Shown piece by piece: positions 1 through 64,000 of a stretch of DNA of 64,000 nt; the stretch's first letter is position 1, and every line of letters begins with the position of its first letter. The DNA is from Tubulanus polymorphus. Its lineage: Eukaryota > Animalia > Nemertea. Location of the stretch: NCBI RefSeq assembly GCF_964204645.1, contig NC_134027.1, positions 20,422,560 through 20,486,559 on the forward strand. The letters are read 5' to 3'. The notes below the pieces were generated by a model that saw only the letters and a list, made by a program, of their open reading frames with translations, had not been told where the DNA came from and ran no database searches. A program made the position numbers and the translations under genes.

Positions 1-400
1 GATCTAAGCCATGCCGTCCTGCTGTGGTTCACAGTCTGTAAAAGATATAAGTAACTTTGGATTAGAAGCACGTGGAAACAATTTTTTTCTCGAAAAAACC
101 TCAGTTAATTAATTTACCTGCAAGTATCCATTTAAAACCTCTTCACCGATACCAAAATTAATCCATTTTGTGTCTGCCAACACAGTTGGTATCGGTGAAT
201 TTTCAGCTTTTCGATTTGAACTGAAAATATGACCCAGCCATGAACGAAAGTCGCGAAATTCATCTTGTTGTACCCGGTACACTTCTTAAATAGAAAAGAA
301 AATACTTCAAAATATGTATGTATGTGTGTATGTATTAATGTATGTATGTATGTACGTACGTACGTACGAATGAACACATACACGTACGTTTCTATGTCTT

Positions 401-1022
401 TTACTCAACTATTGATTTATTTGAGGCAGCTATGTCCATCCAATCTCTGGGCAGCATTATTTTTTCGTGGGTTCTATTCTTTTTCTCAATTTGTCCGAAG
501 AAGCGATCACAAGGACCATAAGAATGTCCTTGCTCTAGATATTTCAAGTCCACTCGTTTGTATGCTCCTGAATCAATCAAATATTGGGCATACCATAGTA
601 TACCATAATTCTTATTTTGCCCGCTGCAGTTGTCGGCCCAAATGATCAGGTTGTCAGCACCTAAAGAAAATATATAAAATGAATAAAGATATGAATGTAC
701 TATACATTGGATAACTATCAATTGAAACAGTACTCTAGAGAGAATATAACATTTAAAAAATCGACTCACCAGTGTTCCCGTAACTAGTTTTATTCAACAT
801 AATGTCAATCATGCTGATTACTTCATCAGCACCTTTACCAGCCATTTCTTCGGAATACATGAAACACTTCATGTTTTGGTGGAATCCAGAATAAATTCCA
901 AAATTAAAAGTATATAATTGTCTCATGTAGTAGATGGATTGAGTTGGCATTTTTGGACAGGGTAAGTTTTTCTGAAAATCAATATGGAACGATACGACTG
1001 CCATTCTAAAAGCGTGGTGCAA
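401..1022 (-). pseudogene. Fragment of an intron-containing DDE-type DNA transposase (Sola-like; family uncertain)
   Basis: ORFs 753-1022 and 401-769 carry DFQKNLPCP..YYMRQL..NFGI, WADNCSGQNKN and GHSYGPCDRFFG motifs. A GT..AG intron at 769-661 (minus strand gtgagt...ctttag) joins them in frame. Confidence 0.6.
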
Positions 1023-4000
1023 AATAACGCGTGGCTCGACTCAGCATCTACAAAGATCATGTATCATACAAATAGATATACACCCATGATAAAAGACCCA
1101 AGCATAAACACGTGTCTTAACACATGTGGTCATATCTGAGGTTTAGTTTGATGGTCTGGTATTTCACATTGATGGAATCATTATTCGAAGTTGATTCGCC
1201 CACAAAAAAAAATGTAAAAGATAATTTGTGCCGGTGTAACTATGCAATCCATAAAATTAGAAAATAATGTACCACGCATTCAAAAGTTAAAAACAGGATT
1301 TGTTTATGATCGGAATATTCAAGGGGACATAATATTTCGGAGAGACCAACATAAAAAATTGGGCGTTTGAACCAAATCGTTGAATTCTCCGAATCGCCGA
1401 ATTCAGTTCAAATTCAGTTAAATCATGGACTTAAGAGTCCATGATTAAATACATATTGACGGAAGAATACCGCTATAGTGAAACAAACTTGTTATTTCTC
1501 AATGTGTTTTTTTAAATCTTAGAATAGGGATTGACCTTTTTATTTATTTGATTGGTAGATTACGTTTGATTTTTTTTTTATTTGGTGTCCCTTACAGACC
1601 CACCACACCTGCCGGGAGTGAAACAGGGATTTTACTTTGAAATCGGAAATTGAAGTACAGATATAGTTGTGTGATCGGCGGGCGAGTTTACAGAATTTTT
1701 TTAAATCAAATACATACTTGGGAAATTCGGTTCCAGTTCATTCAAACAATCTTCCAACCAGTCTGAACCGACAAGCGACTGATTGGGGTTTATTTAGTTG
1801 GCTACCTAATTTGATACGTCTAATTTAATTAATCATTTATATCCATGTATAGATATTAGTGTGGCCTTGCAATGGCCATGATTGCGAAAAAAACTATGTA
1901 TTAAGTCCAGCCAGGCGAATCTTCCATTACTTTAGGGTAATTAGACTTTTATAAAGTAAAGAAATTACTTAGGCTGACTGACTAATTTCCGCTAGCAGCA
2001 AAACAACACAAATACGTGTTATCTAAACCGTCAATCATTAACGTCGTATCAAGTTTTAAAAGTCGGATCTTCCATCTCAAGAGCAAATTTGTATTTTGCA
2101 TTTATTTGGCTATCAATAATTAAATAGGCTATGTCTTGATTAATTCGGCTATTCGATGATTCGGCGAAGTTCAAACACAGTAAGGGGATTCTTATTACAA
2201 ACACTTTGACGATGGTGTCTGCATGTAGAAAAGTCTGAAATGCCATGTCTCTAGTTTTTTGATTTGTAAAGTTTGTTTTAAAGTAATATTTTGAGTGGTT
2301 TTTTTTACATTGAATCTATATGCATATATTCTACAGGTTCTTGAGAAAGGAAATTTACAGAAATCTGATGGTCACGTCGATACCATCATCAAAGCTGGAC
2401 AGCAGTACCTTAAACAAAAACGCTGTAAAAAGAGGTACAGGTCACTCATTAATCAAACAATAGCAATTGAAATACAATGTATTACCTCTATCGCCAATTT
2501 AATCATAAAATAGATTGACAATTTCATCGCTATACAATACAATATTTATTTGTCGGCACGTGCGATAATGTGTTTTGCATTCAAATTATTGCAGCAGAAA
2601 GGTCGAATCTCGCTTGGTGGACCAGGCAACGCAGACGGACATCGATGGCCTCAAAAGGTATTAACTACACGCATAACTATAGAGCAGTTATTTTCTACAC
2701 ATTATTTCCATTCAAGAGTTTAAAAAAAAATGTGATTTCATTTTCCACCATTATTTCAAAATTTTAAATCTGAAAATCATGTTGGGCATTTTTCAGACAG
2801 ACAATTGAGACTCAAACTGAGGTGTCAGAAGATATAAGGTATGTATTCTTATTCATTCAAGTTATAGGTACACTGATTTCCCCTGTATATAATAAAGGCT
2901 TATAATTTTTCTTTCAGACTTTGTACTGTGTGTAACGCCGCTATAGAGTGAAAATAAACTAGTAAACGTAATACAATAAAGCATATGGTTTTATGAAGAT
3001 ATTTTTATATGAAGATTTCATAAAAGGTAGGATGAACCATGGACGCTAAAACGAAAGGAAAGATGAAAATGTAAGCTTAATAAGGAACTGAAATGAGCAG
3101 AGAACATAGCCTGTCTTGGCAACAGTTATTCGTTAGTTTTGTGAAATAAGCGAAATTCTTAAAACTTTTTCCAGCGAACATTATCTGGATCATAATTTCG
3201 CTTCGTTTTTGAGTCCATGGATGAACACACTAAAAGTCATGTTGCTGCGATACAACTGTGTATGCAGTGATACGTGACAACATAAACACGAGGATAACAT
3301 AATTGACAGGTGGCCGATGTACAATAGGCACAACGTGTTTGCTATCTATGAAATGAGATGGGCCAGGTTGTGTAATACTTTGTAGCACCTTCGATTTTGT
3401 TTCTACGAGATGATTGATTAAATTCGCTGGAACTCTGTAGACTGTAGAATTCTGTAGGAACTCTGTAGACTGTAGAATTAAACTACTTGCTGAGTGGTCA
3501 CTTGAAAATGAATGATTTTACTCAAGATGAATCTGTCTTGATTTAAAGGGCGCTTGGTGATGTGTGGAAAAAATCTTGAAATATTTCACTTCAATCCGTT
3601 CGTAATAAGATAAAATCCCACTACATACAGACTAAAATATTTAAAGTTTTAAAACAAATGTATCAATCAAAATTGAAATGACACAACGTTTCGAACTCCT
3701 GGACTAGAATAATTTCTTGGTTTTATAACTTTTAAATCTGCATTTAGTGGGTTTTTATTTTATTATTTTTTATTTTATTTTATTATCTGTTCTCCACGAT
3801 TGAGTGTGGTTATTCTACCATTCGTACTGTTATTTTTGGATATACTGTTATAGGGGGATTTTCACCTGTTACCGTTTAGTGGGTTACCCAACTTATATAT
3901 CTTGCACCGATTTTCTCCAAGCAAAAAACAAGGATTTGATGTATTTGCACTGGTTTGATCAGTAGCGATGCCTAAATCGCAGTATTATAATGGTCCGAAT

Positions 4001-5699
4001 GATCAGGTTGGATATATTACACTAAATACTACACTATTTGCCGCGGCATAGTAGTTGCGGCAGCTTTGACTCTGAGGCACCTAAAAACCGGTGGTATAGC
4101 ACTTGAGATTTTCAGTGTAGGCCACATCCCTCCATCAACTCAGCTCGCATTTGGTTGTTTACAATGTTTACAGGAACACATCTGGCTGACACTAGCTTTA
4201 CACAGTATCACAGATGACGAATTAAGAAAACTTTTTTCATATTTCTTTAATGACATTTTAAACATAGCATTCTTCTTAATTACAATATGCTGATTCTGTA
4301 GGTGTTTTTTGATTAAAATTGCCTCAGTAATATAGGATTTAACAAAAAAATCTGTATTTTCAATTCATCCAATTTTTGTTCTATTTTGATAAAATTTTGA
4401 CACAATATTACTGTATAGTGAGCTTAGATGATACTGAAATTGTGTTACAATTACTAGTAAAAAAGTTTTTTAACCCCCAAAATTATTTACTAGTAGGCTG
4501 CAACTGTTTTGTTTATATACATGTAGTTTTATGACTATAGGCATCCTGTTACTGTACTGTGCCGTGTGTGAAGTGCTGTTTCACTGGATAACTCCTCCCA
4601 GCTTGTCATTCAAAGATTTGATAAATATGAAGAATGCGCTACGTACATTACTAACTTATGCATGAAGGAGGGCTTAACCGAAATTTAAACTATAGTAATG
4701 AATATGTTGCATGTTCACACATATCCTTGACAAAAAGGAGGGTCCAAATCGGATAACTGAAATAGATAATAGGGAAATAACAGTTTTAACCGTTGGAGCT
4801 CTTGACTGCACCATGTGTTCAGAGATACTGCCATGTGTGACAGATGATTGCCCTTTTATGCTGGACGTCGGCCTTGACTTAGATGAGCATTTTTTCATCA
4901 GTAGCTTGAAATCTAACTTTCTTTGAATTCTTGTATCTTCCCATCCCGTGTGTTGTTTTGAGTTTCCTAGTACAAACTATTGAAGGATGAGCAAGATCGT
5001 GCCTGTTGCCATACTGTTACAGATAAACAGGTGGATTCCTGAGTGGACACTAATTGAGAACACAAACAAACCACTCTAGCCACTTGTTCAAAACCAACTA
5101 ACAATGCAGGGGGTATAAGCTTATTTTAAACATTTTAGACTGGATGATAATTCAGTGATTTAGCCATGGACGATTTACTGTGGCGGATCCAGGGGATGAC
5201 CATGGGGGCCCCGACACCACGAAAATTTCCTTCGAATATTCCGGACTGAATATTTTCTGAAGAAAGATCAAAATTACAGTTGAACAGCTAAAAAAATATC
5301 AAATTTTGTTGTGGCAATGACGTAGCTGTTTTACCAATTGGGATTAAACATTTGGCTGTTACCAACACACATTAATGTATATTAATGGACTTTAGCTGAT
5401 ATTGCCTTGGTTTATCTTCTGCATGAAGTCGCTGTGGATGTTTCAATTTCAATCAAAGATGAAAATAATTGATGGATTTTAGATTAAGGGATTAATTTTG
5501 CAATTGTCAAGTCTATCAACTTTATTAATGTTTGGTTTAGCATTTCGTTGGAACACATAAAAAATATTTAAGAAGTGCAAAAACACGCTTGAACTACTGT
5601 AAGATCGGGGTGCGATAACCCTTTAGTGTCAAAAATAGATCAGAGTTTCTGTTTAGATGTCTGGTTTATTCACTCTGCAATATATTAGATTCAAAACAT

Positions 5700-6120
5700 A
5701 TACATTTGAAAACCACCCTCTTAGAAATCGGTTACTATTAAAGAGTAGACACTAATAATGGTCACTCTTATAAGTAACCGTTTTGATAAAGGTGACTAAT
5801 AGTTACTCTCCATTTTTAAATGTATGGTTCTCATAGTCTACCTTTTCTTTAATGTACACTCTCAAAACCTTACCGTTCAGAAAGTATACTATTTTAAAGT
5901 ATATGGTACCAATCGTACACTCAAAATACCATATGCTTTACAACCAGAGACTTTCGAAAACCAACCGTTTCAGAATGTGTACTATTTAAAAGTATACGAT
6001 AGAAATCGCAGACTCTAAAAACCACATGTTTTACAACCAGAGACTTTCGAAAACCAACCGTTTAAGAGAGTGTACTATTTGAAAGTGACTATTCTAAAAC
6101 GTATACTACTGAAAAAGTAG
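5700..6120. repeat. Degenerate ~93-bp tandem repeat (about 4 copies) next to the truncated end of the Polinton-like element
   Basis: accgtt..a..gtgtactattt.aaagt recurs at ~5872, ~5964 and ~6057. caaccagagactttcgaaaaccaaccgttt is duplicated at ~5941 and ~6034. Confidence 0.7.
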
Positions 6121-6210
6121 CTGATATCATTAATTGCTTATTGTTCTCAAGAGGCGACTAAGTAAAAGTAGACGTTTGAGCTCAAAAGAGGGATAGACAT
6201 GTTCTTGGAT

Positions 6211-6942
6211 TCAGCCTTTCATATAATCATATAATAATGAAAATCCTTGATTGTATTGAGTTTGAATTATACTTGAAATATTTTCATCAGTTACTGTATC
6301 ATATTCTAAACATATATTCGATAATTTATAACTCATATCTTTAACAACGCTAGATAATACAATTTCATTTACAGGAGCAAATGTTATCTCAAATATAATA
6401 TCTTCTTGAATTGCGTATTTATATAAAGGTGCATTATTATTTATCAATTCAAAATCTAATGGAATTTTATATTTGCTTCCATAAATCTTTTTAATCAAAT
6501 TATCTGTGGCACGAGTTACTATTGCGTCATTAGCTCCTGATCTTAATTTATTATGGTTTTCCGATTGGATGCCTTGAAATATCATATTATTTCTATTTTC
6601 TTTAGTTAACCATAAATCTTTATAATGCATAAATAAATTATAATCATCTAATGAGAGAACTGTTTCTGGACCAATCTTTATTGTTAACTTTTTAATCAAA
6701 TATCTTCCAACATTATCAACAACATAATTATTATCATGGCCAGTTACTTTTATATCGGCTGATAAATAAATACTATTTGGAACATAAAAAGTATTTTGTG
6801 TTAATCTAGGAATTCTAACATATAAAGTTTCATCGGGATTAATATTTGAAGGGTTATGAGTAATTATACGATGTGATCTTTCTGCTTTAATAGCATTAGA
6901 TATTCTAGAAATCTTAGAAGGACTTATATAACTCCCACTCAT
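6211..6942 (-). CDS. Major capsid protein (double jelly-roll, Polinton-like virus type), C-terminally truncated
   Basis: ITHNPSNI..LYVRIPRL..YVPNSIYLSADI..DNVGRYLIKKLTIKI..YKDLW..LSNICLEYDTV pattern recalled from invertebrate Polinton-like MCPs. Breaks off at ~6218 after about 240 aa. Confidence 0.7.
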   Translation of the reverse strand: MSGSYISPSKISRISNAIKAERSHRIITHNPSNINPDETLYVRIPRLTQNTFYVPNSIYLSADIKVTGHDNNYVVDNVGRYLIKKLTIKIGPETVLSLDDYNLFMHYKDLWLTKENRNNMIFQGIQSENHNKLRSGANDAIVTRATDNLIKKIYGSKYKIPLDFELINNNAPLYKYAIQEDIIFEITFAPVNEIVLSSVVKDMSYKLSNICLEYDTVTDENISSIIQTQYNQGFSLLYDYMKG

Positions 6943-6966
6943 TTATTAAACAAAAAAATTAATTAT

Positions 6967-8427
6967 TTATTTTTTATTATTTTTTTCTTGATATCTTTTT
7001 GATATCATATTTACTAACCCAAAAATAATAGCACTTACAACTGTGATTAAAAATAAAATAATATGTTCAGCAGCAAAGTTAAGAATATTCCCAGCAGATT
7101 TCAATATAAAACCAACAATTGATGCAATAACTCCAGGTAAAGCTGCAGCAGATTTTTTAGATAGTTCCCATAAATATTTTGCTAATTTCTTTAAACCATC
7201 TTTAACTTTATCTTGTATAGAATTATTATCATTCGGGGGTTTATCCGGTTTATTGGGAGTAGGTGTAGATTTCAAAGCATTTGATATTGCTAAACCAATT
7301 GTTGTAAATAACATAGTTACAGCTGTTAGAATTGAAAGAATTGTTATTCCTTCTAATTTAAATAAAAATTTTATTCTATCTTTCAATGATATTTCAGAAT
7401 CTGGTTTCATCAACAAATCTTTAAAAATAACTTTTAATCTATTAATATTATAATCATATGATTTTAATAATAATTTAATTTCTTCTTTCTGTACTTCTAA
7501 ATTATCTTTTAAATTACTAATTTCTTTTTCTAAACGTAATTCTTTTTGCCTATATTCTATTTCATCAATGACTTGATGATCTAAATCAGACTTTAATTGT
7601 TCTATTTCTTTATTTTTATCAGTTAATTCTTTTTCTAAAGTTCTAATTTTAAAATCTCTTATACTTTTATCATGCGCAATTTTATCAGATGCAAGTCTTA
7701 TACTAATAATCTCTCTAATTGCTTTATCAGAAAATATATCTAAATCTTCTAATTCTTGATCTGTTGCATCAAGTAATCCCTTCGGTAAAAGTTTTTCAGT
7801 TTGAACTTCTCTTGAATTAGGTCTACTAGTTTTGGAAGTTTTATCTTCTTTAGGAATTGTTTCTGGTTCTAAATTTTCATTAATTATCTTAAAAAATTTA
7901 GCATTTCTTTGTTTAAATTCTTTTAAATTATCAGATCTTTCTTTTTGTGTAACATCAGTTATAACATCATTATTGATTTTCTTAATTCTAGATTGTTCTA
8001 ATAAATTAGAAGTTGATTGTGTTATTATTTTATCGGTACTTTTAATATTTGAAATCTTAAAATAATAGTCGCCTTTCAATTCCCAATAATAATCACCATT
8101 AAAATATTTCAAACCTTCTACTAAATAATCCATACCTTTATCTGTTATATTGAAACCAGATCTTTTTAACATTGGTTTAAATTCATCAGTTAATTTGTCA
8201 TATTCTAGTTCTTTTTTCATTAAATATGGATTTTTATTTTCATGATCTATTCTCGATTTAGCTCCTCTAATATATTCATTAGTATCAGGTCTTTCTAAAT
8301 TAGAATTATATGCTGTTTCATTTTCGTTACTGAAACTTGTTTCATCAAAATCAGGTGGTTGTTCATCACTTATACCAGGTTCATCTAAAGGATCCAATGG
8401 AAAACCTTCTCCACCTTCTACGTCCAT
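6967..8427 (-). CDS. Polinton-like virus protein: acidic N-terminus, long coiled coil and C-terminal hydrophobic helices (putative membrane protein)
   Basis: 486-aa open ORF with a heptad-rich middle. Hydrophobic segments GITILSILTAVTMLFTTIGLAI, ALPGVIASIVGFIL and IILFLITVVSAIIFGLV. TAAATG start. Confidence 0.75.
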   Translation of the reverse strand: MDVEGGEGFPLDPLDEPGISDEQPPDFDETSFSNENETAYNSNLERPDTNEYIRGAKSRIDHENKNPYLMKKELEYDKLTDEFKPMLKRSGFNITDKGMDYLVEGLKYFNGDYYWELKGDYYFKISNIKSTDKIITQSTSNLLEQSRIKKINNDVITDVTQKERSDNLKEFKQRNAKFFKIINENLEPETIPKEDKTSKTSRPNSREVQTEKLLPKGLLDATDQELEDLDIFSDKAIREIISIRLASDKIAHDKSIRDFKIRTLEKELTDKNKEIEQLKSDLDHQVIDEIEYRQKELRLEKEISNLKDNLEVQKEEIKLLLKSYDYNINRLKVIFKDLLMKPDSEISLKDRIKFLFKLEGITILSILTAVTMLFTTIGLAISNALKSTPTPNKPDKPPNDNNSIQDKVKDGLKKLAKYLWELSKKSAAALPGVIASIVGFILKSAGNILNFAAEHIILFLITVVSAIIFGLVNMISKRYQEKNNKK

Positions 8428-8443
8428 TTATATAATAAAAAAA

Positions 8444-9832
8444 TTAAAATTTCAAATATAATATTCCTCCGATTACAATTCCTATACAAGTTATAGCTAA
8501 TTTAGTATTTTCATGGGATTTATTGTCATTATCAGTTTTAATTATATCATGTTGAATATTATCAGTTTTAATATTTTCTGTAGTATTGTAATCTTTTATT
8601 TTGGAATCATTATCCAATTCAATATTCTTAGTTTTAGTTTCTGTTGATTGAATATGTTTTTTATTTTTTTCACCTTCCATTAATTTTGGAGCAGTGATAA
8701 TCTTTTTATTTATATCATTTAACCCAAATGAATTATTTATTGTCGCAGTTTTAATTAGATTATTATAACCAATTATATTTCCCATCTTTAATACTAAATC
8801 ATTAGAAATAATTAATAGATTAGGGCCTATACAATAATTTAATCTAATATGTGATTTATCTAAATAATTTTGATATCTAATAATGTTTTCTGGAATCGAT
8901 CTATTTTTATCATTATGTATGGAATCTTCAAATAATACTTTAAATTGTTTTTGTGTATCGAATGATGTATTCAAATTTCCAATTATCGGTGATCTTGTTT
9001 CAACTTGTGATCCTAGAATACAAATCAAATAAGTTCTAATAGATTGATTTATTCTTTCTATACCTGATTTAGTAAAACCTTCACTATTTTCTAAAATAAA
9101 ATAAACCCAACCATTATTGTTTTCTTGTTTTAAATTATCATAAAATTTCGGTAATTTATTGAAATTTAATGTTTCTAAATCCTCAGTTTCTATTTTACCA
9201 TAACCTAATTTATTATTATAGATATTATAAAAACTATTAGATGGTATGGGAAGTGCACAATATGCTGCAACATTTTCAGGGCAAGGAAGTGATCTTATTG
9301 TTCCAATTTTTGTTCTAAAATCAGAATTATTTATATCTATATTAAATTCATTGCAAATTTTATAAAACTTAGATAAATTAATATTACTATCTAATTCTTT
9401 GAAATACCTAGATCCTGGTAAAGCGCACTCTAATTCATTTAATATTATTCTTATTTGAAAGTATGTATGAAATCTAAATAAACTTTGAATTAATTTATAT
9501 TTAGAATTATTCAAATGATCATTCCAACTAATTCCACAACCTGTTGTTGCACAATAAACAGCAAAATTTAATTGGTTCTGCCAATACTTCATATTAGATT
9601 TTAATAACCATTGTTTTTCATCTTTCAATTTTTTAAAATTAATTAAATCTACATGAAATATATTTTCCATCTTTGCATTAAAATTATTAGTTTCAGTAAC
9701 ATAAATTTCTAAATTAGTTAATGAATCTAAAACTTCATTTCTATATGTAATATCTTTATTAAAATCTATTGCTGGAATATTATATTTAATTGATTTATTA
9801 TATTGGAAAGCTTTTGGAAAACTATCTGCCAT
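8444..9832 (-). CDS. Polinton-like virus hypothetical protein with C-terminal membrane anchor
   Basis: 462-aa ORF with MKYWQNQLNFAVYCATTGCGIS motif and C-terminal LAITCIGIVIGGILYLKF. TAAATG start. Confidence 0.75.
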   Translation of the reverse strand: MADSFPKAFQYNKSIKYNIPAIDFNKDITYRNEVLDSLTNLEIYVTETNNFNAKMENIFHVDLINFKKLKDEKQWLLKSNMKYWQNQLNFAVYCATTGCGISWNDHLNNSKYKLIQSLFRFHTYFQIRIILNELECALPGSRYFKELDSNINLSKFYKICNEFNIDINNSDFRTKIGTIRSLPCPENVAAYCALPIPSNSFYNIYNNKLGYGKIETEDLETLNFNKLPKFYDNLKQENNNGWVYFILENSEGFTKSGIERINQSIRTYLICILGSQVETRSPIIGNLNTSFDTQKQFKVLFEDSIHNDKNRSIPENIIRYQNYLDKSHIRLNYCIGPNLLIISNDLVLKMGNIIGYNNLIKTATINNSFGLNDINKKIITAPKLMEGEKNKKHIQSTETKTKNIELDNDSKIKDYNTTENIKTDNIQHDIIKTDNDNKSHENTKLAITCIGIVIGGILYLKF

Positions 9833-9995
9833 TTATATAATTAAAAAATTGATAATTTATTAATTCTTTTAATAATTTATCTTGTTCTTCAACTGTTATA
9901 TGACCATTTAAACTTATTATATAATCTAGTGTGTTCTTTAATTTATTAATTTCTTTTATATTAGTTTTAATTTTTTCTTTATTACTTTTTATATT

Positions 9996-10283
9996 TTATT
10001 TTGAACTTATACCGGTTAAAACACTTGAACTTAATCCTAACACACCAATTGATATAGCTAAAGGTGTTAATGGACTGAATATTGCTAGAAATGTCATTAC
10101 AGAACTAATTGTAACCGAACCACTAATAATAAGATAATATATAATTTTACTTTTTAAATATTTTTTCTTTTTTATCTTTAAGTCACTTTCAAATTCTAAT
10201 ATTTGTTTTTCTAAATATGTTTTTAATTTAGTTTTATTTATATCATGAGGAAAAATATCAATACTATCAACTTTATCTTCCAT
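9996..10283 (-). CDS. Small two-TM protein, probably cut short by a premature stop
   Basis: Two hydrophobic helices. The frame stays open past the TAA at 9996-9998 (NIKSNKEKIK...) to ~9840. TAAATG start. Confidence 0.6.
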   Translation of the reverse strand: MEDKVDSIDIFPHDINKTKLKTYLEKQILEFESDLKIKKKKYLKSKIIYYLIISGSVTISSVMTFLAIFSPLTPLAISIGVLGLSSSVLTGISSK

Positions 10284-10303
10284 TTATTTAGCAAAAAAAA
10301 TTA

Positions 10304-10726
10304 CTAATTAGTAAACTTATAAGCAACAAATATAACAATAACAGTTCCACCTAAAATCCATATTATTTCATATTTCTGTTGTTCTTTACTTGGGGTATAA
10401 TAATCTGATAATTTAGGTTTGTATAGATGTAATTTCTCTTTATTTGTTACTGCGTTATATAAACTCATTGCATCATCAACTAATTGAAAATCTCTATGTG
10501 AAATCTTCTGATCATATAATTCTTTGTTAATATAATCCATATAGTTTTGCCTCTTTTCTCTATATTCTTCTGCAGCTTTATTATATTTCTCTAACGCTAA
10601 GTTATGTCTTCTATGTTCTCCTAATGAACTATTTTTATCAATATGTTTAAATAAATAACCACCACCAGTAAATGCTAAAGCGTTAACAATTGCCGATCCT
10701 ATAATAGTTATAATTGCAGAAGCCAT
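10304..10726 (-). CDS. Small Polinton-like virus protein with N- and C-terminal hydrophobic helices
   Basis: 140 aa, MASAIITIIGSAIVNALAFTGGGYLF...RHNLALEKY...IIWILGGTVIVIFVAYKF. TAAATG start. Confidence 0.7.
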   Translation of the reverse strand: MASAIITIIGSAIVNALAFTGGGYLFKHIDKNSSLGEHRRHNLALEKYNKAAEEYREKRQNYMDYINKELYDQKISHRDFQLVDDAMSLYNAVTNKEKLHLYKPKLSDYYTPSKEQQKYEIIWILGGTVIVIFVAYKFTN

Positions 10727-10750
10727 TTATTTAGCAAAAAAATTATGTAT

Positions 10751-10972
10751 TTATATGGGAGGAATATATTTTTGTTTTTCTAAATAATCAATAGTTAAAT
10801 TAGATAAAGTAACTGCTAACGTTAATTTTAAAATATCATTTATATCAAATCTATCAACATTAACACTTCCCATTTTGAATACTTTTTTTAATACCATTGA
10901 ATAACCAACAGTTCCAACTGATAGTAATGCGCCATTATATAATCCAGTTATTATCCACTTATTATCACTCAT
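10751..10972 (-). CDS. Small hydrophobic viral protein (73 aa)
   Basis: Tight gene packing, TAAATG start and amphipathic helices. Confidence 0.65.
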   Translation of the reverse strand: MSDNKWIITGLYNGALLSVGTVGYSMVLKKVFKMGSVNVDRFDINDILKLTLAVTLSNLTIDYLEKQKYIPPI

Positions 10973-10975
10973 TTA

Positions 10976-11329
10976 TTAATCAAAAAAATTACTATCATCA
11001 AAATAATTAGTTATCTTATTTATGATTAATTCAACATTTATTTCATTACTAGTTTCATTTGTATATATTTCAATTATTATTTTTTTAATATCATCGATGA
11101 TAAAATCTTTATCTAATTCATAAAATCTTAAAGATTCTCTAATTAAATTAGTAATCTTTTCTACATTTAAAGTTTCTTTATCTATTGTTGTTTCATACTC
11201 AAATGTTGTTTCATTAGAAAATGCAATATTTTTAATATGTGTAATTACATCATTAACGTTAAATTTCATTTCTTTCTCACGTTTAAAATCAAACCCAAAA
11301 CATATACTCGGTCCAACAGTTATATTCAT
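10976..11329 (-). CDS. Hypothetical acidic viral protein (117 aa)
   Basis: Tight gene packing and TAAATG start. Confidence 0.6.
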   Translation of the reverse strand: MNITVGPSICFGFDFKREKEMKFNVNDVITHIKNIAFSNETTFEYETTIDKETLNVEKITNLIRESLRFYELDKDFIIDDIKKIIIEIYTNETSNEINVELIINKITNYFDDSNFFD

Positions 11330-11345
11330 TTATATAATGAAAAAA

Positions 11346-12102
11346 TTACTCTTTACATCTTATAACTAATTCATAAATTACAGGAAAGTTATTCAAATCA
11401 ATTAAATAACCATTGTGATTTCTTATTTCTAATTTAAAATTATTAAATTTAGGAATGCATGGTTTGAAATCACATTCTGTTAAATTATAATTTATTTGAG
11501 TTCCAAATTGTTTAACGTTCTTCATTGGTAAAATATTTAATATACTAGAATTACATGTTGTATCTTTAGTTGCTTCAAATGTTTTTGTAGGATCGATTAA
11601 ATTGCAATAAATATAAAAATGTGTAAAAGGTATTATATTTGAATTACCGTCTACGTTTCCTGTAACAATTTGTGGTTTAATTCCTAACAGTTTAGCTAAA
11701 GGTTTCCTTACCATAAATGCATGTTTGCTTTCATCATCTAACTTTATTTTAATTTTATCAGAACTATCACTTTTTATAAATCTAATTGAAAATTTATCTT
11801 CACTTCCAAGTTTTAATCGTGCTCTCCGATTTATTTCTTGGGTAAATGTTTCTAAATTATATAACCCTGGTTTTAAAAATAGATGAAACCATTTATGATT
11901 ATTTTTATTAAAAATTAAAAAGACTATGTTCAAGAGTTTTATCCGATATATTGTAAAATGAGTTACATAAACTTATATTTACTAATTTTAAATCAACACA
12001 ATTCTTAAATTCTCTATCTAATTGTACTAGTAAATTATGAGATTTATAATTTGTAAGCCTTCTAGAATCAACAAATATTCTGTATTCTTTTAATTCTACC
12101 AT
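11346..12102 (-). CDS. Penton/minor capsid-like protein split by a +1 frame discontinuity
   Basis: ORFs 11908-12102 and 11346-11933 carry IFVDSR, LCNSFYNIS, LKPGLYNLE, FYIYCNLID and LEIRNHNGYLIDLNNFPVIYELVI, typical of Polinton single jelly-roll pentons. Confidence 0.7.
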
Positions 12103-12170
12103 TATTTATAACATAAAAAAATTACCGCTCATCACTAAAAATTAATCTTAATAAAATTTTTCCTTAATAA

Positions 12171-13052
12171 ATGGATGAGAAGATAGCATGCGAAATTTGT
12201 GGCGAACTTCTAAGAAAAAGTAATATGGCTCGACATATGAAAAAACATGATGAAAATTATAGACCCCCTAAAATAAACTGCCCAAAATGTAATAAATTAT
12301 TCTCAAGAAATTATGTTAAAAAACATTCAGAGAAGTGTAGAATTAATGGCGCAACGGCTAATGTTGATAGTAATGAAAGTAATAGTAATTCTGCTGAAGT
12401 TGAACCTGAAGTTATTTGGAAAAGACCTTTCTTATTCTATGATAAGGATAATATAAAAGATCATTTCTGCGAGCCTTGTCGAATAAAATATAGCCCTGAA
12501 AATATAGAAGATTGGGAGAATCATCAATTTCGTAAAGTACATATAGATAAAATTTATAATAAATTTGAAACTGAATTTAATGAAAGAAAAAATAATTTAT
12601 TAGAAAAAATAAAATATGAGAAAACGTTACCAGATAATGAAGAAACAGTTGAAAAGTTAGAAAAACAATATAATGAATTAACAAGAAAACCATATTATTG
12701 TAAATATTGTAAATTGATTATTACAACAAGTAATTCAAATCTACATAATAGAACAATAAAACATAAAGAAAACGTAAGAAAATACCAAGAGCTTAATGAA
12801 GATCTATTACCAGTAAATTATAAACGAAAATGTCCACAATGTAGTTATGCGACCTTAAGGCAAGAAGGTACTGTGTTATTTTGTAATGAATGTGGATGGC
12901 AAAAGAATTTATTGGGTGACGAAAAAACTAGAGATTTTCTCATAGATCCAAAATTAAATTATCTAGATGAAATTTTTAAAATATTTTCTATGGAAGATCA
13001 TACACCAGAATATATGCAATGGCTTGAAAAAAATGAAAATAATAGAAAATAA
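12171..13052 (+). CDS. Multi-zinc-finger viral protein
   Basis: CEICG..HMKKH, CPKC..HSEKC, CEPC..H..H, CKYC..H..H and C4 CPQC..CNEC motifs. TAAATG start. Confidence 0.8.
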   Translation: MDEKIACEICGELLRKSNMARHMKKHDENYRPPKINCPKCNKLFSRNYVKKHSEKCRINGATANVDSNESNSNSAEVEPEVIWKRPFLFYDKDNIKDHFCEPCRIKYSPENIEDWENHQFRKVHIDKIYNKFETEFNERKNNLLEKIKYEKTLPDNEETVEKLEKQYNELTRKPYYCKYCKLIITTSNSNLHNRTIKHKENVRKYQELNEDLLPVNYKRKCPQCSYATLRQEGTVLFCNECGWQKNLLGDEKTRDFLIDPKLNYLDEIFKIFSMEDHTPEYMQWLEKNENNRK

Positions 13053-13488
13053 AAATGGAGAAATAACTAAAAAAGATATTATAAAAACAATTATTCCACC
13101 AACATTAAGCACAAAACAAAAGAAAATGTATTTATATTTATTATTTAACGATTATTATGAAAAACCTAAATTAACAGAAGAAGATATGGAAAATATAAAA
13201 AAAATATTCAAACAAATATTAATGTATCATTTGGAAAATAGAATAACAGATTCAATAAATTATGAATTCTTTTTAAATAAGATTGTAAATTATTTAAACA
13301 TCGATATTATAATTCCATTTGATGAATTAACAAACAAAAAGAAACAAAGAGAGCGAGATGAAATGTGGAACAAGATAGAACTTTATTTAAATGAGAGAAA
13401 TGGAATGGAAGAAGAACCTGAACAATTAAATGAAAATGAAGAAGCCAATAGTGATTTCGAGTATGATGATATTGATTTTATGTTTTAA
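12967..13488 (+). CDS. Hypothetical viral protein with acidic tail (true start probably ~13033)
   Basis: Open frame converging on the polymerase stop codon. Confidence 0.55.
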   Translation: MKFLKYFLWKIIHQNICNGLKKMKIIENKNGEITKKDIIKTIIPPTLSTKQKKMYLYLLFNDYYEKPKLTEEDMENIKKIFKQILMYHLENRITDSINYEFFLNKIVNYLNIDIIIPFDELTNKKKQRERDEMWNKIELYLNERNGMEEEPEQLNENEEANSDFEYDDIDFMF

Positions 13489-16400
13489 TAGCCATAAGGT
13501 AATGTTTTTATACCATCATCTAAAATATGCCTTTTATCATCAAATGGATTTAAACTAGTTTTTTCAACTTCATTAATGTACATCTCATGATCTTCTGATC
13601 TTAAACAATTCATTTTGTGTTTCATTACAATTGATTTATATAAACACTTTATATAATCTTGAAATTCTATATGTTTATCAACCACATGTTTTGTTATTCC
13701 TTTTAACTTTTTAGCTTCATGATCTTTTGTTCTGTAACTATACATTTTACTTCTTATCCCAACAAATTCAATCATTTCATCACCCCCTAATTCATCTTTA
13801 AATTTACCAGGAATCTTTTTATTATCATTGCTAAATAGTTCATGATCTTTGGGATAATTGCTAAAATCAAAATGATGTTTTAATGTTTTTAAGTCTTTTG
13901 TTATGTCATTTGTCTTGATTTTTAGTATGTAGGCGTCAGTATTGACCGCTATTAATGGAAATCCACAGTTAAATGTACCATCTTCAGTTGATAAATCATA
14001 AACATAATCTGTTGGGTTATATATTTCAAATAAATCCTTAACTTCTTCTGTTAACTCATTTTCTACATGGCTTAAATTAAAGCAATTTGGTTTAGATTTA
14101 ATCAATCCAATATTCATATTAAATCCTAATGAAGTGCATAATATATTCAATCCTGATATAGCAACTTTTCCTTTTTGAGCTAAAGATATTGTTTTGTGGT
14201 TTTTGAAACTTTTTGAACCATCTGCTGCGTAGAATCCAATGAAGAACCATTTTCTTAAATTATTTTTTGCATTTAATACATAATCTGGAACTATCTTTTC
14301 TTTTGTTGAAGTATTACTTTTAACTATTGCATGAATATAGAATTCATCATTATATTTAATTGCAAAATCTTTAGGGTTATTCACACGTATTCTAAAAACT
14401 GCCGATGATTTCATATGATCCACGATTCTAAATTTTTTATGTGAATAGACTTCTTCACAGAATTTTTTAATTCTTTCTAATAATTTGTTTCTTGATTGCA
14501 TAAATACCAACAATATTGAGTGCGATTAACATATTTATACACACCTGCTGAACCATCACCCATGAAAAATCCTTTGATAAAATATTCTTTTTCTTTTAAT
14601 GTTTCGGGTTCTATATTATAAATATTATCAATAATTTCATCAAATGACATATGATTCATTCTTTGGAAAAATCTTTTATGTAATAATTCATCTCCAATTT
14701 TTATATCAGTTGGTTTTATTTCATCACCATTTCGTTTAATTAAACTATGATCTTCTGTAACATCTACAAATCCTAATTTAGTTCTAACTCTATAGATTTT
14801 CTTATTTGTTTTATGCCTAATAATATTCTTTAAATTTTTCCATCCATTTCTTGTCCAAACATCCATTAAACCATTTATTTGTATTAATTCTTTTTCTCCA
14901 TATGAAATATAACATTCATTTTGTTTTGGAATTATTTCTGAAATTCTTCTTACCAATATTTTATTATTACATTTTAATAATATTGGGGTGTCAGCTGTTA
15001 CAGAATCAAAATATAATATTTCAATATGCTTTTCCCCAAAAAGTGGTTGTAAAACATTATAATAAAAATCATACATTAATAATTTTGATACTTCTAAAAC
15101 AGTCGAACCAATAAACATAGGTTTATTAAATTTCATTGATGTTCTTTTTAATTTAACTGCTGTTAAATAATCTTCAAATCTTTTATTTCCTAAATGTCTA
15201 GGACTTGATTGTAAATGTCTTAATCTTTCAGAATTATTTACTAATTCAATATCATTTCTATTTCTAATATTTTCACATGTTTTACCATAAAAACTATTAT
15301 TCATTAATTTGAAGAAATCTTTTTCAAAATCTGTTTTTGATATGGTTCTCTGTTGAGTATTGAAATCTATATGTTTCTTGTTTTAAACTTTATATTTTCA
15401 GGATATTCTAAATCAACTACAAAGAAATAACCAATTGGTGCTTCATCTTTTAAACTCGCAATTGCGCTTTCCCAATCAGTTTTATCACCATTTTCAACTT
15501 CTGTTAATATAAAATTTTTAAAATCTCCCATAACACCACTAATTCCACCTCTAATTGATTTTTCAAATAATAAAACCATATCTGGTTCTTTTAATAAATC
15601 TAATTCTACATTTTTATATTTTAAACCACATTGCCAGGTTAAACCAGGACTAGAGTAGCAATAACAAGGATCAACATTAAAATGATTCAAATTAACTTCT
15701 CTAAATTTTTCAAATATGTCAGCCAATATCATTACATCTGATTTTAAATATAAATCAACTAATTCACCATGATTTTTCATCTTAAAATGGTTCCAAATAT
15801 TTAATGTTCTATTAAACACTTCATCTTTCACATACTCCTCTTTTAATTGATCATAAAATTGATCTTTTAATAATTTTGTTACATTAAAATCATCATGTGT
15901 TTTATAAAATGAATAAGGAATTGCGCCTTAATATCTCAATAATTTAAAATCTTGTTCCATTGGATAATAATATCGAGTTATAACAAAATCATTATCAACT
16001 AAACTTTTTGATAAATTATCTAATGAACTTGCTAGAAATCTATAAGAATCTAAAAATCTAATGCAACCAAATTGAAATGAAATATAATTTTCGGATGTTT
16101 TAGCTAATAGTTTAAAATCATATTTTCTTACATTTACACCATTCATAGCATCATATTCTTCTATTTCTTGATTAATTGCGCCCAATTTTCCCGATAATTG
16201 TTTTATAAATAGATGGGTATCATATCCTGATAAATTATGAAATATTATTGGTACGAAATTTACTTTTTTAGCTTGTAAATTGCAATCTTCATGAGCAGCT
16301 CCACGATATTTTGAATTCAAATGATCATGATCTCTAACTTTTTTATCAAATGAATAAAAACGTTTTTCACAATAACAACTATGAGTTGCATAATTAAAAT

Positions 16401-18226
16401 CAATAACATCTTCTTTTGTCATAACTATTCTTTTATTTTTGTTTAATAATTTTGTAAAATCACTTTCTAATTCAATCATTTTGTCACAAAAATCATTAAC
16501 TACATTTTCACCTCTAAAAGAAATATATTGACTTTCATATAATTCGGGATAATTTGATTTGATGTAAATTCCATAAGCAGCAGCTCTTTGATGAACTTTT
16601 TTAATTGTATTTATAATTGGTGGGTCTTGTATTGTGTCTTCATTTAATTCATTTCCTTTATCCATTGATTTTAATAATTGCTTTTTGTTATATATTTCTT
16701 TTCTATCTTGATCAGTTAATTCTTTATTCAACGATTCAAAATCCCCATAAATTACAAATGGAACAATATTTTTAAATTTATGATTAGTAAATTTCAATTT
16801 ATAATCTTTTTCTGTTGGCATTATTAATTTACAAAAATCTTTATTATCACATATTTCTTTATGTTTTAGTAACGCATTCTCAGTTCTAAATTTATATAAA
16901 CATTTTCTACATAGATAAATTTTATGGCTGTTAAAATCACTTTCTGTTCTAAAGAATAAATCAATTTGTTTTAACCACATATAATGTTCATTTTCATCTT
17001 TTTTGTAATATAACAAATCTATAGCATTTTCATCATCATAATATTCTGTTAAATATAAAGCTTCCAATGTATAATCTTTAATATTTTCACCTTTTGTCTT
17101 TGGTAATTCCATTAATTCGAATACATTTATTTTTAACTTATTAATTTTTTCTATTTTGGGTATCATTTTTATAGTTACTGGATATTGATCAATTTTATAT
17201 AATGTTTCATATTTCCGATAATCTGTTATTCTACAAACATTTTCCTGTGTTGGATGTAAGCAACTAATAATTGACCATAGAAAACATTTATTATCTTCAT
17301 TTTGAATATTTATTACTGCTTTTGTCGTAAATGGTAATTTAATATAAGATGATGCTTTAATATCCTTTTCTGTTGTAAAGTTTGAATCATTTTTAAACAT
17401 TGTTTTACTTTTTGATGTTATATTTCTTTTTGTATTGTAAACATTTAAATCTAAATATATAATTTCATTCAATGTTAAGCCAGAACCCTCAAAATATCTT
17501 TCTTCAATATGACGTTTAAATCCATTAAATATTTTTTCTAACTTCTCTTTTATTTGTGTTTTTGAAATTATTTCTTCAGAGTGTGTTTGAATATTATAAT
17601 TCATTTTTTCTTCTGACTTTATAAAACTTACTTTCCCAGAGATACTAATTTTTGGATATTCAACATCTGTTATCAAATCTAGTATTTTTTTCTATTATTT
17701 CATTAAATTTACTATAATCTTCTATTGTTGTACCTTTAAAGAATCTAAATATAATAGCCGCAGGACCAATTTTACTATGTAATGTTTCTAAAATTTCAAT
17801 TGTATCTTTTATTTCTAGTGAATCAATATAATTTCTAACATTTTCCATGTAAGGTTTATTTGAAATGGATTTAGTTTTTGAAGTTGGTTTTTTTACTTTT
17901 TGAGGTTTATCATCGAAATAATCTTTTCCTAAAACATTATTACTCAAATTTTGATGGTGTTTTTGTGATTCGAGATGTCTATTATAATTCCTTTTTACTA
18001 TAAATTCATTAGAAACTTCACATTTTATTTCATCCAAATTCATATTTTCTAATCGTTCTTTTCTTTCATTGGAATTTTCTGGAGTTTCAAAATCTATTAC
18101 ATTTTTTATATGATTTGAAGACTTTTCATGACGCGATTTTTGAGATTTATCAATGTATTTTTTACAATATGGACAATGATATTGATTTTCATAAACATCA
18201 ATTTGTTCTGTCTTATTCTCTTCCAT
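13485..18226 (-). pseudogene. polB: Protein-primed family B DNA polymerase (pPolB) with N-terminal zinc fingers, inserted endonuclease VII-like domain and an intein; inactivated
   Basis: SSYIKLP..VINIQNEDNKCFLWS; ExoI IYGDFES; ExoII FHNLSGYD; YLKSDVMILADIFEKFR; motif B KLMNNSFYGK; motif C YFD|TDA; GKFKDE..RSKMYS..KLKGI..FDDKR. Lesions: frameshift ~17670, TAA at 15928-15930, motif A missing (deletion ~15525), a second deletion ~15370, and a frameshift ~14490. Confidence 0.93.
13941..15004 (-). mobile_element. Intein with LAGLIDADG homing endonuclease in pPolB motif C (pol-c site)
   Basis: Block A SVTADTPILL; block B VDVTEDHSL; blocks C/E IKGFFMGDGS and FIGFYAADGS; block F YVYDLSTEDGTFNCG; terminal IAVN followed by +1 Thr (TDA). 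1064 bp with one frameshift near 14490. Confidence 0.93.
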
Positions 18227-18249
18227 TTATAAGGAAAAAAAATTACTTG

Positions 18250-18566
18250 TGGTGATGAGTGGGGATTACTTCCCCCTGTATATAACAAGTGCGCTATTAA
18301 CCGTTCTCACCCAAGCCTCACAGCATCTATTTATCCGGGTACAGTTGACACGCAATCACTGTACTACTACAGTAATAGCACACGCGTTAATAACCGTTCT
18401 CAGTAGAGACTCACTGTATCGATCTATCCACGCGCAGCTGCTGTTACGCGCACTCACTGTATATGTGTGTCACAGAGCAATCGTCCGTTCTCACTAGAGC
18501 CTAGCTGTGATGAGTGGTGTCTCGACCTCTCGACCTCTGATCTGAAAACGCCATCTTCTAATTACT
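18250..18566. repeat. Putative right terminal region/TIR of the Polinton-like element
   Basis: Non-coding and more GC-rich. Short repeats (a)ccgttctca at ~18299, ~18393 and ~18485, and ctcgacct x2. Ends in ATTACT. Confidence 0.55.
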
Positions 18567-20192
18567 AATAGACTTTATAAATTTCTATGCAAACATAACA
18601 TACTGAATACCGCCAATATGGATTTAGACCAAAACACTCTACTACTCACGCAATCACAGAATTTACAGGCTCTATACTACAAAATCTTGAAAAGGGGGAT
18701 CACTCCCTTGGCCTCTTTCTGGACTTATCTAAGGCTTTTGACTCCCTCGATATCAACAAATTATTATTTAAATCATCCCACTATGGTATTCGAGGTCATG
18801 CCTATAATTGGTTCAAATCATATTTATGCAATCGTAAAATATTTGTTAAATTCAATAATGCCTACTCTTCCTATAATACCGTTTCATTTGGTGTCCCACA
18901 GGGATCGGTCCTTGGGCCCTTACTTTTTCTTATTTATGTCAATGATCTTAATCACAACCTCTGCTACACTAAAGCTGTTTCCTTTGCAGATGATACTAAC
19001 TTACTTATTTCCAACAAACATATGAATTTACTATTGCATAATGCTAAAATTGATCTCAATATTATCATTGACTGGTTTAACTCAAATAAACTCACTCTTA
19101 ACATAGATAAGACAAAGTGCTTACTTTTTTCAAAAGATAAAACCATTGACAAATCATTATACAAAATAGTATTTGGAAAACACTCTCTTGAAATAGTAAA
19201 CTCTACTAAATTTCTTGATTTGCTAATTGATGATCGTCTAAATTGGGAACCTCATGTAAAACAATTAATTAACAAATTAAACAAAAATTTATATCTTTTA
19301 AGAAGTTTAAAAAATCTCATTCCCTGCTGGACTAAAAAACTGTTATATATAAGCTATATCCAAAGTCACCTAACGTATGCACTTATTGCGTGGGGGCCAT
19401 TGTTATCATCTAGTCAATCCAAAAGTCTCTTTACTATTCAGAAAAAAGCACTAAGACTCATCGAAAACTCAGCTTATAACGCCCCAACAGGTCCTATTTT
19501 CAAAAAATATAAAATACTTAAATTCCATGATCTGATTCAACTGGAAATTATCAAATTAGGATTTCAAAACACTCATAACTCCCTCCCATCTCCACTGCTA
19601 AATTTATTTCATCATAATTTTAACTTCCACTCCCACAATACCAGACAGTTTAACTACGCGAGAGCTGCTTTCCATAAATCCAAATTATACAGTAAATCCT
19701 TCTTAGCTCAGATGCCTAGTATTTGGCAAAATACTCCGAATGTTATCCGTTCATCCACCAGCATAAATTCACTATCATTCCAATTTAAAAAACAAATATT
19801 ACTGAAATACGCGTAATTATTCATCTCCCGTTGAGGAAAAACTTGGTATGTGTTTAGTCTTAACTAAACTTGACTAGACTGCTATACTAGACTATCTATC
19901 TTTGTAATCATTCTTATCTGTGGCATTTGCTTTCTCCATATTTGTAATCAATCATTATTATTATTATTATCAATCAATCATTATTATTATTATTATTACT
20001 ATTATTATTATTATTATTATTATCATTATTATTACTATTATCATTATTATTATTATTACTATTATTATTATCATTATGAGTATCTTTACCTAAATTACTG
20101 AAATATTAATGGTTATAGTATATTGCCGTAATTATGATTATCATTGTATTTGTATTTGTATAAGTTATTGTTGTCATCATTATTAGAATTTG

Positions 20193-20256
<64 letters not shown>

Positions 20257-20440
20257 GATTAGCATAATTATTATTGTTAGCATTAAGATTATTAATAGCA
20301 TTATTTATAAGTATCACTGCACATTCCCCTGCACTCTGCACAAGGTTCCAGCGCCTTAATTTTATGTACAGCCTGTTGGCTTGCACTGGATACCTCTTAA
20401 CCGGTTTACGAAAATAAATTATTAATTAATTATTAATAAT
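18567..20440 (+). mobile_element. 5'-truncated CR1/L2-type LINE (RT and C-terminal ORF2 plus 3' UTR)
   Basis: YGFRPKHSTTHA, FLDLSKAFD, GVPQGSVLGP and FADD motifs in frameshifted frames. ORF 19022-19816. ATT-rich tail. Confidence 0.88.
19950..20300. repeat. (ATT)n microsatellite tracts
   Basis: Long attatt runs at 19955-20075 and 20193-20255. Confidence 0.95.
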
Positions 20441-21712
20441 CTATCAGCAACATATGCCTCTAAATGGCGATTACACATTAATCATGGTAAATCAAAGGTC
20501 ATTGTATTTGAGAAACGAAAAAACCCGTAATAGACCGCAGTTTTTTATAAACGGTCACGTTATTGAGGTGGTAGATGATTTTAAGTACTTAGGTATAATA
20601 TTCACTTATCATGGTAAAATAACTCTTATGTAGGAAGACTATGTATGTTTAAGCACAAAGGGCTATGTTCTATGTCCTGAAGAAGGTTCAACAGTACTCA
20701 ATAAGTACATATATGGCCCTACAACTTTACGATAGTATAGTACTCTGTGTCCTGTTATTTGGTTGCGAGGTGTGGGGCTACGAAAACCTAAATTCAATCG
20801 AAAAAATCCAGTTGACCTTTTTCTAATTATCTGCTTAAATTAAAAAAGTCCACACCATTAATTTTTGTGTATTTAGAATTAGGTCGTCTACCTCTTCAAA
20901 ACGTTGTTAAACGCAGAATGATGAAATTCTGGTCAAGGTTGGTTAATGAAGATAATTTATCCTCAAGAATTTATAGATGTATCTATGACCTAATCTATGA
21001 CCTAGCCATTAATGGTATCCATTTAGATTGGATTTCTTTTCTTCAGAACATTTTAGAAACAAGCGGTTTGGGTTACTTGTGGTATAATCATCAATCCATG
21101 GATCCAGAATTTATTGCGCACAGTCCTTTCGACTTAAAGATCAATATATTCAGAATTGGCAAGCTCAATGTAGTGAAAGTACCGTCGCCGACTCTTATAG
21201 AATATTCAAAACAGTATGGGGTTTTGAAAAATACGTAACTGATCTCCCTTGTGATTTAAGAATATCATTTTGCAGGTTTCGTTGCTCTAACCATACCCTA
21301 CCTATAGAAGTTGGTAGATACCAACGTATCCCAAGGGAGGATAGACTGTGCACGAAATGCCAGCTTGCTGTTGTTTGTGATGAATACCACTTCATCTTGG
21401 TTTGCCCTTTTTGGAAAATATTAGGCAGACCTACATCAAAGAATACTATAGGAGTAAACCTAGTGTAGTAAAATTTCAAAAACTGTTGAATTCCTCTGGT
21501 AAGACGCGTTTGTCTCTTGTTAACTACGTAAGAAAAGGCATGGCCTTTTATCAAATAACATATAGTAAAATAATCATGATGTTTTTCTCACTGTCGATTT
21601 ATGTACACCTAAGCCTGTCATTTTCCTGTATATTGTTTTCTTTTCTCGTATTGATCTGCTCTGTGCAAAAATGTCTTTTGTTGAGCAATAAACTTTTGAA
21701 TTGAATTGAATT
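20440..21712 (+). mobile_element. Decayed LINE 3' fragment (ORF2 C-terminus) with (TTGAA)n tail
   Basis: KW.L.IN..KSKVIVF, FKYLG, GCEVWG, ELGRLPL, NHTLPIEVGRY and C..C..DEYHF..C motifs. Ends aataaa..ttgaattgaattgaa. Confidence 0.8.
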
Positions 21713-21974
21713 CAAGATAATAATTTGGAGTAGCATATCAGAATTCTGGATTGAAAGGGTTTCCATATTTCGTGGACGTTGATAGTTCTTATCGAATAAT
21801 TCCTCATTGCGTTGACGTCATCCAGGTTCTGCAGCGTATGTAGCCTAGTATTCGCTGCATAGCCAACAAGCACGCGTTAATTTTGAAGTAAATCTCTCCC
21901 TTCTGAGGCCAATATGATACAGGGAACACATTTCTCTCCTGGAAAACACCAGTTTCGTCATATCGCGGAATTGC

Positions 21975-22200
21975 TGGGTGTTACTAAAACTATGCACTAC
22001 TAAAACGAAGACCTATGCACCCGAGAAAAATAACCGAACACTTTACGTTTCATTATGTATGTTTATATCTAGTAGGTCCCTTTGCATTTACTCATCGACA
22101 GAGGTGGTTGAATATACAGATAGCACCCCTAGTTATGATTTCTAATGAGTGCATTGGTCTTCGGTCTTCGTTTTAGTAGTGCATAGTTTTAATAACACAC
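21975..22200. mobile_element. MITE with ~40-bp TIRs and 9-bp TSD (Mutator-like)
   Basis: gggtgttactaaaactatgcactactaaaacgaagacc vs ggtcttcgttttagtagtgcatagttttaataacacac. Flanked by cggaattgc at 21966 and 22201. Confidence 0.75.
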
Positions 22201-23540
22201 CGGAATTGCAGAATGTTAGAAAACATGGAATTTTTCATTTTTACTATAAATAGTAACAACCGGGTTTTTTTCCGCGGGGATACCCTTTGTTCGACAATGC
22301 ACGCGTGTAAAAGTTTATAAAAGCTGAATGGTATTAAAACGGTTTCTATTTTTAATTCAGCTCTTTGAGGAAGCTGTTACACAGTAACTTCTACGTGTTG
22401 GTTCATTGGGTCTAAAAAATCTTACTATTGGTACTAGACAGCGCTCTCTATCAAAAAATGATGAAAGGAACCGGTGCTTGTTTGATCGTAGCACATTTCC
22501 CGTTTGCAGCCATCTCGAACTGTCCGACCTGCAGCGACCGTGCTCCATCCCCAAACTGATAATTTCGGATTCTACGAGTCCGCAGGAAGTCGATTACCTT
22601 CGATAACCGGAGTTTGCACTGGTGTCTGGTCACTTTTCCCGATTAGATTCTGACTGCTGCTGAACGATTCTCATTACGTGTATCGTCTTCTTCAATCGGA
22701 TTCTTTCGTTATAATAATCTTCTGAGGATATGCGATATTTAGAAATTTCATCAAAGACTTGGAAACATTTAATTCAGTAATGCTCTTTTCTTTTCGGTTT
22801 TGATTGTTTTACAACTTTAAAATATGGATTTAATTGTAAGAACTTGAAACCATTCAGTGGCGGATCCAGGCGCTGCGGTCACGCGATTCCCCTCTAAGTT
22901 CAGACAAAATTAATCACATCTTTAGATAATCGCTACGCAGCACAATTTCGTTTGACCTCGTGAGTTTGAACCTCTCGAATCCAATTTGTGAAATACTGCA
23001 ATAAGTCTTATCTTAGATAAAATAAAATACGTACATTATGAAGAAATTCAAGAAACAGTGAGTTGAATTTGATTCCGGAACCCAGTTCTCCACTGAGGAA
23101 TTTGTGTATTAATAGGGCAAAGGAGAGATCGATATTAATATTTTCATAATGGCTGAGATATTAATTCTTATATTATCTTTTAACAATAATTTTCACTTCC
23201 TTATTATCCACAGGGTTGGTAGATAAGATATATGACGTAATGTGGGGAATAACTCGGAATACAACATTGCAGAAGATACGAAGTTTATTATACTGACCTG
23301 ACCGAAGCCAAGCACAGTTAAGCAAATTGGCTTCCCTCCTCGACAAATAGTAAATGGCAAATGCATGGATTTAACTATAGTCAGAATTATTGTATGAATA
23401 CTGACAAATATTACCTAATGACCAAAGAGAAATGTTTGTGTATACAAGTTCTGTCCAATGAACAAATGGCATTGATGTCACTAGCAGACAACCAATATAT
23501 AGCAATGAAAACTATTACATGAAACAGCCAGAATATATCC

Positions 23541-25858
23541 GTTTCCCCAGTGACATCAACTCCCACTATGTATACTCGTCCACTATAGAGTATTGGGAGG
23601 AAATGACTTTTTGTGGACGAATGTACATGGAGGCAAGAAAGATAGAGATAGGGAGGGTGGGAGGGAGCCAAAAAACACATCCTAAGTCAACACCAGAGGG
23701 GAAACGTGAGGGTCCATCCAGCCACAATACGGACTCATCGTCCACCGAGTCTTCAGGCAAACTGTGTAGTATCAGATTATTACACTGGTGTCGCTCCCCT
23801 TATGTATACTCGTCCACTATAGAGTATTGGGAGGAAATGACTTTCGCATTCCGATTGAATATGCAGGGACCCAGATGATCAGATCAGGCAACTATCTATC
23901 CTTTTCCCCTTTCTCATGCCTCTCTCCTTCTCTCAAAACTCATCAACAAAAAGAGAGAGGGATGGGAGGACGTCTAGATATTTCCAAACAAGCTTATAGG
24001 CCTAACAGCAAACCTCTCTTCCCTAAACTTACAAAGTCGTGAGAGAATGGGACTTGTGTTTGTAAGTGATAGATATCCAAGCACAGGTCTAAACAATCAG
24101 GCAGCTGCTTCTTGATGGTAGACTACCACAGTGCATGTTCAACCTGGGGCAAAAACCCACCCCGGTAGCCAAGAATAATTAAATAAGCAATAAAGATAAA
24201 TGCAGAAAATTGCGTCAATTGCTACAAAATATAACCAGGGTTAGGAAGCCCCAGACCGAACTCGCGTGAACAAAGTCCACTAGGGTAAAAGTCACCCTGA
24301 GAACGACGAGTAAATTCCCAAACGCCCAAGCCAAACAAGGGTTAAAGAACCGAGGTAAAGACCTGCAGAGACCTCTAAAGATCCACGGGCAAGAAATTTG
24401 CCGGTTGACCAAATTGTGAGTTTGAGCAGCTGCTTCTTGATGGTAGGATTCCACAGTGCAAGTTCAACCTGGGGCAAAAACCCACCCCGGTAGCCAAGGA
24501 AAAAATTAAACAAGCAATAAAGATGAAAGCAGAAAATTGCGTCAATTAATACAAAATATAACCAGGGTGGGAAGCCCGCTAGGGTATGAGTCACCCTGAG
24601 AACGACGAGGAAATTCCCAAACGCTTGAGCAAAACAAGGGTTAAAGAACCGAGGTAAAGACCTACAGAGACCTCAAAAGATCCAAGGGCAAGAGATTTAG
24701 TGCATATCACATGCAGTGGATCAGATAACAATGACAAAAGCTTACTATAATGCAAGTATAGCAGACCGAGATATCTCAATAATAACAAAAATAAAATGTA
24801 TGAATTTGTGAGCAGTATTCGCTGTTAATAATATGACACACTAAAACCAAACTACGTGTAACACATTCTAGCCAAAAATGTTACCGGCCTCGCTAGCCAT
24901 ATACTTAGCTAACGCAAGCCATTAACCCTTTAGCCATTGCTTGCCACACATTTTTTTCTGCCCAACCTCACTAGTTGTCACAAAATCTTAACTGCCCAAC
25001 CTCACTAGATGTCACAAAATCTTAACAGCCCAACCTCACTAGTTGGCACAAAATCTTAACTGTCCAACCTCACTAGTTGGCGCAAAATCTTTTCTGCCCA
25101 ACCTCACTAGTTGGCGCAAAATCTTTTCTGCCGAACCTCACTAGTTGGCGCAAAATCTTCACTGCCCAACCTCACTAGTTGGCGCAAAATCTTCACTGCC
25201 CAACCTCACTAGTTGGCGCCAAAATCTTCGCTGCCCAACCTCACTAGTTGGTGCAAAATCTTAACTGCCCAACCTCACTAGTTGGCGCAAAATCTTCACT
25301 GCCCAACCTCACTAGTTGGCGCAAAATCTTCACTGCCCAACCTCACTTGTTGGCGCAAAATCTTCACTGCCCAACCTCACTAGTTGGCGCAAAATCTTCA
25401 CTGCCCAACCTCACTTGTTGGCGCAAAATCTTCACTGCCCAACCTCACTAGTTGGCGCAAAATCTTCACTGCCCAACCTCACTAGTTGGCGCAAAATCTT
25501 CACTGCCCAACCTCGCTAGTTGGCGCAAAATCTTCACTGCCCAACCTCACTAGTTGGCACAAAATCTTCACTGCCCAACCTCGCTAGTTGGCGCAAAATC
25601 TTCACTGCCCAACCTCACTAGTTGGCACAAAATCTTCACTGCCCAACCTCACTAGTTGGCGCAAAATCTTCACTGCCCAACCTCACTAGTTGGCGCAAAA
25701 TCTAAATCATAAAACTTCCGAAGCCCCAACCTCACTAGTTGGTAAAGAAATAAGACGGAATGCTCACCAGTCAAAAGTCGACCGATCGGGCTGAAGACTT
25801 CAGGCAAACTGTGTAGTGTCAGATTATTACACTGGTGTCGCTGATGTCACTGAGAAAC
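23541..25858 (-). mobile_element. Non-coding element with Ngaro/PAT-like split direct repeats (A1...B1A2..B2)
   Basis: Repeat A at 25798-25842 and 23751-23795; repeat B at 23794-23844 and 23560-23610. Internal ~300-330-bp duplication (~24100-24400 vs ~24425-24700). Outer inverted 17-18-mer. Confidence 0.55.
24958..25742. repeat. 34-bp tandem minisatellite (~22 copies) with an internal hairpin
   Basis: Unit ctgcccaacctcactagttggcgcaaaatcttca, containing a ccaac...gttgg stem. No spacers. Confidence 0.95.
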
Positions 25859-26329
25859 TTTAAGAAACTGACCTGTGTCCAGTAGAATAGTAATAGGATA
25901 GTAAATCAGATAGGTGGCACTTAACCCCACCCCTCATTATTGTAGGAAAACTAAACGTTCCGCACTGACTAAAAATTAGTAATAACATTTTAGAAATGGC
26001 CAGAATTTTAACTTAGGTTCTATCTCATTTTTATTTTACAATTGCGATTGGTATAATTTTTTTCAAACGGCCGTTAAGGCTTCATGTTTCGTCTGCAATT
26101 TACTGCAAATAGTTACGCAACTACGCACATTTCAGTGTTTTTGGCAGATGTACACTCGATCGGCACCGTTCGTGACTAGCTTCACTGCGGAATTATCATT
26201 AATTAACATCGCCATATCACATCATCAACTTATATTGTGCCTTAAAACCCTAACAGCCGAAATAATTGAAATGCACACACGATTTCTATCATTGAAAATT
26301 GAGAGAGTGGCCATGTTTGTGTCCTGCTG

Positions 26330-29300
26330 CTTCGCGTAAATACCGCGCGGAGGCGCAGCCGCACGGAGTGGGGCCGATACGTCAAGTAGTATGGTGAGAA
26401 CCCAGTACTTCTATGGGGAGTAACATTATAATAATACACTAACTCACCTATAAATTCTGCCCAACGTTTTTTTGCTTTAGTCTCCGAAGTTTGCAGTAAA
26501 TAGTGCAAAGTATGGTTAAATCTCTCAGGATAAGGATTACCAGAAGGATGGTACGGAGTCATTCTAGTTTTCTTAGTGCCATACAATTTACACAAAGAGG
26601 CAATGATCCTACCCTCGAAGTTTCTACCTTTGCACTATGTATTCTCAATGATACACCGTATACTTGAAAATTTTTGACCAAGGCTTTGGCATCAGAAGTA
26701 GCTTTTTGATCTCTGGTTGCCACAACAACACAGTACCTGGTAGAAACATCAGTAATAACTAGAACGTCTTCAATTCCACCGCTTGATTTTTCCAGCTGAG
26801 AAAAATCAACAGCTAGTAACTCTAGTGCTTTAGAAGCAGCAATACGACCTAATGGAGTTTTCACATGGGGACGTTGCTTACCACAACGTCTACAGCGACT
26901 GACATGATTTACTACATCTTTACTCAATCCAATCCAGAAGAACTAGACGAGAAGATTCACATTATCCGTGTATGATGATGACGAGAGAAATCCCACAATA
27001 ACAAAGCCAAAATTGAAAAATTCTATATCAGAATGATTGTATTTGAGGAGCGATGTTTCGGCTAAAAGCTGTTAGCCATCTAGCTGAAACGTCGCTCCTC
27101 AAATACAATCATTCTGATATAGAATTTTTCAATTTTGGCTTTGTTATTGTGGGATTTCTCTCGTCAATCCACAAGAACCTTTCCCGTATCAATTCCTCCG
27201 TACGGTTCTCACCTGGATGAGCTACATTATCATGAAGAGCTATTAACACATCAGAAACGTTAGTAATTGGCAAAACAATTTGCTGTATTTCAGTGCCATT
27301 TACAGTTATACATCTAAAAAATTCCATACAAAATTCCATTGTGAAATCTCAGTTTCTTTTTATCACGTAATCTCTTGTGAGCATGATTCAATGTTACACT
27401 TAACTGCATTCCTAGAAGAATGTCTCTCACAGGACCGATAACAGGATCACGACATTGTTCAACCATCAATTCTCCTACATTACTAGGGAATATATCACTA
27501 GAAGCTGGTATACCGGATTGAATACCCATCACTCTAGCATGAATCCGTTACTAGTCTGAAATGAAGAATGAATATCATAAATATATCAAAAAATATCATT
27601 TGTAAATTCCTCATCGTCACTGTCATCGTCAGTTGAGTCTGATAGGCCTCCTAGATAGTGCATCTGCGACCGTATTCTTTCTACCCAGCCGATATTTAAT
27701 ATCAAAATGAAAAGAAGCCAAGTCACAAACCCACCGCTGCTCTATGACAGGGAGCTTCTTTTTAGACATAATATAACATAACGGGTTATTATCAGTATAT
27801 ACAGTAAAAGTTGAACCAATAAGGTAATCTCTAAACTTCTCGGTTATTGCCCATTTGAAAGCAAGCAATTCCAGCTTTTTGCTGGAGTAATTCTCCATAT
27901 TCTTTTCACTCTTTCGTAAACCTCTGCTAGCGTAACAAATAACACGTTTAACTCCATCTTGCACTTGGGACAAAATTGCACCTAATCTCTGGGAGGATGC
28001 AACTACTTCTACCACAAATTGCAATTTGAAATTTGCAAACCCGAGAACTGGAGCTTTGGTCAACGACTCCTTTATCGACTGAAATGAGTGTTCACTTTCA
28101 ACAGTCCACAAATCAGTTATTTTTTATGTTCATGGATTTTTCCTACCTGTAGGTCCACGGCGAGACGTAATATCATACAAAGGTTTAATTTGCCATCTGA
28201 GAAAAATTCGCGATAAATCTTCTGAACCAACTTGCGAGCCCAAGAAACGATTTCAATTCTTTTAATGTTTCAGGCTGCTTCCAGTTCAGGACAACCTTGA
28301 CCTTATCACCTAAAGCCTGAATACCATTTTCACTAACTTCATAGCCCAAATACAAAGCTTGTTTCTTGAAAAAAATTACATTTTTTAAGCTCAAGAGCTA
28401 ACCCATGTTTCCCTTAAATAGAAAATACAGCATCAAGTCTCTCCAAGTGTTCTTCTAATGATGAACTATGACAAATTATATCATCTAGGTGAACTAATAG
28501 CCAAATGAATAATACATCCAGAAAGACAATTTGCATCAATCGTTGATATGTACTTGGACTGTTTGAAAGACCAAAAGGTATACGTAAGTGTTCAAATAGA
28601 CCAAAAGGGCAAGTAAGAGCAGTCTTATGAATATCTCTTTCCGCTACTTTCACTTGGTACGCGCTTTAATACGCGCTTTGAAGATCTAAACATGAAAACC
28701 ACTTGGCCCCCTGCTAAAGCGTCTAGTGACTCCTCAATTCGTGGCAGAGGGAACATGTCACGGATTGTCTTTTTGTTTAGTAACCTATAATCTACACATA
28801 AGCGTAATTGATTATTCTTTATATGAACTAGTACTATCGGGCTTGCATATTGACTATTACTGGGACGTAAAATATTGCGATTAACCAATTCCTGTAGATG
28901 ATTTCTCAGTTCATCTAATAGTTGAGGAGGTACCCCCCGAAAAGGTTGAGCAATCGGTACATCATCTGTTAAATTAATGGTGTGTTCCACCGTATCGGTA
29001 CAACCCAGGTCTAAATCTCCCCTAGCAAAAACTCGCCAATGCTTCACAAACATTTCAATCTTCTGATCCCATGTCTTTTTCCTGAAATTGAACATTAGTT
29101 TTCACATCAAAACTATTACCATCACACGTTACATGCATGGTCTGTACGATAACTGGTACTACCCTAGCTAAAGGTGTCTTTGGCTTCAGCCATACATTAG
29201 AAGCTGATAAATTCATGACTTGTAGGGAAGGTTTCTTGTTATCATCAACAACTCCAGGAACAACCAACAAATTACCCGGTAAAGGCGTAGACAGAGGTTC

Positions 29301-30573
29301 GAAAATGTAACTGTGTTTTTCAGACAACCGACCAGTAACTGGCACATCCATAATACCACCAGCTGGAATTAATAGCTCAGTACGATCTGCTAGTCTAGCT
29401 TAATACGACTTAATAAGCATGTATTTGACAATAATGATTGAAATCGGGGTAAATGCTGTAATATATTCGTACCTAGCAACATGGGAATTGCGTTGTCACC
29501 ATGTTAATGACCAACCATCACACCAGTGAGTGGAACATTTGTACCTAGAATTTCAATTTCATCCGTTAGATAAAAACCATCATATGGCAAGACTTCCCAT
29601 CTGCAGCTTTGATTCAGCCATGATTCACCTTCCATTAACCTAGTTCCTGTCGGAAAATGGGAGTAGAAGAAATCAGAATTAATTATGCTACAAACAGATC
29701 CAGTGTCAAGCAGCGCTTCAACTGTAACATTACCAATTTTTACCGGAATTTTAGGCACTGGACCTAAAATATTATTTACACATTGTTTCGAATTACCATT
29801 TACTGAGGAGTATCCGAAACCACATTCATCATTGAGGGAGCTGTGTATGCCTTGTCCTGCTGTCTCCGATGAGCTCCCCGAAAAGCAGGACCCGGTTGGT
29901 TTCCCGAACTCTGATAATTATATGTGGGGCCGACATTGTATGAATCACCCTGTCGATTCATATCATCCGACCTAACGAATGGTCGAGTTCTTTGATTACG
30001 CATCTTACCACGGTTACCTCTGAAACCATCACCTCGATTATAACCTTGGGGATGAAAATTTCAGTTATATGTATTATTTACAGCGGGCGAGTACGGAAAT
30101 CGGGGATTTCTTCCACCATCATGTTGATGTCAGAATTGCGTTGATCAAATAAATTGGCTACTTGGGACTGAGTTTCAAACAAGCTCGCTTCCATGTGCTT
30201 TTGCCTGTCAGCAATACCTCTGACTGAAACAGTCAATTCTTTTAACATTGCCTGCATACATTCAGATGGATCTTGTTCCAATTTCAGTACTGTTTTCTTT
30301 CTAACCTGTATCTGACTACCAGTTTCAAGAACATATTGAAAAGCATAGTCACGCAAAGTTGAAAATGTTTGCTGTGAACCCTGCATTAATTTTTTAAATT
30401 CCCATCGCAAGCTTACATCTTAGACATTGGACGAAAATTGTTCACACAACATTGAATCAATAGCTGTCCCTTTTGATGCATCGACTAATTCGAAACGTTT
30501 TGACAAAAGGGTTAATTCATCTACAAAATCGGTCAGCGATTTCCCTGCCTTTTGTTCTCTGGAATAAAAATCT
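26330..30573 (-). mobile_element. Decayed Ty3/Gypsy LTR retrotransposon (gag-PR-RT-RH-INT); no LTRs identified
   Basis: Protease ALLDTGS; RT LCVDYRLLN, PFGLSNSP, HLDD; RNase H LGAILSQ, YTDNNPL, ADALSR; integrase HPG..RT, AVDF, YHPSGN..ERFNHTL. Many frameshifts. Confidence 0.92.
26979..27166. repeat. Near-perfect 188-bp palindrome inserted in the Gypsy integrase region
   Basis: tgacgagagaaatcccacaataac...gagcga vs tcgctc...gttattgtgggatttctctcgtca, with arms of ~85 bp. Confidence 0.9.
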
Positions 30574-31330
30574 CATGTTTCATGTAACAATATCTGGTTT
30601 AATTCCTAACAATTTAGCTATTGGTTTTTTTTTATAATAAAAGAATGTTCATTTTCATCATCTAACTTTATTTTTATTCTATCACTTTTCATAAATCTAA
30701 TTAAAAATTTATCTTCACTTCTAATTTTCAACCGTGCTCTTCTATCAATTTCTAGCTCTAATGTTTCTAAATTATATAATCCTGGTCTTAGATATAAAGT
30801 AACCCATTTGGTTTTTATTTCTAATAAAAATCAAAAAAGCATTATCTTCAGTGGTTTTATTTGAAATATTATAAAAAGAATTACATAAACTAATATTTAC
30901 TAATTTCAAATCAACGCAATTTTTAAATTCTCTAACTAATTGTATTTGTTAATTATGTGATTTTTGATTAAGCAGTTGTCTAGAATCAACAAATATTCTG
31001 TATTCTTTTAATTCTACCATCTATTTTACATATTTTTTTATTCGAAATCTATATCATGACATCCTTGTTCATTCTTACCTTTATATATGAAATAGAAATC
31101 ACCGGAATATAATTCTTCAATATCTTCACTAGATAATCTATGAAATCTATCTGGTTAATATGTTTATCTACAGATTTGACATTTTTAGTATCTTTAATTC
31201 TTTTTAAGAATTCACTGTGTATTTGTTTACTCTCCATTTATTATACATATCTTTCATTAAAATTGATTTTCATATATATGATATTCATTTATATAATGTT
31301 CATATATATGAATATTATTAGAAGGAATGG
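30574..31330 (-). pseudogene. Second, diverged Polinton-like fragment (5' part of penton gene plus small upstream ORF 31049-31237)
   Basis: 30574-31020 aligns with ~11654-12102 (MVELKEYRIFVDSR, EFKNCVDLKLVNISLCNSFYNIS, PGLYNLE). Contains an in-frame stop. Confidence 0.85.
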
Positions 31331-31686
31331 GGGAAGTGAAAAGTTAGAACCTAGGTAATCGCCCTCGACCAATCAACCCATTGTGCAGTATCAAAACAAA
31401 ATAGGGTAACTAGATTAACGATCATAAGATATTTTTGTCCTTTTGCATCAAGGTAATGACAAGCAATTCATGGATAGATTAATGCGGATAATATGAACGG
31501 ATTACAAAGCTGAGTTGACAAATATAATGTATGTGGTAGTGGTAGTGTGTTAATGGTATTCAATCATCGCTAATCCAGTGATTTGGCATTTGCCCCGTAT
31601 TTACATAAACACTGAAACAGTACGACTGTAACTAAATATCATACACAATTAATGACAGATTGGCTGTGAAGTGGTACGTACGAGCA

Positions 31687-34600
31687 ATGGATGACGCGAT
31701 TGAAAGGACTTACGACCAGTTGTTGAAGGGTAGCAAAAAGTGGCATATTCTAACTTATCTTTGTTGGGTAATACCTGCAAACATCGTGCTCGCCCTTTTT
31801 TCGATGTCAGTAGTTTTTACAGGTATGTTCAGGAGATAAAACAAAACAAATCAATTGTTTTAATAGAAACCTGATTATCAATCAATTTGCGCTTTCGAAT
31901 TTCTAGCATTTTCTTCAAATCATATCGTTGCGCTATAAATGTTTGCAGCCGGTGTACCGGATTACCACTGTACAGTCTCTGACAATACATCGCTACCGAG
32001 AAAAAAGAACGGAGAGCCAGAAACTTGTCTCATTTACAGTAATCTAACCTCCGTTAATACAACAGAGAAATGTTCACATTGGACCTATCCTGATAAAGAA
32101 TATGGAGTGACAATCGTGTCTGAGGTAAAACCTTTTTTCTCGATCGCTTTCATCCGTAGTCAGATCAAAGATATTAATAATTAATTAATCCAAGTATCGT
32201 TGAATATTGTCTTTATCATAGTGGGATTTAGTTTGTGACCACAACTACCTCGGTGAACTATCACAGTCATTCTATATAATGGGTGCAATAGCTGCTACGT
32301 TATTGGTATCACCGCTTGCTGATATCTACGGAAGGAAACTTTTATTTTTGGTCATCAATGGTTCACTTGTTTTTACTGGCATTGGGGCAGCCTATGCTGT
32401 GAACTATGCCATGTTTGCAGCATTCCGAGTTCTAAATGGCATGGCTGGCGAAGTAAGCTATTTACCACCTTGTTTTAGATAGTATTCATTATCCTTACAC
32501 GTTGGCCACTACCTCAATATTGATTGTAATCTTGAAACTGATGCGATGTTTTCAGGATGTAAAAGTAGTTACGAAAGAATTATCACAGTGAAGGCTTCAC
32601 CTTTGTGTATCACTGTTATAATGTATAAAAATTAACCACCGGTAGACCTGGGAAATAAGTTGACACCTCTAACCCAATTTCACCTTCCAACTCAGCTTAC
32701 CGTCAAATAAGCGGTATAATGATGAACATTAGTTTGATTACAGGCTTGTTTGATGATTGCTATCGTCGCTGCTGTTGAACTGTTTCCAAAAAATCTACGA
32801 ACGTTTGCCGGCCAGATAATGTTTGTATGGTGGAGTATTGGATTGATGCTTCTTGATTTGATGGCCTACTTTATCAGGAATTGGCGTCACTTACAGCTCG
32901 CAGTCGCAATTATGCCAGTCATAACAATTATTGATATTTGGTTAGTTATATTTAAATCCAATGTGTTTTCTGATTTTGAGGATTCATGTGTCATCTATAC
33001 TTTGGTCAGTGTTTTGTCCCTATCGTTAAAGGTTGATACCGGAATCTGTGCCGTGGCTGTTGTCGAAAGGAAAGGTAGAACAAGCTGAAGAAATCGTTAA
33101 AAAGGCGGCCGCCTTTAATGGAACGTTACTTCCAGAACATCCATTCGAAGAACAAGCTGAAGTAGAAGAAGAAAAAGAACTCGGTCGAATGACACTATTC
33201 CGTGAACCAATTCTTAGACGAATTACGTTCATACTGTTTGCTTTATGGTATGTTTCATCGAGTATGCTAGACACTAGATTGTACTTGCATCTTGAAATCA
33301 TTTCCCTCAAATACCAGGTTTCCAATTTTAAATTTTAAGTTAACGTTATCAAAATCACCCTTTCTCTATTGATCAGGTTTGTCAACAATCTAGTTTACTA
33401 CGGTTTATCACTATCTGCAGCTGAATTAGCCGGTGACCGATTTTTGAACTTCTTCCTTATGGCTCTAGTAGAAATACCCGCTACTATTTGTTGTATGTTT
33501 GTTTTAGAAAGGTAAATGAATTTCACCATTATTCAAATATTAAATCAAATTATATAGGCACCTTAATATAGTCAAACATGGTACATGCAAATCTATAGCT
33601 AATTCTACCTAAGTGCATATTTTGTCCATGTTTTATATTTCAGTCGAGCTGGGAGACGTATATCGTTATCTAGTTTTCATATATTAGCTGGTATTTCACT
33701 AATACTACTTGTATGCGTACCGCCTGTCACAGGTTGGTAAAAAATCATCTGTGTGTATGTGCGTGCGTGCGTGTGTGTGTGTGTGTGTGTGCGTGCGTGT
33801 GTATGTGCGTGCGTGTGCAAAAAACTAAAAATGGCGGATGGCAAGCAGGTGCAGTGACACGTCGCTCCGTTCTTAACTGCTTTTACCAGTAAGTTATCGC
33901 TTAAAGATTTCTAACGGTCGGCAATTTTCTAAACATTTTTGAAAATTTCGTGCAAGCAGGTGCGTTCTGGTGCAATCTGATGCCGATAGGTAGGCTGGTT
34001 CCCGTTTACTTTGCATGTATCGAATTTATTTTAGCAAATGCAGACCATGTGCCGACGTTCGTCGACGTTTGAACGGGCGTTTGAAAAATGGGGTTCGTAT
34101 GAACTACCGAACCCCCTAGGGACGCCCATGAAATATTGTGATTGAATTTGACTCCAGCACCTGTGGGCTAGACCTAAAGACCTAAAGCCGTTCCACATCA
34201 GTAACCACTGCGTACCGTTCAATCTCAATATTAAGCTTTGGCAAATATATTTATAACTATGAGCGACGATTTCCAGGACTTTGCACATAAAGCTTTCGCA
34301 AAACTGGAGACATCAGTCGAAAAATTGAATCAAAACGATGTGCATTCGAATCGAAACTTCTGTCACTCGGTGTAACCAGAGAATGTCGCCTACGAGACGG
34401 AAAGTATAATTTCTACGTGATTTCCGTTTTTCGAACACAATAACTTTTGTTTTGTCAGTATTGATGGTGAGCCTCCACTTTCTACCCAACAAGTGCTTCA
34501 CTGTACTTGCAATCTGCTGTTGTAAAATGAATGCTTAAATGTTCTGTACAAAAGATGTTTTTGTGGAACAATAAAAATGAAATTTGCGTGTGCGTGCGTG

Positions 34601-35444
34601 TGTGTGTCTGTTAAAAACAAGAAAAAAAGATGAAAGATAAGAAGCTTTATTTCTATGTTTTCTCCTGTTTCAGGGAGTGGAACAAATCTGATGCCCTTAG
34701 CTGTATTTTTGACTTTAGTTGGCAAATTCAGTATCGCAGCCTCATTTAATATAGTCGTCCAATATAGTTTAGAATTGTATCCTACGTTGATTAGGTAATA
34801 TTTGAAACTATCACACGCAGCCTTAATATAATATTTCGTCAATCATTAATCATAAAACGTCCAAATTCTAAATATCTTGTTTGGCCAAGTTGATCTATCG
34901 AGTCCTTGCACATGCAATATAAAAAGCCAATCTTAATATTCGTGTATATTGAATTTACTTGACTAAATGCAATAAAGTTGACATATACTTCTTAGAGGTG
35001 TATCATCTTCAAGTAAGATTTAGATTATAATCTAATATTGTTCAATTCAAGGAATACTGGGTCTGGAACGTCATCGTTTACTGCCCCGGTCGCTGGTACT
35101 TTAGCGCCATTCGCAGCTTATTTGGTACGTATATAAATATCAGAAATCAGTCATTTCTTTATTGGTGCAGATGACTGTAACTACCTTAAGTTACTATGAT
35201 GTTTCAGGCGCGTGTGGTGCCGTGGGCCCCCGGAGTTATTTTCGGTGTTATGTCCCTGTTCGTCGGAATTCTGGCTTTGCTGTTACCGGAAACGAGAGGA
35301 CGGTCATTACCGCATACTGTGGAGGATATGAAACAGTGGCACCTACCGAGTTTAACGTGTGGTTCATCGAACAGAAGAAAAAAGATTAAATCCGTAAACG
35401 TTCACAGTAATGGAGAAAAGGGGCAAGCGACTACTTTACTTTGA
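31687..35444 (+). CDS. SLC22-family organic cation/carnitine transporter-like MFS protein, 10 exons
   Basis: Exons 31687-31822, 31949-32124, 32222-32452, 32744-32940, 33032-33247, 33377-33511, 33644-33732, 34674-34794, 35052-35124 and 35208-35444, all GT-AG. Motifs TIVSE|WDLVCD, ADIYGRK, ELFPKNLR, IPES.PWL, ELYPTLIR and LLPETRG. Confidence 0.92.
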
Positions 35445-37849
35445 ACTGAGTCTTGTATATTTTATGTTTGGATGCATACGGTTGTGTATATTTTTTTTCT
35501 GAAGACTATCAATAAAATGTTGTCCGGCAGTCCCAAGGTTATGGGTTTGGACACAATTAAGAAAGGAAAGAAAATGATCTTCAGGCCCATGTCGAGGTTT
35601 TTAGAGGGGCAGTTCTATTTCAAGAAAAAGGGCACTTTTTATCGTGAAAAGGGGCACTTTCCTATTGAAAATGACACACATCTAAAGATGAAGTGCCTGG
35701 GTACCTGGATAGATCATTTGAGAATGGATTACTTTTCACTTTCCGAGAAAAAAAAACATGAAACTTGTATCCAAATTTCGCAAAATCTTGACCCAAAAGG
35801 GGCGGATCTAGGGCTATCTTGTATTAAGTGCGAAACACATGGTGGGGGATCTGGGGGTCATCTGCCAGAATATTGCAAATCCCATGTGCAATTTCCTGCA
35901 TTTTAGAACTAATTCAAGAGGAAATGAGTAGATTATTGCAACAAAACTCTCAAGCCGTGACACGACAGTATTCGGGAAAATAAGAAATAAACGTTCGGAA
36001 CTTGGAGGGAGGGGCCCTGGTCTCTCGGGTACCACCGTCCCTAGATCCGCCGCTGCTTTGAAAGCTCTTTGTTTCGCGGCAGCTGCTACATGATATACAA
36101 TACAGACTGGTGGTCGCTTAGTAGCAGCAACCTGTCCAAAGAAGTCTTTGGCAATAATATACCATTGAAGGGTTTGTGTGTTGGCGGTAGGGAATCAAAC
36201 CCTTGCTAGGAATGGATGAAGTTCTCTGAATTCAGGCATGAATTACACCACGAACCTTAAGTGTCGATCGTAGAGCGAAAGGTGAAGTCAAAATAAGTCG
36301 ACCTCTTTGGGAACAAAAAAAGGTAACACACGGCCGACTTGTGTCCGACAGACCCATTTCGTAACCTGATGGGCCCTTGGGTAGATAGATACAGATATAA
36401 GAATGATTGATTGTTTAAAGCATCTTCAAAATTTCCCTTGAAAATTTTAAAAAATGTGTAAAAAGTGCTTTTTTCGGCAAGAATCATGGCCGCCAGTCGC
36501 TATTCTGATTATGATCAGGTCAGTTTTAGGTCCTACAGGATCACCGACTGGACATTATTCCTGTTAACACTATTTTGCCCATAATTTGCTCTGATTAGAC
36601 CCCAAACTAATCCCACGACTCAAAAAACCTGTAGGGAAAATACAGCAGAGAGAAAAGAACAGTATTCGAACTCATGCCTGCAAGCACTATGACACTGTTA
36701 GACCACCGAGGCAGCCAAATACAGTTGGAATGTTTCACCTCCGCATAAAAGCCCTAAACCCTATGTATTAAACCCTATGTAGTACCTATGTATTCTAGTT
36801 TACAATTTATATTCATATCAACTATTGCACTATATAATTACCCTCTGGTGTGCTCCTATTTAATCTGTTTTAGCGTGTCATTGTTTCTATGTTTCCAATC
36901 ATATCAACTTCAAAGGGCTTCACGTAACGTGCATAAAACATTACCACGTCCTGCGGTTTTTAGCGATTTTTCGGTAAGCTCTGAAACTTGTACACCGGAG
37001 AACTGTGGTCTACTATGTACGAACTGCAGAACACCGGGACTGTTTTCGCTTTATGATATTTTACTCTATTTCTACAGTGAAAAGATTTTTCACAATAAAA
37101 AAGAGACATTTAATGAACAGAAACAAGGTTGAACCTCCCTTTATTCCACGAATGCTAAACTTGAATTTAGCACATCCACATCTACCGAACAATCAGTCGA
37201 CCTGAAGATCATCTCCAACCAAATTGCAGTAACAACGAACGCATAGATTAAACAAATATGCCGAAATATATTTCCGTAGGACACTAGGGTTTTCCTGTAG
37301 GTTCTCCTTAAGCATTTTTTCGCCCATGAAGTCTTAAAAATGAACCACAAAACAGGCCAATTCTCCGGAAACAGCCGTCGTTTCCTCTTACTCCGAGGCT
37401 TGTAAGCTGAACCTACTGGGGGATCTGACGACGGCAAGTCAACCCGATTTCTGCTTCATTGCAGAACCCTTCCACTGGACCTTATTCCGCCTATTTGTAG
37501 AGCTGCGGTCCGATTCTATACTACCAAAGACCGAAAGAGACTCGGGAGAAGATGAATAATCCTCTCTGGACACATTGTCCTCCGATCCGTAACCAGACGA
37601 ATCAGCGAATCAGTTTCGAATTTATCGTGTTTCTTACATTTCCTTGATTTAGCCCCCGCCGACTGGCTTTAGAATCAGTGTCAGTTACCAATTTTGTCCT
37701 GAAAATGACCTCGACGTTCGCCGCCATGTGCTCGATCTCGTTTCGCATTTTCATGACAACCGGCCGTGCGACTGAGAACAGAATACCGCGACATCGACAT
37801 CACCCTCACGACGTGTCGATGGACGAGCTGACGACGAAGTATTATCTAA

Positions 37850-38115
37850 ACCTGATACAATCCTCGCACAACTTGCTAAACTTGATGTGTTGCAGAAGGA
37901 TATGTGTGATGTCAAACAATCTCTCGAGTAATGCACGAGGACGCCGGGCAGTTAAAACTGGAGAAAGTATGCTTAAGAATAAAGTAAGGGACTTAGAAAA
38001 TTTAGTTGCGGATTAAGAAGCGAATGTGCGATCGGGTTACGAGCTATTGCTAGATCACAGTGGCGGAGCATGAGGGAAAATCTCATATTCTACGGAATCG
38101 AGGAGAGCGAAGGAA
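37850..38115 (+). pseudogene. LINE ORF1-like fragment
   Basis: Coiled-coil-like stretch followed by QWRSMRENLIFYGIEESEG. Confidence 0.45.
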
Positions 38116-38326
38116 AAATCATATACCGTGGGTAAAAATACCAGAGGTAAAAATGTCAGAAGGAAATATACAGATGACTAGACAAACATGTGAATTCATT
38201 TACATTGTACACACTATTCCTACTACCTGATCACGATTGATAGAACACTATATCCGCGTTGATGCGATGTAGAGAGAATCCCACAGTTATAACGAAAAAG
38301 TCCGAAAATGTAACTTCGAGAGTAGT

Positions 38327-38373
38327 TTATTTCAACGTTTCGACTATATCCTAATAGTCATCTTCAGGAATAA
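38327..38373 (-). ncRNA. Minimal type I hammerhead ribozyme (Penelope-type)
   Basis: Minus strand reads ttattc-CTGAAGA-t-gactat(taggat)atagtc-GAAA-cgtt-gaaataa: catalytic core, 6-bp stem II, palindromic stem III (AACGTT) and stem I with one bulge. Confidence 0.7.
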
Positions 38374-39419
38374 TGAGATACTACAAAAGTTATGAGATAT
38401 ATATATATATATATATACAATCCAGAGACAAAGAGACTAATACAAGTAGTCAGAGATGATACAAACTATTGGAAAATTAACGTAGAAACAGTTACACGCT
38501 AAAATAGATTAAAGGGAACCAAAATTATAAACAACAATAGTGAGTATAAATATAAATTGAAACTTAAAATCAGCAAACTAGGGGGCACCTAAAGTAAAAA
38601 AATGGTGAATACAAGTTGAGAGACTAAAATTGATGAGTGACAAATAACAGTGGATCAAAGGGGAAATCAAGTGTTGAGTTAAACCAGTTTCCTACTACCT
38701 GCATACTGAATGCACAGCTTTGATATAACATATTTCTAGATACATGAAATTAAACAATGAATTAGTGATTTATAAGAAAGGTGAGACGTAAGCAGTTACA
38801 GAATGAGTATAGATTAACATTGGAAATGATAGTTTTATTTACGCTAGGAGACATGAAGAAACAACATATCTCGAAATAATTGGACATTAGAAAATTATCG
38901 CACAGTTGATGGCAATTCTTGTTTTTGTTACTATCATTTTGAATACGAATAAACAAATCGTATGACAAAATAAAATGGCTGACACAGTCCCTAGTCAAGG
39001 ATTGAATCAGCTCTCCAAATAACAAGGATTTACTTATTTTCTCCTCATGGATCTATACACAAACTATATGGTTAGAGTGATGAAATGACAATGATTTAAG
39101 TTCTAAGGTGTCGATTTGGAGAATAATTGCTAAAAGCCGTAGATAGTAACTTTTTGGAAACTTTCAGAAACCATATTTTGTCATTGTCGCTGACATAAGT
39201 GGAACGTGACCTTGCACTGAGGTAGTGAGTTACACTCACCTACTCAGCTATGGTTGTTGTGTCAGTTTGGAGGATAATTTCAGTTCAATATGTCAGTATT
39301 CACACTGGTCACGTGTGATCAGCGTAGCGATCAGTATTGGTTTGGATTCCTCACGTTTTGATTGGTGTCTAGTGGCCGGATTTTCGCTAGACTTTTTCTG
39401 AGATTGGCGTTTTAATTTT

Positions 39420-39720
39420 CAGTCCAGTATTGTTAAAGGACTATAAAGATAATAGAAGGCCGGTATTGTAGAAGAAGGACTAAAACGATGACAAGAGTCC
39501 GGTATTGTAGGAGAAGGACTATAAAGATGATTGGAGTCTGGTATTGTGGAAGAAAGACTATAAAAATGATTTGTGTCCGATATTTTAGAAGGATTATGGT
39601 AATCCAGTATTGTTGTGGAGGGGTTGAAAACTCGAAAAAGGTCTAGGGTATTGTTGATTTGGGACCAAGATGATTTAGGCCAGTAGGGATTTGACTGTTT
39701 AGGGCCCAGCATTGTAGAAA
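39420..39720. repeat. Degenerate 39-bp tandem repeat
   Basis: ccggtattgt.gaagaaggactataaagatga recurs at ~39420, 39459, 39498, 39537 and 39576. Confidence 0.7.
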
Positions 39721-42700
39721 GAGGACTGGTTAAGGGCTATTTACGAGGGCGGTGGTCAGGAGAGAGTTTGGTTCAGAAGGAGTTATGCTTGTGTCAAAGA
39801 ACGATGATTATTATAAAGAACATTTATTTCGGTTTCGGTTACGTCTTTCAGGGTTCATAATAGTAAATCCCTTTCACGGATTACGAGTGCGTGTGTACCG
39901 TGTGTGACCGGTAACTGTTTCGTATGTTTGAATCGGCGCGTTGCTTACCTTTCACAGTTTTCTATGCCTCAATTGTTGGAGAGTTTCTGGTGGGGATAAA
40001 TCTTTAGCTTTGGCTCGCGCATTTTTGCTGTAGACCAGGATAGACCTTTATGCAGTATGGAGAAAATAGTTCTCAAGAAGAGAGACTTTAATTTAAGGTG
40101 GACTTGGCGTGGCTGCTTAAACTGAAATCGATCGACAAGATGCCTCCTTTGGTTTTCGCTAGGTTTGAGGCGTTAAAACCTTTGGAAACAGCACCGTTAC
40201 AGTATGTCAAGGATAATTTATTCTCGTTGTTTGGCGAGTCATTGTCATCTGTTATGTTTAGGTTGATGTGGAAAGGCTGGTTGCCTTGGTACGTGGGTTG
40301 GCAGAACTCCCCGCCATTTGCCTTCACAACTTCAAGGGGCTGATTTTGATATTGATTTGGTTTATTCGGAATTTTATCACTCCCCCTGCTCGGAGTGTTT
40401 GGCATTTGTTGTTCATTTCGTTGAGCCAGGTGGATCTCTCTGTTTGCAGGTCAAAGCGTTGATGGGGTCTTAAATTTGCTGGGCTGGAATGGTAGGGGTG
40501 ACCTTCGGCTTCTCGGCCATCTTACAATCTTAAAGCCAAACAGCGACGCGGCTCACGAACCCCAGCCCACCAACCCCCTCCCCCCATACCCAGGAAGAAC
40601 GCTGATTCTCAGAATCAAGACTCTACGGGTCTTGGAGATCCTACAAAAACCAAAACCCCGGAAGGATGCGAAGGAACTGAGGAACCTGGTGCGATAGGTT
40701 CTTTTTCTGGTTTACGTTTTACTTAGTCTCTTGCCACATGTCCACTTAGATCTGTTGTCCCGGCTCTCGCCGCACTGGCATGGGGGCTAGGCTGCCTTGG
40801 TAATACATGTATCCATTTTCGAATTTCCCGAAAGTCGAATTTCATTCAAAGGTCGAATTTTAGTTCCGATTTTAACTGTGGCAGTTTCCGGTGGTTAAGA
40901 TTTGGCTTAACCGGTTTATGCCTAGCCCCTATGCCCAGGTTTTTAGAGTTCCCTATTTTCAGTTTGATTTTATCTTTGCAGTTGGAAAAGCGTCTCGAAC
41001 GATTGGAAAGGAAACTCGAGAACCCAGCGAAGTCGGTAGATAATGCTTCGATGCAGGTGAGGGCTGCTATTTCAGGACCAGGGGCATATTTTGACCCTTT
41101 CTATTCGTTAAGATGATTGGAAGGCCTGGTCGAATGTGACTGTATAAAAGCATACAAAAAGGCATACTTCGAATGGGTCTTGAAGTGTATCAAAAGAAAC
41201 CTGGAGCACCATTATCTTCCAGCGCTCAACAGGAGGCTTATCGGGTCGCCGGAAGAAGAGAAGGTGACGGCAGTGGAGGAGAAATGGGCAAAAATGTCTC
41301 GCACAGAATTGCCCCTTCCAGCCTTTAGATACCAGGTAGGGAGAGGGAATTATACTCGGCGTAGAGATCGAGGCTCGGTTAGGAGAACTCATAATGCCGA
41401 CACCGCGTTTGTAAGAAAGAAGGGCATTTCATGCGCGATTGCCCGGACCTCCCGACTACGAGTAAGGAGGGCGTAAAAATAGAGTGAAATCTTGCACTCC
41501 TTTGTCTTCTGTTGTCTTCTAGGAACCTAGATATTTCATGGACTCGGACGGAGACATTTGGCTCGATGCTGGTTTTGCCCTATTGCCTTTAGAACCGGGA
41601 GCTGAATCGGGAACCAGTAGCCGGCTACCGGTTCGGCTCCCGATTCAAAATGTTTTTGAATCGGAAGCCGAATCGGGAACCGGGAACCGGTAGCCAGCTT
41701 CACAGGGGTCCTTTATAACTGGTCAATTTGCACGTGAAATTATTGTGGACGTTATTGTTTTGAATAAAGACTATGATCGGTTTCGTTTACTCTTTATTTT
41801 GGTTTTTTAGGAAGGATCCACGCAGCTCGAAGAAATCGCTGTGCATGGAAGTGCGTCCGCGGAGCAGGTTTCCGCAACACCCTCGATTTTCCAGGTAATC
41901 ACCCTTAATGAGGCAAGAATGAGGGATCCAAATGAATTTAAGGCGGGTGAACTAAGCAGACATCTTGATCAATGGCGTTTCATCTTGGGAAAGAGCGATG
42001 ACCATGTGTGAAAAGATCTTCTCGTGGTTAAAGGATGGCGTCCATATTCCTGATTTCTTCAGGCGGTTTAAGGGGAGGAAAAACCTATGATAACGACTGT
42101 ACACCTGAGGCAATTTTTCCCAACGCTGCGTCTTGCGCAACTTTTGGTGATTTTGTTTTATTGGACGATCGTCGAAAGGGTTCGCAATGGTTCTGTTCGT
42201 TGGTGGGGGGAAGAAGGGGAAGTTGACCCCCTCACTTGGTTATGCCGATCATTGGTTCCCTGAGTGGCACTCTCAGGTGTCCATATTCTCGGGCGGGTCG
42301 GGCTTTAGGTGGGGTGGTAAATTGATGCGCGGAGTTGTTGTGGAAGAGGTTTCGGACTACTGGCTATCAGAGGTTTATACCAAAGGACATTGTAGTCAAG
42401 GAAACTCTCGCTTTGGATAATACGCTCTGCGTGTTAGGTGACGTGGTCAAAGATAGTAGGGTCGATGCCCATGTAGATAACTAGGCACTTGTTGCCGCCT
42501 GGTATAGCCAGGGCTCCAGGTCTCACGATTTTTCTGATGCCCTTAAGCAGTTATTCGTGACTACTTGTAGACTAAACATCTGCCTAAAATTGTTTTACGT
42601 TCGGTCGGGCCACAACCCGGCGGATGCCCCATCGCGAATTACGGAAGGATCAGACGCCATGTTGTCTCCTAAGTCCAGGGAGTTCGTTCAGAAACGGGGG

Positions 42701-44396
42701 ATTTCTGGATATTCTGTTGATTTCATGGCCTTAGATTCGAATGCAATGTGTGGATTTGGGTGTGAAAGACTCCGCCGTTTTACCCCCTCTCTGTCTGTTG
42801 CTTCTGATGGGGTCGACCATTTTGCACCGGATATTAGCAAAGAGGACAATCCTTCTTACATCTTCCCTCCGTTCTGTATGATTTCGGCCGTTTTACAGTT
42901 TTTGATGTTATTTCGTAAGCCGGTGACTATGGTCTTCCCGCACATCTTTCCTCGGCCAATTTGGTGGCCACTTTTAGATGCAGTGACGTTTGAGAGGGAT
43001 TTACTCGGGGGTAGGGGAGAAAAGGGTGTGATTTTGATGCCGTCTAAGTAGGGTTTTACCCCAGATAATACGGGGTTGAGGTATGATTTGTATGTATACA
43101 GGTTCCATTTCGGTGGCTAATTACACCTTTTGTTTCATTTGAATGCCAATAAACTGCTGTACTTGATACGTCACGTCTTGCGTTTTATGATTTCAGGAAG
43201 TCCCAGTTCTTTGCATAGAATGTCGAGTTTTCGTCCTTGCTGATGACAATTTCTGTGGCAACTGCGGAACAGATCGAAAACAGCTTCGACTTGATTTCTA
43301 AAACACTGATTTCGATTCAACCGTGGCCGCGTCGGTGGAAGACTCGGATAAAAGACTGGCATATATGGAAACTTTCGAAAAAAAGTTTAGCTTACAGGAA
43401 AAATAAAACAGCTTTATGTCGGGATTTCAAAACCTTTCTGAACTCCCTGAATCCCCGGAGGACCACGTTTTCGTCCACTTTTCGTCAATTTCTTGCCTTT
43501 AGGGATCGCAGAGGGAGGACGAAGGTTCATAATTTGACTTGTGGCGTGAGAAATATCCTTGGGATGGGCTGTTTGTGCCCAACTATACTCGCGACTGGAA
43601 CCGTCGACTCATACATAGGCCATTTTAGGGCACATTTCAATTCGATCGGGAGAACTGGGGTATGAGTAATAGGGAATATGGGGGTTCATACCAAAGGTCG
43701 AACGGTCGAGCACACTCTCCCCTTCAACCTTTGATATGAAACAACTTATTCATATAAATGAACATTATTTACATGAATTTCATATATTTTAAAATCATTT
43801 ATATGTTAATTACACAAGTGTGAGTAAAGTGTGAGTAATAATTCACGTATTAATACGTATTGAATACATTGATACGTATTGAATACGTATCAAATACATT
43901 GATACCTAAAACCCCCTTTTTGATTAACTAATATTTCATACATTTCAGCTAATGTAACGTATATTTCGTGATTTATCATTTAGTTTATGAATGTACAATG
44001 TACACAATTCAATACTTAAACAGTTTAACAATCTAATGGATTCATTGTAATCCTCTTTTAATAATGATGAACATAAATATATAATTGAATATGATTTATA
44101 CTTTTCCAAATATTTATAATAAATCTGTGAGGTAAATAAATATTGAAACGGAAATATATATGATAAAACTATTTATGATATTTGTACTAGACGTACGAGT
44201 AAGAATCCAAGAATCCAAGAAATCTTACTTTCTTGGCAAGAATCTTGGTTTCTTACTCGTACGTTTAGTACATACATACATAAATTAGTTTCATAATAAT
44301 TATGAATATGAATTATCAATCAAAGTATAGAAATTTAAGTGAAAACATATAATTTATTCATTTTTATATATTTCAGCCAATTTAACAGTCTATTGC

Positions 44397-44702
44397 TTAA
44401 TTTGAATTATACAGTTTATTATTTAGCTCATGAATATACGTGTGATTCCTTAATGATTTTTCATTTTTATGCTTTTTATTGCATATTTTACAGCATTTAA
44501 TATTATTCAATCTATCTGAAATATAATTTATATTTTCTTTTAATTCTGTATATCTAATTTTACAGCTATCATAGAATTCTAACAACTGTTTTATAATATA
44601 AACTGAGAATGAATATAAACCTGAAATCATAATAATTGATTTAATATTCTGTTGATTTTTATATATTAGATGTAATATTTCTAATACCTTATTTTCACTC
44701 AT
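44397..44702 (-). CDS. Small protein with a hydrophobic segment and a C2H2 zinc finger
   Basis: CKICNKKHKNEKSLRNHTYIH; tataaaaATG start. Confidence 0.55.
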   Translation of the reverse strand: MSENKVLEILHLIYKNQQNIKSIIMISGLYSFSVYIIKQLLEFYDSCKIRYTELKENINYISDRLNNIKCCKICNKKHKNEKSLRNHTYIHELNNKLYNSN

Positions 44703-44749
44703 TTTTATAGTTAAAATATATAGAATAAATTAAATCAAAAGATGCTGTT

Positions 44750-44971
44750 TTAATCCACAATATCATTTAAATCATTAACTTTTTTATTCTTTTTATTTCT
44801 GTGATTGTTTCCATTTACCTTCTTTAATTTCTTGCTCAATTTTATATTTCCATTAATCAAATCCTTACTGATATTTTCATAGTAAAAGAAAAGCGCAGCT
44901 AAAATTAATCCTCCTGCTACTAAATAATGCTTCAAATCACTTTTCCCAGTTGGAATGCTGAAATCATCCAT
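44750..44971 (-). CDS. Small single-TM basic protein
   Basis: YLVAGGLILAALFFYY; aatttttttcttaaataaATG start motif shared with the large element. Confidence 0.6.
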   Translation of the reverse strand: MDDFSIPTGKSDLKHYLVAGGLILAALFFYYENISKDLINGNIKLSKKLKKVNGNNHRNKKNKKVNDLNDIVD

Positions 44972-45138
44972 TTATTTAAGAAAAAAATTAATAAATTGAT
45001 AAATATTTAATATTTTAGAAATATTTAACTTTCATATGTTTCAAATCAAATAACAATTAAACTTACTTCCTAACAGTTATTCATTAACTAATTTTTCAAT
45101 GCTTTAACTACTATATATTTGAAACATACAGCTTAATC

Positions 45139-45805
45139 TTATTTCAATATAGAATTATTATTCATTTCATATTCGATATGTTTGATTGTCTGATAATGTT
45201 TTGATTTATGTGATTTTAAATATTTGCCACCACAATAACAATACACTTTTTCATTAGGATTGAATTTTCTAAATTCATCATCTAAATTACATTGAACTGC
45301 AACATCTTTGAATGATTGTTCATTATCTAATTCACATTGAATACCAATATTTGATGAATTTTCATTATAGATGATTTGTTTATTATCAAAAATAAAAATT
45401 GAAATTGAAATAATATAATTGTCTTTTTTCAATTCTTAAGTTAATCAAATCATTATAATCTTTAGAAAGTATTATATCACTTTTTCTTTCATTGAAAGGA
45501 GTTTTAAGAATATTAATTATGTTTTCATCTAAAGTTCCTTTAAAATTTAAAACTGTATTGAACATTTTAGGATTTTTAACACCATTATCAAAAGTATCAA
45601 TTAGTTCAGTAATTAAATATGTTTCATTTGATGATATTTGATTAATCATAGTAATGTTATCAATTTTATAATACCTTGCGGACACTAAATTTGTTGCTGA
45701 GATATGATTTTTAATGTTAAACTCTGAAAATAATTTATTGGTTTCTTTTATTTCGATTTTGAATTTAGGTTCTTCTTCTTCTGTCTTCATTTTTATAACA
45801 AACAA
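45139..45805 (-). pseudogene. Frameshifted protein with repeated IGIQCELD/VAVQCNLD motifs and a C-terminal CxCG..H..H zinc finger
   Basis: Overlapping ORFs 45386-45805 and 45139-45432; CYCGGKY..HKSKHYQTIKH. Confidence 0.5.
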
Positions 45806-46369
45806 TTCATTAAAACTCGTTTCAAATATAAATATTCAATGTTGAAATATGAATTATTTCAATCACACTTTACTCACACTTTTAATGTTTGAAAATCTAA
45901 CTCATACAAATATAAATATTGAAATATGTTTAAAATATAAACTATTTCACTCACACTTTACTCACACTTTTATATTCTTTTAGTTATTCATTTATTTTAC
46001 TTATATTTTTATTCGAAATCTGTTAAAATATGAATTATTACTCACACTTTTGTAATTAACATATAAATGATTTTAAGATATATGAAATTCATGTAAATAA
46101 TGTTCATTTATATGAAATTATTGGGAGTAATAGGGAATATGGGGGTTCATATCAAAGGTTGAAGGGGAGAGTGTGCTCGACTGTTCGACCTTTGGTATGA
46201 ACCCCCATATTCCCTATAACTGGTATGGAATCTACGGTTATTCTTTGGGAATCCAGCTATATCCGAAAAGGTCAGGGGGTATCTTAGAGTAAGTAAAAAG
46301 GAGTTTATATTTTATATAAATTGACATTTTTTTTTCTATTTAAATTTCTTAAATTTATATTCAGATCTA

Positions 46370-47460
46370 TTACTCATTAAAGTTAAAGAATCTGGATATG
46401 GCTGCCATATTGATAGTGTATTCTGTGGTGCCATTGCTTACGCTGATGATGTCATACTTTTAGCCCCAAGTCGCTTTGCTGTTCAGCACATGCTTCATAT
46501 CTGTGAGCAGTTCTCTATAGACTATAAACTAGCATTTAATGTAAATAAAACAGTACTTTTATTTTTCCATGAACATAATCGGCATCTGTATCATAATAAT
46601 GTTCTTCAATTTTCAGACAATGCTGAATATCTGGGGACGTATGTGGGAAACAATTCACTGACGAACTCTATAGCTGATAGTGTTAATGATTTTCTAACGC
46701 GTGTTGATCGAGTTTCCTATGATTTTTCTATGTTTAACTTTGATATGAGATATCAATTGCTAAAAACATATTGTATGTCCTTGTATGGTTGTACTTTGTG
46801 GGATTACTCTACCATAATATCAGCTGTATATTTACAGCATGGCGTAAAGCCGTTAGAAAATTACCTAAACTACCTTATCGGACACATTCGAATCTTTTGA
46901 ACTTGATTTGCAAAATTTTAATGAAGGTAACGAAGTATTCTCATAATTCATCGGTGTTAGCAGAGGTAAAGCGTAGAATGATTAATTGTTGGTGTAAAAC
47001 AGTATCTGGCAAACAATCTAAACTTAATGCAATCCTCTTTCAAATTTCCCGAAATTTGTATCTAAATGACTAGATATACTAGCCCTGGTTTTCCAGTATT
47101 AAACAAACCTTTGATGACTGCGATCTGTCCTATATAGAATCAACAATTTATGTAAAGTTCTAGGGCGTTCTCCAAATATCTAAGACAACTGCGTGACCAG
47201 TATGCACAGAGACGATTTACAAAATCATTAAATCTATTATATATTAATTTCAGGGAATACAAAAACAATATTAAATTTGAGAATATTAATCAACTAGATG
47301 ATAATTCTGTGGATAGCATTTTTCAGTTTAGAATAGGGTCTCACCTATTACCTGTGCATTCTACCTAATGAATGTGCCCTATCTTCCAAAGTGGGATCAA
47401 TCACATTTTCTCTTTGATTGTACCCTTCTTACCGAACTCATGCTTTCCGTGAAATAAATT
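46370..47460 (+). mobile_element. Decayed LINE RT/ORF2 fragments
   Basis: SGYGCHIDSVFCGAIAYADDVILLAPS, YLG, YCMSLYGCTLW and FRIGSHLLPV motifs. Confidence 0.8.
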
Positions 47461-47613
47461 TGAACTTGATCATGAACTTTATCGACGAAAACCGAAGCAA
47501 TCGAACCCGCTGGAAAATGGGTGGTGATCCGGGAGGTGGTGCCACCGAGACGTAGTACTGTAAACTAGAATCAGGAAATGGATTATTAGCGCTTATCACT
47601 GAGTGGGGTCTGT

Positions 47614-49243
47614 CTGCAGAGTGCGCAGGGGGCCGCTGCGGCCCCCTGCGCTCAATGGGTGCGCAGGGGGCCGGGTATTGTAAAGTGAGAACTGGTATAT
47701 GATGCTAGACGAAACGATGATTTTTTAGCAATAATGCAGAAATTTACAAGTAAATTTTAGTAAAACTATTAAAACGCGGCCCCTTGCGCACATATCCAGC
47801 AGAAGACAAGTTAAACTATTTACACTATTAAACCGCGGCCCCCATGCGCACCTATCTAGCAGAAAACAAGTAAAACTTAGTAAAACTATTAGTTCAGAAT
47901 CAAATAGAAATCTAGCGGCCCCCTGCGCACATATCCAGCAGTAGACAAGTAAAACTATGGTAAAACTATTAAGCCGCGGCCCCCTGCGCACCTATCCAGC
48001 AGAAGACAAGTAAAACTATTTACACTATTAAACCGCGGCCCCTTGCGCACATATCCAGCAGTAGACAAGTAAAACTTAGTAAAACTATTAAACCGCGGCC
48101 CCTTGCGCACATATCCAGCAGAAGACAAGTAAAACTATTAAAACAATTAAAACGCGGCCCCCTGCGCACATATCCAACAAGGTTTTTGGAGAAACTGTAT
48201 ACTAAATATTTTATGCTAAATCTTTCTTTTTTCTTATACTTCCTGAACAGATCGATTGAGGATTTCACGGATTGCTTGATAACAATTGTGTGTAAATATT
48301 CACAAAAGGCATACAGTTGATTGAAATAAAACAGCTTACCTGATTTCTCTCTGAGTTTTCCATTTCAAAATCCATTTTCCATCTCGAATCAAATATTCCA
48401 CAAAAAATCGTGAGCGTGCACGCACGTGAGTGGGAAGTGTGGTGGGTTAGAAGAAATTCACGTTTAAATAACAGGGTGCAGACGGTGGGTGGAGATTGTC
48501 CAACGTATATCAATGGCCAGACACACTTCGCTGATCTCAGTGACATCGCGAGTCTGTAGTTAGTGTGTCGGGAATAAACATAGTAAATTAGATAGTGGTG
48601 AGGTAGAAATTAGCAATCCGAAATTTTAACACCAACATATAGACAGCCATCTTTGGACTAGACTTTTATCTTTTATCTAATGTCAGTAAAATGAAAATTC
48701 TACTATGTAAACGTGTCACAATTAGTGTTTGCGGATTTATTATGAGCTGCAATGAAACTTCGCAACTCCTAATTTAATCCACTAAGGACTTAGTTTAAAA
48801 CTTAAACGTGTCACATGATTGTTGTGTAATATGTATATAGAAATGTATAGGCAAAGGCAAAACAAACGCGGCCCCCTGCGCGCCTCTCCAGCAGCAGCAG
48901 CAGCAGATAGATAAAAATTCACGCGGCCCCCTGCGCGCCTCTCCAGCAGCAGCAGCAGCAGATAGATAAAAATTCGTAGATTCGGCGGAGTATTTTGATA
49001 AATAATATATACTCTGTATACTGTTCTTAGTGTACCATTTTATGCGCATCTCGATGGTAAAATCATAAACTGGTTGATGGTGGTTATGCATTTGATTAAT
49101 TGGTAGAAGTAGGAGTAGTTTCATATCGCATACTACTATGTATATGTATTGCCGTTTCGTAAATAATATCGTGTGGTTTTCACTTTATTAAAGCGGCCCC
49201 CTGCGCGCGGCCTCCTGCGCACGGCCCCGTGCGCACTCTGCAG
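47614..49243. mobile_element. Non-autonomous TIR element with many internal GCGGCCCCCTGCGCA repeats
   Basis: Ends ctgcagagtgcgcagggggccg / cggccccgtgcgcactctgcag. A 58-70-bp unit tandem array at ~47760-48180. No TSD found. Confidence 0.65.
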
Positions 49244-49587
49244 TTTGATATGATTCTTATCACTGGTTCGAGATCCTGCTAAATCGCTGAATTAAGAATA
49301 AATTAAGGGGTAAGTTGTCATTTCTAGACTTTCATAGTTGAGATCAATGCGTATGAAATGACGATACCGCACATTGAGGCGCTGACAACTTTGCATAACG
49401 CTGAGTAAGGCTTTGAATACCGACCCAAGGCCAAGTTTTGTAACAGAATAAGGAAGTGGATATATTTTGCCAATGGCAATGCGGCATTATTTTAATAAAC
49501 GCTATTTTTCCAATTGGCTATATGTAATACGCTGTTGTAACCTGTATGTGATTGTACAGTAGAATTCTGACTTGCAATATTCACAGG

Positions 49588-50147
49588 GGTCATCCTTATT
49601 ACTGAGATGACGTAATTTACCTTCACCAAGAATCTTAGTGTCTACTCTGATGTACCACAGAACACAGGATCGTAGAGCAACGTAGATACACTGTGGAGAC
49701 AGCCACACTGCCAGGACTGGGTGAAAATTTACCGAGATCAACCGAGATAACATGAAATATAGCATATTTATTTGTTCCTTGTCGATTTTAACAATTGAAA
49801 TCATGTTATATCAGTAATAAATACCTTCTGGAGTCATATTTTACATATTTTTCTGGATATTTCGTAAAAAAAATTTTGACTTCAAATACGTAATCTCGGT
49901 TAGCAATAAAATTTCATTGAATTTGATTGATCGACGATCTCATTTCGGTAAAATTAAAAGTTATTTTCCTACAAAAATATCCGACAAAATATGTAAAATA
50001 TTACTCCAGCAGGCATTTATTACTGATATAATATGACTTCCAGTGTTAAAATCGATAAGGAATAAATAAATATGTTATATTTCATGTCATCTCGTTTGAT
50101 CTCGGTTCATCTCGGTAAAATACGTCATCTCGGTAATAAGGATGACT
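49588..50147. mobile_element. Foldback/Mutator-like MITE with long imperfect inverted repeats
   Basis: gtcatccttattactgagatgacgta vs tacgtcatctcggtaataaggatgac; inner ~160-bp arms; ttcacagg duplicated on both flanks. Confidence 0.7.
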
Positions 50148-50399
50148 GTTCACAGGGACTTGTCACAATTGATAGTGAATGAATATAGCGGTAACCAGTA
50201 TCAATGACCAACCCCAGTATCCCTGTATAATAAAAAGTTTTTTTATTTTAGATTTAGATTTAGTGTGGGTTTTCTGCATTTATCTACTGTATACATGGAT
50301 TATAGTGTTTATTCGACAACTAATAGTAAAGTTCCTCAGAGTATAGTAGTAAATGTATACACTATGTACAATATAGAGTATGTGTGCCCTATGATAGGT

Positions 50400-50720
50400 C
50401 GCAGAGGCCACGTTTGAAGTTTGAAGACCTCCACGGACGATGCTGAGATTATTTTCGGGGGGAGCGCATTCCAGTCTACTATTGTATGTGGCCAGAAGGA
50501 TATCTTACATCAGTTCGGCAATGGGGTTGTCTGAAGGTCGTGTCCTCGAGTATGCCTTGTTCGGTTGATTAGAATTCCAGGGTTGATGGCTGCTTGGCCA
50601 TCTATGGTTTTGTACATGAGCGTTAGCCGAGCGTCACGTCTACGTTTCTCCAGGGTGGGCCATTTCAGGAATTCTAGCATCTCGGATACATTGGAGGTGC
50701 TCCGTGATCGATTTAGGAGG
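50400..50720 (-). mobile_element. LINE ORF2 C-terminal fragment
   Basis: VSEMLEFLKWPTLEKRRRDARLTLMYK followed by a F.P.TIVDWNALP-like ending. Confidence 0.7.
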
Positions 50721-52342
50721 AATCTGGGTAAAGTGGGTGGGTATGAAACGCGGCCCCACATAACACGGCTACGGCTGATACCAACATTCTAAATCAATGA
50801 CGATATTCATTCATGATTTGTTTTTAGCGCACTTGGGACTTAAGTCCCGGCGGCCTATTGCGTTCACTTTTCGTCCATAGTCCGTTCGTCCTTCCGTCCG
50901 TCCGTAGACGGAATCCAGTTATTTTAGGAAGTTTTGAAGACGCTTCAATGTAATGTCTTGATACTTGGGTTACACATGTATCTACCCTAGACACATCTTC
51001 AGCCCAAAAACTGGCCCTGTCAGAATCAAGATGGCCGACTGGCAGCCATTGTTGTTCGCCAAAATCAACACTTTTTACACATTTTTTAACTTTTTGAGGG
51101 AAATTTTGAAGACGCTTTGATCAATTACCTTGATCTTTCGGATATAGCCTATGTGAATCCCCCAAGGCCCATCAGCATAATAAAAATTGGGTTGATCGGA
51201 CTCAAGATGGCTGTCCTATGACCTTTTTTAGTGCCCAAAAATGTCAATTTTGGCCGGAATTCTAGGTCCTGTAGCTTCCTACTGGTTTGACATTTCTCAT
51301 TGCAATTTGTGATGGGTATTCTTTGGAAAGGGATGTTTTATACCTGACACAGGTATTCTTGATCAGCCAATTATGACGCAAATGGCGGCCATCTCGGTGT
51401 CATCAGTACTCATTCGTAGGTGGGAAAAAGTTTTTCCACATTATATTGATACCTAAGCATATTGTGTTACTACAATCAATTGGAAAGTTGTAGCCCATGA
51501 CGTGTTCTATGATTTTGGTGAGTTTCAAGGTCATTGGTTATTGTATAGGGGGCCTATGGTCACCAGGGGGCGTTGAATCATATAAAAACTTAGTATTTCT
51601 ATATTATATTTGTACCTATGCATATTTTGTAACCACAATCAATTGCAAAGTTGTAGCTCATGACATCGTCTATGATTGTGGTAAGTTTTGAGGACATTAG
51701 TTATTCTATATGGTCACCAGGGGGTGTTGAATAATAGAATAACTTAGCATTTCCTTATTAGATTGGTACCTAGGCATATTTTGTTACCATGATCAATTGC
51801 AAAGTTGGAGTTCATGACATGTTCCATGATTGTGGTGAGTTTCAAGGTCATTGGGGACTGATCATTTAGTATGTACCCTCTTAGGGGAGAATGGGTAATT
51901 TATTAGAAATCCGTACAAAAGCATATGGGGGATGGGAGGGTGAGCTCAAGGCGTACATACTTGTGCACGTATGTACTTTGTGCAGGAAACACAATGTGTG
52001 ATGTTTACAAACATCCCTTATATTTGTTGTGATTTCCTGGGAATTCCCCACTCTCTGTCTTTCACTTCGTCAATACGTTCATTGGCGTTGGAGCTCTGAT
52101 AAATGGTGTTGAATTTTGTCTTTTTTGAACCATGGATCCGGAAAAGTTAACTTTTAAAGGGAGTCGGGTCAATTATAGAAGTTTACGCAAGGGGCATTAT
52201 AACAAAACGTACCGATAATGTACATGGGGAGGGGGGATTAATGATACCCTGGGGTCAAGCGTTCGTACTTTATGCACGGCCCCTTGCCTAGAATGAACCA
52301 AATCAATGCTGTGCGTTCACAGAGTTTTAGGATTTTAGTGTT

Positions 52343-52994
52343 AAGACTGGCTTATGTCGACAAGCAAAGCAACGCCTACCGACGCAACTAGGTTTATCAC
52401 CAATTAGGGGCAACTAGCGGCCTACATAAGGCAGCTATCAGTTCGACATAAGCCAGCTTGCCTACCGGCTCGTTACAAGCTGTATCAGGCTAGTTGCCCA
52501 TGTTCTACTCTGGCCTACGGTAGTTGCTTTCGATCGCAACCGACATAAGCTCATCTGCGACGCGACGGAACTGAGCGCAATGGTTCCAGCCAATAAGAGA
52601 CCGCATATACATAGTACAAATTATGACCGCTAGTTAGCGTCATTCGTAATTAGTCATAAACTTTCAAATTTAAGTATTTCTAAATGTAAACATAAAGATC
52701 TTAAAGAAATAGCTTTTCTAATAGAAACATATTTCCCAATAATTCAAAAAATCTAATTTATAAAATAAATCTAATTTATCCTGAAAATGCTCATCACGTG
52801 ACCATCTGAGCCGTTGCAGTTACCAGTAATCGTAACCGACATAAGCGGGGAAGCAACTGGGAGGATCTCGTATCCCGATAGTCGGCCTCAGTTGCTGCGA
52901 ATCGGAGCGCAGTCAACATAAGCTGGGCTGCGATCACAGTTGCTCTTAGTTGCGTCGGTAGGCATCGCATTGCTAGTGGACATAAGCCAGCCTT
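52343..52994. mobile_element. MITE with TIRs and internal gacataagc repeats
   Basis: aagactggcttatgtc ... gacataagccagcctt. Confidence 0.6.
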
Positions 52995-54613
52995 CGTATC
53001 ACTAGTCCAGCTAGATGCAACACTGTGATTGATGGGCAATTAAAGCAGTTTCTATTCATGCACAAACAGATGGTCTGTTCTAAACTTAGTCAAATCACGT
53101 GATATCGACAACGCATCCTATTGGTTGGATGAAAATCGACTATCCGGGCGATTGAATCAGCTGACGCTGTGAATGGCACTTTGATTTTTTTGGCGATTCA
53201 TGAATTTGCAGCGATCATGCGAAAAAATAGGCCCTCAAGTGCCTCTAAAAATGGAAAAAATGTGCCTCTACCTGACAATAAATAGACTGTCGACCGATAT
53301 GCGGTTATAATGCCAGAGGTAAAATTCCATAGGCAATGATGCCAAAGGTGAAAAAATGCACGGTATATTCGTATTTGAAAATAACCCGTATATTTTGATT
53401 TAATGCTAACGAAACTTTGGATTCGATTCATCATAAGAAAACTACCGCATGAAATCTTGATCTTGAACTATTCGTTTCATTGTTGATTTGATGTGATAGT
53501 TTGCAAGAAACTAGCAAACTATTATTTTAGGCCAAATTGTTGATTTGATATTATAAATTACAACAGGAAATTCATGGATCTTACATGAAACAATGAATTC
53601 ATTTTTCAATATCCAATAATCTAGAAATGCATGTTTGTTGCATCTGAATGTCATCTAGCATGAATATTTTAATATATTCCCATGTTTTGATTGCCCAAGT
53701 CTTGACTTTTTTATATAAAGTATTGATGATTCACTATAATCAATTATCTACAATATTATATTTAAACTGTACATTCAAATTACAATAAGCCTATGCAAAA
53801 TCTAGTGTAAATAAGATTATCATGTCCAATGTTATTGAATTCCCAGGTTTGCAAAATAAACTGTATTTCCTTCTGGCATTTTTACCTATGGAATGATTTT
53901 TCCTCTGGCATTTTTACCATTGGCATTATTTCCTAGATGGTATTTTTACCTCAGGCATTATTACCTGGATTCCTGTCAACCATTTATGAAGGCTTATGAG
54001 ACAACTGATGCAACTCTGCAGTACTTGTATCACAGGAAATTAAACATCGTGACTGCCATGATTTCATATTCTAATGGTGAATGTTTATTTGTGTCTAGTA
54101 GGCTAAAGCATTGTTTCACCAAAAACAAACAACAATTTAGGTTCCAGCAAATAATGATCAGTTACCTACTTTTTGTATAAATATCAAAAATATGTTGTAT
54201 TCTGACATAAGAAATCACATGCAATCTAACCTGCTTGGATGAAATTAATTCAGATTAATAGAAATCTGAACTCACATTCTACATTATTCAGCTCCGGGTT
54301 TTGAAAGGAAATATGAAACTCAGAAGGATATGATATTGACTTATGAATGATTATTTTTAGAAATGACAAATTTGACTTTGATATAGTATATGACATCTTT
54401 ATTAGGCCTAGAGTGGCATGTGTATAAGATATATATTCATTTTTGTTTGTTTACAATTATTTTAACACCCTGCCCTCATGGGCTTATACGTCACTACAAA
54501 TTACGGTTAAAAAAACTATTGTGGTACAGAATACCGGGTTAATTTATTTGTTGATGTCTTTTATATGAGGCCTCAGACACAAAATGATTTGACAATTTTG
54601 CATTAGATATATA

Positions 54614-54931
54614 AGCTGCGGTCACACGGAGACGATATGGCCCAGACACGGATCAGGCTCAAGCCTAATTAGAGAGCGCGTTCATACGCAAACCATTCAC
54701 TCGATACTAAGCAATGCTCAAACAAAGCGAAGTGGATCATTTCCGGTACTAGTTGCAATTCAAACGCAATCATTTGCCTGATGCTAAAATTTGGCTCAGG
54801 CCTGGTCCGACGTTTTTGGTCCGGCCAAATCTGGCCTGGGCCAAACAGGCGCGGGCCCATTAGGCACCTGTGTGAACAATTTTTCAGGGCCAAATTTGAC
54901 CCGGGCTAAAAATGCTTATGTGATCGAGGCT
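54614..54931. mobile_element. PIF/Harbinger-like MITE
   Basis: agctgcggtcaca ... tgtgatcgaggct with TA-rich flanks. Confidence 0.5.
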
Positions 54932-55320
54932 ATGAATTGCGCTGTTTGGCATGTCATGTTGTTTGACCAGTACCAAGTAGGCTAACCACATTTTTATGAA
55001 TTAATACCTTAATTCAAAACGAAAAATGATGCAATTTATCAACTCGACAATTTTAGAAGTTTACTGAGAATCAGTTGTCGCCGTTCTACTATGTACTTCA
55101 CATGTGAATGGAGATTATTGTGACTACTGAAACGAATCGACGTAAACTGTGTTTTCGTCCAATTCCACGATCAGCCGAAAGGTTGTACCTTCGCGCTGGT
55201 CGACCAGTTGATACCGTGCTTATGTTGTAGAGAGACTATTAAAGAGGTGTGCTCTGCTATCGGAAGCGATCCTTTGTCACACGTCTCTTAAAATCCGAAT
55301 CCAGACGAGGAGAATACTAA

Positions 55321-55813
55321 AGCCCGGCGCACACGGGCGACAGTTTCGAGCAATTCTCGAGCAACCGCCCGAATTGCTCGGCGTCTTAACGAAAAAATCG
55401 CTCGTCTGCGGCAAGGGGCGACAGCGATTGCTCGTTGTCGAAAGGAATTGCTCCGTGTCGTCCAATATCAAACATGTTTGATATTGGGCGATGGAAAATT
55501 GCTTGTCGCCGAGAAATTGCTCGGCGATCGCTCGGGAGTTGCCCGTGTGCGGTAGCTAGAGACACCAAGCGACAAGCGACTCATCAACTAGCCAATGAGA
55601 GAGCGAATAATTATCATGTGATTTAACCAAATACGGCACCAGTCGAGGCTGTAGCGTGGCCATCTTGACAAGTCACATGATACAGATGTTTGCCAGGAAA
55701 GATAATCGCTTGTCCATCTCCAGTTGTAGCACACGGGCGACACCAAGCGATCGGTTGCTTGCAAATCGGTCGCAGCAACAGGCGACTAAAAATTGCCTCG
55801 TGTGTGCCAGGCT
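55321..55813. mobile_element. PIF/Harbinger-like MITE with TAA TSD
   Basis: taa|agcccggcgcacacg ... cgtgtgtgccaggct|taa; central palindrome ccaatatcaaacatgtttgatattgg. Confidence 0.7.
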
Positions 55814-56569
55814 TAACTAGTATATTTTCGATGATCTGACGTGAATATTATTTATTTGATGTATGTCAAAGCTCACGACTCGCAGGTCGGCCCGGTTCTG
55901 ATCTATTCTGAACTAGACTGGACTTTGTGAACTCAAAAATGTTAATTAGATATTTATAAGTGATGACTAGAGTTGACATAAGCGTAAAACTGACATGTGA
56001 GAGAGTGCCAAACTTACAATATACTATTCAGAACTATGATGATATTAATTATCTTTCTCCAAAGTTGGTAATTACTAAATCAATAGAATATCTACTACAA
56101 TTGTTATTTTACTGATAATCATAAGATATACATCTGACATTGAAACTATAGTGTAAAATCCTCATTTCATAATACTACTCTTCTGAAACATAGTACTGAC
56201 AAAAGTTATGCATTTTTCATGTTCCCTCTCTCACCTGCACTGCAAAATGTTTGTGAAATGTGAAATTATGGCACAGGCGTAATTCTGTGACATCGGGAGA
56301 AATCCCATTAAAGAGATTTTTGTCAGCCAATGAATAATCTTTTAGTGACTGTAGATAATGGGTTCCTGGTTTTGACTTGGGCTCAGTCGCTACTTAAGTC
56401 CGAAAATAGGCGTCACGCTAAAGACTGGTCCCACGCCGTTAGGTAAGCTTTTCTGAGATGGTCTCATTCTGGTCTCAAGCCGCCCAAATGCGAGCTAATA
56501 TTGCGTCTGTCCCAGGCAAACTTTTCACTAAATCTATAACCCTTTCATTGAAATGTTGAAATTACAAGC

Positions 56570-56571
56570 AT

Positions 56572-56623
<52 letters not shown>
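56570..56623. repeat. (TA)n microsatellite
   Basis: Read directly from the sequence. Confidence 0.95.
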
Positions 56624-56627
<4 letters not shown>

Positions 56628-57569
56628 GATTCTGGATATTGCGGTGATCGTCCAAAACTGAAGCAGCGAATAAGGATTATTTTGATCGCTTTATTATCAA
56701 CACTGCTAACCGATACCTTTTTGGCTTTTTGTGACTGTGTGCTGTGCTCCTGTTTCCCGGAAAATTCTTCACGAAACACTGAAATTTTTTTGTGATCTGT
56801 ATGATGACAGCTGAATGATGTAATGTGGTAACACCGATAATATAACCATGATCATTAGGCGCGTTCACACGACGAAATTAAGACCGGTCTAAATTTGGTC
56901 CGGTCCAATTTAGACCATTCCAAATGAGACCGGTCTAGTTTAGACCCGTCTAATGATATGTGTCTTGCCTGGGGACGCTGCGGTAATGCACGGGATTCAA
57001 ACGCGCAACCTGGGTTTCGGAGATCGAATGCCCTAACCACTCGCCCGCACTGCTCGCTGTGAACACAGGTTTGTTTCATTGTTTCTCCCTTTGTGCGCCC
57101 AATAACGATAAGATTAAACATGAAAACGCGTAAACACTAAATATGTTGACTCGCTTAGTGCGCTTGGCATTATATATTTGATCGAAATAAATGTCTTTGG
57201 GTTGCTTTTTGTGTCAACAGATTCATTTAATTGCCGATGAATTATAAACTACTATCCGGTAATTGATTTGTTAAATAGATTAGAACATACAGTCATTCTC
57301 GTGGTGTAATCGCTAGGGGGCTACAGATAAAAGCATGTAATTCGATTTGGCAAGTTCATCCCGAAGTTCATGATGAGTTGATATAATACAGAGTAGCTGC
57401 TTTGTGTTTCGCTATCAATGGGAATATATGCATATTCATATGCGCGTTGGACTCACTGTTTCACTAACTTTAGTTGCCTATCACATCAGATTCAGCCGCT
57501 CTAGATATGCCATTTCACCCGGTGCTTGGCAACTAAAATCATCGTCATCCTCCGTGGGGACATCACAAG

Positions 57570-57910
57570 ACTGCCCCAGTCAGTGAGGAATGTGGCAAAA
57601 TCTTCTAGTCTGGTTCGAATCCCTGTGAGGGAGGTAGCAATCTCATACAATATCATCAGGTTCAGATCCTCTTGAGGGAGGAATATGGCAGAGTCTCATG
57701 GTGCATGAACTCGGTGAGGAAGGAATTCACCCTGTTGAAATCCCTGTAAAAGTATGTGGCAGGATCTCATGGTACCAATCAGGTTAAATTCCCTGTGAGG
57801 TAGGAATGCGGCAGAGTCTCATTGTCATTAGGTTCAAGTCCCTGTGAGTGAGGAAATCTAGCAGGCTCACGATATTTTCAGATCTTAGTGTAGGAGAAAT
57901 GTGGTAGGTC
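57570..57910 (+). repeat. Degenerate ~50-60-bp tandem repeat containing B-box-like GGTTCRARTCC
   Basis: ggttc.aatccctgtgag..aggaatgtggcag..tctc recurs about 6 times. Confidence 0.65.
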
Positions 57911-59429
57911 TTGTGATCTCAAGATTAAGATTTTTAAAGAACAATCTATTCATTATGATATTAATGATTCTCAATCCTTGAATTCAAAATTTAATAATCA
58001 TTTTTCAATTTCATCGTTAAATCAGGGTGGAGAAACTTGTCCACTTTGGAATAACTTATTGATTTCCTTCCCCTCTGCTCTTAACACATGTTTAATGCAC
58101 ATAATGTGTTGTGTTTAAAAAACAAATGGCCGATTCCCTGCTGTATTTGTAAATTGCGTATGCACTTCATGAATTGCCTCTAATGATGCTTTTATTCGCA
58201 GTATTTTTTTCCCACCTCCACTAAATTGTTTTACAAATATACAGTGTCAGCTTGACTGTTTTGACGCATTCCGCTATGCCCACACCCTTTTTCCTTGCAT
58301 AATGCTTTCGCAGTGTTGCCCCCACTCAAGCTTGTAGTCATAGTTGGGATCAATCATTGTAAATTTATATTCCAAAAAGTGGTTCCAAAAGATCTGAGTT
58401 ACGCAAGGTCTACTGTAAAAAGTCTTCATTTAGTTATTTTTTTGATTCCACGCTCTTTTCTAAAATTTGAATATCATTCTTATGTTACGGCAATGTCTGG
58501 TGAAATCAATCAAATATCCTTATGATCATTTAGATCTAAAAATGCCCTCTTTATTTGATGAATCAACGTTATTAAAACACTGTCAGGCCGTAAACATTGT
58601 AAATTTGGCTTCACTGAATCGTACGCCATTTTGATGAATTTTTGCTGAAGTTTTTTTTTTCTTGAATGAGTGATAGTTTACTCAGCATACACACACATGA
58701 TGTTGATAAACTGCTCATTAGCAATTCATTGGCATAACAAAATACAGTAGGTGGCGCCACGTGAGGGGCCGCAAAAGCCGTTGTTTTTAGGTAAACAATC
58801 GCCAATAGTTGAAAACACAAATTTATGCCAATTTATTTCTGAATGCAAATATTTTGCTGAACAAATTGATACATAATATTCACAGATCAATTGATTATTA
58901 ACGAAATCACAGACCAAAACGTTGCACGGAGAGCATGTGTGACCGACAGTAGTATCAGCTCTGGTGTTACATCTCTGGAGGGAAAAAAGACTGATTCTGT
59001 TAAGATGTTAAGTTGGGGGTGCCATAAAACGAACAATGAGCACGTTGGAATTGTATCGTATAACGACTCTTGCACTAGTAAAATGTCAAAGATTATCGAT
59101 GGGAATCATTTTATACATTTCAGTTTAAAGGATGGACGAGTGTTAATGATGGCGTAAAATTGTGTGTTGCTGCATTTGAATCCAGCGTCCGTGAGAACTT
59201 ATCGTCACTTCACGATTGCGTAATTTCCCCGACGTGCACTCGTAGTGGGAGATGGATTTATTGTACCCCGGATATCGAGGACAACAACGGCAACAAAAAT
59301 GACGAATTTCATCGCTGTATTTGTAGTAGTTCGGGTGCTTCTACCCCTGTTTCTGTTAGGAGGTACGTATTGTGTATGCGTCATTCTCCCGGGGAGTGAT
59401 TCAAACACGATTGCATTGAGTCTAGCATT

Positions 59430-59839
59430 AGCTGCGTTCACGCTAGATTCGGCGCTTACGAATTACCATACTTCGCTGGTGCTGTATTCACCAAACAGCC
59501 AGTTACGTTCACACTACATGTCGGCAATTCGGCACTTAGTAAGCCCAGTATAGTAGGCACCCAGTGTGCCTATAGAGGGGAGTGTAATTAGTGTTTAGTG
59601 TTTCTATTACCGGGATGTAAATTTGCGGCTAGCTAAGCGCCGAATCTGCATTCACACTACATAAAAAACGCGGTCAGCTCAGTTCCGTACTGAGATCGGG
59701 TTTTCGGCATTTGAATCGCATTCCGCGCTTAAAAAGCCGTGTATTTCAGTACGGAACTGAATAAGCCGCGAATAGGCCTTGAATAATTTCCTAGTGTGAA
59801 CGCTTAGTACCGTACTGAAATCCTAGTGTGAACGCAGCA
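59430..59839. mobile_element. PIF/Harbinger-like MITE
   Basis: gctgcgttcacgctag ... ctagtgtgaacgcagc. Confidence 0.6.
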
Positions 59840-62800
59840 TATGGTATGAAACCATATATACTTATATGAAGAAATATGAAAGATGTTACTGAGGGTGCTC
59901 CTGTTAATTCTGATAAATTTGAACATCGATGAAAGGTTACTGAAAAAAATTTTGATTTGTTACTGAAAGCACTTTTCAAACGTTGGCAGTCCAGTTTACT
60001 TTGTTTAACTCAGATTGATCTTTAGGGTTCACGGAAAACACAATTTTCATTCAATGTTCATATAATTTGAGAAATTATTAGATTCAGATCACACTAAGAT
60101 CCGATTCATTTGTCTGGGATTTTGGTCTTAAGAACACTTATGTCACATTATGAGGTCAAATCCATGATCATTTTGAACCGAAAGGCAAAGCTAATCATAC
60201 GATGTGCATATCACTGTTTATAAGCTACGACCTTTAGATTAGATCTTAGGCCTAAGTAAATTCAGGTCACATAAGAAATATAGAACATGTCCGATTGGCT
60301 TACGATCCGTGCTTGCAACTCGTCTGCGATCACTCTTTACGATTTTAAATCTTTATGATAAAAATTTGATGATGGGGGCGGATTTCATGCGACCTGAGCT
60401 AGGCCTAAATTAAATGTGGGATGAAATCCATCACAAAAGGAATCCACAATGCCATAATTGAAGGAGGAAGCCTCAATATTGAACACATTGATGGCCGCAT
60501 ATTTAGGCATGGTATTCTGCCATTTTCTGTTGTCATCGAGTTGTCTTTAGACTGAGCTTCTTGTCCACTCTGAAACATGAAATCATACGACAGTTTCCGT
60601 TTGATCGGAATCTTTAATAGATAGGGCCTAAACCCACATTTTAATTCAAATTCCTAATTTTCCGACAGTCGGTCACGCTGTTGGTGAACCATTGCCTTCT
60701 GATTTCTCAGAGATGACTGAAGCCCATTAGTCAGTCGGATGAAACACTTAAATCCGCGTCAACTGTTGATGAATGAAAAGAAGGAATGTGGCAGGGTCTC
60801 GGAAAATTTCTAATTGCTGAGAGACGGTGGGGTTGTACTGTTAAGTTGCTGTCACATAGTTTCCTATAGCTACGAACAATCAGGATTGCTCGTAGCTTAT
60901 AGTGACTTCAGTTGTGATGTAGAAACACCTCTTCGAACATATAGGCCTACTAGTACTATTTGCACCTAAGCAGACGCATTCCCAGCTATTTGTTTTACAC
61001 GTCCACATTTTTATTCATGCGATCTCGAAATAGTTACGCAGTTATCTTCAACCTCTCAGTAGTGATGAAATGAGGTAAATTGAGTTATTCATATTTATGG
61101 GACACATCATTCGTACTGGGAGGTGATAACTAAGGAATCTTTCCTAAATCAAGTTAAATAGGCAATACCTTGATTTGCCTCGAAAATGATATTCTTATAT
61201 GAATGTATCAGTTTCAAGGCCAGGGAATGTCAGGATATTTTGATGGTTGTGGCTACATCCTATCTAACCAAGCCAGGCTATACAGAGAGTTTCATAAAAA
61301 ACAAGACCCACAGAAAATGGCCCATAACTTCAGTTGAAGACAGATATAAAGCCAAATTTTAGGAGGATTTTGGAAAGCTACAGACAAAAAATAATTGATG
61401 TGTGATGAACAGATAGGGAGAAACCGAGTGTGACTAAACTCGGTCCAATCTCTACTGGTGCAAAGCTGACCACAAGCGATTTGAAAACAGAATCAACAGG
61501 ATACATTAATTGATTGATCAAATTTTGCATTATGAACTTATTCATATGAACTCAAAATATTCTGGCAACATTACTGCTTAGATTTCAGCTGGTCACTCAG
61601 ATATTATTCAACAAGATATCATTAGCAGTGCATTTCCTGTATCCTTTTATCAGGAAAAACGTTAATTGAATCACATCTGAGTATTTCAAGTAGCATGAAT
61701 TACTAGATGTATCAGGTCATCTGTTAAAAAACAACTGTGACACTTGGTTACTCTGTGATGAATTGATACGGCCTGTTTCCTGTTGGTTCTATTATCATGT
61801 GGTCAGCTTTGTGGAAGCTGATATTTGTTAGTGCTCAGTCACGCTCTGTTTCTCCCTACCGGTTTGTAGCACACCAATTTCATTCTGTGGGTAGCTACCC
61901 AACCTCCCGATCTACTATCACCTAGAAAATTTGTTTTCATGGGCTTGCATGCTTGCAAGCCCATATTGCTATTACACGGATTGATAACTTGCTTGGGAGT
62001 CGATTACTTTCGTTAGAACCTTTCTTGGGCTCTGATATTTACACACATTTAATGCAGTAACCAAATCTAGGTTCCTTTCGTATATTGGCTATAACGGTTG
62101 TCGTTTTCATTGTTTTATGATTTTATTTGATCGTTTTCGTTATTTCAGCAGCGCATACCAACCTCGGTTGAGCGTGCGTGGTCAGTCTTGAAATTGGTAT
62201 TTATGCGCGGCATAGTGCTGCCGGCAATTCAATTAATTCTTTATTGACACAAAATTTGACAATGAAACATTTACTTTCAAGTTTAAAAAAAATTCTTTGA
62301 ATTTTCTTTTTACTTTCATTGGGTGCTTGCGTTAGCAGCCATTTGTAAAATCTCTGTATGAACATTTATATTTTTCAGTTAAAATATCTAAAACTTAAAA
62401 ACCGCTCTTCTGTAAAATAAATTCTGAATTGAATTGAAGACTGGTTCCCTGTCTCTTCAAAGAGCCAGGGGGCGGTAGCCTATGGTAGCAATAAACTTTA
62501 TCGGATGATCGTAGTGGATTTTCATTTGAAGGAAATGTAACTTAACCTTGCTTAATGTCTTTATTATTTAAAAAAAAAATGGTGGCTCTTATCTATTTTC
62601 GTGTTCGCTTCTCTTCACCTGAAGTCACTCGAGTTAGTCACGTTTTTTCTTTCAGCTGTAAATTTTTCTATGCAAAATCATTTCCACAATCCGATAAGTA
62701 ATCTAGCAATTATCAACACAATGATAGATTCTGTTAAGACACTGGAATATTCAAATAACAACTATCCAAAAGCTTGCACTAACTTGGTCCGCGTCTACAA

Positions 62801-64000
62801 TAAAACCATTCCGATTCCCAGTCCCCGTGTGTTACATTTTATGTAACGATGTAAGACAAAACCGATCTCTTAGCTCTTTAACAAGTAATCAGTTCAAAGT
62901 TCGATTAATTCTGCTACAGAAATACAAAACCACCAAGCAAGCTTTCAGTACAACCATGTCAGCAAGCCCATTTTTAGAATTTCTTGTTTTACATTAGCTC
63001 AATATGTTTCAAAGCAATTATCAGAATTGACATCCACTGTGGTATAGGAGGTAGCACATATTTTTTCGCGTTTTACTAAGGGTTGGATGTAAAAAAGCTA
63101 ATTCCTGATGCAGAGAACCTAAGGATGCGATGACTAAAGATTGATTAAATACATTTCTTTTTGAAAAATTTCCTAAACAAAAATACCCTCTGACAATATA
63201 TTATGTATCTATAGTTGTATGATTTTATTTTCAGCGTGTTTGTTCCGATTCAACCTGTTATCCGCTTCGTACTCATTGTTTCTTCTCACGTCGCCGTTTT
63301 TACAAGTATCAAAGAAAAAACCAGTACCCGGTACGTATTACTCGAGAAACACTGCAAACGTTGTGGAACGATCTACAATAGTCGAACTCACTGAATTCTT
63401 CATTCCGGATTTTCTTCGGAATTCGGGGGAATTATTTTGTCCGTTTAGCCTTGAACTAGGTGAACTATTATTCATACATAATTCAGATTTTATTTAATCG
63501 CCAAAAATCTGGACAGTCCCCTGTCATCAAAAGTGAGTGAGTTCTACCGTAGCCTAAGAATATTGATGAATTAAATACCCTTACTTATCTCGCCTGGGAT
63601 CAGGGCCCAGTTGCATAAATGGCCACAAGTTGTTTGTATAGATTGGTTATAGAACTAAAATTTTGAACTAAGCCTGGGCTCTCCTGTGCTGGTCTTGTAT
63701 ATAAGGAAACCAAACTGCCATTCGTTGAGAATACCATTCATTTCCCCTGGAAGTCAGTGCCAGTCAATGACCAGTTTATGACAAGTTACAGATTCAGAAA
63801 TGAAGCTCTAAGGAGCTGTGAAACTGAGCGATCACTGCCCCGTACACTTTCAACGCTGTAGACTCTGTACTTAGCTTTAGAAATGCTCAAAATTGGAATG
63901 AGCAATATGACGTTTGGTCTGACCAATATGAAAATAAGTTGTGGGGTAGAGAAATTCATGGTCAGATCATGAACCTCGGAATAATGGCCCCAATGTGAGA

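Follow-up and report, generated by a model that had tools for sequence, protein, structure and literature searches.

The transcription of Polintons in animal genomes raises the question of whether any of them relies on a helper virus. Dependence of this kind is known from protists, together with the entomopoxvirus-associated PLVs AHEV_PLV1/2, CBEV_PLV1 and Ca_PLV1, small dsDNA preplasmiviricots that are proposed hyperparasites of animal poxviruses and are tied to them only by co-occurrence in occlusion bodies (PMC11296320, the main text of which has no mention of promoter, motif, transcription, VLTF or intein). Mavirus and the EMALEs, Sputnik and PgVV (Gezel-14T) are described as integrated elements whose genes carry the promoter of their helper, and their lineage-specific motifs have been read as marks of different helpers. 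The yeast pGKL elements are described as linear and pPolB-based, with a TAAA initiator (PMC6211774). In published accounts of vaccinia virus late promoters, TAAAT(G) overlaps the start codon and a T is conserved 10 nt ahead of TAAAT (PMC11980589); a T-containing core lies 5-7 bp from TAAAT (PMC5294985).

The locus described here lies in a 64,000-nucleotide stretch of the Tubulanus polymorphus genome (the window). Taken with its relatives, it resembles the Polintons/Mavericks (polintoviruses, adintoviruses) of invertebrates in its protein-primed PolB, rve-chromodomain integrase, A32 ATPase and double-jelly-roll capsid, in its many integrated copies and in the occasional presence of VLTF3, which is known from coral polintoviruses (PMC11131425; PMC8502044). 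It departs from known Polintons, as these are described, in a uniform poxvirus-late-type motif at every gene; the word 'promoter' does not occur in the main texts of the two papers just cited, and a search of the open full-text literature, with subscription papers and supplements outside it, found no such motif in Polintons. The motif shares with the vaccinia late promoter a TAAATG over the start codon, a T-run, the conserved T, a 6-nt spacer and G/A after ATG, and differs from it in standing on every gene including the DNA polymerase, in greater uniformity and in an extra AA at -18/-17. From the parts of our element that were covered, the entomopoxvirus-associated PLVs are set apart by description in having a protease and either a tyrosine recombinase or no integrase in place of rve (PMC11296320). 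The pGKL elements, by description, lack a capsid, encode an RNA polymerase and a capping enzyme of their own and have upstream elements of the early type (PMC6211774). Mavirus and the EMALEs, Sputnik and PgVV differ in living in protists, in having helpers of the mimivirus type and in their TCTA or AAAATTGA motifs; for them dependence on a helper is experimental, whereas for the present Polinton it is proposed from sequence.

A decayed Polinton in the host genome

Region ~6221-18566 of the window holds the decayed remains of a Polinton that is integrated in the host genome in many copies. At the left break, 505 mapped reads take a different continuation at 6221; the right terminus, at 18566, is marked by the ends of 459 reads with heterogeneous flanks, and the other end of the element is missing here. 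Read depth is 149-1034 on the element versus 24-29 in single-copy flanks. The terminus is of the AGT type, a Polinton hallmark. The 16 ORFs of the element are fragments of 10 genes, which are listed below with their motifs as read from the sequence.

6221..18566, no strand: decayed endogenous Polinton copy, 24% GC; left side cut inside the capsid gene, right terminus ~18566
6221..6942, minus: major capsid protein gene, cut after ~240 of ~415 codons; 77% identity to P0122
6940..6960, minus: motif AA-T7-spacer-TAAATG of the major capsid gene
8425..8445, minus: motif of a 486-aa coiled-coil/hydrophobic gene (6967-8427)
9830..9850, minus: motif of a conserved 462-aa gene (8444-9832)
10281..10301, minus: motif of a broken gene (~9850-10283; 144 aa in a relative)
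10724..10744, minus: motif of a 140-aa gene (10304-10726)
10970..10990, minus: motif of a 73-aa gene (10751-10972), overlapping the end of the upstream gene (3-bp gap)
11327..11347, minus: motif of a 117-aa gene (10976-11329)
11346..12123, minus: probable penton (minor capsid) gene, split into two pieces; the tenth motif spans 12100-12123
12153..12173, plus: motif of the zinc-finger/VLTF3 gene, head-to-head with the penton motif
12171..13488, plus: zinc-finger and VLTF3-like late transcription factor gene, two frames here and one protein in relatives
13485..18226, minus: protein-primed polymerase gene, broken
13941..15004, minus: intein with LAGLIDADG domain at polymerase site YxD|TDS, itself in two frames
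18224..18244, minus: motif of the polymerase gene, close to position 18219 where 377 reads diverge
18252..18506, no strand: 255-bp insertion with an 11-bp direct repeat on either side, skipped by 438 reads and so missing in most copies

Five ORFs tile the 1319-1365-aa polymerases of relatives at 37-78% identity, a Polinton hallmark, although the window copy is broken, and the motif of this gene probably lies inside a terminal inverted repeat whose position is inferred. The major capsid protein is predicted to be of the double-jelly-roll type through its relative P0122, the structure model of which matches the capsids of PBCV-1, iridovirus and mavirus (E 1e-10 to 4e-8). The conserved 254-aa product of 11346..12123 is a candidate penton on the strength of the usual Polinton gene set; it has no Pfam or PHROG match. 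Homologs of the 486-aa gene occur in 33 loci. The 11.5-kb relative L003 (capsid 77% identical), which spans the part missing from the window copy, carries a retrovirus-like integrase (rve plus chromodomain) and an A32-type packaging ATPase (Pox_A32, E 5e-11). The ATPase is absent from the window copy, and the integrase has gone from it together with the left end. In the window and L003, neither of which holds a complete element, we found no adenain-type maturation protease and no RNA polymerase, capping or helicase genes.

IMG/VR scans with the 462-aa protein, capsid and polymerase returned no relative; a scan of prokaryote genomes returned none with the capsid query and two misbinned Polinton loci with the polymerase query. 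An Rfam scan returned nothing and a sigma-70 scan stayed at chance level (95 versus 113). Four small contig sets labelled as this species, one of them presumably RNA, gave only a few short partial matches on the stretch; with no positive control, they are silent on expression either way.

A uniform motif at gene starts

The preliminary description had placed nine TAAATG starts, and all nine coordinates are right: at 6942, 8427, 9832, 10283, 10726, 10972, 11329 and 18226 on the minus strand and 12171 on the plus strand, the A of an ORF-opening ATG falls within W-ATAAATG with a T-run upstream. A tenth, at the penton gene (12102), adds to them, its TAAAT lying 3 nt further upstream of the ATG and its T-run in register with TAAAT. 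Since the 16 ORFs are pieces of 10 genes, the motif is found at 10/10 genes, nine exact and one displaced. Its spacing is fixed, with T at -14 to -11, A at -18 and A at -4 in 9/9, and all ten genes have the conserved T 10 nt upstream of TAAAT. AAT6-8 is fitted strictly by eight of the nine; 12171 has T5 only.

Enrichment over an AT-rich background, which the preliminary description left as a check, is borne out. Both strands of 6200-18250 hold 489 ATGs and 33 TAAATGs, and the TAAATGs with a T5 run 3-7 nt upstream number nine, all of them the nine gene starts. In Markov simulations (500 for each of orders 1-5) such sites averaged 0.9-1.1 and peaked at 6, with nine or more in 0/2,500 runs; when only the 30 nt ahead of each of the 10 gene starts were shuffled (20,000 rounds), the count averaged 0.04 and never passed 2, against the 9 observed. 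The remaining 52 kb of the window has two such sites (44971, 58529). ORF 44750-44971 of a small element, considered as a homolog of the 73-aa gene, was rejected as BLASTP gave no match. The tight packing noted earlier also holds, with gaps of 24, 16, 20, 24, 3 and 16 bp between tandem genes; a 163-bp gap is only apparent because the gene there is broken, with its tail at 9941-9852. The head-to-head ATGs of the penton and zinc-finger/VLTF3 genes are 68 nt apart.

Motif conservation and the VLTF3-like gene

Judged on ORF starts rather than mapped transcription start sites, TAAATG opens 24/26 ORFs in the closest relatives L001-L004 (clade A) and, at 35% GC, 26/29 in eight loci of clade B. The corresponding counts are 2/46 ORFs in nine AT-rich relatives without the motif, 3/62 and 1/56 in two GC-richer clades, 0/10 in the distant Polinton L128, 19/176 (11%) in giant-virus loci of <=27% GC and 7/18 in an entomopoxvirus-type locus. 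T at -13 occurs in 9/9 window starts, 23/24 clade A and 17/26 clade B TAAATG starts, and 40% of 55 non-start TAAATGs; its presence in just 3/7 TAAATG starts of the entomopoxvirus-type control counts against a pox-like helper. The base at -3 is T in the motif clades and a purine in 33/46, 46/62, 38/56 and 10/10 starts of the Polinton controls. The motif stands ahead of structural, replication and (in L015) integrase genes alike, a spread also described for virophages under the late promoters of their helpers, and is kept at 35-44% GC (L015 7/7, L009 3/4). Full motifs occur at divergent starts in L003 (10981/11054), and L008, L012 and L014 each have two head-to-head ATGs 14 nt apart, both in TAAATG. 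At four starts with a displaced TAAAT, the T stays in register in two only. A further point against a pox-like helper is the patchy spread of the motif in the family: it marks two clades that are distinct and have good support, plus a few single loci, and at least three changes are needed on a quick tree built from the 462-aa proteins (66 rows; matches <250 aa excluded). One sister clade has an early-type WWTGAAA motif at -32 to -23. Geometry, conservation in two clades and AT-matched controls thus support the assignment, proposed in the preliminary description, of a putative poxvirus-late-like promoter.

Coding strands carry 4-6 AATAAA per kb, with no depletion in any Polinton group relative to synonymous shuffles. 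TTTTTNT is depleted in clade A coding strands (6 versus 15), but also in giant-virus loci, and the depletion test for the two words separated none of the groups.

The VLTF3-like gene, which the preliminary description does not mention, leans towards poxviruses, its best non-Polinton matches being poxviral by sequence and by modelled fold. The window match scores 23.5 bits, under the Pfam cut-off of 25 bits, and a search of 1.84 billion representatives gave four matches, of which P0292, 63% identical to the VLTF3 of an entomopoxvirus-type genome, alone has a full Pfam VLTF3 score. The low window score counts against a pox-like helper, as does the VLTF3 reported from coral polintoviruses. The VLTF3 search for the tree covered 13 records, with a match in 8/13; one match with a stop was dropped. 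The domain groups with entomopoxvirus-type VLTF3 against seven giant-virus VLTF3s (support 99/98) in a 13-row unrooted tree without asfarvirus, iridovirus, chordopoxvirus or PLV sequences, and AT-driven composition could draw this tree towards entomopoxviruses. The top two matches of the fold model, itself modest (pLDDT 65, TM 0.3), are poxvirus VLTF3; solved structures gave no sequence match.

The intein is of giant-virus type yet confined to this copy: it is closest to the PolB inteins of giant viruses, 17/37 matches being named giant-virus bins, and it is missing from 120/120 related polymerases. The preliminary description treated it as independent evidence for its reading. The kinship with giant-virus PolB stands; the independent weight does not, given the absence from relatives and the fact that those giant-virus loci mostly lack TAAATG. 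The intein is a sign of NCLDV contact at some time, not of dependence on one, and as it points to mimivirus-like giant viruses rather than poxviruses it counts against a pox-like helper.

A possible helper and competing explanations

Because the same poxvirus-late-type motif precedes all ten genes, borrowed helper transcription machinery is likely, and on balance we favour the view that intact relatives of this Polinton rely for transcription on a co-infecting, pox-like cytoplasmic DNA virus and its RNA polymerase. Against this view, no transcript, 5' end or helper genome turned up in the data covered. The motif might instead be no promoter, but a poly(A) signal (AATAAA, within 5/9 motifs) or a terminator of the upstream gene (the T-run) fused with an A-rich start context in a packed AT-rich genome. 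The TAA at -19 to -17 doubles as the upstream stop codon at 8427 (within 8425..8445) and 11329, and 6/9 T-runs spell the early terminator TTTTTNT suggested in the preliminary description. Full motifs at divergent starts (12102/12171; 10981/11054 in L003), spacing locked to TAAAT and survival at 35-44% GC make this account very improbable. The T-run itself fits TTTTTNT in no more than 6/9 cases and sits at the head-to-head starts 12102/12171 and before the terminal gene at 18226, with nothing upstream to terminate, so that by its placement it is best described as a promoter element, not an early terminator. We give equally little credence to an autonomous, pGKL-like element with its own pox-like RNA polymerase encoded in a part not seen: pGKL is reported to be polinton-derived, with a TAAAN initiator and 5' poly(A) leaders made by its own polymerase (PMC6211774), yet no RNA polymerase, capping or helicase gene was seen in the window or in L003, which covers the missing part, although neither holds a complete element.

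An unlikely but weightier alternative is that the motif is a compact nuclear core promoter for host RNA polymerase II, its pox likeness arising by descent or convergence and the VLTF3-like zinc-finger protein possibly recruiting. The element is integrated and multi-copy in the nuclear genome, has its own transcription factor, includes TATAAA in several starts and comes with no helper found; however, the TATA-like word abuts the ATG rather than standing ~30 nt ahead of a transcription start, the T at -3 makes for a poor Kozak context where motif-less Polinton relatives have a purine, ATGs 14 nt apart leave no UTR room and AATAAA is undepleted on coding strands (in a test that separated no groups). 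More doubtful still is a helper from a non-pox giant virus lineage whose late promoter likewise joins a T-run to TAAAT. The intein kinship would fit, a TAAAT motif is recorded in ranavirus polymerase promoters and L086-L088 have TAAATG at 3-5 of 12-17 starts, but the late motifs described for asfarviruses and pacmanvirus (TATATA) and CroV (TCTA) differ, the VLTF3 leans pox and AT-matched giant-virus loci have TAAATG at few starts.

Under transcription by a pox-like helper, the element would stay silent in the host chromosome. Once a helper infects, free copies of the element's DNA in the viral factory would be transcribed by the post-replicative machinery of that helper, for which the T-run would serve as the upstream element and TAAAT as the initiator. 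By slippage of the polymerase on three template Ts, the capped mRNAs would gain a non-templated poly(A) leader that runs up to the AUG, so that no UTR would be needed and the T at -3 would never be in the mRNA. The VLTF3-like protein may bias or supplement the helper late complex; the element's polymerase, ATPase and capsid would replicate and package it, and its integrase would re-insert it. An integrated copy needs prior expression in, or excision from, the nucleus, a step that counts against helper transcription.

The earlier view of a virophage-like element gains comparative support, including the pox-leaning VLTF3, although the element is a Polinton and not a Lavidaviridae-type virophage. 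We tentatively suggest, at somewhat less than even confidence, that some integrase-bearing Polintons of invertebrates are endogenous virophages whose helpers are poxvirus-like viruses still to be discovered. Every gene of such elements would carry the complete poxvirus late promoter, their VLTF3 would be a captured one of pox type, and sister clades would have switched helpers. Because the 25-bp motif is shared with the poxvirus promoter that has been studied best, helper dependence becomes testable. A pox-like helper predicts pox-like viruses in hosts where none were seen here and suggests a mavirus-like endogenous antiviral role; if true, promoter motifs in fossil elements would form a map of the unknown giant viruses of animals.

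The T-run and TAAATG motif at gene starts

The preliminary description placed a T-run followed by TAAATG at nine gene starts, and all nine lie where it located them (6942, 8427, 9832, 10283, 10726, 10972, 11329, 12171 and 18226). Aligned on the ATG, these starts read A-A at −18/−17, T6–8 from about −16 to −10 (only T5 at 12171), a short spacer and then W-A-T-A-A-ATG, with positions −18, −14 to −11 and −4 to +3 invariant. Both strands of 6200–18250 together hold 489 ATGs, 33 of them as TAAATG; a T-run accompanies 9 of the 33, exactly the nine gene starts. The enrichment over AT-matched background proposed earlier as a check is clear: composition-matched simulations gave about 1 site and a maximum of 6 in 2,500 runs against nine observed, and local shuffles gave a mean of 0.04 sites and a maximum of 2 in 20,000 rounds. 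At the probable penton gene (start 12102), the T-run and TAAAT are jointly displaced 3 nt upstream, so that the motif is present at all ten genes of the element. The motif is a real feature. Poxvirus-associated PLVs and VLTF3-bearing polintoviruses have already been described, in texts without promoter analysis; the literature searched contains no report of the motif in Polintons, and one could exist in supplements or in subscription papers.

Motif distribution among relatives

A metagenome scan, from which the best 80 of 404 loci were retained, placed the motif in a wider context. A quick 66-row tree clusters the window with its nearest relatives L001–L004 (clade A; SH-aLRT 99) and shows a second motif-bearing group (clade B) of 7 loci with support of 100. 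These groups do not form one clade, and the motif label requires at least three changes on this tree. L014 and L078 were added to clade B by capsid similarity, near-duplicate L011 was removed, and starts were counted in non-overlapping ORFs of at least 100 aa.

TAAATG starts in motif-bearing clades and control loci
Clade A: 24 of 26; T at −13 in 23
Clade B (35% GC): 26 of 29; T at −13 in 17, T peak at −14
Nine AT-rich relatives without the motif: 2 of 46
Two GC-richer clades: 3 of 62 and 1 of 56
Distant Polinton: 0 of 10
18 giant-virus loci of similar AT content: 19 of 176
Entomopoxvirus-type locus: 7 of 18

Low counts in AT-rich relatives and giant-virus loci demonstrate that AT-richness alone does not explain the motif. 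Starts in the motif clades have T at −3, where other Polintons mostly have a purine. Two divergent ATGs lie only 14 nt apart in three clade B loci (L008 2766–2781, L012 2396–2411 and L014 1984–1999), forming back-to-back TAAATG pairs that supply each other's upstream Ts and would constitute bidirectional promoters.

Other relatives use different sequences. A sister clade without TAAATG (L035, L043, L046, L056, L058, L061, L064, L070, L071 and L079; partly redundant) has WWTGAAA in the 60 nt preceding 19 of its 69 ORFs, in 17 cases at −32 to −23 (shuffle mean 3.2, maximum 10); WWTGAAA resembles both NCLDV and poxvirus early promoters. Starts in L066, a relative at 29% GC, read TATA(T)A-ATG instead of TAAATG and are reminiscent of TATATA, the late motif of asfarviruses. 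Two Polinton sequences assigned to bacterial metagenome-assembled genomes (locus L128 and protein P0173) are probably misbinned.

The endogenous Polinton and its intein

The element is a 24%-GC island in repeat-rich eukaryotic DNA of 35–45% GC containing LINE, Gypsy and ALOG-type remnants. Between 18226 and 13485, five ORFs together cover the single 1319–1365-aa protein-primed polymerases of relatives, and the motif at 18226 therefore stands at the start of the polymerase gene. Named polymerase relatives belong to beetles, a coral and an anemone; they and the repeats suggest an invertebrate animal as host. ORFs at 12171 and 12967 correspond to a single zinc-finger/VLTF3 protein in relatives, and the ORF at 6942 to residues 1–240 of a 415-aa protein with a predicted double-jelly-roll capsid fold. 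L003 (capsid 77% identical) additionally encodes an rve-chromodomain integrase, an A32 ATPase and a deoxynucleoside kinase, the kinase gene (L003 10340–10981) bearing the full motif. Raw DNA reads from about 12% of sequencing run X7, a different sample labelled as the same species, cover the element at a depth of 149–1034 versus 24–29 in single-copy flanks and are mostly 90–99% identical; 505 reads diverge from the reference at 6221 and 459 depart at 18566 into differing flanks. The region is therefore one copy, truncated and frameshifted, of an endogenous Polinton that is present many times. Summed contig depth in run X1 over 6051–18458 is about 100–900× that of the flank, far over the X7 raw-read ratio and not a copy number, and hints that the element may be amplified in that sample.

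Two further sequences in the window share parts of the pattern. A second fragment of the same Polinton family (30577–31300, 80% identical) contains the penton start and a gene that L003 has at its beginning; it reads ATAAATG at 31237 and 31291, in neither case with a clear T-run. A 2.5-kb element of about 21% GC (43665–46221), adjoining an ALOG-domain ORF, has inverted ends of about 165 bp, the right one forming a hairpin with a 38-bp stem. Of its three ORFs, that at 44971 bears the full motif and the remaining two begin in TATAAAA-ATG; a search for homology between its proteins and those of the Polinton found none, and the small element may be a transpoviron-like satellite of the same helper, the co-infecting virus whose RNA polymerase would transcribe the Polinton. 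Tandem arrays of 34-bp and ~60-bp units occupy host DNA at 24839–25802 and 47720–48180.

The polymerase intein interrupts YxD|TDS, the site at which giant-virus polymerases carry its nearest IMG/VR relatives (37 loci, best 44%, 17 of them named giant-virus bins). It is absent from 120 of 120 related Polinton polymerases, including one whose alignment overran the site yet whose motif is unbroken. The earlier reading of the intein as a pointer to NCLDVs holds as far as its nearest relatives are concerned; it records a recent contact with an NCLDV, which need not have been the helper. A passage of PMC11161782 already notes insertions of homing endonucleases in the polymerases of Polintons.

A candidate pox-like transcription system

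Vaccinia late promoters, as described in a section of PMC11980589, overlap the start codon with TAAAT and a following G, and conserve a T ten nucleotides upstream of TAAAT that intermediate promoters lack; a review excerpt places a T-containing core 5–7 bp from TAAAT (PMC5294985). The window motif, with a spacer of 6 nt, fits both descriptions. Poly(A) leaders in vaccinia and yeast pGKL elements arise by slippage on three template Ts, according to an extract of PMC6211774.

The VLTF3-like gene has similar affinities. Its C-terminal piece in the window scores 23.5 bits on Pox_VLTF3, below the cut-off of 25, and VLTF3 clusters make up 27 of 30 Atlas matches to the corresponding part of P0290, a protein of a relative. 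Among 1.84 billion representatives, a search matched four proteins. Two are Polinton homologs and one is unassigned; the fourth, P0292, is a full VLTF3 and shares 63% identity with the VLTF3 of a 232-kb genome carrying entomopoxvirus-type genes. A 13-row VLTF3 tree, thinly sampled and open to composition bias, sets Polinton and entomopox sequences opposite seven giant-virus VLTF3s (99/98). Fold search ranked cowpox VLTF3 first and an entomopoxvirus VLTF3 second; giant-virus VLTF3s appear at rank 4 and below.

The motif pattern is well supported, and the transcription mechanism is a proposal built on it. Non-promoter readings seem highly improbable. AATAAA occurs in 5 of 9 motifs and TTTTTNT in only 6 of 9 T-runs. 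The proposal that the T-run is an early terminator fails, because the run also precedes the two divergent starts and the terminal gene and so does not terminate an upstream gene. Host Pol II is an unlikely source of transcription. Another giant virus is more doubtful still; the intein has its nearest relatives there, and the window motif is unlike both the asfarvirus and pacmanvirus late motif TATATA and the CroV late motif TCTA, as the latter is given in the source excerpt. That the element encodes its own polymerase is very hard to credit, as the parts of the element seen contain no RNA polymerase gene.

We consider it reasonably probable that a pox-like helper transcribes the Polinton, and infer every step beyond the sequence pattern. 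An integrated copy would first have to leave the nucleus. Replication, integration and capsid genes all carry a single late-type viral promoter, which the helper polymerase would read. One such promoter on all genes, together with the lack of an RNA polymerase in the parts seen, is a signature that the element has in common with mavirus and Sputnik, as those are portrayed in the excerpted sources.

Follow-up and report, generated by a model that had tools for sequence, protein, structure and literature searches.

In animal-type nuclear DNA, a multi-copy Polinton family has a DNA polymerase that is interrupted by a genuine homing-endonuclease intein. Our overall reading, to which we assign a probability of about 70%, is that this intein belongs to one Polinton-specific lineage, which likely had a single old origin in a giant-virus family B DNA polymerase (PolB) and likely persists by homing from filled (intein-bearing) into empty (intein-less) copies. 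The copy described here lies in a window of 64,000 nt, i.e., the whole stretch of DNA that was analysed, where it interrupts a protein-primed PolB (pPolB). The features of the window that bear on this reading are as follows:

13941..15004, minus strand: class-1 intein with a central LAGLIDADG (DOD) endonuclease, in motif C of the pPolB (YFD/TDA)
13485..13940, minus strand: pPolB C-extein (TDA..., K-Y motif, to the stop), 77% to P0430 residues 1187–1337
15005..15382, minus strand: pPolB N-extein piece, from motif B to YFD, 75% to P0430 residues 1063–1188
15367..18226, minus strand: remaining pPolB in three ORF pieces (zinc fingers, HNH/endonuclease-VII-like insert, exonuclease)
18230..18538, minus strand: right-hand end of the element, where the minus strand begins with a short AG-rich repeat; adjoins a LINE reverse transcriptase fragment
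6211..6942, minus strand: truncated major-capsid-like ORF (PF16903, E = 0.0018, below cut-off)
6967..13488: other AT-rich element ORFs (coiled-coil/membrane protein, unknowns, zinc-finger ORF, VLTF3-like ORF)
18599..19816, plus strand: LINE reverse transcriptase fragment on the host side, flanking the element (PF00078, E = 1.9e-24)
32000..34800, plus strand: intron-containing SLC22-like transporter gene (best PDB matches SLC22A6, E = 1.5e-11, and OCT2, E = 9.3e-09)

The insert is 1064 nt long, which is no multiple of 3, and in the window copy it is read in two frames that overlap at 14477–14525. The ORF at 14477–15382 (minus strand) reads ...EILYFD/SVTADTPILL..., which places the intein start at 15004, and the ORF at 13485–14525 (minus strand) reads ...DYVYDLSTEDGTFNCGFPLIAVN/TDAYILK..., which places its end at 13941. 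The insertion point is fixed by the intein-less relative P0430, since this protein aligns on either side of the insert, matching the window up to its own YFD (75%) and again from its own TDS (77%). The window intein contains Ser1 in block A, DVTEDHSL in block B, the two LAGLIDADG motifs GFFMGDG and GFYAADG, YVYDLSTE in block F, a terminal Asn, and a +1 Thr; the residues expected of a class-1 intein (N-terminal Ser, the TxxH of block B, the Asp of block F, C-terminal Asn, and a Thr at +1) are all present. Its N-terminal half exceeds the curated TIGR01445 cut-off (33.1 versus 24.5 bits), and Pfam matches on the two halves both lie below theirs (PF14890, E = 0.0017; PF14528, E = 0.0074). The full intein at YFD/TDA that the earlier note had read from the letters is therefore borne out by the motifs and by TIGR01445, as is its remark that the penultimate His is missing: the residue is Val. 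Among eight intact relatives this position is His in five, Lys in two, and Ser in one, and the His is also absent from many viral relatives. A penultimate His is usual, not universal, in class-1 inteins, and according to the earlier note the Mimivirus PolB intein also lacks it. A class-1 LAGLIDADG intein in motif C of a Polinton pPolB is thus confirmed as a genuine feature.

Three other identities of the insert were considered and rejected. A Hedgehog-type host Hint domain is ruled out by the internal insertion, the endonuclease, and the empty alleles described below; a spliceosomal or group I intron is ruled out by a protein reading throughout, which is in-frame and intact in relatives; and a chance motif match is ruled out by E values as low as 1e-155.

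Raw reads from another study of the same species confirm that this host has both filled alleles and alleles that are precisely empty. Of these reads, 26 (20 starts) skip exactly positions 13941–15004, i.e., the 1064 nt of the insert, and 48 more (29 starts) skip the intein with a flank coding for TDS. At 82% likeness, read depth falls from about 550–720 to 135–260 across the intein, a roughly threefold drop. At 90% likeness, in the 12% of the run that was read, it is about 14–24 in the quietest bins of the flanks and about 185 over the intein, and a rough reading of this difference therefore gives about ten filled copies in the family. The frame break of the window copy is not common to all copies, because reads from other copies vary in length at the break region. 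Differences between reads inside the intein are synonymous in 13 of 23 cases, against 19% expected; these 23 are a biased, best-supported subset (those in the intein and away from the break, among 40 shown of 239), and for the same subset the excess over a 33% expectation reaches p = 0.017 only.

The window intein has its closest relatives in other Polintons. Eight of the nine best matches to the N-terminal half are pPolB-borne inteins (45–64%), and the remainder of the 120 matches listed are in RNA-primed PolBs and topoisomerases. Further pPolB inteins comprise two from a later search, L062/P0461, and three fragments. In all, relatives occur in at least 11 pPolB clusters besides the window, eight of them with an uninterrupted intein of 337–354 residues; the reading frame is kept through the intein in these eight and broken in the window copy. 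The nine full-length pPolB inteins form one clade, with an SH-aLRT support of 100 in a quick tree of 143 rows and 100/100 in a careful tree of 94 rows (thinned from 255 by identity). Ser1, TEDH, both LAGLIDADG Asp residues, the block F Asp, and the terminal Asn are kept in all nine, and PF14528 lies above cut-off in P0003, P0006, P0009, and P0174.

The one-clade grouping rules out a single recent capture by the window copy. The nearest relative of its intein, P0003, shares 61% identity, and because the nearest relatives are other Polinton inteins, the cross-family jump must lie far back, the intein having since spread from Polinton to Polinton. The homing of a giant-virus intein into this very pPolB, as first proposed, accordingly stands for the type of intein (see below) and fails for direct uptake by the window copy.

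For the intact relative P0005, rather than for the window copy itself, a Hint fold is predicted. The pLDDT of this model is mostly above 90 across the intein, its best PDB matches are intein-endonuclease structures (7qsu, E = 8.6e-16), and I-DmoI also matches. Among viral models, NCLDV PolBs match best, with the PolB of Megavirus courdo11 at rank 4 by fold (24%). A DNA pattern for blocks F/G identified 32 loci in metagenomes, 31 in giant-virus-type PolBs and one in a pPolB. A scan of viral and metagenome contigs with patterns for the whole of P0003, drawn from variable stretches, gave no match, and an Atlas search with the intein returned generic LAGLIDADG/intein clusters only. One close pPolB relative, P0432, bears the source label Sulfurimonas sp. 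and is likely a mis-binned eukaryotic element.

Outside Polintons, the nearest relatives are viral inteins at the same site of RNA-primed PolBs (39–44%). All nine pPolB inteins score 234–283 bits against viral PolB inteins and 61–83 bits against 24 hyperthermophile/DPANN-type archaeal inteins, and viral and Polinton inteins together are split from seven archaeal rows with a support of 100/100. At the level of sequence, the Polinton intein is thereby shown to be of the giant-virus type and to occupy the pol-c site, as had been claimed, and it groups with NCLDV PolB inteins rather than with these archaeal ones. A C-terminal block F/G signature, FN[CST]G[FYST]xLI, which was defined post hoc, occurs in all nine pPolB inteins, in one viral clade of 13 rows, and in none of 72 other rows. 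Names of 23 giant-virus MAGs were looked up in supplement 1 of PMC8575486; 13 are listed there, all of them Imitervirales, and the nine listed MAGs that bear the signature comprise eight of IM_01 (mesomimivirids) and one of IM_07. The IM_01 mesomimivirids include haptophyte viruses according to the taxonomy table. Among the sequences compared, which included no named Mimivirus intein, the closest labelled viral relatives of the Polinton inteins are marine Imitervirales of IM_01 and IM_07.

The family is far more diverse in giant viruses, with at least 523 confirmed stretches in giant-virus contigs, than in prokaryote genomes (76 loci, mostly 23–35%) or named phages (two weak matches among 50,697 records). 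From this diversity and the C-terminal signature we infer a giant-virus donor and a transfer from giant virus to Polinton. Alternatively, homing among Polintons could be real but the intein could stem from the PolB of an archaeon, a phage, or an unsampled virus, or it could have passed from Polinton to giant virus. Backbone support in the intein tree is indeed low: the Polinton clade is sister to the IM_01/IM_07 group in the best tree with 52/22 (61/44 without the outgroup), and its placement outside all viral inteins is not rejected by the AU test (p = 0.27). The top non-Polinton match of P0174 and P0175, by 1 bit, is the intein of an archaeal PolB1-type polymerase (L072); furthermore, the inteins compared were collected through their similarity to the query, and no family in the taxonomy table is sampled better than IM_01. 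However, a signature confined to the pPolB inteins and the 13-row viral clade, together with the much greater diversity in giant-virus contigs, argues against these alternatives, which we regard as improbable. For the preferred transfer from a giant virus, co-infection is a plausible route. At the window site, only about 11 of the 18 core bases agree with those of giant-virus sites; the first jump would therefore have required either a nuclease that tolerates mismatches or an ancestor with a closer match.

The polymerase L072 (positions 709–4701; NF004417, 908 bits) comes from an archaeal MAG labelled Promethearchaeota and has a giant-virus-type pol-c intein with 34–43% identity to the Polinton inteins. 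L071 is a further such case, L081–L086 are more distant, and Nitrososphaera records match at about 30%. The same intein family is also found at DQD/TDG of type II topoisomerases (P0008, P0032, P0043, P0050, P0072, P0073, P0079, and others), where it forms its own clade and represents a second non-allelic jump to an xxD/TD site. In addition, the P0015 cluster (P0157–P0162) combines an RNA-primed PolB with a 222-residue mini-intein of the same family on contigs of up to 715 kb; this cluster could represent the genome of a giant virus, either free or endogenous.

Besides this host species, two 90% pPolB clusters hold filled and empty copies side by side. Among 15 listed of the 136 members of the P0006 cluster, seven are filled and four are empty. 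P0006 differs from the empty P0133 at 26 of 1191 positions; eight of the 26 are no more than 10 residues away from the site, and 14 lie in −10 to +60, a range picked post hoc. This distribution resembles what a co-conversion tract would leave. The filled P0143 and the empty P0146, which likewise share a 90% cluster, differ at six of 746 extein residues, with identical flanks and no co-conversion tract. P0009, a member of the other of the two pPolB classes, shares 23–29% identity with the rest in its extein and 42–49% in its intein. Its intein is best read as a probable jump between the two pPolB classes, and the AU test does not force its nested position (p = 0.21).

The main intein subclades track the main extein subclades, which long vertical descent with losses would likewise give. 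It is therefore conceivable that the intein entered Polintons once, early, and then descended vertically with many precise losses, homing having ended by now. The rough agreement of subclades (P0011/P0174/P0175; window/P0003; P0004–6), the similar intein and extein identities within the main class, and the identical flanks of P0143 and P0146 would fit this scheme, which nevertheless demands many exact losses. Only three of the 120 best extein matches are filled, i.e., 117 of these nearest exteins are without the intein, and on the extein tree (119 rows, with filled rows deliberately added and 13 rows dropped for unparsable motifs) the 12 filled rows need 11 changes, against 11.6 with shuffled labels. 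Vertical descent also leaves P0009 unexplained and does not predict either the pile-up of differences at the site or the intact endonuclease motifs in nine of nine inteins; we consider it unlikely. The coexistence of filled and empty alleles, the scattered presence, and the cross-class jump instead point to repeated homing among Polinton copies. In 23 empty pPolB relatives among P0425–P0542, motif C reads YMDCDS and not YxDTDS, and the large subfamily to which they belong also has filled copies; YMDCDS could be a homing-resistant site.

The element that carries the intein in the window is an AT-rich block of 12.3 kb (about 6220–18538). Its left break, at about 6220, lies inside the capsid gene, whose capsid-like ORF has no PDB or PHROG match, and 487 reads run on unlike the window at 6221. 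Near the right-hand end, 714 reads have loose ends at 18547; AG repeats such as the one at 18230..18538 are presumably typical of the start of Polinton ends. Of the two ends that would carry terminal inverted repeats and target-site duplications, the window has one. No integrase, packaging ATPase, or protease was found in the 6.2–18.5 kb piece, a copy cut off at the left, and Polinton membership therefore rests on the polymerase, the weak capsid match, and the one end. PF03175 (pPolB) is weak in the window piece and above cut-off in intact relatives; named pPolB relatives come from two corals (39–43% to P0003), and pPolBs are also present in eukaryote clusters. The window gene contains an in-frame stop near 15928, lacks about 25 residues including motif A, has lost about 75 residues near 15375, and shows more frame changes. 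Judged by its reading frames, the window polymerase copy is a dead fossil, and dead for reasons beyond the broken intein frame. At 12171–13488, two overlapping ORFs facing the polymerase encode zinc fingers and, after these, a VLTF3-like domain (PF04947, E = 5e-5, below cut-off); this is a further gene type that the element and giant viruses have in common.

The window is animal-type nuclear DNA, mainly because it holds the intron-containing SLC22-like gene and, secondarily, retroelement debris. Pfam searches on 100 other window ORFs returned one host gene and retroelement pieces. The debris consists of a decayed LTR-retroelement (reverse transcriptase, RNase H, and integrase), LINE reverse transcriptase fragments, and an ALOG-domain ORF (26245–28665, 18599–19816, 43219–43662, and 46325–46897). 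An AT-rich 2.5-kb element with terminal inverted repeats of about 160 nt and small zinc-finger ORFs lies at 43664–46221; it has an upstream motif (CCATTTATTTA-A-rich) in common with Polinton genes and is perhaps a non-autonomous Polinton derivative. Of the earlier picture of animal DNA carrying an intein in a pPolB, the animal-type DNA and the pPolB both stand, whereas a host gene does not: the intein-bearing gene is a viral/transposon gene within nuclear DNA. That the element might be a contaminant or a mis-joined viral contig, outside the animal genome, is highly implausible. None of the listed reads or contigs spans the element–host junction, yet the window copy is truncated and decayed, its end adjoins a LINE, and a second decayed fragment, 80% identical to element positions 11655–12107, lies at 30577–31026. 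Moreover, the element and its flanks are both present in four runs of one study and in the raw reads of another from the same species, where the depth of the element is about ten times that of the flanks.

A mechanism can be proposed from these features. In intact copies, splicing would start with an N–O shift at Ser1, aided by the block B Thr and His, and proceed through attack by the +1 Thr and then Asn cyclisation. As the catalytic YxD-TD motif is interrupted by the insert, the polymerase would be active only after splicing. The LAGLIDADG intein, once freed, would then cleave other copies at their empty YxD-TD[S/A] site; with a filled copy as the repair template, the intein would be carried over together with some flank. 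Protein splicing of intact copies is probable from their motifs, the chemistry of intein splicing being established and predicting splicing from such residues in the pertinent part of PMC7765530; cleavage of the empty site and homing would likewise be expected from sequence. We propose that the intein persists in an animal genome, unlike in single-copy host genes, because a multi-copy element keeps supplying empty sites. We give even odds to a bolder account, namely that this is a live animal intein lineage: a giant-virus intein crossed to pPolBs, jumped between both of their classes, and now homes in germ lines as a gene drive within a transposon/virus family, recording that Polinton ancestors shared cells with Imitervirales.

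To date, the closest known counterparts are the NCLDV PolB inteins at pol-c (site III), e.g., Mimivirus R322 (described in the relevant section of PMC549080, which also notes an intein in an insect iridovirus) and those of uncultured Imitervirales. They share with the window and Polinton inteins the motif C site, Ser1/Asn/+1 Thr, the block B Thr-His, the LAGLIDADG domain, a length of about 350 residues, and 39–44% identity to the best relatives. They differ in their host, an RNA-primed PolB, whereas the Polinton inteins form their own clade and reside in a pPolB with little similarity to it, in an integrating multi-copy element of animal DNA. Archaeal pol-c inteins (PI-PkoII-like) are alike in insertion site and fold but share 23–29% identity and form a separate clade on a long branch.

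Nuclease domains within Polinton polymerases have been described as HNH/VSR insertions in pPolB (Jeong et al., 10.1101/2023.08.22.554363; Krupovic et al., PMC11071308), which the available text of Krupovic et al. (PMC11071308) suggests to stem from intein invasions. As described in the available text of these sources, such inserts are without a Hint domain and have other nuclease folds and sites, and that of Jeong et al. (10.1101/2023.08.22.554363) names HNH and VSR and no LAGLIDADG or Hint; in contrast, the insert described here is a complete intein that interrupts the catalytic motif and whose site is found both filled and empty. The window pPolB bears an HNH-like insert in addition to its intein. 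Virus-like PolBs on nuclear scaffolds of algae and labyrinthulids also contain inteins, as does Anaeramoeba (PMC10710043). These inteins are similar in being virus-derived, located in nuclear DNA, and proposed to spread non-allelically, but they concern protists and algae and giant-virus-type polymerases, and the main text of that paper is without the terms Polinton, Maverick, animal, and metazoa.

Eukaryotic inteins are placed in fungi, algae, some protists, and large DNA viruses, not animals, in the passages on their distribution in PMC5784728 and PMC7765530, the list in PMC5784728 giving fungi, algae, and large DNA viruses. The word "intein" is absent from the main texts of PMC8502044 and two 2026 preprints, and the available texts of PMC12220804, PMC3671162, PMC5718144, PMC13768754, and PMC9939771 mention inteins only generally. 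Searches of the open full-text literature, chiefly main texts, in which an earlier annotation could have escaped notice, returned no Polinton pPolB or other pPolB described as carrying an intein with a Hint domain, and thus no prior annotation of the kind the earlier note had asked about. What is new is a known intein family in a new host-protein class, the pPolB, and in animal-type nuclear DNA. The core idea of the earlier note holds, the event being older and wider than the window copy.

These results reveal that Polintons carry an entire family of inteins in animal-type nuclear DNA, although inteins were thought to be missing from animals, and they supply a concrete case for the proposed intein invasion of Polinton polymerases. 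They also speak for homing across very distant PolB families via the short conserved motif C. Gene finders will mis-size intein-bearing Polinton polymerases, and the natural pairs of filled and empty alleles offer material for asking why animal host genes are without inteins.
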